Virus record (IMG/VR): IMGVR_UViG_3300017989_000087
Coordinates: 1 to 64,000 of that record
DNA length: 64,000 nt
Strand: one strand, 5' to 3'
From: a virus
Taxonomy: Duplodnaviria; Caudoviricetes
How positions within the stretch are numbered: the first letter of the stretch is position 1; each line of letters starts with the position of its first letter. The notes below the pieces were generated by a model. The model had not been told where the DNA came from. It made no database searches and saw nothing but the letters and a program-made list of their open reading frames with translations. Shown here piece after piece: positions 1-64,000 of the stretch. The position numbers and the translations under genes were made by a program.

Positions 1-112
1 ACGTATATTTAATCATAGTAGTATAATCTATATTATTATACTTATATTATTTTTCCTTTATTATTGCTACTTCCTTATTGTTATTATATAATATATACTA
101 TATAATAATATA

Positions 113-484
113 TTATAGGTTAATCGCCCTCCTAACTGCCCATTCAGTTGTTCTGAATACATTTCCACCGATCAAAACTTCAATCGGATACTTTGACGCT
201 CTAGTATTTATTCCAATTATTTTTGCTTTCTTTCCATTCAGATATATTTCTCTTTCGAAATCATCTGAACTCAAACCATATTCGAAAGCATACTTTTCAA
301 ATTCCTTTCGCTTTGCTTCTTCTTTGTCCTTTGCATCAAACATAGACAATTTTATATTTGCCTTATTTGAGTCAAAGTTTATGCTTTCTATTTCAAAGCA
401 TACTCCTGCTGCTTCTCCAAAATTCTCTAGATATTCTTCAAGAGAATCTCTTAGAAAGACCAGCTTTTCTTTCGAGAAAACCAT
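113..484 (-). CDS. hypothetical viral protein
   Basis: 123-aa ORF in a run of tightly packed minus-strand genes; no recognisable motif. Confidence 0.7.
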   Translation of the reverse strand: MVFSKEKLVFLRDSLEEYLENFGEAAGVCFEIESINFDSNKANIKLSMFDAKDKEEAKRKEFEKYAFEYGLSSDDFEREIYLNGKKAKIIGINTRASKYPIEVLIGGNVFRTTEWAVRRAINL

Positions 485-679
485 TCAATCACCCAAATGC
501 TCTATACTGTTCATCCACCATTTCCCATCATTTGCCCATTGCTTTGCAGAACTCAAATACCATTCCATTTCAGGGTCGTCTAGATACCACTTTATTCTGT
601 CAATTGCGGTTTCTAGACTATCTATGGCATATCCAAGATTCTTTTCCTTTCTCTCTTTAATTGCTCTTTTGCTTACCAT
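485..679 (-). CDS. hypothetical protein
   Basis: 64-aa ORF abutting the next gene; GAGGTG RBS upstream. Confidence 0.65.
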   Translation of the reverse strand: MVSKRAIKERKEKNLGYAIDSLETAIDRIKWYLDDPEMEWYLSSAKQWANDGKWWMNSIEHLGD

Positions 680-704
680 TTTATTTCACCTCCCTCAATA
701 TTGT

Positions 705-893
705 TTAATCGAGATAGTGTTTTATATCTATCAAATCGGTTCTAGCATAAGAATATTTTGGACCAGCACTTATTATAATTCCCTCTAATACTTTCGTGCC
801 GTGATCAAAACATATACGATCACCAACTTTCCATCCTTCATCTTCAAGCATGTATATATTTTCTCTAACTCTTTGGCTCAAATTTTTCACCAC
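705..893 (-). CDS. hypothetical protein (possible SH3/KOW-like small beta domain)
   Basis: GTG start with GGAGG RBS; WKVGDRI..F....EGIIISAG pattern. Confidence 0.55.
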   Translation of the reverse strand: MVKNLSQRVRENIYMLEDEGWKVGDRICFDHGTKVLEGIIISAGPKYSYARTDLIDIKHYLD

Positions 894-1027
894 CCTCCAT
901 TGCGTTCTATCATTTCTTCTTCAAATTGCGGATCGTATCTTTCCTCTCTCCACATTCCTTCAAATAATTCTTCCTCTCTTTGGGTTTCGTCACTTCTGTC
1001 CTTTAAATTATTCTTTTCCTTCTTCAT
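887..1027 (-). CDS. small acidic protein (46 aa, not in ORF track)
   Basis: Read manually: GGTGGTGA RBS, MKKEKNNLKDRSDETQREEELFEGMW...NGGW*; overlaps next start. Confidence 0.5.
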   Translation of the reverse strand: MKKEKNNLKDRSDETQREEELFEGMWREERYDPQFEEEMIERNGGW

Positions 1028-1106
1028 TTGTTTTCACCACCTTCTCCAATATGGGGAGCGTTTATTTTCTACAATTAGCTTTATAAATCGTATTATCCAG
1101 AACATT

Positions 1107-1241
1107 TTAACCACATAGATGAATCAAAATATACAAAATAACGTATAACCATATTCCAGTTAAAAAAGCAAAACATATTGTATGCCATTCTCTAAGAGAG
1201 TTTCCACTCTCATCAAAACTCATTTCTTCTAGGGTTTGCAT
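1107..1241 (-). CDS. small membrane protein (44 aa, not in ORF track)
   Basis: Read manually: MQTLEEMSF...ICFAFLTGIWLYVILYILIHLCG*; hydrophobic C-terminus; fills the gap between genes. Confidence 0.45.
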   Translation of the reverse strand: MQTLEEMSFDESGNSLREWHTICFAFLTGIWLYVILYILIHLCG

Positions 1242-1242
1242 T

Positions 1243-1494
1243 CTATTCCCTCAACTGATTTATGTAATCAAACATAAATCTATCCTCATCCTTCCTAAGC
1301 TCTTTAAATCCTCTATTTGCCTTCATATACACTCTACCGCAAATACATAGAAGATATCTTCCTTTAGATTTAATCAATCTATTTCCGCATATTGGGCACT
1401 TGATTGATATAGATCCTTCAAATATCCTCCCCGAATTGTAGTAGTCTTTTTCGACCTCAATATTTCCCTCTAGTTCATCCTTCTTGAATGGCAT
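1243..1494 (-). CDS. zinc-ribbon protein
   Basis: CPICG...CICG motif; GGTGGTGA RBS. Confidence 0.7.
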   Translation of the reverse strand: MPFKKDELEGNIEVEKDYYNSGRIFEGSISIKCPICGNRLIKSKGRYLLCICGRVYMKANRGFKELRKDEDRFMFDYINQLRE

Positions 1495-1557
1495 TAAATC
1501 ACCACCTTCAGCCTAGTTTACACTATCCTTTAGAAAAAATTAAAAACTGGTGACACT

Positions 1558-1899
1558 TTACTCTAGAGCCACCAGTTCACTCTTTAGGCCTACAATTTGG
1601 GTTCCACTTACAAAACCAAATGCAATCTTAGGACTTCCTTCAATAGAGTGCTTATTCTGGAACTTGCTACCGTTGAAAGTCTTTACTGCATTTACGATTG
1701 AGGTTTCACCCTTCTTCAAATTAATCCCCATATTCTCTAATATAGGCACTAATTCGCTTACAGTATAGGCCTTATATTCGTCCCTATTCTCCATCAAATA
1801 AGTGTAGAGAGTCGTTGCGGTTGAAGTCTTATTTCCACCGCCCCTTTTAGACACTCTAAACTCATCTGATTCCTGTAGGTCATCTACCTTAAAAGGCAT
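1558..1899 (-). CDS. putative DNA-binding (winged-helix-like) protein
   Basis: GGAGGTGA RBS; LYTYLMEN..KAYTVSELV..L helical pattern typical of wHTH (inference). Confidence 0.55.
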   Translation of the reverse strand: MPFKVDDLQESDEFRVSKRGGGNKTSTATTLYTYLMENRDEYKAYTVSELVPILENMGINLKKGETSIVNAVKTFNGSKFQNKHSIEGSPKIAFGFVSGTQIVGLKSELVALE

Positions 1900-2504
1900 A
1901 GCTTTTCACCTCCTTCTAAATAGTTAGGACTATAGCTCATGCTATAACCCTTTTAAAAAATAGAAAGGGGTATAGCTCTCCAGTTGCCTAGAGAGTAGAT
2001 TCTAGAGTACCCTTATAAATGGTAGGCAGACCTTACACTAGGCCCGATCTAAAAGACCTTTCATCCTCTAGTTTAAACTAGAGTCGAGATCGTAGCCTCA
2101 GGGTTTATCCTGCTCTATGGCTGCTGCTAACAGACCCATAGTCAGGGGGCGTATGACTCACCGTCCTACCAGTTGACTCTTGTGATAAGGCGTAGTGGTA
2201 GTATTCTTATAATGGTTTTGTTTTTGCTACGCTTTATGACCCCAAAATATTGTAAGATTTACAAGATACTTATAAAGGACATAACCATAGAGCGTGGGTC
2301 TACCTCATGCCTGAAGGGGAAATCCTACTACTCCGCTTTATGTAGGTAGATACCGAACTATTCGATACCGAACTATTAACGATACGCAATGAAAATAAGA
2401 TAAATATAAAAAAAATATGATAAATAAAAGGGTGGGGGTAGTGGATTAATAAACATTGGTTATTCCACAAATTTATCCTTTTTTCAGTTTCTTGTAAATT
2501 TTAC
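1900..2504. other. divergent non-coding control region with palindromes, hairpins and a tandem repeat
   Basis: No credible ORF; lies between divergent gene blocks; 18-bp perfect palindrome 2066-2083; tandem GATACCGAACTATT at 2349 and 2364. Confidence 0.7.
2349..2377 (+). repeat. tandem 14-nt direct repeat GATACCGAACTATT x2 (partial third GATAC at 2381)
   Basis: Read directly in the sequence. Confidence 0.85.
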
Positions 2505-2523
2505 AAAGGAAAGTTTTTTATAT
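2505..2523 (+). promoter_or_regulatory. archaeal BRE-TATA late promoter AAAGGAAAGTTTTTTATAT
   Basis: Identical 19-mer also at 7948 and 11447; ATG 2545 lies ~22 nt downstream (leaderless). Confidence 0.8.
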
Positions 2524-2544
2524 TATCTCGCCAATCTAATTATC

Positions 2545-3018
2545 ATGCCGTATCAAAAGATAATGTACCAGATCTGGTGGTTCTTCTATCGGGTATTCTT
2601 CGTGCCGTGGGATATGACGTATGAGGAAACCATTGAATTCCTTGACACGCCCTTCAAGGTTCAGGCTTGGATGTATTCTAACCTGAAGTATAACTGGCTT
2701 GATATATTCAATACTTGGCAACCGCCGAGAGAGACATTTGAATCTGGTTGGGGCGATTGTGAGGATTGGGCGGTTTTCGCATATGAGTGCTTGAAGGATG
2801 ATTATGATTCTTGTGTTGTTGTCGTTTACCACATGATTGATGATATTAAATCTGGTCATGCGTTCTGTGCTGTTAAGGTTGATGAAGATGATTGGATTAC
2901 AGTCGGGACATTTGGGTTGAGAAAACACAAAGGAGAAACAGTTGAGGATTTCCTTGACTACTGGTATGAGGATTGGTCCGAGTATAAGATTTTGACCGAA
3001 GATGATTTGGACTTATAA
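2545..3018 (+). CDS. transglutaminase-like cysteine protease
   Basis: WQPPRETFESGWGDCEDWA (catalytic Cys), GHAFCAV (His), downstream Asp. Confidence 0.75.
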   Translation: MPYQKIMYQIWWFFYRVFFVPWDMTYEETIEFLDTPFKVQAWMYSNLKYNWLDIFNTWQPPRETFESGWGDCEDWAVFAYECLKDDYDSCVVVVYHMIDDIKSGHAFCAVKVDEDDWITVGTFGLRKHKGETVEDFLDYWYEDWSEYKILTEDDLDL

Positions 3019-3070
3019 ATGTTTCCTTGGTGTCATTTCATGGCATTTTACCCAATTGTTAAACCAATTT

Positions 3071-3088
3071 AGGAAAGATTTATAAATA
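3071..3088 (+). promoter_or_regulatory. BRE-TATA promoter variant AGGAAAGATTTATAAATA
   Basis: ATG at 3110 lies ~22 nt after the TATA box. Confidence 0.6.
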
Positions 3089-3109
3089 CTGTTGAACTAT
3101 AGTTTATTT

Positions 3110-3532
3110 ATGCCACTAGATATCACAGATAGTTTGGATACGGAACAGATTCTCAGCAGGATGACGGAAAAGGACGCAAGGCAGAAAATGCTGGATATGC
3201 TTGAGAATGTTGAACACGAATTGGAACAGGCAAGCTCACCAAACCTAAGAGAGAAACTGTTCTATCGAAAGCAGCAAATTCTTGAATGGATATACAATCA
3301 CCCAGACCCTCCCGAAGAGGTTGATGTTTCTCAGAATTTCAGGAACATGCTTGAGACGATGAGGGATGTGCTTGGTCCTACTGGCGTTGAATATATCATG
3401 GCAAAATTTGATGCAAGGTATGGGGATAGTGTTGCGAAGGAGAATGCAAAGAAACTTTTGAATGGTGAAGAGTTTGAAACCAGCAGGAAGAAATATATCG
3501 AGAAGAGGATGAGGCAGGTGATGGGTCTTTGA
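3110..3532 (+). CDS. putative terminase small subunit
   Basis: Helical ~140-aa ORF immediately upstream of and overlapping TerL; positional call; ATG 3110 preferred over TTG 3092. Confidence 0.5.
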   Translation: MPLDITDSLDTEQILSRMTEKDARQKMLDMLENVEHELEQASSPNLREKLFYRKQQILEWIYNHPDPPEEVDVSQNFRNMLETMRDVLGPTGVEYIMAKFDARYGDSVAKENAKKLLNGEEFETSRKKYIEKRMRQVMGL

Positions 3533-5013
3533 GTTTACCCACGGCGATTGAACTCAACAGGGCGTTTTCAGATCCAGTTTATTTTGCCGAGAACATTTTG
3601 AATGTTCATGACATATATCCATACTGGAAAAATGTTCTGAGGGAATTCTACAGCCGTGATGAAGAAGGCAATGTTAAATATCGTGAGCTTGTGGCCTGTG
3701 TTGGGATGGGTTCTGGCAAAACATATACCGCAGCTATCATAACATTATTTGAGTTTTTTCAACTTATCATGTTTGACTCTCCGCAGGAGCATTACAATTT
3801 GTCTAAGGCTTCGCCAATCTACATTGTCAACTGTGCCAAGTCTGAAGCACAGGCAAAGTCAACTGTATTTGGTGCTGCCAAGAACTTCATTCTTGACTCT
3901 CCGTTTTTTCTTGATTTGATAAAACGTGGAAAGATAAAGCAGAGGCACAATGAATTTGAGCACGTTGACAAGAGGGTATTCCTGAAATCGGAACATTCAC
4001 ATTCTGGTTCACTCGCTGGAAAGAACTCGAAGTGCGTTGTTTTTGATGAGCTTGCGAAACTTGATTTTACTGCGTCTGGCGAATCTGCTGCTGATGAGGT
4101 TTATGCAATTGTAACCAAGGCAACTGGTAGGTTTGGTGTTGATGGCAAGATTGTTTCTATCTCTTCGCCAATATCAACCAACGATAAATTTTATAGCCTT
4201 GTAGAGAAGGGGAAGAAGAACCCAAATCTAAAGATGCTTGTCATACATAAACCAACATGGGATGTTGTCGATTTGAATGTCAAGCCCGAATATGCGTTTG
4301 ACTCAGACATGATGATAGCAGAGAGGGAAAAGGATTATGATAAGTTTATGCGTGATTATGGAGCACAGCCAATGGGAAGGGTTAGACCATTCTTTCCCGA
4401 TGTCAAGCCGATAAAGGATTGTGAGGAAAACAGAGAGAACCCGATTGAGCTTGATAATGATGGAGATCCAACTCTTGCCGATTGGTTTAAACCCAAGGAT
4501 TATATCTATGTGGTTGCTGGTGATCCTGCATTGAAGCGTGATGCCTTTGGTCTTGCTATGGGGCATCTTGAAGGCGAGAACATAGTTGTGGATTTTGTGA
4601 CCAAGTTCCAAAGGTTGGGCGAAGAGAAAGAGATTGATGTAAAGAAAGTAAGAGAATTTGTGATGTCTCTTCTCGACAGAGGTTTCAATATTCTCATGTT
4701 TGTCACAGATATTAAATCCTATCCAGAACTTTTCCAAGACCTTGAGTTTCGTGGAGTTGAAGTTAAACAATCATTCGTGAAGAAAGAAACGTATGACTAT
4801 CTCAAGGAAAGGATGAACCTGAATGAGATACTATATCCCAAGAATCCAGACCTTGTGGATGAACTCAGACACCTTGAACTTATGTCCGCAAGGAAGGTTG
4901 ACCATCCCAAATATGGTTCAAAAGACATGGCAGATGCTTTGGCAAACGTGGCATTTTTCGTAAAAGATGCCGATATTGAGCCTCCGAAGTGGGTGTTTGT
5001 GGACAAATGGTAG
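3529..5013 (+). CDS. terL: terminase large subunit
   Basis: Walker A VGMGSGKT, Walker B CVVFDE, coupling motif SISS, RNase H-like nuclease AGDPA...SKDMADA. Confidence 0.93.
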   Translation: MSLPTAIELNRAFSDPVYFAENILNVHDIYPYWKNVLREFYSRDEEGNVKYRELVACVGMGSGKTYTAAIITLFEFFQLIMFDSPQEHYNLSKASPIYIVNCAKSEAQAKSTVFGAAKNFILDSPFFLDLIKRGKIKQRHNEFEHVDKRVFLKSEHSHSGSLAGKNSKCVVFDELAKLDFTASGESAADEVYAIVTKATGRFGVDGKIVSISSPISTNDKFYSLVEKGKKNPNLKMLVIHKPTWDVVDLNVKPEYAFDSDMMIAEREKDYDKFMRDYGAQPMGRVRPFFPDVKPIKDCEENRENPIELDNDGDPTLADWFKPKDYIYVVAGDPALKRDAFGLAMGHLEGENIVVDFVTKFQRLGEEKEIDVKKVREFVMSLLDRGFNILMFVTDIKSYPELFQDLEFRGVEVKQSFVKKETYDYLKERMNLNEILYPKNPDLVDELRHLELMSARKVDHPKYGSKDMADALANVAFFVKDADIEPPKWVFVDKW

Positions 5014-5074
5014 CAAATTAAGGAAATATTTTTAAATAATAAAATATATATTAACAATAACTGCATGTGGTTTT

Positions 5075-6418
5075 ATGACATCCTTCACCGAAAAAATTAG
5101 AGAACTCGCACAAGTTCCCCGTGATGCTAAACCAAAGATGGTGAGAGTGCCTTGGGGAGACTCTGAATCATATTACACAAAACGTGAGGAAGAGTATAAA
5201 GGAATGAATAAGTATTGGGCAGAATACAGACGTTCTTCAATAGTCAGACAGTCATTAAATTTGCTTGGCTATTTTGCTATCCACTCTGGCTTCAGGATTT
5301 CAGCCGTTGGTGGATCAAAGAGATATAACACAAAGATATCAAAATACTTGAATGATCTTTCTAGACGGGTACACCTTGAAGATGCAATCTTTATTGGTGT
5401 AATTGGAAAAATGATTTGGGGAAGATTTGGTTTCGAGATAGTTAGAAATGGCGACAATGAAATTGTCCATCTATTACCCCTGTTTCCGGGCGAGAACTTG
5501 ATTCCCAAGTTTGACGAGAACAACATCCTGAAAGGGTTTACTTTCAAGATGGGCGGTGGCAGGAAGATAGAATACGAACCCGAAGAGGTGCTATTTTTCG
5601 TTGAAACTTCTCTGGATCACAAGATGAAAGGATTATCAAGGATAGAACCTATACTCACTCCATGTGAGATTAAGAGAAGACTTTATCAAGACCTGAAGGA
5701 AGCAAGCAAACGTTTGTGGTCTCCGATAGGAATATTCCAGCTTGATACAAGCAGGGAGAAAGACCCAGACAAAAAGGAAGAAGCCCTCAGAGAATTCAAG
5801 AACCAGATGGAACCGGGCAAACCAATTGTCACTAATGCATCGGTTAGTGGTCAGTTTCTTAGTGCCATGCCCGATGTTGAGAGAATCGTTAGAGCCATTG
5901 ATAAAGTTGATGAAGAGATTATGGGAAACTTTGGTATACCAAAAGCGTTGCTATCAAGAGAGAAAACAATGAACAGGGCAACTCTGGAGTATTCTCTTGT
6001 TGCTTTGTACCAATCTCAGATTGAAGGAATACAGAGGTATGTCGGAAGAGAAATTGAACAGCAGTTGCTTGAGATGGTCAAGGATGATGTTGTTGGAAGC
6101 AACGGCAGTACAATAACATGTGAACTTGTTTGGAATCCAAGAAACTCTCTAGAGATGGATAGACAGTTCGGACCAGCTATAACACTCTATTCGCTTGGGT
6201 TAATTGATGCCGAATATCTTTATGATATGTTGAGTTTGGATAAGAACAGGATGCCAGAATATATAAAGAAAGCTGAAGAGGAATATGAAGGTGGAGTTAG
6301 ATATTCCCCAGATGTTTTGAGAGCATCTTTAACTGAAGCGTCAAGAAATGAGGAAGCGAAGGTGCGAGAAGCTATAAGCAAAGTAGTGAAGGATACTAGT
6401 GAGGAAAATGCCATATAA
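5075..6418 (+). CDS. portal protein
   Basis: Follows TerL; IWGRFGFEIVRN..L.PL..., GLSRIEP, FGIPKALL patterns of portals. Confidence 0.88.
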   Translation: MTSFTEKIRELAQVPRDAKPKMVRVPWGDSESYYTKREEEYKGMNKYWAEYRRSSIVRQSLNLLGYFAIHSGFRISAVGGSKRYNTKISKYLNDLSRRVHLEDAIFIGVIGKMIWGRFGFEIVRNGDNEIVHLLPLFPGENLIPKFDENNILKGFTFKMGGGRKIEYEPEEVLFFVETSLDHKMKGLSRIEPILTPCEIKRRLYQDLKEASKRLWSPIGIFQLDTSREKDPDKKEEALREFKNQMEPGKPIVTNASVSGQFLSAMPDVERIVRAIDKVDEEIMGNFGIPKALLSREKTMNRATLEYSLVALYQSQIEGIQRYVGREIEQQLLEMVKDDVVGSNGSTITCELVWNPRNSLEMDRQFGPAITLYSLGLIDAEYLYDMLSLDKNRMPEYIKKAEEEYEGGVRYSPDVLRASLTEASRNEEAKVREAISKVVKDTSEENAI

Positions 6419-7925
6419 CAAGATAAGCGATTTGCCCGAAAGCATTAGAAATTCGTTGCCCGAATCTGCCCAGAAGATATTTATGAACGCTGTTAACAGG
6501 GCACTAGATAAAGGATGGAATGATGAGAAAGCATTTAAGTATGCTTGGGGTGCTGTTAAGAGGCGTTTCAAGAAAGAGGGCGACAAGTGGGTAAAGATGT
6601 CTGACGAAGAAGCAATAAAGAATCTTGATATGAGCAAGGAACACAAGAACAAGATCATAGAAATGCTTGCTCAATTCGAAACTCTTTCAATTAAGGATGT
6701 CAAAGAAAAACTTGCGGGAAGGATTGACACAGCAGATACATCTGACATTGATCCAAGAGAATTTGTTCCACCGGGTAGTGGTGCTGGTACAGGTGGGATA
6801 TGCAAATGTCCCAAATGCGGTAAAGAAGTTCAGCACACACGCAATCAACCCTGTACTTCAATGAAATGCCCTGAATGTGGCACAACAATGCAGAGAAAGG
6901 CAGAACAGTCAAACGAAGACTACACAGATCTGCAACATACTTACAGCTCTATTAAAGACCAGATGCTCCTTGTTGAGAACCATATACAGATGTACAGAGA
7001 TGACAAGGACAATGAGGTTTGCCATAGTTGTATAAAAAAGAAGCATCTTCCTACCATTCGTGCATTGTCTAGAGAGGGAACGTCATTCGTAAAGGATTCT
7101 GATGAAAAGGAAAGGTTCAGAACTTATGTTGATACGATGACAGACCTTATAGACAACTATGAGGAAGATGTTGTATATCTGAATTCTTTGCAGGATAAGA
7201 TACGTGATATGAGAAAAGATCTGGACATGAATTTGATTCCAGACGGTATTGGTGTCTTATCCGATAAAGCTATGGAACTTGGTCTAGTTCCAGAGAAGGG
7301 TGTTTCTGGATTTGATGAAAAGACAGAAAACAAAATACCAGAAGAATATAAATTCTGGATAGTTGAGGATGTCTCTGAAAGAAAATCCGTGAGAAACAAA
7401 TTGGCTGAAGCTATCAAAAAAGATTTGATTGATGTTGACCTTGGGAATCATACGATTCCAGTTGATATGCCTGAAGATATTGACAAGCATATTAGAGAGG
7501 TTGAAGACAGTCCCAAGAATACAACCGTGTGGACATACAATCAAGAGTCTGACAGGATAGAATTTGAGGGAACTCTTCTATCATATGGTGCATGGAACGG
7601 ATACTACTATCCTCCAAATGTTGTTGATAACTTTGATGCAAATGACATTGTTGGTTTGCCAGTTAGATATGGTCATAGCGAACCCGATATTGGAGAGGTA
7701 ACACATGCCATCAACAAAGATCATAATATTGTGATAAGGGGATGGATTGATGATCCGAAGATATGCAATGGTATAAGAGATAAACAATGTCTTGGATTAT
7801 CACCAAAACTCTTGTTTAGAGCCAATGATGATAGAAAGACAGTTACCCATATTCTCAAGATGATTGAGGCTTCTGTCGTTGAAAACCCTGCTTGCAAGGT
7901 ATGTTTCATAGACAATACCCACTAA
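6408..7925 (+). CDS. ChaB-domain / zinc-ribbon / prohead protease fusion
   Basis: N-term MPY..ISDLPESIRNSLPESAQKIF...AFKYAWGAVK (ChaB); CKCPKCG...CPECG; C-term GLPVRYGH..IGEV...GLS...EASVVENPAC (HK97-type protease His/Ser). Confidence 0.8.
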   Translation: MPYNKISDLPESIRNSLPESAQKIFMNAVNRALDKGWNDEKAFKYAWGAVKRRFKKEGDKWVKMSDEEAIKNLDMSKEHKNKIIEMLAQFETLSIKDVKEKLAGRIDTADTSDIDPREFVPPGSGAGTGGICKCPKCGKEVQHTRNQPCTSMKCPECGTTMQRKAEQSNEDYTDLQHTYSSIKDQMLLVENHIQMYRDDKDNEVCHSCIKKKHLPTIRALSREGTSFVKDSDEKERFRTYVDTMTDLIDNYEEDVVYLNSLQDKIRDMRKDLDMNLIPDGIGVLSDKAMELGLVPEKGVSGFDEKTENKIPEEYKFWIVEDVSERKSVRNKLAEAIKKDLIDVDLGNHTIPVDMPEDIDKHIREVEDSPKNTTVWTYNQESDRIEFEGTLLSYGAWNGYYYPPNVVDNFDANDIVGLPVRYGHSEPDIGEVTHAINKDHNIVIRGWIDDPKICNGIRDKQCLGLSPKLLFRANDDRKTVTHILKMIEASVVENPACKVCFIDNTH

Positions 7926-7947
7926 AACTTTCAAAATAGGCCAAAAT

Positions 7948-7968
7948 AAAGGAAAGTTTTTTATATAC
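7948..7968 (+). promoter_or_regulatory. late BRE-TATA promoter (19-mer copy 2)
   Basis: AAAGGAAAGTTTTTTATAT, identical to 2505. Confidence 0.8.
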
Positions 7969-8047
7969 AAACCGACATATAGGTATCTGTGATGGTAATT
8001 GATAATATCATCAAACTATAAACCAGTAATGAAAAACCGTGATACAC

Positions 8048-9004
8048 ATGACAGACAATCCCACAGAAGAGTATATAATACTTGAGGGAAAGGATGTTAA
8101 ATATGTTGTTCTTGGTGACGAAGGGGAAGTAGATAACTTGGAAGACAATGAACAGGAAAACGATACAGAGGACGAACTTGAAGAGTGGAGCACAGCCTAT
8201 ATCAACGATTTACCAGATTCCGCTTTTGCGGTTGTAGAACCGTGTGCTGATGAACGTAAGGATGCTAGACATCTACCATATAAAGATAAAGATGGGTCTA
8301 TAGATGAAGAGCATCTACAGAACGCTCTTGCAAGAATGAACCAGATAAAAGCAGTTTGTGAAGGGTCGTCCACCGAATCACTACGAGACAAGGCCGAGAA
8401 AGTTTTAGTACCACTTGCAAAGAAACACTTCCCAGATTCAAAATGGGCCAAGAACGATGATGAAGAAGATTCTTCCCATTCTGTGGGCATGTCAGATGAT
8501 GTCGAAGGTGATAATATGACCGAAGATAATAAGTCTGATGAGTTGGAGTCTGTCAAGAAGCAGCTTGAGGAAAAAACTTCCGAGTTAACCGAGAAGGAAA
8601 AGAAACTCAGCGAAGCACTTGAAACCATCAAGAGTATCGAAGAGAACCGTATCAAGGAACTGGCTTCCAAGGTATTTGAGCTTGAATCTAAGGTTATGGA
8701 TGTTGATGAGGACAACAAGGGCGAGAGAGTATCAGAACTCACAAGCATGGGTGAAAATGCGCTCAAGTCTCTGTTTTCCACATATGAGACTCTTGTAGCC
8801 AAGCAAAAGGAGACCGAGAACTCCGATGCAAACCCGAAGGCAAAGAATCTGTCTGAGAATACTTCAGAAGATGAACTGTCTGAGGATGAGAAGCTTGGTG
8901 AACTTAGAGAAAGATATTTTGGGCATTCAAAGCCGTCAACCAAGATTATGGCACTCTCAGAGGATTCTGATGGTACTGTGCGTTACGTGGATGTAGGTGA
9001 GTGA
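8048..9004 (+). CDS. capsid scaffolding protein
   Basis: Acidic, coiled-coil C-half; N-terminal WSTAYINDLPDSAFA..RHLPY module seen in head morphogenesis proteins; between protease and capsid genes. Confidence 0.7.
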   Translation: MTDNPTEEYIILEGKDVKYVVLGDEGEVDNLEDNEQENDTEDELEEWSTAYINDLPDSAFAVVEPCADERKDARHLPYKDKDGSIDEEHLQNALARMNQIKAVCEGSSTESLRDKAEKVLVPLAKKHFPDSKWAKNDDEEDSSHSVGMSDDVEGDNMTEDNKSDELESVKKQLEEKTSELTEKEKKLSEALETIKSIEENRIKELASKVFELESKVMDVDEDNKGERVSELTSMGENALKSLFSTYETLVAKQKETENSDANPKAKNLSENTSEDELSEDEKLGELRERYFGHSKPSTKIMALSEDSDGTVRYVDVGE

Positions 9005-9009
9005 TTTAA

Positions 9010-9417
9010 ATGTCAATCGCTTCGGGCTCTGGATCAGTTATGAAAGAGTTTGACTTTATGGCTATTAAAGTAACACCAAAAGCAAGCACAGCTATCACAA
9101 AGGGTGAGGTTCTTGTTAATCCTAACGGAAATGGATGGGAACCTTCTTTTAGTGGTGCTCATGGGCCTTTTATGGTTGCTCTCGAAGACGTAGCTTCCGC
9201 TGCCTCTCCAAGTGATGTGTCTATGCTACGCAGAGGCGTAGTTAAGCTGACAGCACAGGCTGACACAACGGAAGGGCAATTCGTTAAGCCCGGATCTAAT
9301 AGCGGAGAGGTAACACCACTTTCTACTTTTGGTACTGCTGATCTTAAGGGCATTGTTGGTTCGGCCCTTGAGGATGTTGACGCTACCGAGTGTGGTAAGT
9401 TCCTCATAGGTTATTGA
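9010..9417 (+). CDS. head decoration/cement protein
   Basis: 135 aa, small-residue-rich (ITKGEVLV..GPFMVALED..VSMLRRGVV..TEGQFV), directly upstream of MCP. Confidence 0.65.
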   Translation: MSIASGSGSVMKEFDFMAIKVTPKASTAITKGEVLVNPNGNGWEPSFSGAHGPFMVALEDVASAASPSDVSMLRRGVVKLTAQADTTEGQFVKPGSNSGEVTPLSTFGTADLKGIVGSALEDVDATECGKFLIGY

Positions 9418-9427
9418 GGTGATATAA

Positions 9428-10258
9428 ATGGCAGGAATTGTATTTCAGGATGATATAGAGGATCTTGAACCAAGAGTCTTTATTGAAGAGATACTGGGTC
9501 TTCAGAGGAATCAGTATAATCTCCGCAATCTATGTAGTGTTGTGCAGACACCCAAGTTGCAGGCAAGAGTTCGTACTGCAACCAAGGGAACTGTTGACAC
9601 CAAGGTTGGTGAAGGAGAAGAGGCTGATATTGCATCAAACACGTACAGCTATACGGATTTGGCTCTGTGGAAGAATGTTGGTCACGTTTCTGTGACCGAT
9701 GAGGCTCGAAAGAGAGCTTCATTTGATGTTTTGAACACAGAGATCAATAACGTTTCCCGTGATTTGGGAAGGGCCGAGAACGCTCAGATAGCTACCGAAT
9801 GGGGCAGTAACGGTACTTCAACTGCATCAACTGCTGGTGTTTGGACAAGTGATTCAAATGATCCTGTGGAAGATGTTCTTGATACTGTTGTTGCAACAAT
9901 GCTGGCTCTAGATAAGGGATATGATCCCAAGGATCTGGCCATGCACCCACAAGTCTATGCTGCGCTTGTTCACAATGACAACATTGCGAAGGAAGTAACC
10001 CATACGGCTCTTATTCAGAAGGGAGGTGTTGACAGTATTTTCGGTATGAATATTACTGTTGATATTAACCTGACGGATACCCGATGCTATGTTCTTGACA
10101 AGGAAGCACCCGCATGCCTACTTGCTCAGGGAGGTACTTCTGCTGCTAAGTATCGAAACGAACCCACGGGTGAGGATCGGTACATTGTCAGACAATGGCT
10201 CCAGCCGAAAGTTGTGCTCACAGATGCATTGTATTACCTAACTGGTGTACACTCTTAA
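9428..10258 (+). CDS. major capsid protein (HK97 fold)
   Basis: Position; VGEGEE..., K..GHVSVTDE.., AMHPQVYAAL, IFGMNITVD patterns typical of HK97 MCPs. Confidence 0.85.
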   Translation: MAGIVFQDDIEDLEPRVFIEEILGLQRNQYNLRNLCSVVQTPKLQARVRTATKGTVDTKVGEGEEADIASNTYSYTDLALWKNVGHVSVTDEARKRASFDVLNTEINNVSRDLGRAENAQIATEWGSNGTSTASTAGVWTSDSNDPVEDVLDTVVATMLALDKGYDPKDLAMHPQVYAALVHNDNIAKEVTHTALIQKGGVDSIFGMNITVDINLTDTRCYVLDKEAPACLLAQGGTSAAKYRNEPTGEDRYIVRQWLQPKVVLTDALYYLTGVHS

Positions 10259-10288
10259 AGTCAACTTGGTATAAATTTGAAATTTAAA

Positions 10289-10312
10289 TTTTTTATTTTT
10301 TTTTATTTATTT
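10289..10312 (+). terminator. oligo-T archaeal terminator after MCP
   Basis: T-rich run TTTTTTATTTTTTTTTATTTATTT after the MCP stop. Confidence 0.55.
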
Positions 10313-10324
10313 GATGGTGATATC

Positions 10325-10675
10325 ATGAGGATAAAGACAGAGGAAATTGGTGATGTAAAAATCATCCTTGATTATGTAGATGATCCTTTCATCAGACAAT
10401 TTTACGGAACTTACTACTTGAAAGTGAGAAACGGTGACAGGATGATAAAACAACAGGTGTTTCAAGAAAGACCAAAAGCGATTAAATACTTTAACAAATT
10501 TGTTTATGTTATGGAACATCTTGATAGCATAGTTATGCCAGATGGTAGAATTCTATCCCCAAACCAGAAATTGGCGAAGGATGTTTTTGACGGTACTGTT
10601 GAAAACAAAGCACCTTGGTATTACAACCAAGGAAAGAAAGGAAAATATTCAATATTAACCGATTATGAGGTGTAA
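10325..10675 (+). CDS. hypothetical virion protein
   Basis: GGTGA RBS before ATG 10325. Confidence 0.7.
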   Translation: MRIKTEEIGDVKIILDYVDDPFIRQFYGTYYLKVRNGDRMIKQQVFQERPKAIKYFNKFVYVMEHLDSIVMPDGRILSPNQKLAKDVFDGTVENKAPWYYNQGKKGKYSILTDYEV

Positions 10676-10678
10676 TAA

Positions 10679-11080
10679 ATGGTTGTAACTGTTGACGATG
10701 TAAGAACGTTGCTGAATGATATAAGTGTTGAAGAGCTTTCCAATGACACGATTCGTGCCAATATTGATGATGCCGAAGCTTGGGTTGACGATGCTGGTGG
10801 CGATTATGAGGATGGTGATTGGGGAGAGAGAGCTACAAAGTATAGAGCTGCATATTTGAGTTATATAGTTTCAAATACATTTCTTAGTGCGTCCGCTGGA
10901 CCAATATCTGTTCGTGAAGCGTTTGAGTTAAAGGCTGAACATCTTTCCGATTTGGCACAAGATTTTCTTGGAAGGTCTCTAGACAAACCCGTTACAAGGG
11001 TTATGAAAATACCGCTTCTGAGAAAATATTCTTCAGATGAACAAGAAGATGATCCAGACAGAGTTAGCTTGACGGTGTAA
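10679..11080 (+). CDS. head-tail adaptor
   Basis: MVVTVDDVR.LL...I...IDDAEAWV..., ATKYRAAYL pattern; position. Confidence 0.7.
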   Translation: MVVTVDDVRTLLNDISVEELSNDTIRANIDDAEAWVDDAGGDYEDGDWGERATKYRAAYLSYIVSNTFLSASAGPISVREAFELKAEHLSDLAQDFLGRSLDKPVTRVMKIPLLRKYSSDEQEDDPDRVSLTV

Positions 11081-11082
11081 AC

Positions 11083-11448
11083 ATGACTGATCTACAAAAC
11101 ATATCGAGTGCCATGATCAACAGGTTTGGCACAGATATTTCTTACCAATCTACTTCTGGTACATCAATGAACAAGTATGGAGACAATTATGGTTTTACTT
11201 GGGCTACTGCTACAACCGCAAAGGCTATAGTTGATAGTCCACGGGAAGACTCTCTTACTTGGGAAACAGAAGGTGGAGTTAAAACTGGACGACTTTATTT
11301 CTACATGGAAAATGATGAATCAATATCTTCTGGTGACAGAATAACTTATCAGTCAACATATTATATTGTTGATGAGGTTTTAAAGTATCAGTTTTTGAAT
11401 AAATATACGTGCCAGAGGGTAAATGCCTATAGAGATCTGTCACAATAA
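11083..11448 (+). CDS. head closure (stopper) protein
   Basis: Beta-rich 121 aa ending GDRITYQSTYYIVDEV; position. Confidence 0.65.
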   Translation: MTDLQNISSAMINRFGTDISYQSTSGTSMNKYGDNYGFTWATATTAKAIVDSPREDSLTWETEGGVKTGRLYFYMENDESISSGDRITYQSTYYIVDEVLKYQFLNKYTCQRVNAYRDLSQ

Positions 11449-11466
11449 AGGAAAGTTTTTTATATT
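11447..11466 (+). promoter_or_regulatory. late BRE-TATA promoter (19-mer copy 3)
   Basis: AAAGGAAAGTTTTTTATAT, identical to 2505 and 7948. Confidence 0.8.
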
Positions 11467-11548
11467 CGTTCGTCTATATTAATAGATGAAGCTATAAAGG
11501 GTATTACCACGCTGGTAATATCTTACCTGAATGGGATAGTGAAGATAT

Positions 11549-11989
11549 ATGGTAACAGCAAGCACCGTGTTTGAAGACGTATTCGAATTGATGTATGACG
11601 AAACTAATAGTGCGATTAGTGATCCCGCTTCTAGAGGTTCCAAGTGGATATTTTCATCTTTCCCAGATTCTAGTGGTGGTACTTTTCCGGGTTATCCTAT
11701 TCTTGTAATTGAGAATCCTATTATTGATAGCATGACCACGGCGAACATAAATAGGTCTATGTGGAATCATATGCTGTCTGTTAATTTTTCTATATATGAT
11801 ACCAGAGCATCAAGAATTGATAGCATAGGTTCTGATATAGTTCAGGCTCTTAAAGACGCTAGAACAACATTCAGAAGCAACGGACTATATAATATGGGAA
11901 TTAGTTCTGGAAGAGTTCAGACGGTTGAACATGATGGTCACAGAATTCATTTTAGAGTTTTAACGGTGGTGTTTGATTTTGCCGATTAA
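11549..11989 (+). CDS. tail terminator/completion protein
   Basis: YPILVIE..., VNFSIYD.., VLTVVF pattern; position. Confidence 0.65.
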   Translation: MVTASTVFEDVFELMYDETNSAISDPASRGSKWIFSSFPDSSGGTFPGYPILVIENPIIDSMTTANINRSMWNHMLSVNFSIYDTRASRIDSIGSDIVQALKDARTTFRSNGLYNMGISSGRVQTVEHDGHRIHFRVLTVVFDFAD

Positions 11990-12605
11990 ATATACAATCA
12001 AACCCAATCTTAAATCACTTATGGCTAACATAGAGAATAACGCTAAACTTGCGATAAAAGAAGGTGTCAACGAATACCTTTCGGAAGTAACAGAAGATAT
12101 TGTTAATTCGCTCAAAAAGGCTGCTCCAGTTGATACTAGCGCATCTTCTGGTAATCCTGTGAAACCATCAATAGGTGGTAGGTTAGTGAGATCACAGAGT
12201 AACAATGCAAATATTGTTGTCGAAGCTAGGTCTCCACATGCAGTATTTACAGAGATATGGCCTAGACCTCATTGGGTGAATGTAGACAAACATCCAGAAG
12301 TTAGAAATTGGGCAAGTGCGCATGGAGTTCCATTGTCTGGAAATAGATATCTAATGGTATATGGACATGGCGGTTCTTCATTGAGAACACCACAACATTG
12401 GTTTTCAAATACCGCTCACGAAGCAATTGCGAGACATGGCGGTATGTATTTGGCCCAGAGTGTAGAAAAGTCATTAACAAGAGGTTCTGGATGGTACGGT
12501 GAGCACCGAAGACATTCAGAAGTTGCGAAACTTGGATGGGCAAGAAGAAGAGCAAGGGCTATGCCTACAAGCATGGCTGCTGGAGGTGTGCCTAATATCT
12601 ATTAG
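11973..12605 (+). CDS. HK97 gp10-like neck/tail component
   Basis: LKKAAPVDT...GRL..S, SPHAVFTE motifs. Confidence 0.65.
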   Translation: MILPIKYTIKPNLKSLMANIENNAKLAIKEGVNEYLSEVTEDIVNSLKKAAPVDTSASSGNPVKPSIGGRLVRSQSNNANIVVEARSPHAVFTEIWPRPHWVNVDKHPEVRNWASAHGVPLSGNRYLMVYGHGGSSLRTPQHWFSNTAHEAIARHGGMYLAQSVEKSLTRGSGWYGEHRRHSEVAKLGWARRRARAMPTSMAAGGVPNIY

Positions 12606-12652
12606 GTAAGTTAACTATAAAGTAATGGTGAATATGATGAGGATGATATAAA

Positions 12653-13168
12653 ATGGCAGCAGAAATTTTCTATGCAGAAGATGGTGAAATTTATGTATGT
12701 ACTACAGGAAGTTCGCCGTCTTCAAGCACACAATATTCTGATTATCTAACTGAGATATCTGTCTCAGGTGGTGAAAGAGGAACCGAACAAATATTGTTAT
12801 TGGGTCAAACATCCAATCAGCAAAACTCTATAACCAGAGAAAACCCACAGGAGCAGTATGAAACTTCTCTCACAGCCATTGCAAGAGACCACAGTTTCCA
12901 AGCAATGGTCAACGGTGATACTTCCGGTGGTGGAGACATCAAGACTGTCAAGGGTGCTAGAGACAGAACAGCAAGAGATATATATTACAGATTTGATGAT
13001 GGCACTTCTCAGATAGAAATCAAATTTGAAAGTGCGTATGGTATTAGCACAGAACTTAGTGTTGATGCAGAAGGATATCTTGAAGAGACTATTAACTTTA
13101 ATTGTCTTGCAAAGAACTATCAATACAAGTATGTGGCTGATAAGTCTGGTGGTAGCACATTGTTCTAG
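12653..13168 (+). CDS. major tail tube protein
   Basis: 171 aa, beta-rich, acidic; upstream of chaperones and TMP. Confidence 0.7.
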   Translation: MAAEIFYAEDGEIYVCTTGSSPSSSTQYSDYLTEISVSGGERGTEQILLLGQTSNQQNSITRENPQEQYETSLTAIARDHSFQAMVNGDTSGGGDIKTVKGARDRTARDIYYRFDDGTSQIEIKFESAYGISTELSVDAEGYLEETINFNCLAKNYQYKYVADKSGGSTLF

Positions 13169-13181
13169 TGATGATGTGTAC

Positions 13182-13211
13182 GGGGGTGAGGCATTAATTT
13201 GTCTCATCCCC
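13182..13211 (+). terminator. 12-bp GC-rich hairpin after tail tube gene (terminator or mRNA stability element)
   Basis: GGGGGTGAGGCA-TTAATT-TGTCTCATCCCC with two G-U pairs. Confidence 0.45.
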
Positions 13212-13229
13212 AATTTGTGATGTGATAAA

Positions 13230-13508
13230 ATGGCAAAAGAAGAAAAAATAAAAGAGGAACCTGTGAGGAATGTTACGATATATAATGTTCCCATATCTAC
13301 TATTGAAGAGTTTAAAGCTTTTGCGAAAGCAATGGCATGGGGAAAATATTCAGTTGCTCTCAGGTTACTGCTAGATAGGTCTGCCGTGATAGATATTTTT
13401 TCTAATCACGAAAGCAGAATAAAGAGTTTGGAAAGAGAGGCGCATGAGCCTCAAAGTGAAGAGGAAAAGAAGAGCATAAAGAGATTTGGAGGAATGAAGA
13501 ATGAGTGA
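13230..13508 (+). CDS. hypothetical protein
   Basis: 92 aa, ATGA-coupled to next gene. Confidence 0.7.
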   Translation: MAKEEKIKEEPVRNVTIYNVPISTIEEFKAFAKAMAWGKYSVALRLLLDRSAVIDIFSNHESRIKSLEREAHEPQSEEEKKSIKRFGGMKNE

Positions 13509-13854
13509 TTTAGATGCATTGTCTGGTAAGCCGAAAACAAAAAATATCGGTGGAGTTGACATAACTCTGTCTCCTTTGACCATGAAGGATTTTGACCTTG
13601 CGTTTTTGGCGGGGTCTGAGGATGACATGGAGAAGGCAAAGGGAATGAAACAGGTTGTAGAAAAGACATTACAGGATTCATATCCAGATGTCAAAGACCC
13701 GCTATCCAAGGTAAGTATGCAATATATGGTGGATCTTATGACGTTTGTTATAGAAGTAAATGGTCTTGCTACTCCTGAGAACATTGAAAAGATGTCCAAG
13801 AATATCCCTTTAGAAAAAACAGAGGAAGAAAGCTCAACGCCAGAGAAAGGATAG
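13501..13854 (+). CDS. tail assembly chaperone (gpG-like)
   Basis: Position between tube and TMP; KTKNIGGVDITLSPLTMKDF pattern. Confidence 0.75.
   Translation: MSDLDALSGKPKTKNIGGVDITLSPLTMKDFDLAFLAGSEDDMEKAKGMKQVVEKTLQDSYPDVKDPLSKVSMQYMVDLMTFVIEVNGLATPENIEKMSKNIPLEKTEEESSTPEKG
13806..13812 (+). promoter_or_regulatory. -1 ribosomal frameshift slippery heptamer C CCT TTA
   Basis: X XXY YYZ in the zero frame; -1 frame is open from 13788 to 14075. Confidence 0.75.
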
Positions 13855-13868
13855 AACTGGAAAAATTA

Positions 13869-14075
13869 ATGAAGTTACCAAAAAGTCTTAGAAATAAGAA
13901 AAAGGCACAAAAGATAGCAGACACACACATGGCGTTTATGAAATATTGGGAGATGAGCTACAGAGACTTTATAAATTTACCAATACCCGTTTATGTAAGG
14001 ATGTTTGAATTTATGAGAAAGGCTATTAAAGAACAAGAGCGTGAGAGAAAAAAGCAAAAGAGGATGAACAAGTAA
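13869..14075 (+). CDS. C-terminal part of gpGT-like chaperone (probably reached by -1 frameshift)
   Basis: -1 frame relative to 13501 ORF; YWEMSYRDFINLPIPVY resembles gpT-type motifs. Confidence 0.7.
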   Translation: MKLPKSLRNKKKAQKIADTHMAFMKYWEMSYRDFINLPIPVYVRMFEFMRKAIKEQERERKKQKRMNK

Positions 14076-14076
14076 A

Positions 14077-16869
14077 ATGGCACAAGCTACCCTAAATGTT
14101 AATATCGTTGCCCAGATGGTTGGTAAAGGTATGCCAAAAATGAATAAGCAAGTAAAAGGCATACATGATAGTTTTACTGGTGTAAATAAGGGAATGATTA
14201 AAACAGACAGGGTTATAAGACAGGGTGCGAGAGGCGCACAAAATTTAAATTCTGCGGTAGAAACAGTAAAAGAAAATATTATTGGAACTCATACCAATAT
14301 GGCTGGTATTGGTGATCAAACCACACGAGCTACGAGTAGAATGGTTGGAGTAAATAAAGAAATGCAAGAAACTCTTGGCTTGGGAAAAGAGTGGGTTGGA
14401 AGAACAATGACTGTCGATGATGTCACAGCAAAACTTGGAGACAGATTTAAAAATGTAAAAAATTCACAACAGATAATAAATGATTCTTTGAAGAAATATA
14501 ACACAAGATTGCAAACAACGACCAGTTTGACAGGACGATTTAGATTTGAGTTTCTTGGTATTATGTTCGCTGGTATGGCTTTGGCTAAGAGTCAGAGAAA
14601 GTGGCTTCAGGATGCAAAGAAGTCATATATTGAAGTTAGGGGAGAAGCGTCTGAGTTAGCTAGTCAAATTAAGAGAATTGAAGAGACACAAAAAAGAATG
14701 AAAGCTGAAGCATATGAAGCAACAAAATGGGTTCATAATTTAAATGAGCAAATAACAGAATGGCTATCTAAACATCCACAGCTTCTAAAATTTGTTGGAA
14801 CAGTTAGGTTGTTTGCTGCTGGCATGGGCACAGTTCTTCAAACAGTTGGTCAAGCCATGCTTGCATATTTTTCATTAGTAATAGCAATGAAGTCATATTT
14901 GGCAACTAAAACAGATGTTATGGCAGCAGAAAGTTTGCACACTATGATGTTACATGGTATTATCGCAAAGACAAAGGCCTTGAAGGTTGCAATTCTTGGT
15001 GCTGTGAAAGCTTTTTGGGCAAAAATAACATCTGTTAATGTATCAACAATATCTCTAAAAGCATTTAATAAATCTACCAAAGGCTCAATTATTTCTGGTG
15101 GTATTTTAACAACTGTCATTGGTGCTGTATCTACCGCATTTAAAAAATTGGCAGTATCCATTGGTTCCTCTGTTGTTTCACTTAAGGCTTACATTACCCA
15201 ATCATCAATCGCAACATCAGTTTCTGGAGGTTTAACTGCTGCTGTTACAGCACTATCTGCTGCTGTCAAAGGTTTGTGGGCTTCTTTATTGGGTCCGATA
15301 GCATTAATAATTGCATTGATAGGCGTATTGATGACTACAAGGAAATGGATTGAAGATGTGTTAGATGGAACAAAGAAGTTTAGTATGTTTTGGTTTTCTG
15401 TTGCACAAACAATAAGATTGGCTCTCTGGCCTCTCGAATTTGCTGTTTTCTTGATTGAGAAATTGGGTCAAATGCTTGGGCTTATATCAAAAGAAAGAGA
15501 AATTAGAATTCCTATTGCGGTTGAGGGTGCTACTGAAGCTGCTGATTATATTGCTGATTATCTGAAACCGGGTTCACCTCCCAAGAAGGGTCCATTGTCA
15601 GATATGGATATGTGGGGAAAGAATTATGCTTATATGATTTCAGAAGGATTAAACCGTGGTGAAAATTTCATTAGGGGTGCTGCTGGAAATATAGGCAAAA
15701 CTATAATGGATACAATCATTCCTCTGCTTGATTTCTTTGGCCTTCTTAGATCTTTGGTTATGGGCAAAGAAAAATTGGATCTGGAAGCAGAAGAACCAGA
15801 AGAAGGCGGTTTTCTTAGTTGGTTGTGGGAAGCTGCTACAAGCGGTTTTGAGGCAATGAAACTTAATATTTCCGCTGTTTTGGATACAATTGCTGGATTT
15901 GCATTTGCACTATGGAGAGGGCTTGTTGATGATGTTATTCCAATGGCAATTGAACTTGCTAAAAAGGCTTGGAATTGGCTATGGGATATAATGAAGTGGG
16001 CATATGATGGTGCTTGGAGAGCGTTTGGTATATTAATTAATTTGGCTGAGAAAGCATGGGGATGGCTATGGGATATAATGAAGTGGGCATATGATGGAAT
16101 ATGGAGAACTTTTGGAATGTTAATAAATCTTGCTGAAGGAGCGTGGGGTTGGTTATGGGATATTGTTAAGTGGATGTATAATGGTATCTGGAGATCATTT
16201 GGAATGATTATTAACTTTGGCGAAGGTTCGTGGTCGTGGCTGTGGGATATAGTAAAATGGATGTACAATGGCGTATGGAGATTCTTCGGAATGTTTATTA
16301 ATCTCGATAATGGTGTTTGGAGTTGGCTGTGGGATCTATTGTCTTGGATGTATAGGGGCATATGGAGATTTTTGGGGATGTTTATCAATTTGGATGAAGG
16401 TCCGTGGTCATGGTTATGGGATGTAATGCTTTGGATGTATCGTGGCGTATGGAGAACTTTTGGAATGTTGATCAATATTGCTAAAGGAATTGGAAATTGG
16501 CTATGGAATGTTCTTGAATGGGCATATGGTGGAATAACAAAGGTAATTGATATTACAGTTAATTTGCTCAAAGGTGCTGGTGGTGCATTATGGAATGCAA
16601 TAACTACAACAACTGCTGCTTTGATACCGGGTATAGAAGGACGAAAGCAGATGGGTGGACCAATAAACCAGACAGGATTGTACATGCTTCACATGGGAGA
16701 ATATGTTGTTCCAAAGAAGAATGTTAGTGCTGGTGCTGGTGGGAATAACATAAATGTTTATGTTAATCTTAGTTCTAACATATCATCTCAGATGGATATA
16801 AAAAGAGTTAGTGAGGAACTTGGTAGAGAAATAGCAAGAGATATTGAAAAGAGATTGGGTGTATTCTAA
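14077..16869 (+). CDS. tape measure protein
   Basis: 930 aa, Ala/Gly/helical; PGSPPKKGPL and GGPINQTGLYMLHMGEYVVP motifs; Trp repeats. Confidence 0.9.
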   Translation: MAQATLNVNIVAQMVGKGMPKMNKQVKGIHDSFTGVNKGMIKTDRVIRQGARGAQNLNSAVETVKENIIGTHTNMAGIGDQTTRATSRMVGVNKEMQETLGLGKEWVGRTMTVDDVTAKLGDRFKNVKNSQQIINDSLKKYNTRLQTTTSLTGRFRFEFLGIMFAGMALAKSQRKWLQDAKKSYIEVRGEASELASQIKRIEETQKRMKAEAYEATKWVHNLNEQITEWLSKHPQLLKFVGTVRLFAAGMGTVLQTVGQAMLAYFSLVIAMKSYLATKTDVMAAESLHTMMLHGIIAKTKALKVAILGAVKAFWAKITSVNVSTISLKAFNKSTKGSIISGGILTTVIGAVSTAFKKLAVSIGSSVVSLKAYITQSSIATSVSGGLTAAVTALSAAVKGLWASLLGPIALIIALIGVLMTTRKWIEDVLDGTKKFSMFWFSVAQTIRLALWPLEFAVFLIEKLGQMLGLISKEREIRIPIAVEGATEAADYIADYLKPGSPPKKGPLSDMDMWGKNYAYMISEGLNRGENFIRGAAGNIGKTIMDTIIPLLDFFGLLRSLVMGKEKLDLEAEEPEEGGFLSWLWEAATSGFEAMKLNISAVLDTIAGFAFALWRGLVDDVIPMAIELAKKAWNWLWDIMKWAYDGAWRAFGILINLAEKAWGWLWDIMKWAYDGIWRTFGMLINLAEGAWGWLWDIVKWMYNGIWRSFGMIINFGEGSWSWLWDIVKWMYNGVWRFFGMFINLDNGVWSWLWDLLSWMYRGIWRFLGMFINLDEGPWSWLWDVMLWMYRGVWRTFGMLINIAKGIGNWLWNVLEWAYGGITKVIDITVNLLKGAGGALWNAITTTTAALIPGIEGRKQMGGPINQTGLYMLHMGEYVVPKKNVSAGAGGNNINVYVNLSSNISSQMDIKRVSEELGREIARDIEKRLGVF
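15964..16530 (+). repeat. 29-aa Trp-rich repeat, ~6.5 copies, within TMP
   Basis: xWxWLWDxxxWxYxGxWRxFGMxINxxxG repeated every 87 nt. Confidence 0.9.
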
Positions 16870-17372
16870 TGACAGTTGGTAATATAAGGATGAAAGTTAA
16901 GGATGGAACATTTACAAATGGATCTTCCAGCACATTTGTTGATTTACAGGCAAATGGTATATCATATTCACAGGAAGGTTCCATTGGTGTTGGAGCATCC
17001 CTTAATGCAGATATAGAAGTTAATAACTATGATGATGCATATATATCAACACAATACATGGGTCACAAAAACCCAACTATAGAAATAAGTGGAACATTGG
17101 ACGAAAAGGCAGCGCAGGATGATTCTACAATTATAAATTTTGATCTTCTAAGAAGATTTATTCAAGAGAAGAAAAGAAAAATTTTAATCGAACCGCATAT
17201 GTTTCCGGGCAATGGTGTTTATGTTCACATAACCGGAATAGAGGTAAGCAAATCTTCTCAATCTTTAATTCCCAAACCTAGTGGTGGTTGGGATAGTCCA
17301 ACTGACAAGGCAAAATCAATTGGTGGAATAATGGATTATACAATGACATTGGTGGTAGATAGCAAGGTGTGA
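16869..17372 (+). CDS. distal tail protein (putative)
   Basis: Directly after TMP; beta-rich 167 aa. Confidence 0.55.
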   Translation: MTVGNIRMKVKDGTFTNGSSSTFVDLQANGISYSQEGSIGVGASLNADIEVNNYDDAYISTQYMGHKNPTIEISGTLDEKAAQDDSTIINFDLLRRFIQEKKRKILIEPHMFPGNGVYVHITGIEVSKSSQSLIPKPSGGWDSPTDKAKSIGGIMDYTMTLVVDSKV

Positions 17373-19135
17373 TTATTATGGGAGCAATTAATGTTCAGAT
17401 TGATGCAATTCCACAACGGGTAAGAGATTCAGCAACATATTCACAAGATGAGATTCCTTGGAATTCAAATGATTCTGATAATGATACACGAAATCATTCC
17501 TCTACATTGAAAGGTGGAATATCAAGAATATCAGCAACTCTTGGAAGAGGATCGGTTGCTGGCGATACTGAAATTCAATTTACTGGTGTTAATAAAAACA
17601 GTTTTCCGCAATGGCTTGACGAGTCAAGTATAGCCGTATATGTTTCTGATTCATCTATTAATAAATATAAGAACATGATTAATCTTTATCAAGTTGAGTC
17701 AATTGAACCTGTAAAAACAACAAGTGGTTATGAATGGCGCATACGTGGGAGAGATTTAACAAATATATTGATGAACACAAGAATAACCGAAAATTACGAT
17801 AAGGGACTTGAATACACAGTTGGCGAGACAACCGATTATCCTACGGCATCATTAATAATCAGACATATCCTTAGAAGTTATTTTACACAAGAAACGGAAG
17901 CAGCAACAGAAATAAAAGATAATGGGGTTGCTACAACAAAGAGAGATAGGGAAACAGCATTTCCTTATATTTCATATTCTTGTTCAAACAAATCAATGTC
18001 TGATATATTGGATGAATTGTCGTCAGATGTATATACACAAGACGGCCCGTATGATTGGAAATTGTCTGTTGATAATGCAAAAAGAAGAGTTAGTCTTATA
18101 TGGGGTCCAAGAGAAAAAGACAAATTCGCATATGAAACTCTTGATAATGAATACACAACATATGATTCTTCTTCTGTAACACAGGTTGCTCAGAAATTGA
18201 GTTTTACAGGAGACACAACTTTTGAGGCAACTGCTGTTAGTTTAACATCGTTTGGTACTGATTTAACTGGATATATTAGCTTGAATGCAGATTCTGGTGA
18301 TGAACCGGGCGATGAATTGATAAGCACAGCATCACAAGATATTCATTCGGGCGATTTAGAATTAAGTTTTTCAACAACATATCTGATTGACCCCGGTTAT
18401 ACTATGTGGATTGTTCTTCATTTAGAAAGCGGTTCTGCAACTGTTCAGGGAACGTCAACAGGCAATTCCAATATGAAATATTATGATGGTTCTTGGAATA
18501 CAGAAACAGCATTAAACAACATGGCGCATGATTTGTATGGGTTTACATTGGAGAAGTCTTTTGACATAAACAAAAGAGATGATGTAATATCGGTTAAACC
18601 AGAGAAATCATATTACGATATACCAAACCTTGTTACATTAAATTGCGGTAAAGATCCATCTGGGGTTCCAATTATAATTGATGTTCTTTCTGAGTCTACG
18701 GCATACACATATGGTGTCAAGACCATTGTTAAAAGTAGACCAGAATTGGCTGAAGAATGGATAAATGAGAATGGTGAACCAGATGAATACCCCGAAGATG
18801 TTGATGGAACCGAAGTATCAAACTACAGCGGTTATGTTGAACTATGTAGAGACAGGGTAGAAGAGAAAGGCAGAGGGACGGGGAAGGAAATTTTAAAAGC
18901 AATAGGCGAGAATAATATACCAAAGTGGAGTATTGATCTTACTATGTTGGGAACGCACGATTATAAAGTCGGTCAGATGATAAGATTTCAATCTGACAAT
19001 CTTGGTGTTCATCGCAGGAGTCTTGGTAGTGGCGGTGCTAATAGATTGGCTTTGGGCGATTTTAGAATAGAAGGGATTACACATGAAATAGATCCTTCGG
19101 GATGGTATACAACATTAAATCTATTGGAGAGATAA
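17369..19135 (+). CDS. baseplate hub / tail tip protein
   Basis: IRGRDLTNIL.., KVGQMIRF..., RIEGITHEI..GWYTTLNL hub-like motifs. Confidence 0.7.
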   Translation: MIIMGAINVQIDAIPQRVRDSATYSQDEIPWNSNDSDNDTRNHSSTLKGGISRISATLGRGSVAGDTEIQFTGVNKNSFPQWLDESSIAVYVSDSSINKYKNMINLYQVESIEPVKTTSGYEWRIRGRDLTNILMNTRITENYDKGLEYTVGETTDYPTASLIIRHILRSYFTQETEAATEIKDNGVATTKRDRETAFPYISYSCSNKSMSDILDELSSDVYTQDGPYDWKLSVDNAKRRVSLIWGPREKDKFAYETLDNEYTTYDSSSVTQVAQKLSFTGDTTFEATAVSLTSFGTDLTGYISLNADSGDEPGDELISTASQDIHSGDLELSFSTTYLIDPGYTMWIVLHLESGSATVQGTSTGNSNMKYYDGSWNTETALNNMAHDLYGFTLEKSFDINKRDDVISVKPEKSYYDIPNLVTLNCGKDPSGVPIIIDVLSESTAYTYGVKTIVKSRPELAEEWINENGEPDEYPEDVDGTEVSNYSGYVELCRDRVEEKGRGTGKEILKAIGENNIPKWSIDLTMLGTHDYKVGQMIRFQSDNLGVHRRSLGSGGANRLALGDFRIEGITHEIDPSGWYTTLNLLER

Positions 19136-19137
19136 AA

Positions 19138-19383
19138 ATGGCTAGACTAGGAAGCAGACTTGCAAACAAAATAAAAGATCAAGAGGATTTTGAGAGAAGT
19201 CAATTTATAGATGAATTTACATCGAAGCTCAGAGTATTTTTTACCAGAATAAATTTTGATGTTGATTGGTCAATTGAATCACGAGATAACGATTACACAT
19301 TCGAAGTTGGTCATAGCACAAAAGGAAAATTAGATACTGCTACATATAATAAAGAGGCTTGGACAGAGGTGAGGTCAAAATGA
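19138..19383 (+). CDS. hypothetical tail protein
   Basis: ATG 19138 after hub stop. Confidence 0.65.
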   Translation: MARLGSRLANKIKDQEDFERSQFIDEFTSKLRVFFTRINFDVDWSIESRDNDYTFEVGHSTKGKLDTATYNKEAWTEVRSK

Positions 19384-19748
19384 TGACAAAATGGTTACTT
19401 AATAAAGTAAGGGATGCAATTGTTGATTCAAGCACAACGATAGGTTCCGAACCAACACACATTTCTTTTGGTACTGGCACTACTGGCGAAACCGAAGATG
19501 ACACAGAGTTGGACACGGAATATGTAAGAAAAGTGATTGAAAGAATTGATGATACCATTGATAACAAAATAGTAATTTATTGCACGCTTGATACTTCAGA
19601 AGGTAATACAACTATAAGGGAATTTGGGCTGCACGATGCATCATCTGGTGGTAATATGCACCTTAGAGAAGTATTGCCAGTTGCGTACACAAAAACAAGT
19701 AGTGTTGAAATTAGATTAATATTGAGTGTAACTCTGGAGAGTGTATAA
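19380..19748 (+). CDS. tail-collar/fibre-attachment-like protein
   Basis: ISFGTGT...DTELDTE.VRK...IREFGL motif. Confidence 0.65.
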   Translation: MMTKWLLNKVRDAIVDSSTTIGSEPTHISFGTGTTGETEDDTELDTEYVRKVIERIDDTIDNKIVIYCTLDTSEGNTTIREFGLHDASSGGNMHLREVLPVAYTKTSSVEIRLILSVTLESV

Positions 19749-19750
19749 AA

Positions 19751-22417
19751 ATGACAAAAGAAGTAGTTGATGGAGATACGGTGTATACAGACGATATAAA
19801 CCAGATAATAGATGCTTTACAGCAAAACGGGGTCATAGATGGATTCGCTGTTAGCACTTCTTCAGGATTAACAGTTTCTATAGCCAGCGGAAATGCTTAC
19901 GTTAATGGAAAGAAGGTTTCTAGAGACACATCACAGACTGTCACACTTTCAGATGCAGATGCATCTCTTGATAGGATTGATTTGATAGTTTTGGATGAGG
20001 ATGGTGATGCTTCTGCTATTGAAGGCACACCATTGACTAATCCAGTTCCAGCATCATTTTCGGCAACAAAAGTTGTTCTTGCTTATGTAACTGTTTCTGC
20101 TGGTTCTAGTTCATTGTCAAGTTCTGATATTACAGACGAAAGAATAATTGTCAAACATCAAATATACAAGATGCCTTGGTTATCTGAGGTTGAAACTGGT
20201 GGCGATGTTCAGTTGTTTGATGACAACAATACATCTACAGAATCGGATTGGACAAGGATTGTAGATCCAGATTATGATTTTGATGAAACTGCCAATGAAA
20301 TAGTATTACAAAATGGTCTTTTTAGACTACGAACTAGACACCAAGAAGCTAGTAGTCAGGGCGAATTGTCATTATTTGTGGTCGATGATAGAGATTATGA
20401 TAATGATGATGAATGTGAATATAAACGCTTGGGTATTATTAAAGTAAGGCCATACATTGATGGTGTCCAATGGGATCTATCTAATATTTCTCCCACAATA
20501 ACATTTGAAAAATTGTCACCAAACGAATGCAATATAAAACTGAGATATAGCGGTTCTGATAGAGTGTTTGATGTTCACTTATCTGTTAAAAAAGGACAAA
20601 GGCATTCAAAGATAACAACAGAGGTTATAGAATTGGCTTCTGGGGATACTCAATTAACTAAGGTATATTGTTATGTTACTCAAACAGAATCAAATATGGA
20701 TTCTTCGTTGGCTTATAGAGATATATCATCTTTTGAAAAATTTGGTGATTCGGCAATAGAATCGGATGCACTCGCTGGAACCGGAACAAACCTAAATAAA
20801 AATTACCAAATACTATATGGAAATACAGAAACATCACCATATATTGTTGGTATTGCATCAAATAAAAAACCAAGCGCAATTAATTATGGTGCTAGAGTTT
20901 ATTATGGCACTAATGAATGGAATGGTATTATAATGTATGATGCGGGTCATACGGTTTCATCTGGTGATGTTGATATAAACTTTTATCCATTTACAATTCC
21001 ATTTAAACATACAAACCATTTGAAAAAAGAAGGAGAAGTATCTACTGGAATTGATTTTGGATCTACACATGTATCGGGTACGTGGATAAGCGTATCAGAA
21101 TCAAAGTGTTCGGGAACACATTATATAACTAATGATGATACTGAAGGCGGTTCATCAAGACAAAATGATGAAATAAGATATGATTTCTATGTTCCATGTG
21201 ATGGTTATTATGATATATGGACACATGGGTATGAAGATTCATCTATGGGAATATCTGATGTTGAGCTTGATGGTGTTTCAACGGGCACAATTGATTGGTA
21301 TTCTGTTTCTGGAACTTGGGGATATAAGGCTGTAGAAAATGTATCAATGACTCAGGGAAGACACAATATTGACTTTTTGATGTCAACAAAAAATGCATCA
21401 AGCTCAGATTATGAGATGAAATTAGATAGTATATATTTGGTTCCAAAATATGAGAACACAAGCTATACAGGAGATTTCCCATATGATATAGCCAGACAAG
21501 CAATATCAGACAATGATTTCAGTTATGGTTATACATCTCCACTTAATTATGAAGGATTTCTAGATACAGATGATGTTACAAATGATTGGAGCTTCGGTTC
21601 TAAGATGGTTGCAATACTCCCAGTTGGTACTGATTCGTCATCTGAGACAGTAGATTTCTACAGAAACGCCAGAAAGAGATATATTGATGATATAATCAGC
21701 AGAGAGGCCGAAACGGGATATCATGCCGTTACAGGGACTTGGAGCACAGAAAGTGGGTATGGGGATGATTCGTCAGATTCAATCTCCTGCCCCAGAAATG
21801 GCGGTGAAGTCAAGTGGTATCTTGATTTCCCAAGAAAAGGATGGTATTTATCATCGTTGAAGGTAAGGGAATCAGACGATAATACCGATGATAAGTATCA
21901 ATATTCGTTGAAGAATGTATCTATATCTGAGGCATACACCAGTTTGAGCAATAATCATCTGCACGATGAAGATTCGTCTGATTCGACAATAAGATGGTCA
22001 GATGCAGAAGGATTTTTCTATGCTCTTCAAGGTAGTCAGACAATACAGGTTAAGTGTGAAAACACGGGAGATGACAAGGCAATTGATAAGATTGAAATTT
22101 ATCCTGTTGATCCTGTTCCTGTTATTGGTAGTCCTTCAACCCCATCAGCTATTACATTCACTACCAAACTGATATCGGATGTTCCACACAGCAGAATTGA
22201 TGGTATAAACCAGATGGATTCCATTCAGGCAAACAGAGGCAATTTTAATTATGTAGATATGACAGGAGACATAGATACAAATCAGTCGGAGGTTAAAGAA
22301 TTAGTATTGGAGAACCTATCATCAGCACCTTCGAGTCCTGTTGCTGGTCAAATTTATTTTGATACTTCAGGATCAAAGTTCTATGGATATGATGGGTCAA
22401 GCTGGAATGAGTTGTGA
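19751..22417 (+). CDS. tail fibre/baseplate protein with carbohydrate-binding-like modules
   Basis: N-term DGD.VY..DIN...GVIDG...RIDLI domain; FYVPCDGYYDIW..G CBM-like jelly roll; C-term GQIYFDTS..FYGYDGSSW. Confidence 0.7.
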   Translation: MTKEVVDGDTVYTDDINQIIDALQQNGVIDGFAVSTSSGLTVSIASGNAYVNGKKVSRDTSQTVTLSDADASLDRIDLIVLDEDGDASAIEGTPLTNPVPASFSATKVVLAYVTVSAGSSSLSSSDITDERIIVKHQIYKMPWLSEVETGGDVQLFDDNNTSTESDWTRIVDPDYDFDETANEIVLQNGLFRLRTRHQEASSQGELSLFVVDDRDYDNDDECEYKRLGIIKVRPYIDGVQWDLSNISPTITFEKLSPNECNIKLRYSGSDRVFDVHLSVKKGQRHSKITTEVIELASGDTQLTKVYCYVTQTESNMDSSLAYRDISSFEKFGDSAIESDALAGTGTNLNKNYQILYGNTETSPYIVGIASNKKPSAINYGARVYYGTNEWNGIIMYDAGHTVSSGDVDINFYPFTIPFKHTNHLKKEGEVSTGIDFGSTHVSGTWISVSESKCSGTHYITNDDTEGGSSRQNDEIRYDFYVPCDGYYDIWTHGYEDSSMGISDVELDGVSTGTIDWYSVSGTWGYKAVENVSMTQGRHNIDFLMSTKNASSSDYEMKLDSIYLVPKYENTSYTGDFPYDIARQAISDNDFSYGYTSPLNYEGFLDTDDVTNDWSFGSKMVAILPVGTDSSSETVDFYRNARKRYIDDIISREAETGYHAVTGTWSTESGYGDDSSDSISCPRNGGEVKWYLDFPRKGWYLSSLKVRESDDNTDDKYQYSLKNVSISEAYTSLSNNHLHDEDSSDSTIRWSDAEGFFYALQGSQTIQVKCENTGDDKAIDKIEIYPVDPVPVIGSPSTPSAITFTTKLISDVPHSRIDGINQMDSIQANRGNFNYVDMTGDIDTNQSEVKELVLENLSSAPSSPVAGQIYFDTSGSKFYGYDGSSWNEL

Positions 22418-22422
22418 TTTAA

Positions 22423-23616
22423 TTGTCTGATCATTATACGTCTGGGGATGTGGTATATACCAAAGATTTTATGGGGATGATTAATGGTCTAAATCAAATT
22501 GGCGTAATTAAAGGTCTTGAAGTCACCGAATCGGATGGGATATTTCATACAATAATACAAAACGGTCTTATAGCATATTATAGATTTGAAGATGATGGTA
22601 ATGTATTACACGATTATAGTGGCAATAATTATCATGGAACATTAAAAAATTCACCAACTTGGGAAACTGGAAAAATTGGTAACTGTCTTGAGTTTGATGG
22701 TGTTAATCAATATGTAGAAACTAGTTCTGATCCTATCAATGCATCTAGTGCCAATTCTGAATTTTCTATAAGTTTTTGGATTTATCCAACTGCTGCTGCT
22801 GATGGCAATCTTAGACATGTTATTGATGATGGCATATGGACAAACGGAAGTTATGTTTTTTATATAAGTTCTGGTATGTCAAGAATAGTTTTCGGAATTC
22901 AAAATGATTCTGGTACAAGAAATGAAACAGCAAATGCTGTTATTTCTGTTGATACATGGCAACATGTTGTTGGTGTGTGGGATGGAACAAACACAAAAAT
23001 TTATATTGATAACAGTCTATCTTCTAATTCTGGTTCTATTGGTGGAAGCGTTTCCGGTCAGTCTTGGTTAAGAATTGCTCAAGCTACTACTGATTTTGAA
23101 GGCAAAATAGATGAAATAAGGATATATGATCGTGCGTTGTCATCAGATGAAATCGAATTAATATATAATGAAGAAAACACATTAGATAAAATGTCTGTTG
23201 ATGTGTCATCTGGAAGAGCATTGTTTGAAGATGTTTACATTGAAGCAGGAGATGAAACGTTAGAACTCAATGATTCTGATGCTTCTAATGACAGAAAAGA
23301 TTTAATTTATTTAACTCCGTCTGGTTCTTTGTCTATTTCAACAGGAACGGCAGCATCTACACCAATTCCACCGAATATTGGAGGAAATAAGAGAATGATA
23401 TTGGGCGAAATAACAGTATCCGCTGGTGCGTCAACAATCACAAACAGCGATATACGTGACGAGAGACATATGATTTATGGAAATAAATATCAAGATGTTT
23501 TTGAAGGTGGCAATCCAGATGATGGGATTTGTTCTGTCAATGATGATGAGGCATCACTTGATTCAGAAGATTGGTCAAGAGAATATAACCCAATGAAAAG
23601 ATGGGGTGGTTATTGA
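22423..23616 (+). CDS. LamG/concanavalin A-like domain tail protein
   Basis: GLIAYYRFE...DYSGNNYHG...GKIGNCLEFDG...FSISFWIYP...WQHVVGVWDG...FEGKIDEIRIYDRALSSDEI. Confidence 0.85.
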   Translation: MSDHYTSGDVVYTKDFMGMINGLNQIGVIKGLEVTESDGIFHTIIQNGLIAYYRFEDDGNVLHDYSGNNYHGTLKNSPTWETGKIGNCLEFDGVNQYVETSSDPINASSANSEFSISFWIYPTAAADGNLRHVIDDGIWTNGSYVFYISSGMSRIVFGIQNDSGTRNETANAVISVDTWQHVVGVWDGTNTKIYIDNSLSSNSGSIGGSVSGQSWLRIAQATTDFEGKIDEIRIYDRALSSDEIELIYNEENTLDKMSVDVSSGRALFEDVYIEAGDETLELNDSDASNDRKDLIYLTPSGSLSISTGTAASTPIPPNIGGNKRMILGEITVSAGASTITNSDIRDERHMIYGNKYQDVFEGGNPDDGICSVNDDEASLDSEDWSREYNPMKRWGGY

Positions 23617-26600
23617 TGCAAGCAAGCGATATTAAGTTTTATCTAACGGGTGCGAACTCTGATGGTGATACTCAGACGCAACCAAACAAATCTCTTGGTG
23701 GATTTAGGGGTTCAGAGATAGACAGCGGAAATATGAGAAATATTTTTGACCACGTAAGTTCCTCTGAAGCCGAATCTGGTGATGTCGAATATAGATGTGT
23801 GTGCATTAAAAACACACATTCTGTGGATTCGTTGACTAGCGCAAAGGTTTGGTTAGACTCTAATACATCTTCAGAAGAAAGTAATATAGAAATAGCTATT
23901 GATGCACCGTCTTCACAACCGTCTGGTAGCACACAAACCATTGATGATGAATCCACAGCACCCCTTTCATTAACTTTTTATGATTCATGTATTGATAGTT
24001 CCACGGGATTAGAGCTAGACGATCTAGAACCCGGTTATATATATTATGTATGGATAAAGAGAACTATTAATGCTGGTACTCCAGCAGCGTTGGATTCCTT
24101 TACATTAAAAGTTAATGGTGTTTATGAATACAAGACTAGTGCAACCATAACTGGTGCTCAATACAGAGAAGCGAGAAGAAATACAACTTATAATCCAGTA
24201 TTTTCATTTACAAAACCAACGGCATCAAAGATAAAAGCATCCTCTGGGAGTACGTCAATGGGTTATGGTTACTGGATATTTTATTTCAGCAAAAGCACCA
24301 TTCGAGATAATAAATTAAGGGTTACTTGGAACGGCGAATATGATCATTGGTATGGTGCTACATCTGGTAAAACATTTGCCAGAGTGGATGTATTAGATGG
24401 AACACAGGGTCCGAGTGAAGATTCTTTTTGGAATTCTAGATCTAGTGTTGAAGATGCACAAATAGGTACAATATGTACAAAGTCTACTGATGGTTCTTCA
24501 GATCCTTATACATTCGCCGAAACAGATGAAGACTATACAATAAACATATCTGGTGGATCAAGCGATAATTGTATGATAGTGTTCACATTAAATGATGCGT
24601 GGTCACAAGCAGGCATGAACATTGAGATTGATAAAGTTCAAATTATAGATTCTGATACTGAAGAGGTTTTATATACTGAAGAGTTTGATGATCAGACACT
24701 TACAGCAGATAGAAGTGATACGCATGCAGATTATGGTCATTTATATATGACTGTTGCACAGCAAGCATCAAGAACTATAAACCAAACAAAACAATCAAAC
24801 TATGCAATAGTAGATATAAATAACCCAACAACCAGATCTGTGTTTGATAATGGTTTAATAAGACTTAGATCGAGATTGGAAACTGATATGGTTGATGCCG
24901 GATCTTTGGATATATGGATAAAAGAAGCGGTGTGGGACGGCTCAACAACTAGCCAATCTTGGGAATATTATGGAAGACTTATGCCAGAAGCAGATGTATT
25001 TGATAGCCAATGTCCTTGGTCGAGAGTATTTATAAATTATATGGATTTCAACAAAACCGTTATGAGATATTATTTCACTAGTTCAATATATATGGATGTA
25101 ACTTTATATCGTGCATCTCAGGGACTTAAAGTAGAGTGGAGTTCTGGTGCTACTGGATACATGTATTGGTCAATAGCAAATGATAAGAGACCAAGGTTTG
25201 GTTATGGAGAAGGTGCAGATCTTGTTGATGCAAATGCTGAAACTGAAGATGGTTGGGATAATCTTGGAACAACAAACAATTGGTGTATAGTTTGGGATGA
25301 TACCTGTGATTATTTCTTGGGTTTGGCATTGACCGATGATTCAACTACACCCAGATGTTATTCAGATATAAGCAACGATGTTATAACAAAATTATCTACT
25401 GGAACATCTTCTGATTTGAATGAACCACATTTCTGGTTTTATTCAAGGAGATTTATGGATACTGTTTATAGATATTATGATGCAACTCTATCAGAAGGTG
25501 CAAAGATAGTAATTGATAATACTTCTTCTGATGGGTATTCATTAACTACGCCAGATTATTCAGCAAATTCTGACGAAATTAATTGGGCCGTTTGGAATGT
25601 TTGTAGTCCAAATGATTACAAACTTGTAGAAAGGAGAAAGAGTAGTAAAACTGGTACATTTGGTTTTAATGAATCCGATGGAACCAGCGGGGTTGGAATA
25701 AACAATGAAACGTTTGGCTTAGATGGATATTATTGGGACTACCTAATATATGTACCAAAGAAATGCAGAGTTGATACTGATGTTAGTGGTCCAGAAGATG
25801 TTGCAAATGAGCTGCTAATGAATTGGGATTATGGAATATTCATAGTTAATGATGATGATAGAGATTATGAAATAAAGCCAACATATGCTGATGTCACAAA
25901 CGATTGGAGTATTGACCCAGATGAATATTTTGTTATACCCCCATCAATTGATGATCTTGAAACAGGGAACCCCACATTTTATAGATTCACAAATGCTGAT
26001 TTTGCGAATGCTGAAAGACTCGAAGACACCGATGCAACACCAGACTATACATCACATTGGAGCACAGAAACAAGAAAATCGTTGACAGCAGATGATAGTG
26101 CATATATGGCAACAAGTGGAACACCCGGAATGCTGTCTTGGTCTATGGATATACCAAATAATAAATTCTGGGCATACGCTAGGTTACGTGCTGAAACAGA
26201 TGGTACAATTGGTTATAGGATAATGTCAACAAACGTTGGTGGGTCATATGACCTAACAGAAGATTGTCATAGAGAGCCAGATCCTGTTATGGGTTCTCCG
26301 ATTAACCAAGGATGGTCAACATTTGAAGGTGCATTCAGGGTTCTTGAAGGAACGTCAAACACTATTAAGCTAAGAGGATATGGAACTTCAGATAGGAGCC
26401 AGTTGTATGTTGTTGATAGGGTTGATGTTGTTCCTGTAGAAATTGCGCCATTCAAATATTATGTTCCAAGAGGCTCTGTGATTACGATATCAAACATAGA
26501 ATCAAAAAGGCTAAACGAAAACAGATGGAGAAATATGTTTCTGTCTGAAGAGATACGTGGGAGAGCAAGGTTAAATTATATGGATGTAAATGATGGAATG

Positions 26601-26744
26601 GATATGAATCAACACCAAATGCTTGAAATGACAGTTGAAAATTTATCAACTGCACCAACAAGCCCATCAAATGGGCAAATATATTTCAATACTTCTGACA
26701 ATAAGTTTTATGGGTATAAAGGAAATTCATGGGTTGAGCTATAA
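23616..26744 (+). CDS. large tail fibre/adhesin protein
   Basis: TGATG coupling with upstream gene; N-domain paralogous to 31106 ORF; middle and C-terminus paralogous to 19751 ORF. Confidence 0.75.
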   Translation: MQASDIKFYLTGANSDGDTQTQPNKSLGGFRGSEIDSGNMRNIFDHVSSSEAESGDVEYRCVCIKNTHSVDSLTSAKVWLDSNTSSEESNIEIAIDAPSSQPSGSTQTIDDESTAPLSLTFYDSCIDSSTGLELDDLEPGYIYYVWIKRTINAGTPAALDSFTLKVNGVYEYKTSATITGAQYREARRNTTYNPVFSFTKPTASKIKASSGSTSMGYGYWIFYFSKSTIRDNKLRVTWNGEYDHWYGATSGKTFARVDVLDGTQGPSEDSFWNSRSSVEDAQIGTICTKSTDGSSDPYTFAETDEDYTINISGGSSDNCMIVFTLNDAWSQAGMNIEIDKVQIIDSDTEEVLYTEEFDDQTLTADRSDTHADYGHLYMTVAQQASRTINQTKQSNYAIVDINNPTTRSVFDNGLIRLRSRLETDMVDAGSLDIWIKEAVWDGSTTSQSWEYYGRLMPEADVFDSQCPWSRVFINYMDFNKTVMRYYFTSSIYMDVTLYRASQGLKVEWSSGATGYMYWSIANDKRPRFGYGEGADLVDANAETEDGWDNLGTTNNWCIVWDDTCDYFLGLALTDDSTTPRCYSDISNDVITKLSTGTSSDLNEPHFWFYSRRFMDTVYRYYDATLSEGAKIVIDNTSSDGYSLTTPDYSANSDEINWAVWNVCSPNDYKLVERRKSSKTGTFGFNESDGTSGVGINNETFGLDGYYWDYLIYVPKKCRVDTDVSGPEDVANELLMNWDYGIFIVNDDDRDYEIKPTYADVTNDWSIDPDEYFVIPPSIDDLETGNPTFYRFTNADFANAERLEDTDATPDYTSHWSTETRKSLTADDSAYMATSGTPGMLSWSMDIPNNKFWAYARLRAETDGTIGYRIMSTNVGGSYDLTEDCHREPDPVMGSPINQGWSTFEGAFRVLEGTSNTIKLRGYGTSDRSQLYVVDRVDVVPVEIAPFKYYVPRGSVITISNIESKRLNENRWRNMFLSEEIRGRARLNYMDVNDGMDMNQHQMLEMTVENLSTAPTSPSNGQIYFNTSDNKFYGYKGNSWVEL

Positions 26745-27823
26745 TGACACTTTGGAATATGCGTGATGTCAAGTTAGCAGTTGATTCAAACGGTAATATC
26801 AGAATATCTGGTGTTAGTAATTTTAGATTTTCTTCTAGATATGGAACTATAAACGATGCCATTACATCTCTTCCATCAACTGGTGGCATTGTTGTGGTTG
26901 AACCCGGAACGTGGCAATCTGGAAATAGGCCCATATCGTTGGATTCAAATCAAGGATTGCTTGGATTCGGAACTAGTTCTATAATACATAATACAGATAC
27001 AACATATACTGATACACATACAATATCTGCTACTGGAACAGGTGCTTCTCATTTGGAAAATATAAACATAAGTAATGTCAAATTTACAGGTTTAACTGGT
27101 GGTGGTAGTGCTATAGATTTTGATTATGTTGATGATTTCACTATTGATAGGATTTGGGTTGATGGTGTATATGGAAATTGCATAAACCTAACAGAATGTG
27201 ATTATGGTGTTATTCAAGGATCAAAATTGATGAATTCTGTTAATGGTGCAGGGTTATATGTTGATAGTTGTGATTATGATGTCATATCCAATTGTTTCTT
27301 TCTTAATAACAATACATATGGTATTGATGTTGCCAGCGGTAGTACAAATACATTAATCACAAGTGGAAAAAATCATTTCTCAGGAAATAGTTCTGGAAAT
27401 GTTAATGATGATGGTACTGATACTGAGTGGGTCAGGGAAGGATTTGAAAGGTCTTTAACAGCTTGGGATGAAACCGAAGTTACGTACACGGATTCTACTG
27501 GTGATACATGGAGTTCTAATAGTGATGAAATAAAATCATTCAGGGTTATATACAGCTCTTCTCATGGGTTTCCGGTTTCAGATCTCCATATATGTGCTGA
27601 GATGAAAGCTGATGCAGGAACAGGATCTCTTGGTGTTTATGTTGATGGTGGCGGTAGTCCTGAGTTAACTCTTACAACAACCAATACTTCATATGAGGTT
27701 CAGAGTGGAACATTCTCAGTAACATGGTCGGATGAAACAATACACACAATAACCGTTAAATATAAAAACAGCGGTGCGGGTAATACTACATATAATAGAA
27801 CATTTGAATGTTATGCGGATTGA
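26744..27823 (+). CDS. right-handed parallel beta-helix (pectin-lyase-like) tailspike
   Basis: TINDAITSLPSTGGIVVVEPGTW, NINISNVKF, N..GI repeats. Confidence 0.75.
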   Translation: MTLWNMRDVKLAVDSNGNIRISGVSNFRFSSRYGTINDAITSLPSTGGIVVVEPGTWQSGNRPISLDSNQGLLGFGTSSIIHNTDTTYTDTHTISATGTGASHLENINISNVKFTGLTGGGSAIDFDYVDDFTIDRIWVDGVYGNCINLTECDYGVIQGSKLMNSVNGAGLYVDSCDYDVISNCFFLNNNTYGIDVASGSTNTLITSGKNHFSGNSSGNVNDDGTDTEWVREGFERSLTAWDETEVTYTDSTGDTWSSNSDEIKSFRVIYSSSHGFPVSDLHICAEMKADAGTGSLGVYVDGGGSPELTLTTTNTSYEVQSGTFSVTWSDETIHTITVKYKNSGAGNTTYNRTFECYAD

Positions 27824-27828
27824 TTAAA

Positions 27829-28602
27829 ATGGTAAATATAAGAAAATGCCAAACCTGTCAGCAATGTGATACATGTGAAACATGTGTTACATGCGAGAAT
27901 TGTGATAGTTGCGATGCTTCATGTGACGGGTTATGCGATTACTGTAATGAGTGCTATACATGTGACGCTTCTTGTGATGCCGAATGCGATGCAACATGTT
28001 ATTCTTGTGATGCCTGTGACAGCAGTTGTGACAACAATTGTAATGTGTGTGATGCCTGTGATACATGTGATGCAGCTTGTGATACATCTTGTGATACATG
28101 TGATACCGATTGTCATGCTCTATGTGATTATTGTTATGCTTGCAACACATGCGACTCGTCTTGTTATGTGTGTGATATCTGTGATTCTGCATGTTACAAT
28201 TGTGATGCTTGTGATACCTCCTGTGATGCGTCATGTGATGCCGTTTGTTATTCTTGTGACGCATGCGATACTAATTGTTATAACGAATGTGATACTTGTG
28301 ATTTAAATTGTGATGCAACTTGTGACAATAATTGCAATGTATGCGATGGGTGTGAAAATTGTGATATTTCATGCAATGCAACTTGTGATTCGGCTTGTTA
28401 TTCTTGCGACAGTTGTGATTCACAATGTTATAGTGAATGTGATAATTGTGATGCTTCTTGTGATGCCACATGTTACAATACTTGTAATATTTGTGATGGA
28501 TGTCAAACATGTGATTCAACCTGTTATACAGCTTGTGACGACTGTGATAACTGTTATTCTGAGACCTGTATCACATGCGATGGGGAGTGTGATTACTATT
28601 GA
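27829..28602 (+). CDS. Cys-rich CxxC/CxxxC-repeat protein 1 (candidate radical SAM substrate)
   Basis: ~72 Cys in 257 aa, spaced every 3-4 residues; ATG 5 nt after tailspike stop. Confidence 0.85.
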   Translation: MVNIRKCQTCQQCDTCETCVTCENCDSCDASCDGLCDYCNECYTCDASCDAECDATCYSCDACDSSCDNNCNVCDACDTCDAACDTSCDTCDTDCHALCDYCYACNTCDSSCYVCDICDSACYNCDACDTSCDASCDAVCYSCDACDTNCYNECDTCDLNCDATCDNNCNVCDGCENCDISCNATCDSACYSCDSCDSQCYSECDNCDASCDATCYNTCNICDGCQTCDSTCYTACDDCDNCYSETCITCDGECDYY

Positions 28603-29411
28603 ACATTAGAAACAGGGCAGAAAAAACCAACAATATCAGAGATACAGAATGTGCAATATGTGATTCTTGTTACTCTGGTTGTCAGACATGTGATAGTTGT
28701 GATACATGCGATGCTTCTTGTGATGCCAATTGCGATACAACCTGTTTTGCTTGTGATACATGTGATACCGATTGTGACGCAGATTGTGATTACTGTGATT
28801 CATGTTATACCTGTGACTCATCATGTGATGCCTCCTGCGACTCGTCTTGTTATGGATGCGATAACTGTGACTCATCTTGTTATAGTTCATGCGATTCATG
28901 TGATGCATCATGTTTTGCCAATTGTGATGCGGTATGTGATTCCTGTGATACATGTGATGGAGATTGCCACGATTGCAATACTTGTGATGCTGCATGCGTT
29001 TTGTGCGATTCTTGTGATTCTCATTGTGATGCAACATGTTATGAATGTGACAATTGTGATAGTTGTGATACCTCCTGCGACAAATCTTGTGATGCCTGTG
29101 ACACAGCATGTATAGGGACATGCGATGCGACTTGTGATGTATTATGTGTAGGGTGTGAAATTTGTGATACAGATTGTGATGCCACATGTGATAATTGTTA
29201 CAATTGTGACACATGCGATGCCTCTTGTGATACATCATGTGATGCTTGTGATACGGCCTGTATAGGAACGTGTGATGCATCATGCGATGTTGCTTGTTAC
29301 AGTTGTGATATATGCGATACAGATTGTTATACAACATGTGAAGAGTGTGATGCCTGTCAAAACTGCGAAGGAGAATGTGATTGGTGTTATGAATCCACAT
29401 ATTATGCATAA
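28599..29411 (+). CDS. Cys-rich CxxC/CxxxC-repeat protein 2 (candidate radical SAM substrate)
   Basis: ~71 Cys in 270 aa; TTG start overlapping the protein 1 stop (TTGA); same grammar. Confidence 0.85.
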   Translation: MNIRNRAEKTNNIRDTECAICDSCYSGCQTCDSCDTCDASCDANCDTTCFACDTCDTDCDADCDYCDSCYTCDSSCDASCDSSCYGCDNCDSSCYSSCDSCDASCFANCDAVCDSCDTCDGDCHDCNTCDAACVLCDSCDSHCDATCYECDNCDSCDTSCDKSCDACDTACIGTCDATCDVLCVGCEICDTDCDATCDNCYNCDTCDASCDTSCDACDTACIGTCDASCDVACYSCDICDTDCYTTCEECDACQNCEGECDWCYESTYYA

Positions 29412-29428
29412 AAGGAAAGATTAATAAA
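29411..29428 (+). promoter_or_regulatory. possible late-type promoter AAAGGAAAGATTAATAAA in front of the radical SAM gene
   Basis: Shares AAAGGAAAG with the late promoters; ATG 29452 would be a leaderless start. Confidence 0.45.
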
Positions 29429-29430
29429 GA

Positions 29431-30765
29431 ATGATGGAGAAATGTATTGTTATGACAAACAAAAAAAAGAAACATCCGATGGAAGGAAAGATAAGTTCGT
29501 TTACAGTTTTTGCAACTGAGAGATGCAACATGGCATGTGATTACTGCTTCGTTTATGAAATTTATCAAAAAACTGGTCAGCGTTTCCAAGGAAAAGATAT
29601 GAGTTTTGATACAGCTAAAGCAACAGTTGATTTTATGCTCAAGCAAGATGCATATCGTGGAAAGCAAGGTGGAAGAAACGGTAAACTATCGTGGCATTGG
29701 TTTGGTGGTGAACCGACAATAAGAATGGATCTATTGAAAGATACATGGACATATGCAACTGCAAGATCAAAAGAAGCAAATAAAGATATTCGTTGGGGAA
29801 TGACCACTAATGCGGTTGCTCTCGCAAATGATGATATTGCTGATTGGTTTATTACACACCAACCATTTCATTTTTTGATAAGCTTAGATGGTTGGGGTGA
29901 GTCACATGATATGCATAGAAAATTTACCAATGGAAAAGGAAGCTTTGGTGTTATAAAGAAAGGATTGGATAACATAATAAACAAGGTTCCAGAAAAAGAA
30001 TTAGAGATAAGGTGGACGGTATCGCCAGACAACGGTTCTTATGTTTTTGATTCTCTAAAAAAACTTATAAAATATGGTTTTAGAGCATTTGCATTAGATC
30101 CTGTTCATGAAGTAGAATGGTCAGATGAAGATTTGGATGTATATTATGACCAAGTGAGAAAAAGTGCATATATGTTAATGGACTTGCATAGAAAAGGAAT
30201 TCATATTCATTTCAAACCATTAAGAGATGGCGTGAGAGCTATTGCATCTACCATGAAAAGAAGCAACAGAAGATGTGGTATGGGTATGGGCAGTATATCA
30301 GTCACACCAGAAGGCAAGTTAGCTGCATGTCATAGATGGGTTAACAGACCAACAGATAAATACAATTATATTCTTGGTGATGTTTGGAATGGCATTGATT
30401 ATGGCGTTGCTGAAGAGTTCTGGTCGAAATTAAAAGTAGAAAATATAAGAAGTGAAGGATTTAATTGTAAAAATTGCCCGATGAAAGGAGGATGTATTGG
30501 CGGTTGTTTGGTTGTAAATTATGACCAAACGGGGGATATGAATATAATTCCGACAGAGACATGTGTTCATGAAAGAAGAAAATTCCCAATAGCTGCCGAG
30601 ATATATTCTATTATGTCTGCTGAAAAAAATGAGGGATTCTTTAGAAGATATGGACTTCCTCTGCCTTGGTCAGCCAAAAAAGTAGGAGATATAAAAAGAG
30701 AACGTGGTAATAGTAACAATAGTTGCTCTATTAACCCCAAAAATAGAAAACAAAACAAAAAATAA
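29431..30765 (+). CDS. radical SAM/SPASM-domain maturase (start may be 29452)
   Basis: CNMACDYC (Cx3Cx2C), WFGGEP, TTN, ISLDG; SPASM: CGMG..SISVTPEGKLAACH, CKNCPMKGGCIGGC...C. Confidence 0.93.
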   Translation: MMEKCIVMTNKKKKHPMEGKISSFTVFATERCNMACDYCFVYEIYQKTGQRFQGKDMSFDTAKATVDFMLKQDAYRGKQGGRNGKLSWHWFGGEPTIRMDLLKDTWTYATARSKEANKDIRWGMTTNAVALANDDIADWFITHQPFHFLISLDGWGESHDMHRKFTNGKGSFGVIKKGLDNIINKVPEKELEIRWTVSPDNGSYVFDSLKKLIKYGFRAFALDPVHEVEWSDEDLDVYYDQVRKSAYMLMDLHRKGIHIHFKPLRDGVRAIASTMKRSNRRCGMGMGSISVTPEGKLAACHRWVNRPTDKYNYILGDVWNGIDYGVAEEFWSKLKVENIRSEGFNCKNCPMKGGCIGGCLVVNYDQTGDMNIIPTETCVHERRKFPIAAEIYSIMSAEKNEGFFRRYGLPLPWSAKKVGDIKRERGNSNNSCSINPKNRKQNKK

Positions 30766-30782
30766 GGGAAAGTTTTAAATAT
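30764..30782 (+). promoter_or_regulatory. late-type BRE-TATA promoter variant
   Basis: AAGGGAAAGTTTTAAATAT. Confidence 0.65.
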
Positions 30783-30805
30783 GAACAAAGTACAATAATA
30801 TGTAA

Positions 30806-31081
30806 GTGATAACTTTGGCTTCAGATCCAGAAAACAACAATGACAGTATGATGTTTTTGATAAGAACATTGACTACACAGAGTACGGAACAAACGAAAAA
30901 AATGAATGAAATTTCTAAGGATGTTACAGAGATAAGTACCAAGCTTGATTTATTGCCATGTAAAGAACATGCCGAATTTATTAGAGCAAACTCTGAATTT
31001 AGGCTTAAAACACTTGGTTTCTCTGGGGCTATAGCGTTCTTGGTTTCGTTGGCTGTTGTTGTTGTTTCATTTATGTTATAG
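30806..31081 (+). CDS. small membrane protein (holin/hemolysin-XhlA-like topology)
   Basis: Coiled N-half, single C-terminal TM helix LGFSGAIAFLVSLAVVVVSFML. Confidence 0.55.
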   Translation: MITLASDPENNNDSMMFLIRTLTTQSTEQTKKMNEISKDVTEISTKLDLLPCKEHAEFIRANSEFRLKTLGFSGAIAFLVSLAVVVVSFML

Positions 31082-31105
31082 TAAAAAGAGGAAGGTGATT
31101 AAAGA

Positions 31106-31672
31106 ATGGGTGTAACTGCTGCCGATATAAAATGGTACTTAACTGGTGCTAGTTCAGATGGTGGAGCACAGGCTGACCCAGATGCAGCGTTGGGAAACTA
31201 CAGGTCGTCAACTGAAATAACAAATGATAGTATTGAGAACCTGTTTGATAATGTTACTGGTGCTGAAGCAACATCTGGGGATATTGAATACAGATGCATT
31301 TGTATTAAAAATGAAAATGCATCTTCAAAGAATTGGTACAACGTTAAGTTCTTCATACAAACCAATACTCCTTCAGGCGATTCTTCGATAGAATTTGCTG
31401 TTGAGGCTGCCGAAGATGGAGACAGCGATGGAAGTGCTCAAACCATAGGTGACGAATCCACATCACCAACTGTTGGAACTGGAAGCGTTTCCGCTTGGGG
31501 TTCTGGAACAACATATGCTGGCGGTGTGGGGGTTAATCAAGGAGCACACGATGCCAATCTCGATGCTGGCGAACTTATATTCTTATGGCTCAAAAGAACT
31601 ATTGGTTCTGCTGCGAGTGCGTATGATGCGGATAATGTTGTTATGAGAGCACAGGGAGAAGCTACAGCATAA
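31106..31672 (+). CDS. virion protein, stand-alone paralogue of the N-domain of the 23616 ORF
   Basis: DIKWYLTGASSDG..Q.DP..ALG..RSS.EI...NLFDNV...EA.SGD.EYRCICIKN shared with the 23616 ORF. Confidence 0.8.
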   Translation: MGVTAADIKWYLTGASSDGGAQADPDAALGNYRSSTEITNDSIENLFDNVTGAEATSGDIEYRCICIKNENASSKNWYNVKFFIQTNTPSGDSSIEFAVEAAEDGDSDGSAQTIGDESTSPTVGTGSVSAWGSGTTYAGGVGVNQGAHDANLDAGELIFLWLKRTIGSAASAYDADNVVMRAQGEATA

Positions 31673-31767
31673 TCATCTTTCTCTTTAATAGAGCTGATGA
31701 ATAAAATATGTGAGGTTATTTCCTTGTGTTATCCAATACCCACTATATTCTTTTATGAGGTGTTCTA

Positions 31768-34700
31768 GTGTCTACTAATTTAAAAATGGAATGGGGCACT
31801 TGGACAACTGTCGGAACTTCGTGGGAAAGCAAATCTTGGTCGTTGTCTTGGGACGATGCGCCAAGAGTTGTGGCATCAATAGAAGCTAATATTAGTTCTA
31901 CATATAATTCTGCTATTGTTGAAATTAAAGATGTAACAACTAGTGGATGCAGCGTAAGAGTTAGAAACGTAACTTCTATTGGTGGAGCTTGGGATATAAC
32001 TAGTGCCACAATTCACTATATTGCTGCCGAAGATACTGGCACATCAACCGATTATGTTCTTCCCGGCACTAGTGTTAAGGTACAAGTGGGGCAATTTTCT
32101 GATACAGATGTTGACAACAGCGGTAGTTGGACAACCGATGGAAACGTGACTATGTATCCATCGTTTACTGGTACACCCGCTGTTTTGGCTACAAGAACCA
32201 CACATAATGATAGTGATTGGTCATCACCTTGGTCGTGTAAAACGGGTTCTAGTTCAGACCCACCAACAGCAACAGATGGTGATTGTCATATTCATCATCA
32301 AGACGCACAAGATGCAAATGGAGATTTTTCAACCGCTGATTATATTGATTATATGATTATTGATGAATCATCAAATTTTGATTTAACAAGAACCGATGAC
32401 ACAAGCACAAAAGCAACCGTTTTGGTTTCCTCCGACTCTGTTCAAGGGATTGACAATAGTGCTTCTGGGTATAATGTTGCCCATAGTTTATCATCGGACC
32501 CAACGGTTGCGGTTGGTTCTCAGGTTTCTATGGATGGTTCACATGGTTCGTGGTGTCATACAAAATCAATAGATAGCACAAACGTTGTATGTTGGGCAAT
32601 GGAAACTTATGGTGGTAGTGAAAGATCACATGCGGATGAACAGATGGCATACTTTTGTTTGGTTGATGCTGGTGAATATGAATTATACACAACCGATGAT
32701 CTTACAGTAAAGTGGAATATGTATGAAGAAGATGCTTGGTTATCTGGATGGGAATATAGAAAGAAAATATCTATTACTGGTCAATCTGGTTCTGGAACAA
32801 ATTATCAAGTAAAATTATTGGTTGGTGAAAGCTCTGGTTCTTCTGGTGACGATTTTCATTTAGAGGACAACTGTACAGATTTTCCCAATGATATAAGATT
32901 TACTTCGAGCGATGGAGAAACTTTGTTAGATCATTGGCATGAAAAAACAGAAGGTTCTGGTTCAAATGAAGTTGCTACATTCTGGGTCGAAGTTGCTGCT
33001 AATTTAGATACAGATCAAGATATATATATTTATTATGGCAAAAGTGGAGAATCCTCTGCAAGCAATGGCGATGATACATTTTTATTGTTTGATGATTTTT
33101 CTGATGGTGATGCGTCAAATTGGACCGAGTCTGAAGGAGATGGAACGTATCAAGAAACAGGAGGTTATATGGAATTAAAGATTGCCGATGGTTCCGCTTC
33201 TATATATGAAACGCTTGAAAGCGATTTTACATTTACGGGCCAAAATTCTGAAACAATGGCATTGGTTGAAGAAACCCAACATTGGGATAGAGGAAGATAT
33301 GCAGAAATAAGAGTTCATAAAGATGCAAATAATAGTCTTACGATTATGCCACTTGATGCAGATTATAATTCTGTTCGATTAAGAGAATATGGCGGTGGAT
33401 CAGCAGATTATGTTCAAGATACTAGTGCTGGATTATTAACAAAAAACGTTGAATATAGATTTGCAATGAGCTGTGATGGAACAGATCTCAAAGAAACCAT
33501 ATATGATGAAGACAATGATGCAACGTGGGAAACGCAAACCAACAATCTTGATTATTTCTCTTGGGATACCGAGAGTGAATATTATATTGCGCTTAGTGCG
33601 GGCCATTGGGGAACTGGTAGTGGAGGCGATGGATATGTTACAGATCATTGGAAATGGGTTGCCGTAAGAAAATATAACACAACCGAACCAGCGTTTAGTA
33701 GTGCTGGAAATGAAACCATTGCTGAACTTGAAACAGTTAAATGGGATATATGGAGCACACTATATGAGGATTATACATTTGATTGGGACATATGGAGTAT
33801 GTTATATGAGGATCTTACTCCAAAATGGAACATTCTTGAATATATAACAGAAGACGAGACTTTAAAATGGGACATTTGGTCTAGTGTTTATGAAGATGAA
33901 ACACTAAAGTGGAGCATGTTTGAATATTTATATGAGGATGAAACACTAAAGTGGGATATACTGAACACCTTATATGAAGATCAAACTTATAAATGGTTTA
34001 TATTCAGCGAATTGACTGAAGACGAAACTTTGAAGTGGGATATATATTCATCGTTGTATGAGGATATAACCGCAAAGTGGAACATATTAGAATACATGTA
34101 TGAGGATGAAACATTAAAGTGGGATATACTTGAATACTTTACTGAGGATCAAACATACAAGTGGGACATACTGAATACGCTTTATGAAGACACCACATTT
34201 AAATGGTTTATTTTTAATTCATTGTTTGAGGATCAGACATTTAAATGGGATATATATTCGTCTGTATATGAAGACCAAACGTATAAGTGGAATATTTATG
34301 AATTTATAACCGAAGATGAAACATTAAAGTGGGATATTCTAGAATATATATATGAGGATGAAACCATAAAATGGGATATCTGGAACTCTCTGTATGAAGA
34401 TGAGACTCTGAAATGGGATATCTGGAGTTCTTTGTATGAGGACACAACGTATAAGTGGGATATATTATCAACACTCTATGAAGACCAGACTTATAAATGG
34501 AATATAAAAGAGTTTATAACAGAAGACGAAACTTTAAAATGGAATATCCTTAATAACGTGTATGAAGATCAGAAATTCAAATGGGATATATATAACAGCT
34601 TGTATGAAGATTATACATTAAAATGGAACATATGGAATAGCGTATATGAGGATCAAACATTTAAATGGGATTTGCTTGGTTTTATATATGAAGATTCAAC

Positions 34701-36090
34701 ATTGAAATGGGATATATTTGAATTTATAACTGAAGACCAAACCTATAAATGGAATATACTAAATGACATTTATGAAGACCAGACTTTAAAATGGTATATA
34801 TGGAATAGCGTCTATGAAGACCAAACGTATAAATGGCACATATGGAATAGTTTATATGAAGATCAAACATTTAAATGGAACATCTTCTCGTTCTTGTTTG
34901 AAGACAGCACATTAAAATGGAACATCCGTGAATTTATCAGCGAAGACGAAACATTGAAATGGGACATACTCAATTTCATTTATGAGGACCAAACATATAA
35001 GTGGGACATATGGAATTCTGTTTATGGTGATCAAACATACAAGTGGTTTATTTATGGTTCATTATATGAAGATCAAACGTTTAAATGGAATTTATTTAGT
35101 TTCGTACATGAGGACGAAACTCTAAAGTGGAATATAACCAGTTCTCTTATTCTAGAAGATCAAACATTCAAATGGTCAATTAGAAATGTGGTTTATGAAG
35201 ATGAAACATTTAAATGGGACATATTAAATACATTGTCCGAAGATTATACATTCAAGTGGAACTTGTTTGAATTTATGAATGAAGATCAAACTCATAAGTG
35301 GGATATAAGAAATACAATGAATGAAGATCAAACTTATAAGTGGAACATATTTGCGTTTATGCAAGAAGACAATACGTTCAAGTGGGATATACGATCATTT
35401 ATAAATGAAGATCAAACTTTGAAGTGGGACATACTTGAATTCATAAACGATGATAACACTTTTAAATGGGATATATATTCAACATTATATGAGAGCCAAA
35501 CCCTAAAATGGAATATCCTTGAATCATTTATATTTGATTCACAGATATTGAAATGGGATATAAGAAATACTATGTCGAAAGATGAAACAATCAAATGGCA
35601 CATTTATGAAACCATATCAGAGGATGCTTCATTCAAGTGGGAAATAAGAGAGTTCGTGTCGGAAGACACCACATTAAAATGGAGCATATTTAAATATATA
35701 CTTGAAGATTTAACTGTAAAATATAATATACTTGGAAGAGCACCATACATAGGTTTAACGGCAGAATTGTTTGATAGAAGTATAATACTTGACATGCTCG
35801 ACAGAAATATATTTGCAATTGAACAGATGGACAATGATATATCAGAACTTCTTTATGACAGATCAATATCAACCGAATCTGATTCAAAATCAATAACATT
35901 GAAAGTTAATGACAGAGACATTACTTTGAGTGTGGAAGATAGGGATATGATAGAAATTGGAGAAGATAGAGACATATCCGTAATGATTCAGGTGGATGAT
36001 TCGAAGACTGAAATGGTTGAAGATAGAGACATAATAGAAGAAACGGAAGACAAATCATTGATTGAAGAGGTATATCAAGAGAGCGATTAG
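31768..36090 (+). CDS. giant fibre/adhesin: lectin-like N-region, DUF2341-like module, 14-aa Trp-repeat shaft, 9-aa DR repeats
   Basis: WLSGWEYRKKISI...DIRFT..DG...ATFWV...IYIYYG...NGDDTFLLFDDF (DUF2341-like); repeats read directly. Confidence 0.8.
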   Translation: MSTNLKMEWGTWTTVGTSWESKSWSLSWDDAPRVVASIEANISSTYNSAIVEIKDVTTSGCSVRVRNVTSIGGAWDITSATIHYIAAEDTGTSTDYVLPGTSVKVQVGQFSDTDVDNSGSWTTDGNVTMYPSFTGTPAVLATRTTHNDSDWSSPWSCKTGSSSDPPTATDGDCHIHHQDAQDANGDFSTADYIDYMIIDESSNFDLTRTDDTSTKATVLVSSDSVQGIDNSASGYNVAHSLSSDPTVAVGSQVSMDGSHGSWCHTKSIDSTNVVCWAMETYGGSERSHADEQMAYFCLVDAGEYELYTTDDLTVKWNMYEEDAWLSGWEYRKKISITGQSGSGTNYQVKLLVGESSGSSGDDFHLEDNCTDFPNDIRFTSSDGETLLDHWHEKTEGSGSNEVATFWVEVAANLDTDQDIYIYYGKSGESSASNGDDTFLLFDDFSDGDASNWTESEGDGTYQETGGYMELKIADGSASIYETLESDFTFTGQNSETMALVEETQHWDRGRYAEIRVHKDANNSLTIMPLDADYNSVRLREYGGGSADYVQDTSAGLLTKNVEYRFAMSCDGTDLKETIYDEDNDATWETQTNNLDYFSWDTESEYYIALSAGHWGTGSGGDGYVTDHWKWVAVRKYNTTEPAFSSAGNETIAELETVKWDIWSTLYEDYTFDWDIWSMLYEDLTPKWNILEYITEDETLKWDIWSSVYEDETLKWSMFEYLYEDETLKWDILNTLYEDQTYKWFIFSELTEDETLKWDIYSSLYEDITAKWNILEYMYEDETLKWDILEYFTEDQTYKWDILNTLYEDTTFKWFIFNSLFEDQTFKWDIYSSVYEDQTYKWNIYEFITEDETLKWDILEYIYEDETIKWDIWNSLYEDETLKWDIWSSLYEDTTYKWDILSTLYEDQTYKWNIKEFITEDETLKWNILNNVYEDQKFKWDIYNSLYEDYTLKWNIWNSVYEDQTFKWDLLGFIYEDSTLKWDIFEFITEDQTYKWNILNDIYEDQTLKWYIWNSVYEDQTYKWHIWNSLYEDQTFKWNIFSFLFEDSTLKWNIREFISEDETLKWDILNFIYEDQTYKWDIWNSVYGDQTYKWFIYGSLYEDQTFKWNLFSFVHEDETLKWNITSSLILEDQTFKWSIRNVVYEDETFKWDILNTLSEDYTFKWNLFEFMNEDQTHKWDIRNTMNEDQTYKWNIFAFMQEDNTFKWDIRSFINEDQTLKWDILEFINDDNTFKWDIYSTLYESQTLKWNILESFIFDSQILKWDIRNTMSKDETIKWHIYETISEDASFKWEIREFVSEDTTLKWSIFKYILEDLTVKYNILGRAPYIGLTAELFDRSIILDMLDRNIFAIEQMDNDISELLYDRSISTESDSKSITLKVNDRDITLSVEDRDMIEIGEDRDISVMIQVDDSKTEMVEDRDIIEETEDKSLIEEVYQESD
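33730..35735 (+). repeat. ~47-48 copies of 14-aa repeat KW[DN]Ixxx[LIV]YEDxT[LFY] (42-nt period)
   Basis: Counted in the translation. Confidence 0.92.
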
Positions 36091-36137
36091 CGAAAAATTT
36101 ATAAGAGACAAAAGTAATATGTATTGGAGGAATATAA

Positions 36138-36458
36138 ATGGTTGAAAATTTAACTGTAAAAGAAGGTGATTATTCTTATTACATAAATTTTACTCTGCAA
36201 GAAGCAGATGAAACAGCACTCGATTTAACAGATGCCTCATCTATAAAATTCAAAGTCAAGGATACGGATGCATCAAGTCTCAAGGTTGATGGCACATGTT
36301 CTGTTGTTAATGCTACATCTGGTACTTGTAGATATCTGGTACAGAGTGGCGATTTTGATACTGAGAACGACTACAAAGCAGAGGTAGAAGTCACATATAC
36401 GAGTGGAAAGGTCTTGACAACAAAGACATTTTATGTTTTCGTTAAGGAAGATCTTTAG
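36138..36458 (+). CDS. BppU N-terminal-like domain protein
   Basis: VKEGD...INFTLQE..LDLTDASSIKF...G.CRY....DFDT..DY.AEVEVTY..GK..T pattern. Confidence 0.65.
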   Translation: MVENLTVKEGDYSYYINFTLQEADETALDLTDASSIKFKVKDTDASSLKVDGTCSVVNATSGTCRYLVQSGDFDTENDYKAEVEVTYTSGKVLTTKTFYVFVKEDL

Positions 36459-36503
36459 TAACATTTATATATGAAGTAATGTATAAGTATTTGAGGTGTT
36501 AAT

Positions 36504-36737
36504 TTGGCAATACCCGGAATATATGTTTTGGCAGCCACACTCATTACGTTTATATTGGGTGTAATAGCTGATAAGAAGTTTTGGTCTAATAGTGTGAATG
36601 TTCTTGCAGAATTCTCTGACGTTGTTTTTAAGGTTAGAGCTGCGGTTGAAGATGAAACCATAACCGAAGAAGAACTAAGAGAAATAATGAAAGAGGTAAA
36701 TGAACTTATTGATGCAATAGAAGAAGCATGTGATTAA
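36504..36737 (+). CDS. small membrane protein (holin-like)
   Basis: N-terminal TM helix then amphipathic EDETITEEE helix; last gene of late block. Confidence 0.55.
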   Translation: MAIPGIYVLAATLITFILGVIADKKFWSNSVNVLAEFSDVVFKVRAAVEDETITEEELREIMKEVNELIDAIEEACD

Positions 36738-36743
36738 TTTTTT

Positions 36744-37001
36744 TTAATCAATCATTTCTTTTTTTATTGTAACACTTATCCTTCCATTGACATCTGTTTC
36801 TTCTAAGAATGTTTCTCCTATACTAATTGATACGCCTTCTACGGGCTGTCCTTCTGAGTCTTGAACAACAATTTCAAAAGGCGAATCAAACCATATACGA
36901 GTTGGAAGAAAGGGATAGAGCTTGCCTTTTTCATGTATTGTGTGCTGTCTTTCTTCAGTTATAAAACCTTCTTTTTCAAATCTAAATATAACATCTACCA
37001 T
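36744..37001 (-). CDS. small beta-sandwich protein (carboxypeptidase-regulatory-like domain)
   Basis: VVQDSEGQPVEGVSISIG....ETDVNGRISV; paralogous to the N-terminus of the 37197 ORF. Confidence 0.6.
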   Translation of the reverse strand: MVDVIFRFEKEGFITEERQHTIHEKGKLYPFLPTRIWFDSPFEIVVQDSEGQPVEGVSISIGETFLEETDVNGRISVTIKKEMID

Positions 37002-37016
37002 TTTCACCACCTCCAT

Positions 37017-37187
37017 TCAAATTATATTTATAACCCTGTCGTTATCTATTTTATAATAGTTTAAATTTTCTAAAAAAACAAAAGTGTGGTTATGAGTTTC
37101 ATACACCAAACCAGTTGCTTCTCTTCTAGATCCCAATAGATCATAAAATATAACTCTCTTTGTAGAATTATATACTATCAATCTCAA
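37017..37187 (-). CDS. small hypothetical protein (56 aa, not in ORF track)
   Basis: TTG start with GAGGTG RBS; MRLIVYNSTKRVIFYDLLG...IIII*. Confidence 0.5.
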   Translation of the reverse strand: MRLIVYNSTKRVIFYDLLGSRREATGLVYETHNHTFVFLENLNYYKIDNDRVINII

Positions 37188-37196
37188 TTTAACACC

Positions 37197-38123
37197 TCAT
37201 GGTCTTTTAACAGATTCTGCATTTATTTGTGGTTGGTGAAGCTGACCAACTGCCCATTCGCCCGTGTTATTTAACAAATCCTTTTGAAACCAGTATAAGT
37301 GATTATTTTTCATATCTTCTCTCTCTTGCCAAGTTTGCCAACAATGAACATTAGGATTTATTGCTCTAAGTTTTTTTCTACATTTTGGACAGAATACCCA
37401 ATTGTTTCTGCACATTATACATGGGTATGCGTAATTATTCATTTTATCTTTTCCACCACCATGATCTGGCAATGTGCTGTAATCTTCATCATGATACATA
37501 TTGCCTATGTCGTGACCCAACTCGTGCCATGCCAAACCAAGGTTTCTGAAGTGGTGCTTATGTGCATTTGGTCTGTTATAAACTTCATCTATAGCTTTTG
37601 AAAGCTGAAATCTAAATGCTACTTGCGAACTGCCATGCATATCAACATGGTCAAACATTGTCAAAAACTCAGGAACAGATACTGGTATTTCATATTTTTC
37701 TTTTAATAGAGACATGCTTGTAATTGGATGTATAAACGATTCTTCATCGGCGTATGTGGTGCTAACTTCAGAGTATTCTTCTGGTGTTAAAAACAACATA
37801 TAATATCCCGGTTCAAACCCTGCCATTCTGAATGGATATGACAACATATGTATCATTTGATCTGATATTAATTGTCTCTTTTCTTTATTTGTATAACCAA
37901 GCATAATTAGCAATTCATTTTTGTTTCCTTCATGATAATGAAATTTGATGTCACCACGTATTGTTATTGTTATGTTTCCATGTTCATCGGTTTTGCCTTT
38001 GAATATATCATCAACATATGTTTTGACATCCTCAATAGGGTTTGAACTATCGTCCTCTATATTTATAATGAAAGGATTATCATATTTGATAATCTCGGGC
38101 ATATCAATTAACATTATTAACAC
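37197..38123 (-). CDS. archaemetzincin-like zinc metalloprotease with N-terminal beta-sandwich
   Basis: HELGHDIGNMYH zincin motif, then CIM (Met-turn) and FCPKC. Confidence 0.75.
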   Translation of the reverse strand: MLIMLIDMPEIIKYDNPFIINIEDDSSNPIEDVKTYVDDIFKGKTDEHGNITITIRGDIKFHYHEGNKNELLIMLGYTNKEKRQLISDQMIHMLSYPFRMAGFEPGYYMLFLTPEEYSEVSTTYADEESFIHPITSMSLLKEKYEIPVSVPEFLTMFDHVDMHGSSQVAFRFQLSKAIDEVYNRPNAHKHHFRNLGLAWHELGHDIGNMYHDEDYSTLPDHGGGKDKMNNYAYPCIMCRNNWVFCPKCRKKLRAINPNVHCWQTWQEREDMKNNHLYWFQKDLLNNTGEWAVGQLHQPQINAESVKRP

Positions 38124-38335
38124 GTTATGCTAAGATCATATGGATCAACACGAACATATCCGCTTCCATTGCATACAGGACATTTGTGTACCTTGTGATC
38201 GCTTGTTTCTATCCAACCCTTTCCATTACAACCATGACAGGGTTTGCTTCTGTCATAATTCCAATAATTGTCGTATGGGTATATCCAATCAAACGAAGCA
38301 TCTCCGGTTCCATTATCATATCTGTACAACATCAT
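38117..38335 (-). CDS. DnaJ-type zinc-finger protein
   Basis: CHGCNGKG and CPVCNGSG (CxxCxGxG x2). Confidence 0.75.
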   Translation of the reverse strand: MMLYRYDNGTGDASFDWIYPYDNYWNYDRSKPCHGCNGKGWIETSDHKVHKCPVCNGSGYVRVDPYDLSITC

Positions 38336-39432
38336 CTACCTCTTTTTGCTATCTTTTCATAGAACTTTTCCAATCCACCAATGTTTGCTTCTACCGTCCA
38401 ATTATCCTTCTGATTTTCCACATTAGATATATATGGATTGATGTTTTTAAATGTTATCTTTTCTATATCCCCAGTTTCCCATCCTTCGAGAATAGGTTCT
38501 CCAACATCATATTTCTGTACCCAATTTTTAACATCTCTCGAATTATCACACAATACAGGTAAACCAGCACCAAATGATTCAAACATTTTATTCGGCAGGG
38601 TATGCTCAAGGAACTCTTCATTTGTTTTGTTAAATGCAACTATTCCTGCATCATACTGTGTCATAACTCGCATCAATGTTGATAGATCTGTTGGGTTGTG
38701 CCAATGGAGGTTCGGTGATTCTAGTGGTACTCTGTTCTTTCCTCTCCTGAATTCTATAGAAGAATGTACATGCACATGTATTCCTTGCTTAAGTAACTTT
38801 TTAAACAATCTCCATATATCTCTGTGATCTGCCCATTGGTTATCTGCTTCTCCATACATCTTTATACCGCCTTCCCAAACAAGATGTATCTGTCCGTCCA
38901 TATCTGATAATTTAGTCCTTGGGTATTTTGTGGCAAATCTTTCCAAATAATAATTTGGGAACACATAAGACTTGTCTATGTCAATGTTGTATGTGTCAAT
39001 TACATACTGTCTCTGTCCTTCTGATACAAACAAATTTCCATCTGCACGCTGGTTGGCTAACGCTTCTGCATACCCTGCCGTTGATTGGTCAACATGATTA
39101 AACGTTGTTAGTGCATCATGACAATCGTGAATAACGGGTCTTTTGGAGTTTACAACAAGATGATTTGTATAAACATCTGGAGTATTTGAACTATGGATCA
39201 CATCAAATGTGTCTTTGTTATTTGTTGCAGCATTTAATGCCTCTCTCCAACATTTATCACATTCGTTGCTTCCCATGCTAAGAATGGCCTTGTATGGTTG
39301 AAATCCCCAAGTTGATAATCTATTTCCTTGCTGCATTAGGAACATTGTCCAACCTAAATCCGTAAGACCGTAAGCTATTTTGTGCGACCTTGAACATCCT
39401 TGTGATTGTACTATTAGTGCCCATTTATTCAT
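38332..39432 (-). CDS. glycosyltransferase, GT-B/GT4-like
   Basis: DVIHSSN, IHDCHD, PNKMFESFGAGLPVL acceptor/donor motifs. Confidence 0.8.
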   Translation of the reverse strand: MNKWALIVQSQGCSRSHKIAYGLTDLGWTMFLMQQGNRLSTWGFQPYKAILSMGSNECDKCWREALNAATNNKDTFDVIHSSNTPDVYTNHLVVNSKRPVIHDCHDALTTFNHVDQSTAGYAEALANQRADGNLFVSEGQRQYVIDTYNIDIDKSYVFPNYYLERFATKYPRTKLSDMDGQIHLVWEGGIKMYGEADNQWADHRDIWRLFKKLLKQGIHVHVHSSIEFRRGKNRVPLESPNLHWHNPTDLSTLMRVMTQYDAGIVAFNKTNEEFLEHTLPNKMFESFGAGLPVLCDNSRDVKNWVQKYDVGEPILEGWETGDIEKITFKNINPYISNVENQKDNWTVEANIGGLEKFYEKIAKRGR

Positions 39433-40385
39433 TATATCACATCCATTTTCTTTAGTTGTCTCAAAAGTTGTGCTGATGCTTGTTTTGGTTCGTGTCTCTC
39501 AAAAAATTTATTATATGCTGTGTTGTTTTTATGGTCTTCATTGTTTTCAATTGCATCAACAATATGCTCAGATAGGTGTTGCGAATCTGTTAGTATGAAC
39601 GGCGAATCCTTAACATATTCCTCAAGCGCAGCATTAACACTTGTTATTGTTGGAATTCCCATCATACCAGATTCAATTGCAGCCTGTGAATAGAATTCAG
39701 AATTGTGCGAATCTATCATAACATCCAATTGGCTCAAAATACTCAAGACCCTTCCACGAGTTTTTTTGTTTATTTCTATATAACCCAACATTTTATCATC
39801 ACAAATTACCTGTGCTTTTGCGATAGCAGAACCATACACATCTCCCCTTGTAAAACTTCCTATGCTTGTCCAAGCATCTGGAATTATATATTCTACATCG
39901 TCTGATCTCATTGATGTATCAGACGGATTAACAGAACATGGAGAATTTAGATAAACAACCTTATCATCGTAGTCCTCAAGATACATTTTTAGATGAGGCT
40001 GTCTTATGAAAATTATTTTTGCGTTTTCAATCAAATCTTTATTTTCACTATTTAGACATGTTATTATTTGGCCCTCAGTAAAGAAATATGGTACTATTGG
40101 AGCTTCAATATCATTCTTTATTTTATAAATATCTGTAAGATTGTTGAATTCTCCAAAGAATATGTACAAATCATATTTGTCCATAAAGTTTCTTTTTATT
40201 ACGTTTTGCATCCTCATGTTTGAATCTTGCTGTATTATATCGGTTGGATATAAATATCTGCTTGGATAAATCTGGAACGATCTAGCCCTCAATCCTTCGG
40301 ATATTGCGGTCATATATATCGAATACAGATATGATATATTCTTTTCATTTTGTATGCTCATATTCATAACTCTCATTCTTTCCAC
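39432..40385 (-). CDS. glycosyltransferase-like protein (GT-B, divergent)
   Basis: SQAAIESGMMGIPTIT motif; paralogue of the upstream GT. Confidence 0.65.
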   Translation of the reverse strand: MERMRVMNMSIQNEKNISYLYSIYMTAISEGLRARSFQIYPSRYLYPTDIIQQDSNMRMQNVIKRNFMDKYDLYIFFGEFNNLTDIYKIKNDIEAPIVPYFFTEGQIITCLNSENKDLIENAKIIFIRQPHLKMYLEDYDDKVVYLNSPCSVNPSDTSMRSDDVEYIIPDAWTSIGSFTRGDVYGSAIAKAQVICDDKMLGYIEINKKTRGRVLSILSQLDVMIDSHNSEFYSQAAIESGMMGIPTITSVNAALEEYVKDSPFILTDSQHLSEHIVDAIENNEDHKNNTAYNKFFERHEPKQASAQLLRQLKKMDVI

Positions 40386-41396
40386 CTCAAGTAATAATTT
40401 GGGTCTTCTTTTGGAACCATGCCTTCATATATATTCTTGTAATACTCTCCTATTTTCTTTGGGCTATGAAACGTTGATGCCCATGCTATACGTTGTTTCT
40501 CTGTCCTTTTATATGTATCGTAATCAAACAATGTTGCCTTCAATGCGTCAACAAAACCATTTATATCGCATGATTTTATTGTACAGCCGGGATAGAACTG
40601 ACCATAATTTGGATCTATCCAAGCCAGAACAACATTGCCCAATAACATTGCCTCTATTGCTGCAACACCATAGCACCCTATGTTAAATTGGTCAACATAT
40701 ATATCTGAAATTTTCATCATTTGCAAAGATTCCCAATGTGTCTTATTTTTACATAGTAATATATTAATATTGTTATAGTTATTTTTCATAAATCTTATAC
40801 CATTCATTATTGGCCTTGTTCCCTTTATTCCCACATTTGTTGTTGTGTGCAATATGGTCAATTCATCGTCATAACCAACTCTCACATCGCCCATTGAAGA
40901 TTTTGAACAAACATAATATGGATCTATAGAAACGGGATTGGGAACAAAAAATGTTTTATCAGAATATTTTTTTGGTATATATTGAAGCAAATCTGGCGTA
41001 GAAACAAATATGTATTTTGCTACGTTATTCAATGTTTTTGAACCACCATACATTCTAAGATATGAACCGTGATAATGTAGATATATTGGTTTTCCCGAAG
41101 GGAGAATTCTGCTTTTGACTATTTCTGGCAATCCATAGGTTGAATGAATATGGTATACATCTGCCTCATCAAAATTGTTATCATAAAAACATCTAGAAAT
41201 ATTGTCCTTGCTTCTTGGTATTGGTGTTATAACATCTTCTGGATATTTGATATAAGCGTCACTATATATACTCCATTGTCTTGAATATGTTCCTGCCCTT
41301 GTTTCAAATTTGGACAAGAGATATGGGACATTTGCAAGATTCCAGCCTAGTAAGATTCTTACATAGATTCTGTCCTGTCAAATGCAAAACAAACAT
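40373..41396 (-). CDS. GT4-like glycosyltransferase interrupted by a 28-nt insertion (41340-41367)
   Basis: GGAGGTGG RBS and TAATG coupling at 41396; exon 2 has DVYHIH, DIYVDQF..GCYGVAAIEAMLLG; frame restored by removing 28 nt. Confidence 0.8.
41340..41367 (-). other. candidate bulge-helix-bulge (BHB)-like microintron, 28 nt
   Basis: Two AAU bulges flanking a 3-bp+A.G central helix, 11-bp exon-exon helix, inner hairpin GUAAG/CUUAC. Confidence 0.6.
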
Positions 41397-41468
41397 TATT
41401 CCACCTCCAATATTTTTTTAACAACTTCTTTTTTATATCCTCTCAAATATGGAAATAATAAATTCATA
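41397..41468 (-). CDS. 23-aa peptide translationally coupled to the GT gene
   Basis: AGGTG RBS; MNLLFPYLRGYKKEVVKKILEVE*; its stop TAA overlaps the GT ATG (TAATG); coordinates approximate. Confidence 0.35.
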
Positions 41469-41475
41469 GTAACAC

Positions 41476-42165
41476 CTAGTTAAAGCTTCTTAATAAATCT
41501 TTTCCCCAATAATCTCCAATAAGTCTAATACCATAAACATATCCGTCTATCATCGTTTCCATGAACCACATTATCTTTTCTTCTTCTGTTCTCATTTCAT
41601 CAACAACTGTTATGTCATGATCCTCACTAACCAAAAAATCAAACCCATCATTAGAGTCGGACATATATCCCTTCATTTTATTTGTGCTTGATAATTTTGT
41701 TAGATAATTATTCATACCAGTATTTATCATGTATTTTCCAATCATCTGTCTCATGTTTATATCTTTGCACGCATATGATTTTATATCAAAGAAATCATTT
41801 AATTTATTTATTTGATCACGAATATAAGACACGGCTTCCATATCGCTCATCTCTGGAGAAACCCATGCATAATATCCTATTTCAAAACCAAACCTTTTTT
41901 CTGATCGTTTGAATAAGGGGATATTTAAATCTAGAGGATAATTAAATGAATGCGGAGAATCCCAGAATAGATATGATGTTGAAATCATATCATTGTAATA
42001 TTCTTTTTCTTGCATTTTGTTTATTACATAAGGTTTTTCATTTGCGTCATGTCTTATAAAAACATTTGGTTTTTCATCTGATAATTCAAAATCGCTAACT
42101 GTGCAAAAATTAACATTCCTATCTTTTATTATATCCAAAATTTCTTCGTATCTCATTTTTATCAC
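41476..42165 (-). CDS. polysaccharide-deacetylase-like protein (tentative)
   Basis: VFIRHD motif like RHDVD deacetylases; in the GT cluster. Confidence 0.4.
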   Translation of the reverse strand: MIKMRYEEILDIIKDRNVNFCTVSDFELSDEKPNVFIRHDANEKPYVINKMQEKEYYNDMISTSYLFWDSPHSFNYPLDLNIPLFKRSEKRFGFEIGYYAWVSPEMSDMEAVSYIRDQINKLNDFFDIKSYACKDINMRQMIGKYMINTGMNNYLTKLSSTNKMKGYMSDSNDGFDFLVSEDHDITVVDEMRTEEEKIMWFMETMIDGYVYGIRLIGDYWGKDLLRSFN

Positions 42166-42210
42166 GAAACATTTTTATGTGTTGGTGTTTAAATATGTTT
42201 TGTTCCCAAC

Positions 42211-42558
42211 TCATCCTCTACTTTTTTCTTTTTTAATCATCATCATTCCTATGTCTGACATTCTGCTCATAAGAAAACTTTTTATAAAATCAACTCTTCT
42301 TTGCTGAGATTTTCTTTCGTCTTTCCAATTCTTTTCTTCACAAAATTTCATAACTTTGTCCTGTTTGTTTATGTATACTGTGTATGTTGTTTTGCCTTCG
42401 CTGTTTCTGTCTCTAGAAATATATGGTTCATATTCGCCAATTTCTTCAATTTTTCTTTTTGCATCTTCCAAACTTGAGAATTTAAATTTCACCATAATCT
42501 CAAAGTCTTGTTTTTTTGGACACCATTTAACTCTATAAAATGGTGGATATTTGCTCAT
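42211..42558 (-). CDS. hypothetical protein
   Basis: 115-aa ORF in operon. Confidence 0.65.
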   Translation of the reverse strand: MSKYPPFYRVKWCPKKQDFEIMVKFKFSSLEDAKRKIEEIGEYEPYISRDRNSEGKTTYTVYINKQDKVMKFCEEKNWKDERKSQQRRVDFIKSFLMSRMSDIGMMMIKKEKSRG

Positions 42559-43331
42559 TGTAACCCAACAAAATCAGATGTGTTCACACTTATTATTCTA
42601 TTGTTTGTATACAAATAAACAATCGGAGCACCTGTATCAACTGGCTCCATAAATCTTTCTCTTGCATATGGTGGATAAAATAGGAACCCGCCAGTTCTTA
42701 CACCGTATATAGTTTTTATCTTTTCTGTTCCATCGTCAACAATTAGCTTGTGATATGGTTCGGAATTTATCTGGTGTATATGTCCTATCATTATCAGATC
42801 AGAACTTGGATAATAATTTACTGCCTTTCTAAGTTGATAATCACCTCTCTGTGAACTTCCGCTACCATGTGCAACAAGACATCTGTATGTAAACTTTCCA
42901 ACATCAATATCAAGATATGATGGATTTGGATGTATAAACATGGCGTTTAGCTTATCACACAAAATCTTTGTAGGACAAAAGCTGGTTCTTACCCATATTC
43001 TCTTTTCATGGTTTCCCATAACGCCACCAATTATCTTTCTTTTAAGAGGTTTCAATAGCTCATATATTTCATCCATCTGCTCAGATGGAGAAATTTCTTG
43101 GCCCCACATAACACCAGCATTTGTCATATGTGAAGGTATGTCCGTTTCAGCCATATCTCCCATCAAAATAACTCTCGCATCATCGTGGTCATCAATCCAA
43201 TCAAGATATTTGTAAAACTTTTTATAGTCGCAAGACTCTTGACCAAAATGAACATCCCCAAGCGGGATTAGCGGAAACTTATCCGAATTTGTTCTCATTT
43301 TGTACTTATATATTTGTCTTTCATTTCTCAT
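42555..43331 (-). CDS. calcineurin-like metallophosphoesterase
   Basis: GDVH, GDMAE, GNHE, AHG, GHIH motifs. Confidence 0.9.
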   Translation of the reverse strand: MRNERQIYKYKMRTNSDKFPLIPLGDVHFGQESCDYKKFYKYLDWIDDHDDARVILMGDMAETDIPSHMTNAGVMWGQEISPSEQMDEIYELLKPLKRKIIGGVMGNHEKRIWVRTSFCPTKILCDKLNAMFIHPNPSYLDIDVGKFTYRCLVAHGSGSSQRGDYQLRKAVNYYPSSDLIMIGHIHQINSEPYHKLIVDDGTEKIKTIYGVRTGGFLFYPPYARERFMEPVDTGAPIVYLYTNNRIISVNTSDFVGLQ

Positions 43332-43335
43332 AATA

Positions 43336-43884
43336 TCATCTCCTATCCTCTATTATTGTATTCAGGGTTCTTAAATGTTCCTGTACAGTTTCCTCTTTGC
43401 TTGGATCATATAAAGAAGCCATTGGATGGTACATAGTAAATACAGGTATCCCCATGTATTTAGTTACTTTTCCTCTTGTTCCATTCAATGCAAACATAGC
43501 TATTCTTCCAAGAGGAACGATTATCTTTGGCTTTACAATTTTTATTTCTTTTTCCAACCATCCACTACACTTTAGTCTTTCATCCTTTCTGGGAGGTCTA
43601 TTAGAAGGCGGTCTACACTTAACGGCGTTGGTGACATAATAATCGTCTTCTGTTATTCCAAGTTTCTTTGTCCATCTTTCAAAAATCTTTCCTGCTACAC
43701 CAACAAAAGGCTTTCCACTCTTGGCTTCTTGTCTGCCCGGTGCTTCACCAACAAACATAATCAATGGCTTGTTTGTGTTTCCTCTACCAGCAACAGGTTC
43801 GGTTCCTTTTCTCAATTTGCATCCATTGCACATGCTCAGTTCCGTTTTGAAATCAGATATATTGTACGTCATGTGTCTCATCAC
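43336..43884 (-). CDS. udg: uracil-DNA glycosylase, family 4 (Fe-S)
   Basis: CNGCKL, FVGEAPG, GKPFVG, TNAVKCRPP.NR.P, YHP. Confidence 0.92.
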   Translation of the reverse strand: MMRHMTYNISDFKTELSMCNGCKLRKGTEPVAGRGNTNKPLIMFVGEAPGRQEAKSGKPFVGVAGKIFERWTKKLGITEDDYYVTNAVKCRPPSNRPPRKDERLKCSGWLEKEIKIVKPKIIVPLGRIAMFALNGTRGKVTKYMGIPVFTMYHPMASLYDPSKEETVQEHLRTLNTIIEDRR

Positions 43885-44125
43885 TCCTTATTTGTTCAAT
43901 TATTTCTTCTCTAACAGATTTGTCATAGTCCTCTTTTAGCTCAACCAATCTTTCTTCTACCTCTTGCAAGGCAACAATTGATTCGGCTATTTCGTCCAAG
44001 TCATCTTCTTCCAGTTCAATGTATTGAGTCAATATCTCCATTATATTACTCATCACATTTGTGTGCATTTTCATATATCCAAGAACAATACTTCCAATGT
44101 CGTCTACTTTAATTTCTTCATTCAT
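43853..44125 (-). CDS. hypothetical acidic coiled-coil protein
   Basis: 90-aa ORF in operon. Confidence 0.6.
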   Translation of the reverse strand: MNEEIKVDDIGSIVLGYMKMHTNVMSNIMEILTQYIELEEDDLDEIAESIVALQEVEERLVELKEDYDKSVREEIIEQIRSDETHDVQYI

Positions 44126-44963
44126 TCAATTCATCTCCATAACACATTTTCGAATACTGACACATCATGCAAAAGTTGCTTGATTTAATAGGGAAAAAAT
44201 CTAAATCGTATGTGCCTTCCTTTATATATGCTCTTTCCAAAGTTTTTCTTATATCTTTTATAACATCAAACAATGCAGTTATAGTTCTTTTGTTTACTTT
44301 TTCAAACATTATTCCATCCTCATACCTTTCGTTTCCTGCGCAGAAAGCACCGATATGTTCAATTGGTTTGGATACAATATCGGTTCCATCTACTAACAAT
44401 TTATAAACAGCCAATTCTCTTCTAAGTTTTGATTTTCTCCAGTTGCTCATTCGTCCAGATTTATACTCAACCACAGCTTTATCTTCACTATCATCATCAT
44501 ATATATATTCTATCGAATCAATTGTTCCAGCTAAACCAAGGTCAGGTCTTTTTATTTTTATCTCTCTATTTGATGGAAACCATTTTTTTGTATTATTTTG
44601 AAACGCATAAAATCTATCCTTTTGAAACAATGAGAATCTTTTCAAGAGTTCTTCTGTTTCTGGTTTCATAACAAGATTTTTTCTAAAGTAATAAATCAAA
44701 TTATTTTCAAATTCGGATTTTTCCTTGGCAACATCTATATCAACTCTGTCAAAAAAATTATAACATTCATCATGGAAACTTGTACCAGCACTAGTAATAA
44801 GTTGCCCACTAGGATCACCCTCAATTTCCATCAACGAATATAAACCACATCTTTTACATGTTGTCCAAGAATGTATGTGGGATTTGTGTAGAAGGAAATC
44901 ACTTATTCCTTTTTTTCCTAAGTATGGAGTTTTCTTTGTCAATTCCTTGTTCCTCTTCAACAA
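44118..44963 (-). CDS. Cas4-like PD-(D/E)xK exonuclease
   Basis: CKRC..., GTSFH, E..I....LAGTIDSI...VVEYKSG..., QxxxY-like ELAVY, C-term C..C.Y..MC. Confidence 0.85.
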   Translation of the reverse strand: MLKRNKELTKKTPYLGKKGISDFLLHKSHIHSWTTCKRCGLYSLMEIEGDPSGQLITSAGTSFHDECYNFFDRVDIDVAKEKSEFENNLIYYFRKNLVMKPETEELLKRFSLFQKDRFYAFQNNTKKWFPSNREIKIKRPDLGLAGTIDSIEYIYDDDSEDKAVVEYKSGRMSNWRKSKLRRELAVYKLLVDGTDIVSKPIEHIGAFCAGNERYEDGIMFEKVNKRTITALFDVIKDIRKTLERAYIKEGTYDLDFFPIKSSNFCMMCQYSKMCYGDELNE

Positions 44964-45273
44964 GTTTTATAAACATCTTTAACCATGCTTTAAATTTCTT
45001 TTCTTCACACGGAATTTTAATTGGCCCATTTGAGAACGAACGAATTTCAATATTGTTTTTTATTTTCGCCAAATAAATTCCGTGATCTACAATGCTTTTT
45101 TCTTTATTCATTTTATATGCCATTATCAGCATTTTTACAAAAACTGCCCACTTGTTTTTCAATATATCTATTGTAGAATCTTCTTCTTTGTCATAAAGTT
45201 TGACTACACCGCCTACAATAGAAACCCTAGTATTAAATATTTCAAACCCAACTCCGTCAAACGAATTCTGCAA
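44899..45273 (-). CDS. hypothetical protein
   Basis: 124-aa ORF between polB and exonuclease. Confidence 0.6.
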   Translation of the reverse strand: MQNSFDGVGFEIFNTRVSIVGGVVKLYDKEEDSTIDILKNKWAVFVKMLIMAYKMNKEKSIVDHGIYLAKIKNNIEIRSFSNGPIKIPCEEKKFKAWLKMFIKLVEEEQGIDKENSILRKKRNK

Positions 45274-47647
45274 GAGAAACCTGTCTCCTTTTCCACATTA
45301 CATCTTTAAATTTTCTATCTATTATGTCAAGAAGCGGTTGGACTTTTCTTATTATTATCTTATTCCACATCTTATCATAATCAACCACAATATTATCGGG
45401 AAGATTTGTGTCTTCGTCAAACGATATAACATCCGTAGGCTCATATCCTTCAGGCATTCTTTTGACATATACCATCCTAGGTTTTGAACCCGACTTAAAG
45501 TTTGCTCCAAAATGTTTGTTTGCATATTTAGCACCTCTTACGTTCGCAGGAACTCCTATCTTACCGCCAGTTACATCCAATCCACCATATTCTTCTGGGT
45601 CTTTGGTCATACCTTTTGGTATAGCTATATTTATTAAGTCAACCTTTTTAAATCTTGCCTTTGTCATAAGCAATAACTCTCTTATCTCATCTTCTGGATC
45701 TTCTGATTTAAGCATAATATTCATAATTTCTTTCTGAACATCAATGGATATTGGTGCTGTATCAGATCTTTTAACTTCAAATCCAGTAACATCCAACTTA
45801 TCTGTGTGTTGACCTCCATCCCATATCTTTATCCCCGCATACCTTTTCTTAACATTTCCAAATAAGATTCTACTGTATAACTTTTCAAATTCGATATCAA
45901 TAGAAGCACCCAACTTTTTCATAACCTCATGTGTTAATTTTCTTTCCAGTTCTCTTCCACGAATAAATGCCTCATCTGTGTCTCCTTCTATAACAACAAA
46001 AACAGAATCTGTATCTCCGTATAGAACATTGTATCCCCATTTTTCTAGTAAGTTGACAGTTGATTTAACATATTCCTGCCCCATTATTGTAACACACTCA
46101 GCAACGATTCGATTATATAATCTAAATGCAGGATATCCCATTACACCATAAAAAGCATTTATGAGATATTTTGTTGCTTTTTGTTTTGTGTCCAATCTTT
46201 TATATTCAGATGAGTCTGGACTATGATTAATCATCTCCGACTTTAAGTCTGCTCTTCTCTTTTGTAACTCAGTAACACAGTCGGGTAGTATTCCAACAGG
46301 TTTCTTTTTAAAATGCCACTTACCAATCTTATAAGCATCTTCTATTTCATCGGTTAATGTTTCAGGAGATATATTATAGTTTATGAAAATGTTTGGATAT
46401 AGACTTGAGAAATCCAGAACTATTACATTTTCCCATATACCACTTTTGGGATACATGACATATGCACCAAGATAAGAATTTGAATCGCCTCTCTTTCCTC
46501 CTTTTGGAAGAACAACCCCCATGTCTTTTGCTTTTCTAAGCATCTTTATATCTATTAATCTTTTGGATGAAAGAACATCGTCATATCCAGCACCCAAGGA
46601 ATTTTTCAATTCAGTATAGTGGGCAATCAATCCCCATTTTTCATCTATTCTGTACAAGAATTCTACATCAGAAACATTTCTTTTTATTACCTCATTGGGG
46701 TCTGTTTTCCAAACTTCATGAAAATCATCTATGCTGACCTTAGATTCGCCAAGGTCTTTTTGTGCAATTGCCTGTAATGCATATGAGGGAAATGCCTTGG
46801 CAAAAAACTTCTTATAACAAGAAAGCATATCCAAAATAGTTATCCCTTTTATTCTACAATTGACACCTCTATACCCAACATTTTTTCTTGAAACATCTGT
46901 CCATCCCAAAGGAGATAATTTGTTTTTATCCAATTTATTTTTTGTCAATCTTCTTACGATATATGGTATATCGAATCCAGTTATATACCATCCTGTTAAC
47001 ATATCTGGCTTTATAGTTTGTATTTTAGCCATAAAAGCTTTTAGCATCTCCCTCTCAGACTCATACATTTCAAGATTTCCAGTATATTCTATCTTGTCAA
47101 GACTGTCGTGGTGTGTTAGAGTTATCATTTCCTTTGAATAAGAATCATAAATTGATATGCAAATAATGGGGTATTCAGCACCAAATGGATCTGGCGATTC
47201 TGTTTTGGGCATATCAACTTCGATATCCAAATAGAATATCTTCGGTGGAGTTGGGTTTGCTTTTACAGGTTTTACCATCTCATTATCTTCGTCCCATTCA
47301 AACGTAGAAAATAATCCCTTATCAATCATATATCTCTTGACAAAGAAAACATCCGATTCCCACGTTTTTGAAAATACCTTTCTCTTTGAAACCACATCTT
47401 TTGGTCTAGTTGTGTTTACCTTTATAACATCTTCGCCAAATATACCTTTTCCTTTTATCATTGTTTTTCTTATATCTGACATACCAGATACTTTGTATTC
47501 TTCATTTTTCTTTATCCAAAAGTATGGTTCAAATCCTTTTACAATAAACCTTTTCAGCGATTTATCTTCATCTCTGGCAAAGATCCAAATGTCTGGTTTT
47601 CCTCTACCAACGTATTCAATATTTTGCAACGTGTATACCATAATCAA
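45257..47647 (-). CDS. polB: family B DNA polymerase with C-terminal PIP box
   Basis: Exo DIE, GWYITGFD; Pol DFSSLYP, KYLINAFYG, YGDTDS, KKRYAG; C-term QVSLAEF. Confidence 0.96.
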   Translation of the reverse strand: MIMVYTLQNIEYVGRGKPDIWIFARDEDKSLKRFIVKGFEPYFWIKKNEEYKVSGMSDIRKTMIKGKGIFGEDVIKVNTTRPKDVVSKRKVFSKTWESDVFFVKRYMIDKGLFSTFEWDEDNEMVKPVKANPTPPKIFYLDIEVDMPKTESPDPFGAEYPIICISIYDSYSKEMITLTHHDSLDKIEYTGNLEMYESEREMLKAFMAKIQTIKPDMLTGWYITGFDIPYIVRRLTKNKLDKNKLSPLGWTDVSRKNVGYRGVNCRIKGITILDMLSCYKKFFAKAFPSYALQAIAQKDLGESKVSIDDFHEVWKTDPNEVIKRNVSDVEFLYRIDEKWGLIAHYTELKNSLGAGYDDVLSSKRLIDIKMLRKAKDMGVVLPKGGKRGDSNSYLGAYVMYPKSGIWENVIVLDFSSLYPNIFINYNISPETLTDEIEDAYKIGKWHFKKKPVGILPDCVTELQKRRADLKSEMINHSPDSSEYKRLDTKQKATKYLINAFYGVMGYPAFRLYNRIVAECVTIMGQEYVKSTVNLLEKWGYNVLYGDTDSVFVVIEGDTDEAFIRGRELERKLTHEVMKKLGASIDIEFEKLYSRILFGNVKKRYAGIKIWDGGQHTDKLDVTGFEVKRSDTAPISIDVQKEIMNIMLKSEDPEDEIRELLLMTKARFKKVDLINIAIPKGMTKDPEEYGGLDVTGGKIGVPANVRGAKYANKHFGANFKSGSKPRMVYVKRMPEGYEPTDVISFDEDTNLPDNIVVDYDKMWNKIIIRKVQPLLDIIDRKFKDVMWKRRQVSLAEFV

Positions 47648-47844
47648 TCATCACCGTAAACAATTTCGCCAGCAGCATCATATACGTAGATGTCTTCCCT
47701 TATTAATGTTTTCAAAGCTTCTTTCCAAGATTTTGCTGTCACATAAATAAATTTTGCCCTGTCTGCTTTTCTGTCAATTTCAACATTATCATCATTATAC
47801 CTGTACTTAGCAAAACAAATTTCATACGTTTCCATGATAAACAC
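47644..47844 (-). CDS. hypothetical protein
   Basis: Short ORF coupled to polB. Confidence 0.6.
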   Translation of the reverse strand: MFIMETYEICFAKYRYNDDNVEIDRKADRAKFIYVTAKSWKEALKTLIREDIYVYDAAGEIVYGDD

Positions 47845-50800
47845 CTAATCAAAATCGAATGTTTTTCTTTCTTCAAACTCTTTTGTTTTTCCTTCATTCC
47901 ATTGGGATACTGGTCTGAGATATCCAACTACACGAGAATATACCTCACATCTCTCGCCACACATTGGACATTCGCTGAATTGACCAGAAAGATATCCGTG
48001 GTTTGGACAAGCCGAGAAGGTTGGTGTTATAGTGAAGTATGGCATCTTAAATGAATTAGTTATCTTTCCAACCATGTTTTTTAGAGAATCTACATTTGGG
48101 TGCTCATCTTGAAGGAATATATGGAATACTGTTCCACCAGTATATTTTGATTGGATATCATCTTGCAGGGTCATGGCCTTGAATAAGTTGTTTGTATAAT
48201 TAACTGGTAATTGTGTCGAATTGGTGTAGTATGGAACTTCATCAGTTCCAGCGGTAATGATATCCGGGTATTTATGCTTATCTATTCTCGCCAATCTATA
48301 TGAACATCCTTCTGCTGGTGTTGCTTCAAGATTAAACAAATGACCTGTTTCCTCTTGATAATCTATCATCCTTTCATTCATATGATCTAATACATTCAAC
48401 GTAAAATCAACCCCATCTTTCATAAACATATTTGAATCCATGAAATTTTCAAGGCACTCATTCATCCCAACCAAACCAATGGTTGAAAAATGATTGGCCC
48501 AATATTTCCCATGTCTTGATTTTACATCTCTAAGAAATATAGAAGAATATGGATATAACCCATTCTCAGAATAATTCTCTATTATATTTCTTTTTATTAT
48601 TAATGCATTTTTTGCAAGATCCATTAACGAATCTAATCTCTCATAGAAATCAGAATCGTCCTTGGATACATACCCAAGTTTTGGCATATTGATTGTAACA
48701 ACACCTATGCTACCTGTCAATGGGTTAGCACCAAAAAGACCCCCGCCTCTCTTAATCAATTCTTTTTTATTTAGGCGCAGCCGACAACACATTGATCTAA
48801 CATCATCTGGACTCATATCCGAATTAACAAAATTAGAAAAATATGGTATGCCATATTTAGATGTCATTTCCCATAGAGGATAATAATTTTCATTGTCCCA
48901 ATCGAAATCTTTTGTTATGTTTAGAGTTGGGATCGGAAATGAAAACGGATTTCCTCTTCCATCGCCCTCATTCATAACTTCACCAAAAGCACGATTAAAC
49001 ATATCGGCTTCATCAGCAAAATCACCATAGGTATCTTCCATATATTCCCCGCCTATGATAACTGGTTCATTTTCCATATAACTTGGTGTTTTTAAACTTA
49101 GAGTAAAATTTTCAAATGGTGATTGAAACCCGGTTCTAGTGGGGACATTGAGATTGAAAACAAATTCTTGCATTGCTTGTTTTAGTTCATCATAGCTTAT
49201 ATTATCATAACTAATAAATGGTGCAAGATACGCATCAACATCAGAAAAAGCCTGTGCTCCAGCGGATTCTCCTTGGAGGGTGTAAAGGAAGTTAACAACT
49301 TGGCCCATAGCGACCTTTAGATGTTTGGGCGGTTTACAATTTACTTTTCCCGAAACTCCATTAAATCCATGATCCAAAAGATCTCTCATATCCCATCCGA
49401 CACAGTTGCCAGATATAACAACCTTTCCATTTCTTTCAACAATTAATGTTCCGTTTGGAACAGATAGATCATATACTATACCATTGTATTTTACTATTTT
49501 TTTCTCTTTTCTGAATATTGGTGTTAGTTGTGAGTTTTGAACATACACCACATATACATTTTCTCTTTTGCCTATGGTTCCGCACTTACCAATCTTTAAT
49601 AAACACTCAACAACATCTTCTGCCAATCTTTTTGAGGCAGTAGTGTATTTTGTCATATTTCCATCTTTGAAAGAACCATCGCCTTTAAATAAAGCCATAA
49701 GAAATATTCTAATTTTTTCACTAGTCATATTTTTTATGTTATCGGGTATATATTTTGTCTTGCTTATTCCAAATTTTTTGAGATAATGATAAACTTCTTT
49801 TGAACAAAATTGAATATTATATTCTCCACAACTAGGAGAAAACCCCATATCCCTTACAATATCTATTACCTCATTTCTATATTTCATCTGAGCAATAGAT
49901 ATTATATAATCAGAAGAAGTTCTATCTTTTCTATTATTTTTCCATGCAGATCCTTCTGATATCCACCAACCCATAAACTTTAAATATAAGTCGGTTGGGA
50001 TTCGGACATGTCTTAATCTATTTCCCCCATTAATTTTTGGAAATGAAAACATAGGATCTGGTTCATTTCCACTCCAATTTACCCGCTTCAAAAATTCTGA
50101 GGATTTATCTAATTTTTCTGCAGTTGTGAATTCCCAATTGTTAGACGATTTTCGTTTAACAAACATCCTATGTTCAGGCGTAACAAGTAAATCTATTCCT
50201 CTTCCATCTATATGATATAAACTGCCATCATATTTATATACTTGTTTATCATATGGTTTTTGATATTCCATGTTTCCGTTGTCTGTATTATATGTTGCTA
50301 CTTTGTCATTTAATGTCACATCTGAAAAAGGTTTAAATCCATCTATGCAAAGAACTCTGGTTTTGTCATCAAAACAATAAGCTCCTAGTGTCCCGAGATC
50401 ATGTATATGTATATTACCATCATGATTTGATTTTCTTATATCATCTGGATATATCTCTTCAAGCCAATAATTTGATACTACTCTTGATGAAAGATAGTTA
50501 TTCAACCCCTGAAGTGAATATGTCATATTTGAATTTTCTTTTACTCTCCAATCTTCCTTATTTATATAATCTTGAACTATTTCTGTATCATGAACAAGTT
50601 TTGATATATTTCTTGCCTTGGAATGTTGTTCTCTATAGAGTATATACTTTTTTGCGGTTCTATAAAAACCAACTCTCATCAATGAAGTTTCAACCCTGTC
50701 CTGTATTTCTTCAACCGTTGGTGCATGATCCAACCGTTCTAGTTGTTGCGTAACATTATTCCCTATTCTTTTTGCATCGTCATGTTCTCCTTCACCAGTT

Positions 50801-50889
50801 GTTAAAAAGGCTTTATTCAATGCCGATATTATTTTTTCCTTATCAAATTTTTGGAGACTACCATCTCTTTTTCTTATTCGTTTAAGCAT
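47845..50889 (-). CDS. nrdD: anaerobic (class III) ribonucleoside-triphosphate reductase with ATP cone and intein
   Basis: IRKRDG ATP cone; SMCCRL finger loop; CPNHGY..CPMCG; glycyl-radical YSRVVGYLRP. Confidence 0.95.
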   Translation of the reverse strand: MLKRIRKRDGSLQKFDKEKIISALNKAFLTTGEGEHDDAKRIGNNVTQQLERLDHAPTVEEIQDRVETSLMRVGFYRTAKKYILYREQHSKARNISKLVHDTEIVQDYINKEDWRVKENSNMTYSLQGLNNYLSSRVVSNYWLEEIYPDDIRKSNHDGNIHIHDLGTLGAYCFDDKTRVLCIDGFKPFSDVTLNDKVATYNTDNGNMEYQKPYDKQVYKYDGSLYHIDGRGIDLLVTPEHRMFVKRKSSNNWEFTTAEKLDKSSEFLKRVNWSGNEPDPMFSFPKINGGNRLRHVRIPTDLYLKFMGWWISEGSAWKNNRKDRTSSDYIISIAQMKYRNEVIDIVRDMGFSPSCGEYNIQFCSKEVYHYLKKFGISKTKYIPDNIKNMTSEKIRIFLMALFKGDGSFKDGNMTKYTTASKRLAEDVVECLLKIGKCGTIGKRENVYVVYVQNSQLTPIFRKEKKIVKYNGIVYDLSVPNGTLIVERNGKVVISGNCVGWDMRDLLDHGFNGVSGKVNCKPPKHLKVAMGQVVNFLYTLQGESAGAQAFSDVDAYLAPFISYDNISYDELKQAMQEFVFNLNVPTRTGFQSPFENFTLSLKTPSYMENEPVIIGGEYMEDTYGDFADEADMFNRAFGEVMNEGDGRGNPFSFPIPTLNITKDFDWDNENYYPLWEMTSKYGIPYFSNFVNSDMSPDDVRSMCCRLRLNKKELIKRGGGLFGANPLTGSIGVVTINMPKLGYVSKDDSDFYERLDSLMDLAKNALIIKRNIIENYSENGLYPYSSIFLRDVKSRHGKYWANHFSTIGLVGMNECLENFMDSNMFMKDGVDFTLNVLDHMNERMIDYQEETGHLFNLEATPAEGCSYRLARIDKHKYPDIITAGTDEVPYYTNSTQLPVNYTNNLFKAMTLQDDIQSKYTGGTVFHIFLQDEHPNVDSLKNMVGKITNSFKMPYFTITPTFSACPNHGYLSGQFSECPMCGERCEVYSRVVGYLRPVSQWNEGKTKEFEERKTFDFD
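49405..50376 (-). mobile_element. intein (324 aa) with LAGLIDADG homing endonuclease in nrdD
   Basis: Starts CFDDKT, block B VTPEHRMF, LAGLIDADG-like FMGWWISEG and LMALFKGDG, block F VYDLSV, ends SGN/C; removal restores GAY-CVGWD. Confidence 0.92.
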
Positions 50890-50919
50890 AAAATCACTAC
50901 TCACACTTAGTTGGATGAG

Positions 50920-50938
50920 ATATAAAAAACTTTCCCTA
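50920..50938 (-). promoter_or_regulatory. late-type BRE-TATA promoter in front of nrdD
   Basis: Minus strand TAGGGAAAGTTTTTTATAT. Confidence 0.7.
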
Positions 50939-51118
50939 ACCCTTTTTTAACCCTTCAATAAAGAAGGATGCCAACACTAACCAAGGCCAACATGGATACG
51001 CAAATATGTAACTATATTTGATCCAAAACAATCTTAATTTTCTATAAACTAGAGAGGTCCAATAGATGTCTTTGTATAGTTTATACTTCTTTTTCAACTT
51101 TCTTTTTAGTTTCAACAA
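50936..51118 (-). CDS. small membrane-associated protein
   Basis: Basic N-half, hydrophobic C-terminus. Confidence 0.5.
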   Translation of the reverse strand: MLKLKRKLKKKYKLYKDIYWTSLVYRKLRLFWIKYSYIFAYPCWPWLVLASFFIEGLKKG

Positions 51119-51124
51119 AACACC

Positions 51125-51352
51125 TTAATTAAAACTGGCATCCTGTGAAGATCCATCATACGTTGAATAATTATTTAACCAAGTGGCTATATCTTCTCTA
51201 AAATTCTCTGCATTGGATTTAACGGATGATATATCATCTTCCTCAATGCCACTAACAGCATCAGTATTTCCCTTTGCATAATGGATCATCTGTGCCAGTA
51301 TTTGTTCCAGTTTAACAAGATCAGATTTTGAGAATGCTATTGATACAGTCAT
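51125..51352 (-). CDS. hypothetical protein
   Basis: GGTGTGA RBS; 75 aa. Confidence 0.65.
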   Translation of the reverse strand: MTVSIAFSKSDLVKLEQILAQMIHYAKGNTDAVSGIEEDDISSVKSNAENFREDIATWLNNYSTYDGSSQDASFN

Positions 51353-51399
51353 TGTTTATCACACCATACTTAGTATTTTGTTACTTAAAAATATTCCCT

Positions 51400-51609
51400 T
51401 TATATTGTGGGCGGGGTTATGTTACCGCATCTGGTGCAATATTCTTCTAGCATAGCTGTTTTTTCATTTAATCTATAATTGTATCTACATCCGGTGTGAT
51501 AATCTGGATCGTGCATACAACAATAATCGAATCTATCATGCACCATTCTTTTACATCTTTTCTCATCGTGTGTTTCAGCATCTATTTCTTTATGTTTGCA
51601 TCTATTCAT
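51400..51609 (-). CDS. small Cys/His zinc-binding protein
   Basis: CKH...RCKR..YCCMH and CTRCG. Confidence 0.65.
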   Translation of the reverse strand: MNRCKHKEIDAETHDEKRCKRMVHDRFDYCCMHDPDYHTGCRYNYRLNEKTAMLEEYCTRCGNITPPTI

Positions 51610-51908
51610 TATTCTTCCTCCATTTCATATATCCACCATCTCTCTTCTGGCTTTCCAAAAAATTTTTCGTTTAACTCTTCCATCTTTCTCAGAGTTTCTG
51701 CATCAATCTCTTCATCGACTACCGAATCCAAATCATCATCGGGTGATATATCTCCTGACCATTCGCATTCGTCACAATAACAGTCGTATATTAGATTTGA
51801 TCTTTGCACACCATGAGAATCAATCCAATAATTTTCTGGGTATCCAGAATAGCATTCAACAATATCATTCATCTTCTTACCGCAATTCGGACAAAATTTT
51901 GGCTTCAT
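51609..51908 (-). CDS. zinc-ribbon protein
   Basis: FCPNCG...CYCDECEW. Confidence 0.7.
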   Translation of the reverse strand: MKPKFCPNCGKKMNDIVECYSGYPENYWIDSHGVQRSNLIYDCYCDECEWSGDISPDDDLDSVVDEEIDAETLRKMEELNEKFFGKPEERWWIYEMEEE

Positions 51909-51921
51909 TCAAAATCCTCCA

Positions 51922-52092
51922 TCAAATATATTCTGCGTCAGACATCAATTCTTTTTTTCTATTGATAATATCTACAACTCTTAGATATTCGTTGGTTATC
52001 AAAGACCGAATTATATCAGACTTTGTTCTTCCAACCAATAAAGACAGCTCTTCAAGTTGTTTGCTTTGTTCCTCAGTTAGTCTAACTCTCAT
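51922..52092 (-). CDS. ribbon-helix-helix (CopG-like) regulator (56 aa, not in ORF track)
   Basis: MRVRLTEEQSKQLEELSLLVGRTKSDIIRSLI is a classic RHH pattern; AGTGA RBS. Confidence 0.75.
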   Translation of the reverse strand: MRVRLTEEQSKQLEELSLLVGRTKSDIIRSLITNEYLRVVDIINRKKELMSDAEYI

Positions 52093-52237
52093 TTTTATCA
52101 CTTTTGTTGCGTTTACCCTACCCTAAACGATTCAAATATGCAATTTCGTGGATTTGTGTACCCAACAGGACTACGTTGGTGGATACGCACGTATACCCAA
52201 TTGACTACAAAAACCCCTATATGTGCCAGCACCCATT

Positions 52238-53098
52238 TTATTTTCCATATAATAGCTCATCCAATGCACAATTTGTCCATTTTCCTTTACCAGAATCAGT
52301 ATTAACTTCCGCAAGCACAACTTCAGCACCTTCTCTACTTAGATCATGCTTGGACTTTTCCAATTTCATTTTCAAATACACAACATCATCTTCTTCTTCC
52401 CGTGTAACATTTATTTTTTGGAACATCATATTTTCCATTCCGCTTAACCAATCTGGTTCCCAATGATCAAATACCAAATTCTTGTCTTTGAATGTTTTAA
52501 CTTCTTTGTAATGACCAATGAAATATCTATCACAATTCATATTCTTAAGTGGAACGACAACATTATAGAAATTCATATTTCTTCTTTCCCATTCCTTTAT
52601 GTCTATTTGGGTTTTTCCTGTAACATCCATTCCAAGATCTAACTTCATTTTATACATAGCCCAATTTTTTAATGTGCCAAGTCCATCAAGAACAACAGCC
52701 TTTACATTGTCAACATCATCTGATCTTATGTATGACACTATGGCTTTTAATCTATTGTAAGAAGATATGTGATCTACACTACCTGTTTCATCAAACTCAA
52801 TTGGAGAAACAACGATAATATTTTCATCATCACTCCAATACTCTTCCTTTATCGGAGCAGCACTATCATCCATGTCTATAACTATGACTTTCATTCCTTT
52901 CTTCTTTTCTTCTTCATTTCTACAATCCATACATGCCCCAGTTTTTCCAACACCGTCAAAACCATATAGCGCAGCACATACAGAGGAATGCTTTTCAGTC
53001 TCTTTAGACTTTTCAAAAATGTCTTTAGCCATTTCCTTTGTGAATATCTTTTTATTTTCATCCTTATCTTCTTTATTCAAAGAGTCCCATCCTGACAT
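52238..53098 (-). CDS. P-loop ATPase (Sak4/RecA-like recombination protein)
   Basis: LYGFDGVGKT, VIDMD, VVLDG. Confidence 0.75.
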   Translation of the reverse strand: MSGWDSLNKEDKDENKKIFTKEMAKDIFEKSKETEKHSSVCAALYGFDGVGKTGACMDCRNEEEKKKGMKVIVIDMDDSAAPIKEEYWSDDENIIVVSPIEFDETGSVDHISSYNRLKAIVSYIRSDDVDNVKAVVLDGLGTLKNWAMYKMKLDLGMDVTGKTQIDIKEWERRNMNFYNVVVPLKNMNCDRYFIGHYKEVKTFKDKNLVFDHWEPDWLSGMENMMFQKINVTREEEDDVVYLKMKLEKSKHDLSREGAEVVLAEVNTDSGKGKWTNCALDELLYGK

Positions 53099-53102
53099 AA
53101 TA

Positions 53103-53348
53103 TCACCTTATATAATCACTCTGCTTATTACTCATTTCCTTTTTATCTGTTTTTCTTACCCAAACAAATTCCCAAGTTTCTGTTTCATCATCATCCAACT
53201 GGTATGACCAAGTTAATCTAGCTTTGCACTTTGGACACCAGCCTTCAAATGATGCATAGTTTGTTCCCTTGGTCATTGATATGGTCTTTACATCAATGGC
53301 CTTGGTTCCACACTTGTAACATATGCTTTTAACCGGATCTTTTCTCAT
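53103..53348 (-). CDS. zinc-ribbon protein
   Basis: CYKCG...WCPKC. Confidence 0.65.
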   Translation of the reverse strand: MRKDPVKSICYKCGTKAIDVKTISMTKGTNYASFEGWCPKCKARLTWSYQLDDDETETWEFVWVRKTDKKEMSNKQSDYIR

Positions 53349-53386
53349 AGTAACACCTTGTTTTTGTCATTTAAAAATATTATCCT

Positions 53387-53650
53387 TCAATTGGTAAATA
53401 CAAAATCATCATCAGAATCGAAAGTCAAATCAATCTCTTCATATTTTGAAGTGTCGATATTTGTTCTTTCCCATTCACCAATTATTGTGGCACATTGAGA
53501 TAGACAAAGATTGCAATAGGGTCCAATCATGTATTTGCGTTTATTATTATTCCTAACGACAAACCATATCTCTGCAAGATCTTCTTCATTCATTTTTCTT
53601 CCGCATCTTTTACACTTAGTCATTTCTATCATCCAACAGCATTGCAACAA
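53387..53650 (-). CDS. zinc-finger protein
   Basis: CKRCG...YCNLC. Confidence 0.65.
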   Translation of the reverse strand: MLQCCWMIEMTKCKRCGRKMNEEDLAEIWFVVRNNNKRKYMIGPYCNLCLSQCATIIGEWERTNIDTSKYEEIDLTFDSDDDFVFTN

Positions 53651-54341
53651 CTAATCCCATCATCACTCTATTCATGGAAACCATAGGAGATTCATTTTGA
53701 AATTGTTTGTGAATGTATGATATGTTTCCATTTATGAATGATTGTGCTATGTCATACATCAATTCTGGTTCCTTATTTAATTCATATGATTGAAAATGAA
53801 TTCCGAAAACTCTTTTATTATTTGCACCGATAACATATCCTTTTTCTTTTGCTCTTATACAAAAGTCTTTATCTTCTCCTTTTCCACCAGAATAAATATA
53901 ATTTTTAAATCCAACATCTTTTGCCTTTTTTACATCAACAAAAGTTAAGCCCATGCCACAACCCCATTTATGGAGCATGGTATAATCCCAATTGACCATA
54001 TTTAAATTTCTTCCACGAATTGCAATTGCTTTGTCATTCTTCTTGAATCCATCCAATATAGGTTCTGGATCTCTTATCAGTTCAACATCTGCATCAACAA
54101 ACAATATATAATCTGTTTCGGATGTTTCAAGAGCTATTTGTCTTGATACACCGACCCCACCTTGAATATTAGCAATGATTTCATCGGCAAGAGGTTCAAC
54201 ATATTTTAGCGTGTCATCCTCACTATTATCATCAATAACCTTTATTTTGTTTGCACTCTTACAAAATCTTTTTATAGATTTTAAACATGAAGATATGCAA
54301 AGTTCCTCATCATGTGTTAAAACGTAAACGTCATATTTCAT
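53616..54341 (-). CDS. glycosyltransferase family 2
   Basis: VIDDNSEDDT, SRQIAL, ILFVDAD (DxD), GEDKDF. Confidence 0.88.
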   Translation of the reverse strand: MKYDVYVLTHDEELCISSCLKSIKRFCKSANKIKVIDDNSEDDTLKYVEPLADEIIANIQGGVGVSRQIALETSETDYILFVDADVELIRDPEPILDGFKKNDKAIAIRGRNLNMVNWDYTMLHKWGCGMGLTFVDVKKAKDVGFKNYIYSGGKGEDKDFCIRAKEKGYVIGANNKRVFGIHFQSYELNKEPELMYDIAQSFINGNISYIHKQFQNESPMVSMNRVMMGLVVAMLLDDRND

Positions 54342-54374
54342 ACAAACACCAAAAAAAATAAAGAAAGAGAAAGT

Positions 54375-55448
54375 TTAGTCCCCTTCATCAACTTCCTCTT
54401 CTTCGGAATATTCATCTTCTGGCGGTTCTGTGTGTTGGGGAATTGGATAGATACCATCAGCACTTATGTTGTAATACATATTGCCTTGGTATTCAGACTT
54501 CTTTGCTTTGCCAGTAACAACAAGCAATGTACCCGGACCAAAATTTACAAGATCCGTCAGATGGTCATTTACCCACACGGTAACAGTTGTATCGGTTAAT
54601 GATTCATCATATATTGTTACTGGTATTGAACCCCTACTACTCTTAGAACCAACGGACAACACAGTTCCCATAGTAATGATGAAATACGTCCAATCATCAG
54701 AACACATTTGGGCAGCGTCATCCATTTCCTCAAGTTTATAGATATATTTGTCAAATATATTTGACTCCAGAATATCTATAATAGAAGGCATATCCTTCTT
54801 TCCAGACTTTCTGAATTTGGTTCTGTTGCTGTGGTTCAATTCCAATTCGCCAGCATCAGTCCTGACATTTGCTCTGAAAGAAACAGGTTCAAACAATGGG
54901 GGTTGCTCAAACTGAGCTACATCATCCCTTGTGTTTAGCCTGAATACTTCTGCCTTTCCATCTGGTCTTTTTGTAGCAACGCCATATTGGAATCTCTTAT
55001 ACTCAGGTCTTAGTTCCTTTCCCTTTCTGGGGTTAGGTCTTCCGTATTTCTTTTCTCTGGGATCTAGAACGACTGGATTTCCGTCATCGTCCACTTTCAC
55101 TAGTTCGTCTTTGATTGCTTGTGATGGATTTCTCTCATATGCAGCCAAAGCCTCTCTTCGTATATTCCATACACCATCTTTGAGTCCTCTGTCGCCAACA
55201 ACATATCCATCAAATGTTGGTGCATCAGACATCTCTTCGCCTCTTATTTGTGCCCTTAGATATCTTACTGTGCCTTCTAGGGCTTCTTGTTCATTTAACC
55301 CTCTGTCTGAACGCTTCTGCATTTCTCGTGTGACAATAACATCACACTCTTCATCAGTTGCATTCATAACTTCTTTCAGAGCAGTTCTTGCCTTGTCCAA
55401 ATCTCTTTGAAGTTCCTCTACACTTTTCTTTGCTTTAAACAAACCCAA
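54375..55448 (-). CDS. OB-fold ssDNA-binding (RPA-like) protein
   Basis: C-terminal OB pattern TIYDES..TVTVW...FGPGTLLVVTG.AK; acidic tail. Confidence 0.6.
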   Translation of the reverse strand: MGLFKAKKSVEELQRDLDKARTALKEVMNATDEECDVIVTREMQKRSDRGLNEQEALEGTVRYLRAQIRGEEMSDAPTFDGYVVGDRGLKDGVWNIRREALAAYERNPSQAIKDELVKVDDDGNPVVLDPREKKYGRPNPRKGKELRPEYKRFQYGVATKRPDGKAEVFRLNTRDDVAQFEQPPLFEPVSFRANVRTDAGELELNHSNRTKFRKSGKKDMPSIIDILESNIFDKYIYKLEEMDDAAQMCSDDWTYFIITMGTVLSVGSKSSRGSIPVTIYDESLTDTTVTVWVNDHLTDLVNFGPGTLLVVTGKAKKSEYQGNMYYNISADGIYPIPQHTEPPEDEYSEEEEVDEGD

Positions 55449-55506
55449 CTCTATTCCTCCATTTATACAATACTATACATACATACTTTGGTGATTTAAA
55501 AATGTT

Positions 55507-55887
55507 TCACCACTTACGCAAAATTTTGTCTGATATGTTGTCTTTAGATTTTATCAGTTTTAAATGTATTCCTTTCTCAGAATCAAAAACTCCTTTGGTC
55601 ATTTCGAAAACACCTTTCAATGATTTCGACCTAACTTTCCAGTTTCCCATAAGTTGGTTATATGCCAAATTTGAGTCAATCCTCAGTTCCCACTCTTCGT
55701 TCATATGAGCACATATAAAGGAAAATATTCCCAAATACTCTGCAATATGCGAAGATGGTTTTTCAATACCAAAACCGTTTGCTTGAATTCCTTCAACATA
55801 TTCCTTTTTTGTATCTGTTTCAATCCAACCAAAGACAAACATATTTCTTTCTTCCTTGTATGAACCATCTGAATATCCTATTCTCAT
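55507..55887 (-). CDS. ribonuclease HI-like protein
   Basis: YSDGS, AEYLG, IDSNL..NQLMG.WKV, N..D motifs. Confidence 0.8.
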   Translation of the reverse strand: MRIGYSDGSYKEERNMFVFGWIETDTKKEYVEGIQANGFGIEKPSSHIAEYLGIFSFICAHMNEEWELRIDSNLAYNQLMGNWKVRSKSLKGVFEMTKGVFDSEKGIHLKLIKSKDNISDKILRKW

Positions 55888-56283
55888 TCATACCAGCCCA
55901 TGTCTATCTGCGAAATCGTCTATCTTCTTTAAACTTTCTTCACTTGGATGACTAACACCACTTATCCACTCAGAAAGAATTGAAGACGATATTCCCAGAT
56001 TTCTCGAAAAATTTTCTCTTGTTTTGTATTTTCTTATACCAAAACTTATTACGTCTTTTGTTCTTATTTTTGGTTCTCTATATGAAAAGAGGTAATCTCC
56101 TTTTTCTTTTTTTACCGTTACATCTTCGCATTTTTTTAATATTAATCTTGCTTTCTTGTTTGAAACGTATATTCTCTTGTATTCAGAACTGATCCATTTA
56201 GTTATATCATTAAGATATGCATTTGATCCAAGCTCTCTTAGTGCTAGTCTCACTAGTCTTGTTTCTGTCTTATTTAGTGCCAT
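55888..56283 (-). CDS. HTH transcription regulator (wHTH + Cro/XRE)
   Basis: TRENFSRNLGISSSILSEWISGVSHPS. Confidence 0.8.
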   Translation of the reverse strand: MALNKTETRLVRLALRELGSNAYLNDITKWISSEYKRIYVSNKKARLILKKCEDVTVKKEKGDYLFSYREPKIRTKDVISFGIRKYKTRENFSRNLGISSSILSEWISGVSHPSEESLKKIDDFADRHGLV

Positions 56284-56319
56284 GTTTCATTAAATTGTTT
56301 AACTAGCTTATAAATCTTT

Positions 56320-56583
56320 TCATATATCACCATTTCTTTTTATTGCATCATCTTCATGAGGATTTAATACTTTCCTTCTGTATTCTTCTTTAGCACAGTC
56401 CAACACTCTTATAGCATTAGACTTTGTTATCCAACCATCTTTTCCAAAAACTTCTTTTATCAATTTGTAGACTATGTATGTTGAATCTTCGGTTACGTGG
56501 TCTCTATTATATTTGAGAGAATCAACAAGTCTGCATATATCATAGTCATAGTCTTTTCTTCTTTCTTTTGATATATATGGCAT
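56320..56583 (-). CDS. conserved phage protein (MPYI... family)
   Basis: MPYISKERR...Y..Y...LDCAKEEYRRKVLNPHED.AIKRNGD. Confidence 0.65.
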   Translation of the reverse strand: MPYISKERRKDYDYDICRLVDSLKYNRDHVTEDSTYIVYKLIKEVFGKDGWITKSNAIRVLDCAKEEYRRKVLNPHEDDAIKRNGDI

Positions 56584-56584
56584 T

Positions 56585-56797
56585 TCAATCATACCCCATT
56601 TGCACAACCAATTTGTCATCCAGATGTACTTCATCCAGATGAGCATTTTCCAGAACATGTTTCAATTTTCTTGCTGCGTCATTGTTTGGACAAAAAAATG
56701 ATATCCAACCTTTCTCATCCAATGATGGTCTAGATTCCCAAACAATAACATCTACCTCAAAATAGGTCTTGCCCTTTTCTCTTCTAACAAAAACCAT
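56585..56797 (-). CDS. hypothetical protein
   Basis: AGTGA RBS; 70 aa. Confidence 0.6.
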   Translation of the reverse strand: MVFVRREKGKTYFEVDVIVWESRPSLDEKGWISFFCPNNDAARKLKHVLENAHLDEVHLDDKLVVQMGYD

Positions 56798-56801
56798 AAA
56801 A

Positions 56802-57971
56802 TCACTCCAACAACTTCACACATTGTTCATTTTTATTTCTGTAACTTGTTTTTCTTTCACGAGTAATCAAATCTTCTTTTTGACAATCATATATCATCTT
56901 GTTTCCTTGATGGTAATTTATTCCAAAATCAGCCAATATATCTCTAACGGATCTTTCAGGAACCCAATCATCGCCGTGTTTCGTTTTCAAATCTTTTATT
57001 ATTTGCAACACCTGTGAAAGATCTGGCCCACGCTTTACATCTGCTCTCCAGATATATTCAAAGTCAAGAAGATTTTTTAATTCTCTATCATATGAAACAA
57101 CAATTTCATCAGTAAAATGTTTTGACATAACAGTATAACCAAGACCTATCTTTTTGTAGATTATCTGTTCATACGGCATTATATTGAATTGATGAATATA
57201 ATCATAAAATGATTTGTCAAAAATTACATTTTCTACATTGTGAAGATCCATGTATATATTCTTTATATTTCTTCTTATCTTGTCTATTGCTATGCTATCA
57301 TGTCCAACATTTTCTCCTTCACGATTTGCTTCAAGCAATCGTTTTCTATCATTTTCTGAGGGAATGAATTCGAGAAACAAAAATCTTCTTCCAGTTCCTT
57401 GGCTCAGATCGTATCTCAATGGTTGTGCTCCTGTCCACAAAGTCAAGTTTGTTTTGTAATCTAATTTATCTTGACCCAATCCTTTTCTAACATAACCAGA
57501 TTCTAGTGCTGTACACAAAGCATCTTCAAGTGTAGATGAATGTGATGTTACCATTGTCTCAGATAGCGCATGAAATTCATCAACGCACAAAACATTTTTT
57601 CTGTATTCCCAAGCAGCACCTTTTCTTTTCTTTACACCATTTGATCCTGTATAGACAGTTCCCGAAAACCTTGCTTCAGTCATTCTGTCTTCCCAAACTG
57701 GTCCAATATCTGTATGTGAAAACAATCCAAGATCTTCGTGGCCTAGAACTTTCATGTGGAATGATTTCCCAAATCCGGGTTGAGTAACAAAAAATACATG
57801 CAATCTTGTATCAACAGGCAATCCATGCGATGCATATATGGTGTGGTTTTTATTGTAAAGATTAAACAAATGACAACCAGCAGAACATATATAATAAGGA
57901 AAGAATCTTTCAACATATGCTATTTTCATGTTGCGAAGATAATCTAGTATATCGGTATATACAGGTGGCAT
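56802..57971 (-). CDS. MCM-like AAA+ helicase ATPase (no MCM N-domain), C-terminal wHTH
   Basis: QPGFGKS, TEARFSG (h2i), G...KGA, LCVDEF, ALESG, Arg finger RRF. Confidence 0.7.
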   Translation of the reverse strand: MPPVYTDILDYLRNMKIAYVERFFPYYICSAGCHLFNLYNKNHTIYASHGLPVDTRLHVFFVTQPGFGKSFHMKVLGHEDLGLFSHTDIGPVWEDRMTEARFSGTVYTGSNGVKKRKGAAWEYRKNVLCVDEFHALSETMVTSHSSTLEDALCTALESGYVRKGLGQDKLDYKTNLTLWTGAQPLRYDLSQGTGRRFLFLEFIPSENDRKRLLEANREGENVGHDSIAIDKIRRNIKNIYMDLHNVENVIFDKSFYDYIHQFNIMPYEQIIYKKIGLGYTVMSKHFTDEIVVSYDRELKNLLDFEYIWRADVKRGPDLSQVLQIIKDLKTKHGDDWVPERSVRDILADFGINYHQGNKMIYDCQKEDLITRERKTSYRNKNEQCVKLLE

Positions 57972-58009
57972 TCAATCACTCCTAATATTACACACCACAA
58001 TTTAAAAAT

Positions 58010-58657
58010 TTATCCCTTATACAGTTCCTGTATCGAGTTGTATGTTCTTTTGCTAAACCCAAGCTTCTTAATCTCTTTCTCAGACGCATTTATAACTCCC
58101 TCTATGCTTCCAAATTCATCTATCAACAATTTGGCTTTTTCCACGCTTACGCCCCAAGTGAAACTTAATGAAATCAATCTCAATCTTTTCATATGCTTTT
58201 TTGTTACTTTTGGACACCACAATTTTTCTTCAATTATTTTCTGAGAAATTTTGTCTATTACTGTTATTGCTTGTTCATTGTTCTTAACCCAAATAATATT
58301 TAATCCATTTCTAACAGCCAAAGATGCAATTGCACCAAAGAATTGTCCCTTGTGGAAAGGACGTTTCTTCATTCTTGCAACCATATATATATCTTCAATA
58401 TCACCAACTATAATAAGAAAGTTAGCAGGATATTCTGTCATCATAGTCAATGATTGTTTTTTCATTCTGTTTCCAAGAGATGATACAAAATCGGCAACCG
58501 TTTTTCTTTCAAACACAGCTCTTACTTTATCATCATCCATAAGCACAAAATCTGAAAATGTTCTCACTATTTTGTAAGAAGTCTTCATCTTTTTGAGAGG
58601 CTTTTCCATGATTTCTTTTTCTTTTCCTCTTAGATCTACAAGTATTTCAGTCGTCAT
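58010..58657 (-). CDS. ERCC4/XPF (Hef-like) structure-specific nuclease with HhH
   Basis: ILVDLR.., DFVL, FERKT..DFVSSL, GVSVEKAKLLIDEFGSI. Confidence 0.9.
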   Translation of the reverse strand: MTTEILVDLRGKEKEIMEKPLKKMKTSYKIVRTFSDFVLMDDDKVRAVFERKTVADFVSSLGNRMKKQSLTMMTEYPANFLIIVGDIEDIYMVARMKKRPFHKGQFFGAIASLAVRNGLNIIWVKNNEQAITVIDKISQKIIEEKLWCPKVTKKHMKRLRLISLSFTWGVSVEKAKLLIDEFGSIEGVINASEKEIKKLGFSKRTYNSIQELYKG

Positions 58658-58666
58658 TGTTTAATA

Positions 58667-59257
58667 TTAAAGATCGCCACTTAAATATCTTTTCCCTTTA
58701 TCAATTTCTAACTCTTTTATTTGATTAAAATCGGAAGCCTTTGGAAACAAATGCATATATGTAAAATAATCAATCACTCCTATAGCATTATATTTTATTT
58801 TGTCTCTCCAAACTCCTTTGAAAACCCAAGGGAACTTAAAATAATATGCACAAAATTCTTCGGTTCCACCAACATCTATTTTATAAGATTGATCGCTACT
58901 ATAACTAAAACCAAGACCTTTTAATTTATATTTTATTGCATCATCATCGTGCTTCCAAGATTTATGCGGTAAAACAAAATTGAAATAATATCCATTTATT
59001 ATTACCTTTTTAATTGTATCATCAATAAAAGAATCTTCATATCCCTTCTTGTTTCTCAATCTTAGATTTTTATCCTTGAACTTTTTATTTAATTTATCAA
59101 CTACCACTTTTGATACCATCTTTCTTTTTGAATAACCGTATTTTCTCTGCATACACATTTCACAGGTTCTTCGGATAATCTTTGATACCTTATCATTTTC
59201 AAACGAATATAAAAGAAACTCGCTCCAAAAATCTACGTCAGAAGTATCTGGGATCAT
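58667..59257 (-). CDS. hypothetical protein
   Basis: 196-aa ORF in operon. Confidence 0.7.
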   Translation of the reverse strand: MIPDTSDVDFWSEFLLYSFENDKVSKIIRRTCEMCMQRKYGYSKRKMVSKVVVDKLNKKFKDKNLRLRNKKGYEDSFIDDTIKKVIINGYYFNFVLPHKSWKHDDDAIKYKLKGLGFSYSSDQSYKIDVGGTEEFCAYYFKFPWVFKGVWRDKIKYNAIGVIDYFTYMHLFPKASDFNQIKELEIDKGKRYLSGDL

Positions 59258-59418
59258 TTATTTTTCCTCTTACGTTCCTTGATTATCTCATCCGCAGCTT
59301 CATTTAACATCTTCCAATTTATTTTTGGTTCATCATGACAAATTGGACACGGCTTCGGATGATATTCAAACCCAGTTCCACACTTCTTGCACACCCAATT
59401 AATTTTGTGTTCTGCCAT
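59254..59418 (-). CDS. rubredoxin-like zinc ribbon (54 aa, not in ORF track)
   Basis: WVCKKCG.GFEYHPKPCPICHD; ATGA overlap with next gene. Confidence 0.7.
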   Translation of the reverse strand: MAEHKINWVCKKCGTGFEYHPKPCPICHDEPKINWKMLNEAADEIIKERKRKNK

Positions 59419-59423
59419 TTATA

Positions 59424-61079
59424 TCACATATATCCAAAAACATCTCTCAATACTTTCATTTTCTTTTCTTTCTGCGGATTTCTACCAGCTCTTTCTGATG
59501 TCGGATCTACTTCGGTACATGGTTCACAATCTAAACTTCTGTATCCCTGTGCATATAACGGATTTATAGGAATGTGGTATAGACGAATTGCAGACCATAT
59601 ATCGCTTTCACTATAATCAATAACAGGATGTATTCTATCATATTCATATCCTGTGTTTGTGGTTCTATGTGAAAACAATGTTTCGTCCTTCCAAGCGGGA
59701 TTGGTCCTTCTTATTGCTGTCATAACCCCATCAAAGTTTTCTTTTTCAATCAATTCATTGAATGGCTTTGCTTTTAGAGTTGCACAACATTCGGTTGATC
59801 CTATCTCAAAATTTCTTTTGCCCCTGTATTTTCCTATAAACAGTTCCGAATTATAGTAATTATTAAACTTTTCCAGAGTTTGCATAGTTTCATCAAAATG
59901 TAATCCTGTATCAACAAACAGAAGATTTAATTTATCAAAAACCTTTGAAGCAAAGTATAACATAACAGATGAATTTTTTCCAGTTGCTGTTGCAAATCCA
60001 ATGTTATTATATTTTTCTTTTGCCTTTGTCAAATTGCCCAACAATTCATATGTCTTATTTGTAACTCTGGGATCAACCTTGTCTATTAATGATTTGGGAA
60101 ATTCTTCGCTTGTTGGTATTTCAACATATTCAGATGAATTATTTGTAACAAACATATATGAACTTTTCGCAGTAAATATTCTCCTTGGATTGACATAAGG
60201 ATATTCAACATAAGCAAAATCCTGAAACGGTGTTTCATAATCTAGTATTTTGGGTATCTCCTTTAGAGATATCACATCCCCAGAATTGCCAACCGAATTT
60301 TCTGATCTGACACACAAAGGAACATGGACAACATAATCATTCATAAAATAATATCCATGACCATATGGTTGTTTATAATTATAGTTATCTCCATGATCCG
60401 CTGTTACAACAATATCTGCGTCTTCTTTCGATAATTCTATAAGAAGTTCATCCATGTCTTGGATCGCATTTTTCTGATAGTTATATATTTTTTTTATTTT
60501 ATCTTCCCAGTATGGAAGAGGTGAATTGTTTCTTTCGAGAAATTTCTTATGAACATTTGATAATTTCATATAGTTATATACCTTTGGTTCTTTTTGATTA
60601 TGAGTAATAAAAGGCTGATGCGTATCTGCAACTTGAAACCACGCAATATAAGGTTCTTTTTTTAATTCATTAAATTTTCTTAAACAATCAATAAATAATG
60701 GAAATGGCTTATTTTTTCTCATATGGGTTCCCCTTGGTGTAATAGGTTCATCAACAACAACATCAATTCCATCTGGGGTTCCAATCTCTGTTGAAAACCA
60801 CGGCAACCCTGTAAAAACGTATGTGTTGTATCCCATTTCTTTGTAAATTTCAAATATGTTTTTCTTCAACAAAATAAAACGTTGTCTTACAGTTGTGCAT
60901 CTGTGAGGATATTCACCAGTTATCATAGAGGAAACAGATGGCAAAGTCCAAGTAGATGGAGAATAAGCTTTGTCAAAATTTTGCCAACCTCTGTTAAAGG
61001 TCATATTAGAATCATCAAATATTTGCTTACATACGCTGTCCAAACAAACTATAATTTTATTCCTCATAATATTCACCAA
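59424..61079 (-). CDS. sulfatase-like (alkaline phosphatase superfamily) domain fused to PAPS-reductase/CysD-family domain
   Basis: N: CLDS, WTLPSVSSMITG, TADHG, HVPL; C: ATGKNS, FVDTG.HFDET, CC..LK, RIHP..D..E.DIW, YRSLDCEPCT, ERAGR. Confidence 0.85.
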   Translation of the reverse strand: MVNIMRNKIIVCLDSVCKQIFDDSNMTFNRGWQNFDKAYSPSTWTLPSVSSMITGEYPHRCTTVRQRFILLKKNIFEIYKEMGYNTYVFTGLPWFSTEIGTPDGIDVVVDEPITPRGTHMRKNKPFPLFIDCLRKFNELKKEPYIAWFQVADTHQPFITHNQKEPKVYNYMKLSNVHKKFLERNNSPLPYWEDKIKKIYNYQKNAIQDMDELLIELSKEDADIVVTADHGDNYNYKQPYGHGYYFMNDYVVHVPLCVRSENSVGNSGDVISLKEIPKILDYETPFQDFAYVEYPYVNPRRIFTAKSSYMFVTNNSSEYVEIPTSEEFPKSLIDKVDPRVTNKTYELLGNLTKAKEKYNNIGFATATGKNSSVMLYFASKVFDKLNLLFVDTGLHFDETMQTLEKFNNYYNSELFIGKYRGKRNFEIGSTECCATLKAKPFNELIEKENFDGVMTAIRRTNPAWKDETLFSHRTTNTGYEYDRIHPVIDYSESDIWSAIRLYHIPINPLYAQGYRSLDCEPCTEVDPTSERAGRNPQKEKKMKVLRDVFGYM

Positions 61080-61929
61080 ACATTAGTTTATCGAATGAAA
61101 CTCCTGTGTATTTACTGACAGCATTGACTGTATCAACAATGTCTTCGTTCTCACACAACAGTTTAATATCATCATCATTTAAATATCTTTTGTAAGAGTT
61201 ATCAACAAATATCTCTTTGTAATTATCTTTATAAATAGAATCAGAACCAATTTTATATATATCGTTCATAAAGTAATTAGCACCTATGTTTCCACCAATA
61301 TTATGATGATGTGTGTTTTCCCAGAACCTATGCATACCATCCCTATAAGGAAATCCAGACATATCACATATTCTTTTCACAGTATTTTCTGGTTCTTTTG
61401 CGAAATCCTCATATATTATGACAATGGGATTAAGTCCCAACAAACGTGGAATATTTCTTTTGAATACGTTAATGGCATATTCCAAAGATTTTGACCAAAT
61501 GGGAACATTGTCTATAATTCTTTCATCCTTGCCAACAGTAACACCAAAAGAAACGGATCTAACTCTATGTTTAACACAACTGGCAGCAAACCTTATTGGA
61601 TTTTTATATAGAAATATTTTTGTTTTATTATAATAATCACCATTCAATTTTTCGTACCATGCTGGAAACTTCGAAGAATCAATTATAAAATCTTTACCCG
61701 TAAATTCTGAGACAACCCTATATACGTCATCAACATTGCTTTCTTTGATTGATTTACATAGCTTGCAATTTTCTATTTTTGTGTTGCACGATATACATCT
61801 ACAATTTTTTCTTTTAAAAATACTATATAATTCTCCAACAGTAACAGAATCTTCGTGGTTGCCCAACATGTATGATAATGCTGTTGAACCGCAGAATGTT
61901 GTTCCAAGTATTTGGATTACATTAATCAT
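61057..61929 (-). CDS. sulfotransferase (P-loop, Sulfotransfer_3-like)
   Basis: ILGTTFCGST.L..MLGNH, VGEL, CISC..C insert, IIDSSK, Y.NP, YEDF...P....RIC, H..GGN. Confidence 0.8.
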   Translation of the reverse strand: MINVIQILGTTFCGSTALSYMLGNHEDSVTVGELYSIFKRKNCRCISCNTKIENCKLCKSIKESNVDDVYRVVSEFTGKDFIIDSSKFPAWYEKLNGDYYNKTKIFLYKNPIRFAASCVKHRVRSVSFGVTVGKDERIIDNVPIWSKSLEYAINVFKRNIPRLLGLNPIVIIYEDFAKEPENTVKRICDMSGFPYRDGMHRFWENTHHHNIGGNIGANYFMNDIYKIGSDSIYKDNYKEIFVDNSYKRYLNDDDIKLLCENEDIVDTVNAVSKYTGVSFDKLMFGEYYEE

Positions 61930-62144
61930 TGGTCCACACCCAATACTTGTCGCCACAAACACTACATTTCATCAATTTTGCGTCTTTATCATGTTTTGTT
62001 GCTCTCTCCTGTAAACATTATCCTTGTGTTTCCGCTGAATTTCTCTTTATCATATTTCACATAGCATTTAACACATACAAATCTATCATCCTCATGAACA
62101 ACTGGTTCATCTTCTTCATCCTGCTTTGTTATATTTAATGGCAA
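61922..62144 (-). pseudogene. zinc-finger gene split by a +1 frameshift (or sequence error)
   Basis: Frame 0 has CVKC then stops; +1 frame continues HDKDAKLMKCSVCGDKYW; junction at an AAAA run near 61994-61997. Confidence 0.5.
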
Positions 62145-62145
62145 T

Positions 62146-63033
62146 CTAATACCTCTTTAATGTTGGTATCAATAAATTTCTATAATCAATATCATATTCA
62201 TCAGATAATATATGACACAATTTAATAATATCTTCGTCTTTTAATATTTCCTCTATTGTTTCATTCATAAGAATACTTTTAAATGTGTTATCTTCAAACA
62301 CAGTTTTGTTATGTTCCACATACTGATGGAAGAAATCTTTTTGTGTTTTAAACACAGATGGCTGAACACCTTTTACCATGTATCTTGCTCCAACATTACC
62401 TCCAATACTGTGATGATAATTGTTTTCCCAGAACATCTCCATATCAGAAGTTATTGGAAATTTAAAATGATCCAACACTCTGGTGATTTCATGTTTGGGG
62501 TTTGTGACAAGTTGTTTGTATTCAACAAATTCTCTTGCAAAGAATTTTCTAGATAAATTCAACAATTCATATTGAGTTCTTATAAATTCATCTTTTGCAT
62601 GTTTATATGCTTCAGTAAAAGTTCTGTGTTTTTTTGAAGCTCTGTAGAATGAATGTTTTATTATACTTGAAATTTGTCTAACAGGATCTTTGTATAGTGT
62701 AACAGGATATATATTATACTTTCTATGAACACCATTATTGTACAACTTTGTGAACCACTTATATGATTTTGATGAATCAATAATATAATTTTTTGATTCC
62801 AAACCAGATACTATCTTATACCAGTTTTCAATATCTCTATTGTGACAATTTTTTACCAATTTGCATTGCTTTGTTGTACCGCACACAAGACATTCTCTTG
62901 TTCCGTTTATGTCATCTAGATGAACTGCCTCACCAACCATCAATGTATCTGGATGATTGCCCAACATCAATCCGAACATGGTCGATCCGCAAAAATTATT
63001 TCCCATAATCCAAATAACATTAACGTCCAATGT
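62146..63033 (-). CDS. sulfotransferase paralogue 2
   Basis: IMGNNFCGSTMFGLMLGNHPD..VGE, CLVC..C, IIDSSK, YKDP, H.IGGN. Confidence 0.8.
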   Translation of the reverse strand, partial: TLDVNVIWIMGNNFCGSTMFGLMLGNHPDTLMVGEAVHLDDINGTRECLVCGTTKQCKLVKNCHNRDIENWYKIVSGLESKNYIIDSSKSYKWFTKLYNNGVHRKYNIYPVTLYKDPVRQISSIIKHSFYRASKKHRTFTEAYKHAKDEFIRTQYELLNLSRKFFAREFVEYKQLVTNPKHEITRVLDHFKFPITSDMEMFWENNYHHSIGGNVGARYMVKGVQPSVFKTQKDFFHQYVEHNKTVFEDNTFKSILMNETIEEILKDEDIIKLCHILSDEYDIDYRNLLIPTLKRY

Positions 63034-63940
63034 CATCACCAAGTAATATACTAATGCCATGCATGGGTGTATTCCTAAGATGTGCCATATATGTTATTCT
63101 AGAATTGTCAACAATGCAAGATGAACTTCTGTATGTCCCTGTCCTTGGTCCCGAAACAGAAGGAAATGAAACGATACTATCATCTATTATCCAATCATAA
63201 CCATCATCTGATACTGCCGTGTGTGTGCTCCAATGTATTATAGGCGAATCAGTTTTAACAAAATGCATCTCATATCTATCACCATTTTTTATAACATCTG
63301 GATGTCCAACGTTTTGATCCCACTCAAATACCTTAACTGGTGATGACCAGTTAAACAAGTTGCTTGATTCAGTTAACCATATTGATTTATATATTGATGG
63401 TATTCCTTCATTGATGTCATATTTTTCTCTTCTCGCAAACCACATCTTAAATATATCATTATCTCTCACAATCGCTGGTTCCATAGCATTTCCAATAATG
63501 GGTTTATTACTTTCCCTACTCCAGTTAACACCGTCATCAGATTTGACCATGCATATATGTCCCGATTGACCAAAATTTGATTTGGTATTTGACATTGTAT
63601 GATCATCAATCGTGGATAAACCAACTCCTGTATAAAACAGGTATAGTTCTCTATTGTAAAATAGAACGTCAGGATCTGCTAAGTGGTCTTTTTCAAAAAT
63701 ACCGATATCTCTATCTTTTATAGAGACAACAGGGTTATCTATGCCCTTGTCTGTGAATGAAAAACCATCATTACTTCTAACCAGACAGGGATTCTCCGCT
63801 TCATTTGGAGGATATGGGGTATAGAAAAGCCAGTATTTGTATCCTTTAAAACCGTTCTTTATGAACAATATATCTGGGTGAGTAACACCAAATCCATCAT
63901 ATTTGGGCAAGTCTAAAGATATTTCCATATAAATCACCAT
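63020..63940 (-). CDS. five-bladed beta-propeller glycoside hydrolase-like protein
   Basis: HPDIL...YKYWLFYTPYP...ENP...SNDG; repeated blades ADPDV, SDDG..W, EPAIV, HPDV. Confidence 0.7.
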   Translation of the reverse strand: MVIYMEISLDLPKYDGFGVTHPDILFIKNGFKGYKYWLFYTPYPPNEAENPCLVRSNDGFSFTDKGIDNPVVSIKDRDIGIFEKDHLADPDVLFYNRELYLFYTGVGLSTIDDHTMSNTKSNFGQSGHICMVKSDDGVNWSRESNKPIIGNAMEPAIVRDNDIFKMWFARREKYDINEGIPSIYKSIWLTESSNLFNWSSPVKVFEWDQNVGHPDVIKNGDRYEMHFVKTDSPIIHWSTHTAVSDDGYDWIIDDSIVSFPSVSGPRTGTYRSSSCIVDNSRITYMAHLRNTPMHGISILLGDDIGR

Positions 63941-64000
63941 GTTTTATATCCAGTTGTGTCTAACATACTACCAAACCCTTGGTAATATGTATTTAAAATT

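Follow-up and report, generated by a model that had tools for sequence, protein, structure and literature searches.

The tail module in the window, a stretch of 64,000 nucleotides from IMG/VR virus record IMGVR_UViG_3300017989_000087, includes a cassette in which two extremely Cys-rich proteins, CysA and CysB, are encoded between a tailspike-like protein and an enzyme of the radical SAM/SPASM type. CysA and CysB would be the substrates of this adjacent enzyme, which has no RRE. Installation of Cys-to-side-chain thioethers on leaderless, fibre-associated proteins is the best explanation found for the cassette, and the chances that it is correct are put at about even.

Gene organisation of the cassette

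All genes of the cassette lie on the + strand. The first (26744..27823) encodes a tailspike-like protein of 359 aa, with an N-terminal right-handed beta-helix and a C-terminal jelly-roll domain (residues ~237-359). It is followed by CysA (27829..28602; 257 aa, 72 Cys), CysB (28599..29411; 270 aa, 71 Cys) and the radical SAM/SPASM enzyme (29431..30765; 444 aa). A preliminary description of this DNA had reported two tandem ORFs of ~70 Cys each with CxxC or CxxxC spacing, placed between a beta-helix tailspike and a complete radical SAM plus SPASM enzyme. The Pfam match, the motifs and the coordinates agree with that report, apart from a single spacing of 5 in CysA. The start of CysA was assigned to 27829, although ATG 27808 is also open, because the conserved N-terminus fits 27829. 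The TTG start codon of CysB overlaps the stop codon of CysA, which suggests translational coupling. No signal peptide, peptidase or exporter was found at the cassette. The cassette neighbours include a tape-measure protein and matches to fibre-type, baseplate-type and virion-structural PHROG families.

Fusion of the spike to CysA by a -1 frameshift was considered and rejected, as a TGA lies directly before ATG 27808 in the CysA frame and the 16-nt overlap holds no slippery heptamer. A 91-aa ORF with a hydrophobic C-terminal segment (30806..31081, + strand) adjoins the cassette. It is present in L001 and L109, but in other lineages the genes 3' of the radical SAM gene are unrelated to it, and it was rejected as a conserved member or an RRE.

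Sequence features of CysA and CysB

Cys makes up 28% of CysA and 26% of CysB, and both proteins follow the same (C-x-x / C-x-x-x)n grammar. The distance from one Cys to the next is 3 in 38 cases, 4 in 32 and 5 in one case in CysA, and 3 or 4 in 35 cases each in CysB. The first Cys is residue 7 in CysA and residue 18 in CysB, leaving Cys-free N-termini of 6 and 17 aa, as had been described. Asp directly follows Cys in 44 units of CysA and 48 of CysB, and Asp or Glu is found at position +4 or +5 of 49 of the 72 and 52 of the 71 Cys residues, respectively. The acidic residues (D+E) number 56 and 64, versus only 2 and 5 K+R, and I, L, V, M, F and W together account for 15 residues in CysA and 18 in CysB. 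As judged by composition, both proteins are leaderless, very acidic and nearly without a hydrophobic core. CysA has a short conserved N-terminus (M-x-N-I-R-x-C), an internal 150-nt super-repeat and an aromatic C-terminus (...CDYY), whereas the conserved, Cys-free 17-aa N-terminus of CysB reads M-N-I-R-...-N-I-R-D-T-E-C and its C-terminus ...STYYA.

Searches of CysA and CysB against Pfam, NCBIfam (even at E <= 1) and PHROG gave no match, and the matches of phrog_15341 were confined to the Cys regions of the relatives L010, L012 and L014. The sole match of CysB in the protein databases was P0121, encoded beside the radical SAM protein P0003, and the Cys-repeat family as a whole returned one match among 5.8 billion clusters. 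Public pipelines call the Cys genes in the wrong frame, and the family is therefore nearly invisible in protein databases. An AF2 model of CysA, built from a 12-row alignment, had a mean pLDDT of 36 and no usable fold.

The JGI calls in other frames of identical or nearly identical DNA (146, 98, 154 and 49 aa on L109; 122, 44 and 127 aa on L001), together with the several frames that are open, would fit a TGT/GAT-rich DNA repeat with its true products in Val/Met/His-rich frames, in which case the Cys ORFs would not be genes. Comparison of the window with its 90%-identical relative L001 speaks against this. Differences at codon positions 1, 2 and 3 number 14, 11 and 36, and the ratio of synonymous to nonsynonymous changes is 28:25 in the Cys frame, while the two remaining frames give 4:50 and 5:46. 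Moreover, the space between the flanking genes is filled by the Cys frames alone, which extend from coupled start to stop, and lineages in which the enzymes are only 27-54% identical still share the periodic Cys spacing and the motifs at both termini. On this evidence, CysA and CysB are real genes that are translated in the Cys frame; an origin as a non-coding repeat is very improbable.

The interiors of the repeats are hypervariable. Between viruses that are 90-93% identical, the flanking proteins are ~96-98% identical, but CysA and CysB are only 75% identical and differ in length by 66 and 63 residues, with the Cys skeleton kept.

The radical SAM/SPASM enzyme

The enzyme carries the cluster motif C32-x3-C36-x2-C39, preceded by only 31 residues, and GGEP at positions 92-95. 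It matches the radical SAM superfamily (PF04055, 53.1 bits, cutoff 29.5) and the SPASM domain (TIGR04085, 40 bits, cutoff 27), while the score with PF13186 alone is 17.3, under the cutoff of 21.5. The seven SPASM Cys residues are 282, 300, 346, 349, 355, 359 and 378, including C346-x2-C349-x5-C355-x3-C359. Relatives of the enzyme start at the position corresponding to ATG 29452, which would give 437 aa.

PapB (NF047865) was the best of 52 families at 227.3 bits. As its cutoff of 340 was not reached, the enzyme is classed as PapB-like and not as a member. The second-best profile was QhpD (TIGR03906, 166 bits, cutoff 453), close to that of the SCIFF maturase (TIGR03974, 164.9 bits, cutoff 425), and lower scores were obtained with the CXXX-repeat maturase (TIGR04115, 129.9 bits, cutoff 350) and the CrpC type (TIGR04463, 59.8 bits, cutoff 525). 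Against the best reading stands the fact that the enzyme is below the curated cutoff of every named family. The best PDB match was CteB (5wgg, 3e-30), with an alignment that begins at CteB residue 98; the enzyme likewise aligns from position 89-99 of RRE-bearing profiles, and a profile search for a PqqD-like/RRE domain on the enzyme gave no match. Hence, neither an RRE nor a leader of the RiPP kind is present, the Cys-free N-termini being as short as given above. As judged by its order of matches (PapB, then QhpD and SCIFF), the enzyme falls in the neighbourhood of thioether-forming SPASM maturases of peptides and proteins. The absence of an RRE and the thioether-type SPASM class, both claimed in the preliminary description, are thus upheld.

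The anaerobic sulfatase-maturating enzyme, anSME, is also a SPASM enzyme, and one of the proteins encoded by the virus (59424-61079) has a Pfam Sulfatase domain. The enzyme could accordingly act on this protein, or be another radical SAM enzyme with a non-peptide substrate, and the Cys ORFs would then be incidental neighbours. However, the anSME profiles scored only 70.5 bits (TIGR03942, cutoff 349) and 40 bits (cutoff 441), far from the PapB score; the sulfatase-like domain lacks the C/S-x-P-x-R formylglycine motif; and the linkage of enzyme and Cys ORF persists in viruses that otherwise have no gene in common with the window virus. Such a role is highly improbable. A second radical SAM protein encoded in the genome (66816-68006) was rejected as a SPASM maturase, having a weak match of the B12-type methyltransferase-like kind.

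Linkage of the enzyme to Cys-repeat genes

A search of viral contigs with the enzyme as a single protein found no match, whereas an alignment-based search recovered relatives. In all 27 retrieved loci whose enzyme reaches 137 bits or more against that of the window, representing about 16 lineages, a period-3 Cys ORF lies directly 5' of the radical SAM gene. A truncated locus (L039, 91 bits) also has an upstream Cys ORF, whereas none of about 70 weaker radical SAM homologues does. In a FastTree phylogeny, the window enzyme belongs to a 12-row clade with SH-like support of 99, where every row for which the context is known (11 of 11) is Cys-linked. The same holds for all of a second clade (support 100), and the SCIFF maturases lie apart from both. 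PapB is the best curated family for the relatives in both clades (199-205 bits; 199-227 with the window enzyme). The strict linkage to Cys-periodic ORFs among the close relatives supports the preliminary interpretation.

CysA-like homologues with the same N-terminus are present in several lineages, and the CysB-type N-terminus is kept in L004/5, L006, L007, L024-27 and L039. The repeat lengths in relatives correspond to 5 Cys per 16 residues, 7 per 22 and 6 per 21. The residue after Cys is Gln, Asn, Tyr or Glu in relatives, Cys-Asp being specific to the window virus, and the identity of the acceptor residue is uncertain for this reason. Bacterial relatives (L018, L029-31) pair their enzymes with period-4 CxxxC repeats containing E or Q and with signal peptides, and L018 has a faint match to TIGR04117. 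In some gut phages (L107), short precursor-like peptides are encoded beside related enzymes.

At this density, Cys residues in CxxC knuckles might be ligands of Zn, Fe or Fe-S, either in place of cross-linking or in addition to it. The Cys-repeat proteins might then be metal or Fe-S arrays, metallothionein-like or mineral-binding, with the radical SAM enzyme making few or no cross-links or acting in another way. The ~27% Cys content at CxxC/CxxxC spacing, the near absence of hydrophobic residues, the lack of a predicted fold at pLDDT 36 and the sulfidic sediment habitat would all suit such arrays; in addition, a metal-related role is suspected for CrpA, the gene cluster of which is upregulated on pyrite (PMC13692751). 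However, arrays that are not modified would leave unexplained why the Cys ORFs are so strictly linked to a PapB-like maturase of the thioether type, the position after Cys is limited to D, N, Q, E and Y, which are known or plausible thioether acceptors, and the repeat lengths misfit sets of four ligands. This alternative is considered rather unlikely. The two ideas are compatible, as thiols left over from cross-linking could bind metal.

Structural context

The product of 26744-27823 has a beta-helix domain (Pfam Beta_helix, PF13229, 28.9 bits, cutoff 25.9) in a tail module, which is what defines it as tailspike-like. The beta-helix part resembles CBA120 tailspikes (Z 9.7-10.1), though this part of the AF2 model is of low confidence. 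The C-terminal domain was modelled with a pLDDT of 72-90 and, in VIA-align, gave Z 11.8 to the TNF-like C-domain of Pgp3 and Z ~10 to CBM36/CBM6. Homologues of this domain are encoded directly 5' of the Cys pair in L004, L006, L007, L024, L025 and L026/27. By gene order, the jelly-roll domain is the conserved first member of the cassette, and in the clade of the window virus it always precedes the Cys repeat, as the C-terminal domain of a fibre or spike protein.

The Cys repeat is also found as the C-terminus of larger proteins, namely the 467-aa P0121, whose module also includes Phage_tube_2; a protein of 255 aa in L010; and proteins of 820-1470 aa in L011-L017. Fusions of this type occur in at least 8 lineages, and the fused proteins (255-1470 aa) are encoded in structural modules, with neighbours that match virion-structural and tail-fibre PHROGs. 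The N-terminal parts resemble viral clusters, one of which includes Phage-tail_3; the large fusion partners matched no named family. Their neighbourhood and the weak Phage-tail_3 lead hint at a tail identity, and gene position together with the fusions suggests a virion role for the Cys proteins.

Given that the sequence neighbourhood of the enzyme consists mostly of RiPP maturases, the product could instead be non-structural and RiPP-like, such as a toxin, a factor for signalling or host takeover, or an exclusion agent that is released, and its place among late genes would then be incidental. The signal-peptide CxxxC proteins of the bacterial relatives and the short peptides of the gut phages point in the same direction. 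On the other hand, leader, RRE, peptidase, exporter and signal peptide are all missing for products of 257-270 aa, the fusion lineages carry the repeat as a covalent part of structural-module proteins, and the start and stop codons that overlap with the spike gene point to coupled translation. A RiPP-like product is unlikely.

The source virus

The virus, from anoxic sediment, encodes a terminase, portal, MCP and TMP, and may be an archaeal tailed virus. The only match to its MCP among 50,697 phage records was a Methanomicrobiales virus, the best full-length matches to its PolB are haloarchaeal tailed viruses, and relatives of the cassette were found on contigs binned into Culexarchaeota, Brockarchaeota and Thermoprotei MAGs. 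These comparisons gave no direct link to a host. The source sample is sulfidic sediment, and an identical sequence (100%) was assembled in other samples; a search of sequencing runs listed no RNA dataset with the sequence. The virus encodes an anaerobic NrdD, which, together with the sediment origin, fits an oxygen-sensitive enzyme. No terminase match was obtained in the genomes that contain L010 and L024-27; either these are not close kin of the virus or the contigs are fragmentary.

Proposed modification of CysA and CysB

Returning to thioether installation, the enzyme, by analogy with PapB, QhpD and CrpC, would split SAM and take a C-beta or C-gamma side-chain hydrogen from the residue after Cys, mostly Asp here and Gln, Asn, Glu or Tyr in relatives, and this residue would be joined to a nearby Cys sulfur. 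CxxCD may be read as a Cys-X3-Asp motif and CxxxCD as Cys-X4-Asp, and their repetition would yield overlapping thioether macrocycles, arranged as a ladder that reductants could not open. The product is predicted to belong to the tail-fibre/tailspike apparatus, or to act as its partner, and not to be exported as a peptide; it would probably be associated with the jelly-roll C-domain encoded just 5'.

A bolder form of this proposal extends to tailed viruses of anaerobes, both archaeal and bacterial, in which a dedicated radical SAM enzyme, acting without a leader, would turn (Cys-X-X)n chains into a continuous ladder of overlapping thioether rings, a previously unseen material, set as paired paralogous chains on the fibre or spike tip. 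Copy number and the variable X residues would change rapidly, as for a host-contact surface, and that surface would have to withstand reducing, sulfidic conditions where disulfides fail. This extension is tentative and is regarded as less likely than not.

If the reading is true, RiPP-type radical chemistry would build part of a virus particle and not only antibiotics and cofactors, and viruses of anoxic habitats would own a redox-proof substitute for disulfides. The cassette would represent a compact system of one enzyme and two leaderless substrates for processive thioether installation at ~70 sites per chain. Such leader-independent installation would be relevant to peptide and protein stapling.

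Comparison with known systems

A literature search found no description of a virus or phage radical SAM enzyme paired with Cys-rich tail proteins. Among solved structures, CteB comes closest; it has the same radical SAM plus SPASM architecture and Cys thioether chemistry, but carries an N-terminal RRE and acts on SCIFF, a 45-residue peptide with six Cys. The CXXX-repeat system (TIGR04115, with targets TIGR04114/TIGR04117) also combines a radical SAM/SPASM enzyme with long Cys-periodic repeat proteins; however, CysA and CysB miss the target models, have a ground period of 3 and not 4, and lack signal peptides. QhpD forms intra-protein methylene thioethers from Cys to Asp or Glu in a structural subunit with little regular fold. 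Its substrate QhpC, however, carries a leader and a small number of cross-links, and matures into the gamma subunit of an enzyme, quinohemoprotein amine dehydrogenase.

PapB accepts Cys-Xn-Asp/Glu with n = 0-6 and forms thioethers from Cys sulfur to Asp or Glu side chains at repeated Cys-X3-Asp motifs (PMC9413430), and is active without a leader or RRE (PMC12715619). The CxxCD units of CysA and CysB correspond to this motif. However, PapA, the freyrasin precursor, is a short peptide with six in-line motifs, whereas CysA and CysB have 257-270 aa and ~70 overlapping motifs, and the window system is encoded by a virus among its tail genes, has no RRE or leader, and in its relatives uses Q, N, Y or E in place of Asp.

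CrpC of Methanococcus voltae, reported in 2026, forms ranthionine links on the 28.8-kDa Cys-rich protein CrpA; it has 7 SPASM Cys, and its AuxI cluster keeps an open iron site (PMC13692751). This archaeal system resembles that of the window in the number of SPASM Cys, the adjacent Cys-repeat substrate and a second, paralogous partner (CrpB). It differs in the 47-residue leader-like N-domain of CrpA, the RRE of CrpC and the 17-residue motif of CrpA, which is repeated 10 times at a far lower Cys density, and the Crp cluster is cellular and not linked to tail genes. Enzymatic thioethers on protein-sized Cys-rich substrates are thus already published (PMC13692751), and CrpC/CrpA and QhpD/QhpC weaken the earlier claim that substrates of this size are unusual. 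The rest of the preliminary interpretation is supported in part: the enzyme class, the absence of an RRE and the genomic linkage agree with the present analysis, and the fusions and the jelly-roll domain add comparative evidence for the proposed structural role.

Radical SAM/SPASM enzyme

The enzyme encoded at 29431-30765 on the plus strand carries the CX3CX2C cluster motif (C32, C36 and C39), GGEP at residues 92-95 and seven SPASM Cys residues. Every detail of the preliminary description of this enzyme and of the two Cys-dense ORFs upstream, CysA and CysB, was borne out, including its failure to see an RRE (PqqD-like leader-recognition domain). The alignment to the nearest solved structure, CteB (3e-30), begins at CteB residue 98, RRE-bearing profiles aligned from position 89-99 onward only, and just 31 residues lie ahead of the cluster motif, from which it follows that an RRE is absent.

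The best-matching curated family profiles (TIGRFAM/NCBIfam) all scored below their cutoffs. PapB was the top profile at 227 bits (cutoff 340), followed by QhpD (166 bits, cutoff 453), the SCIFF maturase (165 bits, cutoff 425), the CXXX-repeat maturase (130 bits, cutoff 350), anSME (70 bits, cutoff 349) and the CrpC family TIGR04463 (60 bits, cutoff 525). As judged by these sequence tests, the enzyme falls outside every named family and would act in the manner of a PapB-type ranthisynthase. The virus does encode a fusion of PAPS-reductase-like and alkaline-phosphatase/sulfatase-like domains (59424-61079), for which an anSME might act; however, the sulfatase-like domain lacks the formylglycine motif and the anSME score is too low, and this identity fails.

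Composition and reading frame of CysA and CysB

CysA (27829-28602) contains 72 Cys in 257 residues and CysB (28599-29411) contains 71 in 270, with start and stop codons overlapping or abutting across the spike gene (26744-27823), CysA and CysB. Spacing from Cys to Cys is 3 or 4 throughout, with a single exception of 5, and Cys is followed by Asp in 44 units of CysA and 48 of CysB. Both proteins are strongly acidic (D+E 56 and 64, K+R 2 and 5, respectively), and since core-type residues, aliphatic or aromatic, number just 15 and 18, an ordinary hydrophobic core is impossible. AF2 returned no fold for CysA (pLDDT 36), a failure that proves nothing but is compatible with a structure dependent on modification or on metal. 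As a less likely alternative to cross-linking, CysA and CysB may bind metal or Fe-S without cross-links, and the two may also coexist.

Given that the Cys repeat keeps several frames open, the coding frame was tested by comparison of the window with L001, a relative with 90-93% identical flanks. In the Cys frame, the differences fell 14/11/36 on codon positions 1/2/3, and synonymous and nonsynonymous codon changes stood at 28:25, versus 4:50 and 5:46 for the two alternatives. The view that the Cys ORFs are not genes fails this test. The public (JGI) calls on L001 and on L109, a contig with 100% identical DNA, are in the wrong frames and give Val/Met/His-rich ORFs (window 27866-28306, 28310-28609, 28651-29115 and 29272-29424; L109 1915-3473; L001 8651-9974). 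Such annotation accounts for the single homologue obtained from 5.8 billion protein clusters, and for the near-absence of the Cys-repeat family from protein databases.

Linkage of the enzyme to Cys-repeat ORFs

Relatives came from protein searches, from look-ups of exact proteins and from scanning viral and genome collections with an alignment, and all collected loci were scanned for Cys-periodic frames. The proposed linkage was found in every close relative: when the window enzyme was the reference, 27/27 loci with an enzyme score of 137 bits or more had a period-3-dominated Cys ORF directly upstream, and such an ORF also precedes the enzyme in the truncated locus L039. Among ~70 weaker homologues, none has such a Cys ORF, a distinct bacterial type with period-4 repeats aside. 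FastTree placed the window enzyme in a clade of 12 rows, with SH-like support of 99, in which 11/11 rows of known context are Cys-linked, and a second clade (support 100) is wholly Cys-linked; both stand apart from the SCIFF maturases.

The Cys-linked lineages number ~16 with proteins P0003 and P0121 counted in. Some are represented by contigs assigned to MAGs of Culexarchaeota, Brockarchaeota and Thermoprotei, and one by a complete virus of 113.9 kb bearing terminal repeats. In the bacterial type, found in Acidobacteriota and one viral contig, a PapB-like radical SAM enzyme lies beside signal-peptide-bearing, period-4 CxxxC Glu/Gln repeat proteins (L018 3530-4444, minus strand; L029 7137-7667; L030 7284-7754; L031 7229-7741). 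They form a cellular counterpart of the viral period-3 family, and one that is apparently exported. Phage Phass-1 from the human gut, which uses genetic code 15, encodes a related radical SAM enzyme and then a 174-aa protein with a short C-terminal Cys-repeat of 8 Cys (L106 7141-7662), a small-scale form of the arrangement.

Variation in the Cys-repeat family

The ground state of the family is a Cys-X-X triplet, one protein consisting of 33 triplets in a row. In other members one spacer of 4 or 6 residues recurs regularly among the triplets (5 Cys per 16, 7 per 22 or 6 per 21 residues), and the residue after Cys in relatives is Gln, Asn, Tyr, Glu or Val. The window virus carries a derived form, with 3- and 4-residue spacings equal in number and Asp after Cys. 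Its clade has a conserved A type (N-terminus M-x-N-I-R-x-C) and B type (M-x-N-I-R…N-I/L-R/K-D-V/T-E-C), each with this short N-terminal signature and an aromatic C-terminus.

When near-identical viruses are compared, identity is ~96-98% for spike and enzyme but just 75% for CysA and CysB. The window CysA and CysB are 66 and 63 residues longer than their L001 homologues, with all aligned Cys kept. A 150-nt super-repeat is present within each of the two. This variation would fit repeat-mediated diversification of an exposed part. Between CysA and CysB, L001 has an extra 67-aa strongly hydrophobic ORF (9138-9341) that is absent from the window.

Several relatives have a short Cys-repeat extension at the N-terminus of the enzyme itself or a small third Cys ORF just ahead of it (L003 456-2132, protein P0002; P0003; L007 4609-5844, protein P0009; L026 5679-6008; L039 3775-4173), neither of which occurs in the window. 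The enzyme-borne segment could be an in-cis substrate or a docking segment.

Jelly-roll domain and proposed structural role

In the clade of the window virus, the gene directly ahead of the Cys pair always encodes a protein with one shared C-terminal domain of ~120 residues, represented in the 359-aa spike by the CTD (residues ~237-359). The CTD was modelled as a jelly roll (pLDDT 72-90) nearest to the TNF-like Pgp3 C-domain (Z 11.8) and CBM36/CBM6 modules (Z ~10), and the N-part of the spike, a low-confidence stretch of the model, resembles phage tailspike beta-helices (Z ~10). In relatives, the CTD is also joined to quite different N-parts (L004 710-1909, L025 3515-4795), for example S-D-D-H-P-Q-Y-L repeats and not a beta-helix. 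Thus, the CTD, Cys pair and enzyme behave as a transferable module.

In at least 8 lineages, the Cys repeat forms the covalent C-terminus of a larger protein. P0121 (467 aa) is encoded three genes after 547-aa and 891-aa proteins, with a Phage_tube_2 gene upstream, and the 255-aa fusion of L010 lies behind an 807-aa protein matching virion-structural PHROGs. The fusions of L011-L017 (820-1470 aa) have a downstream neighbour matching tail-fibre families, and their N-parts match viral clusters, one set of which has Phage-tail_3 in a quarter of its members, a lead only. The structural reading in the preliminary description gains from these fusions and from the constant upstream CTD, while placement in the virion itself is something we infer. 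Protein size and the fusions speak against a released RiPP-like product, as does the lack of genes for export and processing: the window cassette has no signal peptide, leader, peptidase or exporter.

An N-terminal PHROG 13135 domain is common to two genes, at 23601-26744 (1e-28) and 31106-31672 (1e-19). The second, a 188-aa copy, lies directly past the cassette and ahead of a 1440-aa repeat fibre; a homologue of fibre residues 326-463 adjoins the cassette of L025.

Virus and probable host

The virus record is a single contig of 86,828 bp, and the window covers its first 64 kb. Genes for terminase, portal, HK97-type major head protein and tape-measure protein are followed by a long plus-strand run of fibre and spike genes. 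On the minus strand lies an arm for replication and metabolism, which includes family-B DNA polymerase, glycosyltransferases, sulfur-activation genes and anaerobic ribonucleotide reductase NrdD (47845-50904). NrdD carries an ATP-cone and is interrupted by a LAGLIDADG domain, probably an intein. The head protein had its sole match among 50,697 phage records in a Methanomicrobiales virus, the top full-length matches of the polymerase are haloarchaeal tailed viruses, and four studies have metagenomes, of sediment and seawater, in which the viral DNA occurs. The host is therefore likely an archaeon of anoxic sediment.

Near the glycosyltransferases is a sulfur-activation and sulfation gene set comprising the PAPS-reductase-like fusion, at least one sulfotransferase-like ORF (region 62146-63060, 63020-63940) and APS kinase fused to a cytidylyltransferase-like domain (genome 73646-74518; 9649-10518 in L104, a further stretch of the genome). 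This set could serve glycan sulfation or supply Cys for CysA and CysB, which together contain ~143. One paper remarks that viruses of methane-cycling archaea that carry cysH have more Cys codons and Cys-rich tail spikes (PMC9723712). A second radical SAM protein of 396 aa (genome 66816-68006, minus strand; L104 2819-4006) has weak matches to B12-binding methyltransferase-type families and is not a SPASM maturase.

Proposed chemistry and comparison with known systems

PapB joins Cys sulfur to the Asp beta-carbon or Glu gamma-carbon in Cys-X3-Asp motifs and accepts 0-6 intervening residues as well as nested or in-line rings (PMC9413430), and is active without leader or RRE (PMC12715619). CrpC of Methanococcus voltae acts on a Cys-repeat protein of 28.8 kDa with C-X-X-Q/D motifs, in which it forms ranthionine links (PMC13692751). 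Asp or Glu lies at +4 or +5 of 49/72 Cys in CysA and of 52/71 in CysB. Judging from known ranthipeptide chemistry, the residues that follow Cys in the various family members (D, N, E, Q, Y) would all be able to stabilise a side-chain radical. Based on these features and precedents, it is proposed that the enzyme would form thioethers iteratively along CysA and CysB, giving overlapping rings down the chain. Fibres of an oxic cyanophage are anchored by disulfides (PMC9942802); as such disulfides would not last in sulfidic sediment, a non-reducible cross-link would be sensible.

The bacterial period-4 CxxxC type (L018, L029-31) resembles the CXXX-repeat idea of TIGRFAMs. No description of a virus-encoded radical SAM enzyme paired with Cys-repeat tail proteins was found in full-text searches. 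The principle of SPASM cross-linking on a neighbouring, protein-sized Cys-rich substrate is already known from a publication of September 2026 (PMC13692751). The present case stands out by bringing together a probable archaeal virus, a triplet-based repeat of extreme density and length, a conserved A/B pair behind a jelly roll and an RRE-less enzyme clade.

Follow-up and report, generated by a model that had tools for sequence, protein, structure and literature searches.

Does this virus make a full-length glycosyltransferase (GT) from a gene whose reading frame closes after 30 codons, and if so, is the interruption removed from the RNA? The gene lies in the window, the stretch of 64,000 nucleotides analysed here, and all the gene features of the interrupted locus are on its minus strand, like the RNA elements and the adjacent paralogue described below. 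The earlier note had claimed a strong start, and we confirm it: a Shine-Dalgarno sequence, GGAGGTGG (41401..41408), stands 4 nt upstream of the ATG at 41394..41396, which overlaps the stop of a preceding mini-ORF in the motif TAATG. The sequence GGAGGTG occurs only seven times genome-wide. The frame opened at 41396 reads MFVLHLTGQNLCKNLTRLESCKCPISLVQI and, after the 30 codons counted before, stops at 41304..41306. The gene caller reports an ORF of 314 aa (40373..41317) that begins with a TTG at 41317, in the +1 frame relative to this ATG. The candidate intron is a 28-nt insert, UCUAUGUAAGAAUCUUACUAGGCUGGAA (41340..41367). Exon 1 (41368..41396, 29 nt) specifies MFVLHLTGQN (the ATG and codons 2-10) and keeps the orthologue-conserved H5, G8, and N10, and exon 2 (40373..41339) encodes the remainder of the GT-B glycosyltransferase, here putative, that is, residues 11-331 of the joined product and the stop. 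Removing 41340..41367 in silico gives a product of 331 residues starting MFVLHLTGQNLANVPYLLSKFETR...; the predicted spliced junction reads CAGAATCTTGCAAAT, and the flanks of the window lineage are TTGACAGGA... and ...ATGTCCCATATCTC.

Once the 28 nt are removed, the N-terminus is gapless and colinear with two uninterrupted orthologues: P0019 (331 aa, same 90% cluster, contigs L003 and L004), which begins MYVAHITGQNLANVPYLLSKFETK, and P0003 (contig L002), 56% identical, which begins MKILHAAGMNLANVPYLL. The first reading had aligned it to the adjacent paralogous GT (MRVMNMSIQNEKNISYLYS..., 39432..40376), which is 24% identical; the orthologues give stronger support than the paralogue does. The comparison of orthologues in related viruses, which had been proposed as a check, agrees at the DNA level, where L003, L004, and L002 lack exactly the 28 nt at 41340..41367. 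The sister lineage with the intact 331-aa allele has a nucleotide identity of ~92%. Protein and alignment searches of the viral and metagenome collections retrieved no further orthologues or junction alleles; the joined product of the window lineage is absent from the 90% protein cluster, and the L003 cluster is the sole relative of the gene upstream of the GT. Four further assemblies (L005-L008) carry the interrupted allele without a letter changed, within stretches of 7.7-12.9 kb that are 100% or 99.99% identical. Since the sequence is identical in five assemblies, we rejected an assembly artefact, and the insert-bearing contigs all represent one genotype. A repeated mobile element was also rejected, as neither the insert nor its 20-nt core has a second copy in the genome or in the viral and metagenome contig collections. 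No second gene is broken between the two lineages; a zinc-finger gene of L003 has an in-frame 9-nt deletion only.

Judged from these alignments, exon 2 is without decay. Its dN/dS relative to L003 is 0.098, similar to that of neighbouring genes, with a gene-wide dS of 0.365, and the polarisable amino-acid changes comprise one derived in the interrupted lineage and seven in the intact one. The relaxed selection that would mark a pseudogene, which the earlier note had raised, is not seen in exon 2 in this comparison with L003. In an AF2 model of low confidence (pLDDT 53), with a beta-alpha pattern in the N-domain, the 17 N-terminal residues that the 314-aa ORF lacks make up strand beta-1 and the beginning of helix 1. 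The GT ORF itself has no Pfam match; PF13439/PF00534 are present in its homologues, and weak matches to the GT1/GT4 Pfam families in the neighbouring paralogues.

To the reading that the 28 nt are a candidate microintron of the tRNA type, with a bulge-helix-bulge (BHB) spliced by EndA, we give an even chance on the basis of the sequence. In the pre-mRNA, the 29 nt of exon 1 would form an 11-bp helix with the beginning of exon 2 and the insert would fold into its own hairpin, placing two AAU bulges opposite each other across the short helix ACAG/CUGG. Host EndA would cut each bulge after its second base, RtcB would ligate the exons, and the resulting enzyme, 331 residues long, would be colinear with the products of the uninterrupted alleles. 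The endonuclease may be of the heteromeric, broad-specificity type, as suggested by the presence of two EndA paralogues in Bathyarchaeia genomes. We infer both cleavage and ligation at the GT site.

The exon-exon helix (h) pairs GCAUUUG-A-CAGG (41374..41385) with CUUG-CAAAUGU (41328..41338, within exon 2) through 11 pairs and one bulged A; an anchored helix of at least 11 pairs has p = 2.7e-4 per position. The central helix (H) joins ACAG (41370..41373) to CUGG (41342..41345, inside the insert) by three standard pairs (C-G, A-U, G-C) and an A.G, and the inner hairpin (h'), CUA-U-GUAAG-AAU-CUUAC-UAG (41347..41366), consists of 3+5 pairs around a bulged U and is separated from H by one extra G. 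The A.G and the extra G had been listed as imperfections of the BHB from the start, and both are confirmed. The predicted 5' cut falls in bulge 1 (AAU, 41367..41369), between 41368 and 41367, and the predicted 3' cut in bulge 2 (AAU, 41339..41341), between 41340 and 41339. Cuts after the second nucleotide of each bulge remove exactly 41367..41340, as had been proposed, and leave a product colinear with P0019 and P0003. The cbf5 and MCP controls presented below validate this cutting rule. Seven cut registers yield the same product; in our reading of the pairs, only one of them, after A29 and A57, has a BHB-like geometry. The fold put forward in the earlier note stands in part: it exists, with its helix h of 11 pairs, and the AAU bulges can form, but the 3-4-3 conformer is not the MFE structure (-14.9 vs -17.9 kcal/mol, 3.0 worse) and accounts for ~0.6% of the ensemble. 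The MFE structure pairs A24-U58 (the A at 41373 with the U of bulge 2) and U30-G51, so that a 3-bp helix separates a 3-nt bulge from a 2-nt one. The energy z-score of the whole hairpin is -1.38 and uninformative as a statistic, and the energy of the unanchored exon-exon duplex is not specific: the intact L002 scores equal to the window.

How often would such a motif be met in this genome? Loose BHB-like motifs number ~4,300 per strand, 814 of which would 'extend an ORF', and in this AT-rich sequence a BHB-like motif that is 'better' by pair count, and meaningless, lies 40 nt upstream of the candidate. We used a strict motif that has at least 3 of the 4 pairs of H, a junction-anchored exon helix of at least 11 pairs, and an inner helix of at least 8 pairs, and searched the 86.8-kb genome for it at all intron lengths from 11 to 130 (~2x10^7 position/length pairs). 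There were two matches, one of which is the GT insert site. The other, at 5993, is false because its product has stops. An alternative 99-nt intron joining the ATG at 41467 to the TAT at 41365 was discarded, there being no BHB-like match at those boundaries. The genome-wide scan for BHB folds at ORF breaks that the earlier note had suggested was swamped by fusions of adjacent genes, and Rfam has no family for the GT region or for the MCP intron.

In the literature searched, cbf5 is essentially the one archaeal protein gene confirmed to have introns that the tRNA-splicing machinery removes. The BHB introns of its pre-mRNA in Crenarchaeota measure 16-44 bp (Watanabe 2002; Yokobori 2009, PMC2738675), a range that includes the 28 nt of the GT insert. 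Both are short, lie in a protein-coding gene, and have a relaxed BHB with cuts after the second bulge base, the fold and the cuts being predictions in the GT. Like the GT insert, the crenarchaeal introns often change the frame and are present or absent among close relatives, and they are cleaved by a heteromeric EndA, as we propose for the GT. In contrast with them, the GT insert is viral, belongs to another protein family, has an A.G in the central helix, a motif that is not the MFE, and an exon-like sequence, and is known from sequence alone. The BHB introns of archaeal tRNA and rRNA (Marck and Grosjean 2003; PMC4090602) share with its predicted fold the opposed 3-nt bulges and the helices h and h', along with the use of EndA and RtcB, again proposed for the GT; the latter differs by lying in an mRNA and by reaching the criterion of a 4-bp helix only with a non-standard pair. 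The statement of the earlier note that there is no established viral case agrees with this literature, whose only viral mention is an unproven suggestion on the 12-bp inserts of SIRV1. Genes of this rudivirus have 12-bp indels called 'putative introns' (Peng 2004, cited in PMC2738675). They resemble the GT insert in being short inserts in genes of an archaeal virus and proposed introns, but their lengths are multiples of 12 bp that preserve the frame, their splicing has never been demonstrated, and they lack a BHB. The GT insert shifts the frame, and must therefore be removed or bypassed for function.

The sequence affinities of the virus indicate that it is a virus of archaea: the closest matches of its PolB are in haloarchaeal tailed viruses, and the sole named homologue of its MCP is from 'Candidatus Bathyarchaeota'. 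The host is probably a member of the Bathyarchaeia, an indirect assignment from the relatives of the MCP present in two Bathyarchaeia MAGs. Each of these two genomes encodes two EndA paralogues and one RtcB, and the virus record contains no gene for either enzyme. A search for CRISPR spacers linking the first 20 kb with 401 Bathyarchaeia genomes found none (short matches occurred in 35 of the 401, outside repeat arrays), and a search for TerL in the two MAGs found nothing.

Introns comparable to the candidate occur in the putative host lineage and in the virus group. In the Bathyarchaeia MAG G001, a 25-nt BHB intron of textbook form, which has long exon-exon helices, splits cbf5 at the codon of the catalytic Asp; the perfect 3-4-3 BHB of this intron is the MFE structure, with a z-score of -4.5 (vs -1.38 for the GT hairpin). 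In five related viruses (L030-L033 and L036), a structured insert of 87, 87, 89, 88, and 90 nt, respectively, splits the MCP gene, and removing it by the same cutting rule gives open and colinear MCPs. The offsets between the exon frames track the length of the insert, and 17 of its 48 pairs show compensatory changes. From this covariation and frame tracking we conclude, on comparative sequence evidence, that protein genes with introns at the RNA level occur in this virus group. The BHB of the MCP intron is more relaxed than that of the GT candidate. The GT insert shares with these two controls the long flanking exon-exon helices and the restoration of the protein upon removal by the same rule. 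It differs from them in the evidence available: covariation and frame tracking for the MCP, a perfect 3-4-3 MFE structure for cbf5, and a single genotype for the GT.

The insert could also be an unspliced scar of duplication or recombination, in which a partial duplication of the 5' end, within a rearrangement of 99 nt, broke the frame recently. We regard this as possible, with a probability well short of one-half. The GT would then have lost its function in this lineage, or would be produced only as a truncated protein of 314 aa through re-initiation at the TTG at 41317, with neighbouring paralogues covering its role, and the likeness to a BHB would be a by-product of the origin of the insert, e.g., if it had entered the loop of a hairpin that was already there. 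The truncated product would be without strand beta-1 of the AF2 model (pLDDT 53), which argues against that variant. Relative to L003, the window lineage has 99 extra nt in total, in-frame overall. They include the mini-ORF (41396..41467; 23 codons, MNLLFPYLRGYKKEVVKKILEVE*), whose ATG at 41467 corresponds by synteny to the GT start in the intact allele and whose residues 2-15 are, from our reading of the sequences, similar to GT residues 10-24. The direct repeat GAATCT noticed earlier at the flanks is present, but in three copies rather than two, the third being in the apical loop of the inner hairpin (41353..41358). This patch of partial 5'-end duplicates is what a scar would look like, and so is the insert itself: translated in the ORF frame it reads IYVRILLGW, which resembles the MYVAHITGQ of the intact allele (empirical p = 0.0034), and 13 of its 28 nt are identical to exon 1 (p = 0.025). 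The duplication caveat of the earlier note has thus gained weight. Removing a tandem duplicate of the first 28 nt restores colinearity by construction, without splicing; the sister lineage has the intact allele, the canonical BHB is not the favoured fold, and an undecayed exon 2 is equally expected from a recent event. Yet the two copies are 46% identical, too diverged for a duplication younger than the split from L003, given the gene-wide dS, and neither reaches the ~92% identity to L003 that both flanks show. Because the copies are diverged and exon 2 is constrained, the scar must be both old and young. Under a genome-wide null, moreover, the chance that the best BHB-like fold of the genome falls exactly on the insert is ~1e-4 to 1e-6.

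Translational recoding without cutting of the RNA, in any of four variants, is in our estimation unlikely. The ribosome might hop over the 28 nt from the AAU of codon 10 to the matching AAU, in the style of T4 gene 60, which shares with the GT locus a short non-coding gap between matching codons and a take-off hairpin. The AAU-CU matched at both ends of the gap and the hairpin directly 3' of the take-off codon speak for such a hop. In gene 60, however, the gap is 50 nt long, a stop follows take-off, there is a long nascent-peptide signal, and the host is a bacterium. At the GT locus, the matching AAU is present and these other features are absent: the codon after take-off is CUA, neither a stop nor evidently hungry, and the nascent peptide has only 10 residues. 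The exon-exon helix is also impossible while the ribosome occupies codon 10, and we know of no archaeal example of ribosome hopping. A second variant exploits the ORF frame, which is open from 41377 and whose translation resembles the GT N-terminus: an early +1 shift in the overlap (e.g., at GGA-C, codon 8) would give MFVLHLTG followed by RIYVRILLGWNLANVP..., a full domain with a 9-residue extension. A tRNA encoded by the virus, with an anticodon loop of 8 nt (c-a-AUCC-a-g), could help a +1 shift. A general decoding of quadruplets by this odd tRNA was rejected as unlikely, since in-frame GGAU is not depleted (164 seen vs 140 expected) and the GT site is GGAC. Initiation in the ORF frame at the ATC at 41368 is the last variant, and only a weak AGGA precedes this codon. 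Deletions are classically favoured where direct repeats flank a hairpin, and a switch at the DNA level would use the GAATCT repeats at the base of the hairpin for a precise 28-bp deletion during replication, turning a fraction of the genomes from OFF to ON. Even if the product of this deletion is the intact frame, we consider the switch highly improbable: all five assemblies bear the insert only, re-insertion would not be reversible, and the allele of L003/L004 belongs to a different lineage with a different junction (AATTTGGCA vs AATCTTGCA) and is no revertant.

In the reading as an EndA-spliced intron, the insert probably originated in a local duplication of the gene's first 28 nt and not in the invasion of a foreign element. 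A more ambitious scenario, which we offer tentatively and think doubtful as a whole, is that of a Bathyarchaeia virus needing the EndA and RtcB of its host for the GT, with an intron born in place from a tandem 28-nt duplicate turned hairpin. The gain of a BHB intron would then have been caught in the act and would belong, with the capsid-gene introns, to a so far undescribed practice of mRNA splicing among tailed viruses of archaea. If the GT is spliced, a viral gene joins the list of protein genes with BHB introns, and viral gene expression is tied to host EndA and RtcB. Splicing would also make the locus a model for how introns arise, because the intron-less sister allele and the exon-like insert are both at hand. 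Gene callers truncate or split such genes, as with the GT (314 aa instead of 331) and the capsid genes of the relatives, which are cut in two; the annotation of archaeal viruses therefore needs a BHB-aware step.

On the minus strand, a 226-aa gene is followed by three glycosyltransferase-like (GT) genes, the first of which is broken. A Shine-Dalgarno sequence (GGAGGTGG, 41408..41401, minus) precedes a TAATG overlap and the ATG at 41396, whose frame stops after 30 codons (41306..41304, minus). The 314-aa ORF that follows (40373..41317, minus) lies in the +1 frame relative to this ATG. Removal of 28 nt (41367..41340) fuses MFVLHLTGQN to LANVPYLLSKFETR. Clustered at 90% identity, the 314-aa ORF groups with a 331-aa protein, P0019, which begins MYVAHITGQNLANVPYLLSKFETK and is encoded on two JGI contigs (L003 and L004), both syntenic with the window at 91-94% DNA identity. 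An orthologue with 56% identity, P0003 (contig L002), begins MKILHAAGMNLANVPYLL. DNA alignment shows that all three contigs lack exactly the 28 nt. The comparison of orthologues suggested in an earlier note on this sequence thus confirms what that note had read from it: the frame break, the status of the 28 nt as an insert, and the gap-free colinearity after their removal. The insert is letter-for-letter identical in four further assemblies (ENA, Logan), which excludes an assembly error. These assemblies are 100% identical (one 99.99%) to the window over 7.7-12.9 kb, and only one insert-bearing genotype is therefore known.

The interrupted gene shows no decay in exon 2, the part downstream of the insert. 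Its dN/dS between the window and L003 is 0.098 (0.03-0.26 in neighbouring genes), and the 70 differences in the 970 nt of exon 2 are spread evenly. Of the 14 amino-acid differences, polarised with the homologues P0002, P0003, and P0004, one arose in the interrupted lineage and seven in the intact one; six are ambiguous. The relaxed selection that the earlier note regarded as refuting splicing is thus not observed. The GT has therefore stayed under constraint along almost all of the branch to the interrupted allele, and the break is either very recent or function-sparing. In a low-confidence AlphaFold model of P0019, the 17 residues absent from the 314-aa ORF make up strand beta-1 (residues 2-7) and the beginning of helix 1 (13-24), so that a product re-initiated at TTG 41317 would miss part of the Rossmann core.

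We analysed the fold of the region, numbered from the A of ATG 41396. The RNAfold minimum free energy (MFE) structure is a long imperfect hairpin (-17.9 kcal/mol) made of an 11-pair exon-exon helix (G12-G18 and C20-G23 with C59-U69, A19 bulged), a short central helix (C25-A26-G27 with C52-U53-G54), and an inner hairpin (C31-G50). It also pairs A24-U58 and U30-G51, leaving a 3-bp helix flanked by bulges of 3 and 2 nt. The bulge-helix-bulge (BHB) of the earlier note was a 3-4-3 conformer with bulges A28-U30 and A56-U58, A24.G55 as a fourth 'pair', and G51 looped out. The hairpin and the 11-pair helix of that proposal exist, but the conformer itself is not the MFE: it lies 3.0 kcal/mol above it and makes up about 0.6% of the ensemble. 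Seven cut registers give the same product, owing to the direct repeat GAAUCU; read from the pairs, only the register of the proposed cuts has at least three central-helix pairs. A BHB microintron agrees with the flanking helices, with the cut rule, and with the enzymes of the putative host, but a 4-bp central helix is obtained only by counting a non-standard pair.

How often would such a fold arise by chance? Loose BHB-like motifs (at least 3/4 central-helix pairs, at least 4 exon-exon pairs, and at least 2 inner-hairpin pairs) number about 4,300 per strand in this AT-rich genome, and 814 of them would 'extend an ORF'. The energy of the whole hairpin is unremarkable (z = -1.38). A bulge-anchored exon helix of at least 11 pairs has p = 2.7e-4 per position, and about 2x10^7 position/length pairs, both strands included, hold two motifs of the candidate's overall quality. 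One of the two coincides exactly with the homology-defined insert; the other, inside the portal gene, was rejected because its excision gives stops. At this level of quality, the genome-wide scan proposed earlier recovers the candidate but no further intron. Looser thresholds, allowing for the seven registers, still give 1e-4 to 1e-5. Pure coincidence is unlikely because this specific geometry is rare genome-wide; the real alternative to splicing is a structure generated by the mutational process that gave rise to the insert. A 'canonical' motif that is numerically better than the candidate also occurs 40 nt upstream (41384-41410, minus; 27 nt, AAAA/UUUU central helix, 8-pair outer helix). As an intron it is meaningless, being made of A/U runs that cover the Shine-Dalgarno sequence and ATG 41396, with an excision that yields nothing sensible, and it is a caution on motif scans of AT-rich DNA.

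The virus is tailed, and the window covers the opening 64 kb of its 86.8-kb IMG/VR record. The plus strand encodes portal, HK97-type capsid, and tape-measure proteins, and the replication genes on the minus strand include a family B polymerase (PolB), a PD-(D/E)XK nuclease, UDG, and an anaerobic ribonucleotide reductase, NrdD (47845-50904, minus), with an ATP-cone and an intein bearing a LAGLIDADG domain at about residues 200-485. All top PolB matches in a phage and archaeal-virus collection are haloarchaeal tailed viruses. Among 185,579 species genomes, the capsid protein matches only two, both Bathyarchaeia MAGs, and in a large protein collection its sole named homologue, at 52% identity, comes from 'Candidatus Bathyarchaeota'. 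Both MAGs encode RtcB and two paralogues of the splicing endonuclease EndA, which is the pattern of heteromeric, broad-specificity endonucleases; neither gene was found in the virus record. We searched 401 Bathyarchaeia genomes for CRISPR spacers matching the first 20 kb and found none. The assignment to a bathyarchaeial host is thus indirect but consistent, since PolB, capsid matches, and EndA/RtcB agree. Beyond the window, the virus encodes a tRNA (66608-66682 of the record, minus; L020:2609-2682; Rfam 51 bits) with an 8-nt anticodon loop, c-a-AUCC-a-g, labelled tRNA-?(Asp|Gly)(atcc) by ARAGORN. It may read a quadruplet (GGAU), or it may simply be defective or odd.

Among described systems, the nearest is the intron in the cbf5 pre-mRNA of Desulfurococcales and Sulfolobales, which spans 16-44 bp with a mostly unconventional BHB, is cut between the second and third bulge residues by a heteromeric endonuclease, and varies in presence among relatives (PMC2738675). 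We found one such case in Bathyarchaeia: in G001 (SPRUCE_22), a MAG holding a capsid relative, 25 nt (L018:1481-1505, minus; G001:C9, about 3584-3608) interrupt the catalytic Asp codon of cbf5, which is uninterrupted in the other MAG, G002 (Guaymas Bathyarchaeota). The MFE is a textbook BHB (GGA/UCC, CUCU/AGAG, bulges AGA and AAA, a GGCUU/AAGCC hairpin, and extra exon-exon helices; z = -4.5, with 0 of 200 shuffles folding as well), and cutting after the second base of each bulge yields CUA-GAU-CCC (L-D-P). This suggests that cbf5 mRNA splicing extends to Bathyarchaeia. In viral mRNA, the earlier note named no established case, in agreement with the literature we could search: on BHB introns in viral protein-coding genes we found nothing beyond an older, unproven proposal of 12-bp 'introns' in SIRV1 genes (recorded in PMC2738675), and a survey of Bathyarchaeia viruses does not mention introns.

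Several capsid homologues (35-43% identity) span just 85% of the query. On five contigs of related viruses a small ORF upstream supplies the absent N-terminus; it lies about 124 nt before the called start of the main ORF, and the split falls after ...EEVLGLAR. The inserts measure 87, 87, 89, 88, and 90 nt (L030:476-562, L031:1374-1460, L032:98-186, L033:473-560, and L036:471-560), and the offset between the two frames tracks their length modulo 3. Excision at GCGAG|A ... |A(C/U)C leaves capsid proteins that are open and colinear, with zero internal stops. In the RNAalifold prediction the central helix has 4 bp, the 3' site carries a 3-nt bulge, the exon-exon helices are long, and the intron core is three-way, with compensatory changes in 17 of 48 pairs; an Rfam search with the insert gave no match. 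An essential capsid gene in five diverged viruses cannot be a pseudogene, and BHB-like inserts are therefore removed at the RNA level in this virus group. This intron is well supported, yet it departs more from the canonical motif than the GT candidate does, because its 5' site falls in an internal loop (a relaxed BHB). The GT candidate is weaker, but has an informative intron-less sister allele.

Splicing by EndA/RtcB is our leading interpretation of the GT insert, unproven and given about an even chance. An unspliced duplication scar is a possibility to which we give distinctly less credit. Between the syntenic ATG (41467..41465) and codon 2, the window lineage carries 99 nt more than L003, in-frame overall and with TAA and TGA stops. 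The order is a mini-ORF, then the Shine-Dalgarno sequence and exon 1, then the insert. The mini-ORF (41396-41467, minus; 23 codons) lies between the upstream gene and the GT, starts at the syntenic ATG, ends in TAATG, and is absent from the sister lineage. Its stretch NLLFPYL..K.E is reminiscent of GT residues 10-24, and its tail (ILEVE-stop) with the Shine-Dalgarno sequence resembles the GT-GT junction YLRWKE-stop at 40373-40390; it has the look of a remnant left by a GT copy that was deleted or rearranged. In the main-ORF frame, the insert and its three preceding bases give I-Y-V-R-I-L-L-G-W-N-L-A-N-V-P, equal in length and similar to the L003 N-terminus M-Y-V-A-H-I-T-G-Q-N-L-A-N-V-P (a gap-free tblastn alignment; empirical p = 0.0034 against random open 8-codon stretches of this genome). 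Written as two 28-nt units, exon 1 and the insert also share 13/28 bases (p = 0.025), and a third GAATCT copy lies in the apical loop. The scar, a caveat of the earlier note, thus gains support from this resemblance and from the shared bases. If the insert duplicates the first 28 nt of the gene, colinearity after removal follows by construction, hence is no evidence for splicing. However, the two units are 46% identical, far too diverged for a duplication younger than the L003 split (gene-wide dS 0.365), neither reaches the ~92% match to L003 seen in both flanks, and exon 2 is without relaxation. An old, tolerated interruption would fit splicing, and a recent import by recombination would fit the scar.

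Recoding at the ribosome, without RNA cutting, is unlikely. Hopping from AAU to AAU would yield the same protein as splicing, but the take-off codon is not followed by a stop, the nascent chain has ten residues, and a ribosome on codon 10 would keep the exon helix from forming. With an early +1 shift in the overlap, the product would be the full domain plus a 9-residue extension, and the 8-nt-loop tRNA might serve such a shift; against this, in-frame GGAU is not avoided in virus genes (164 seen, 140 expected), and the candidate quadruplet site in the GT is GGAC. A start at ATC 41368 has only a weak AGGA upstream. Least probable is a DNA-level switch: a 28-nt deletion between GAATCT repeats is mechanistically easy, but the deleted form is in no assembly, and the known intact allele is from a different lineage and has another sequence at the junction.

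The two lineages also differ by an in-frame 9-nt indel in a CxxC zinc-finger gene (38117-38335, minus; L003:9056-9250). We rejected the possibility that this gene is broken in L003, where the 31-aa call is a start-choice artefact of the gene caller.
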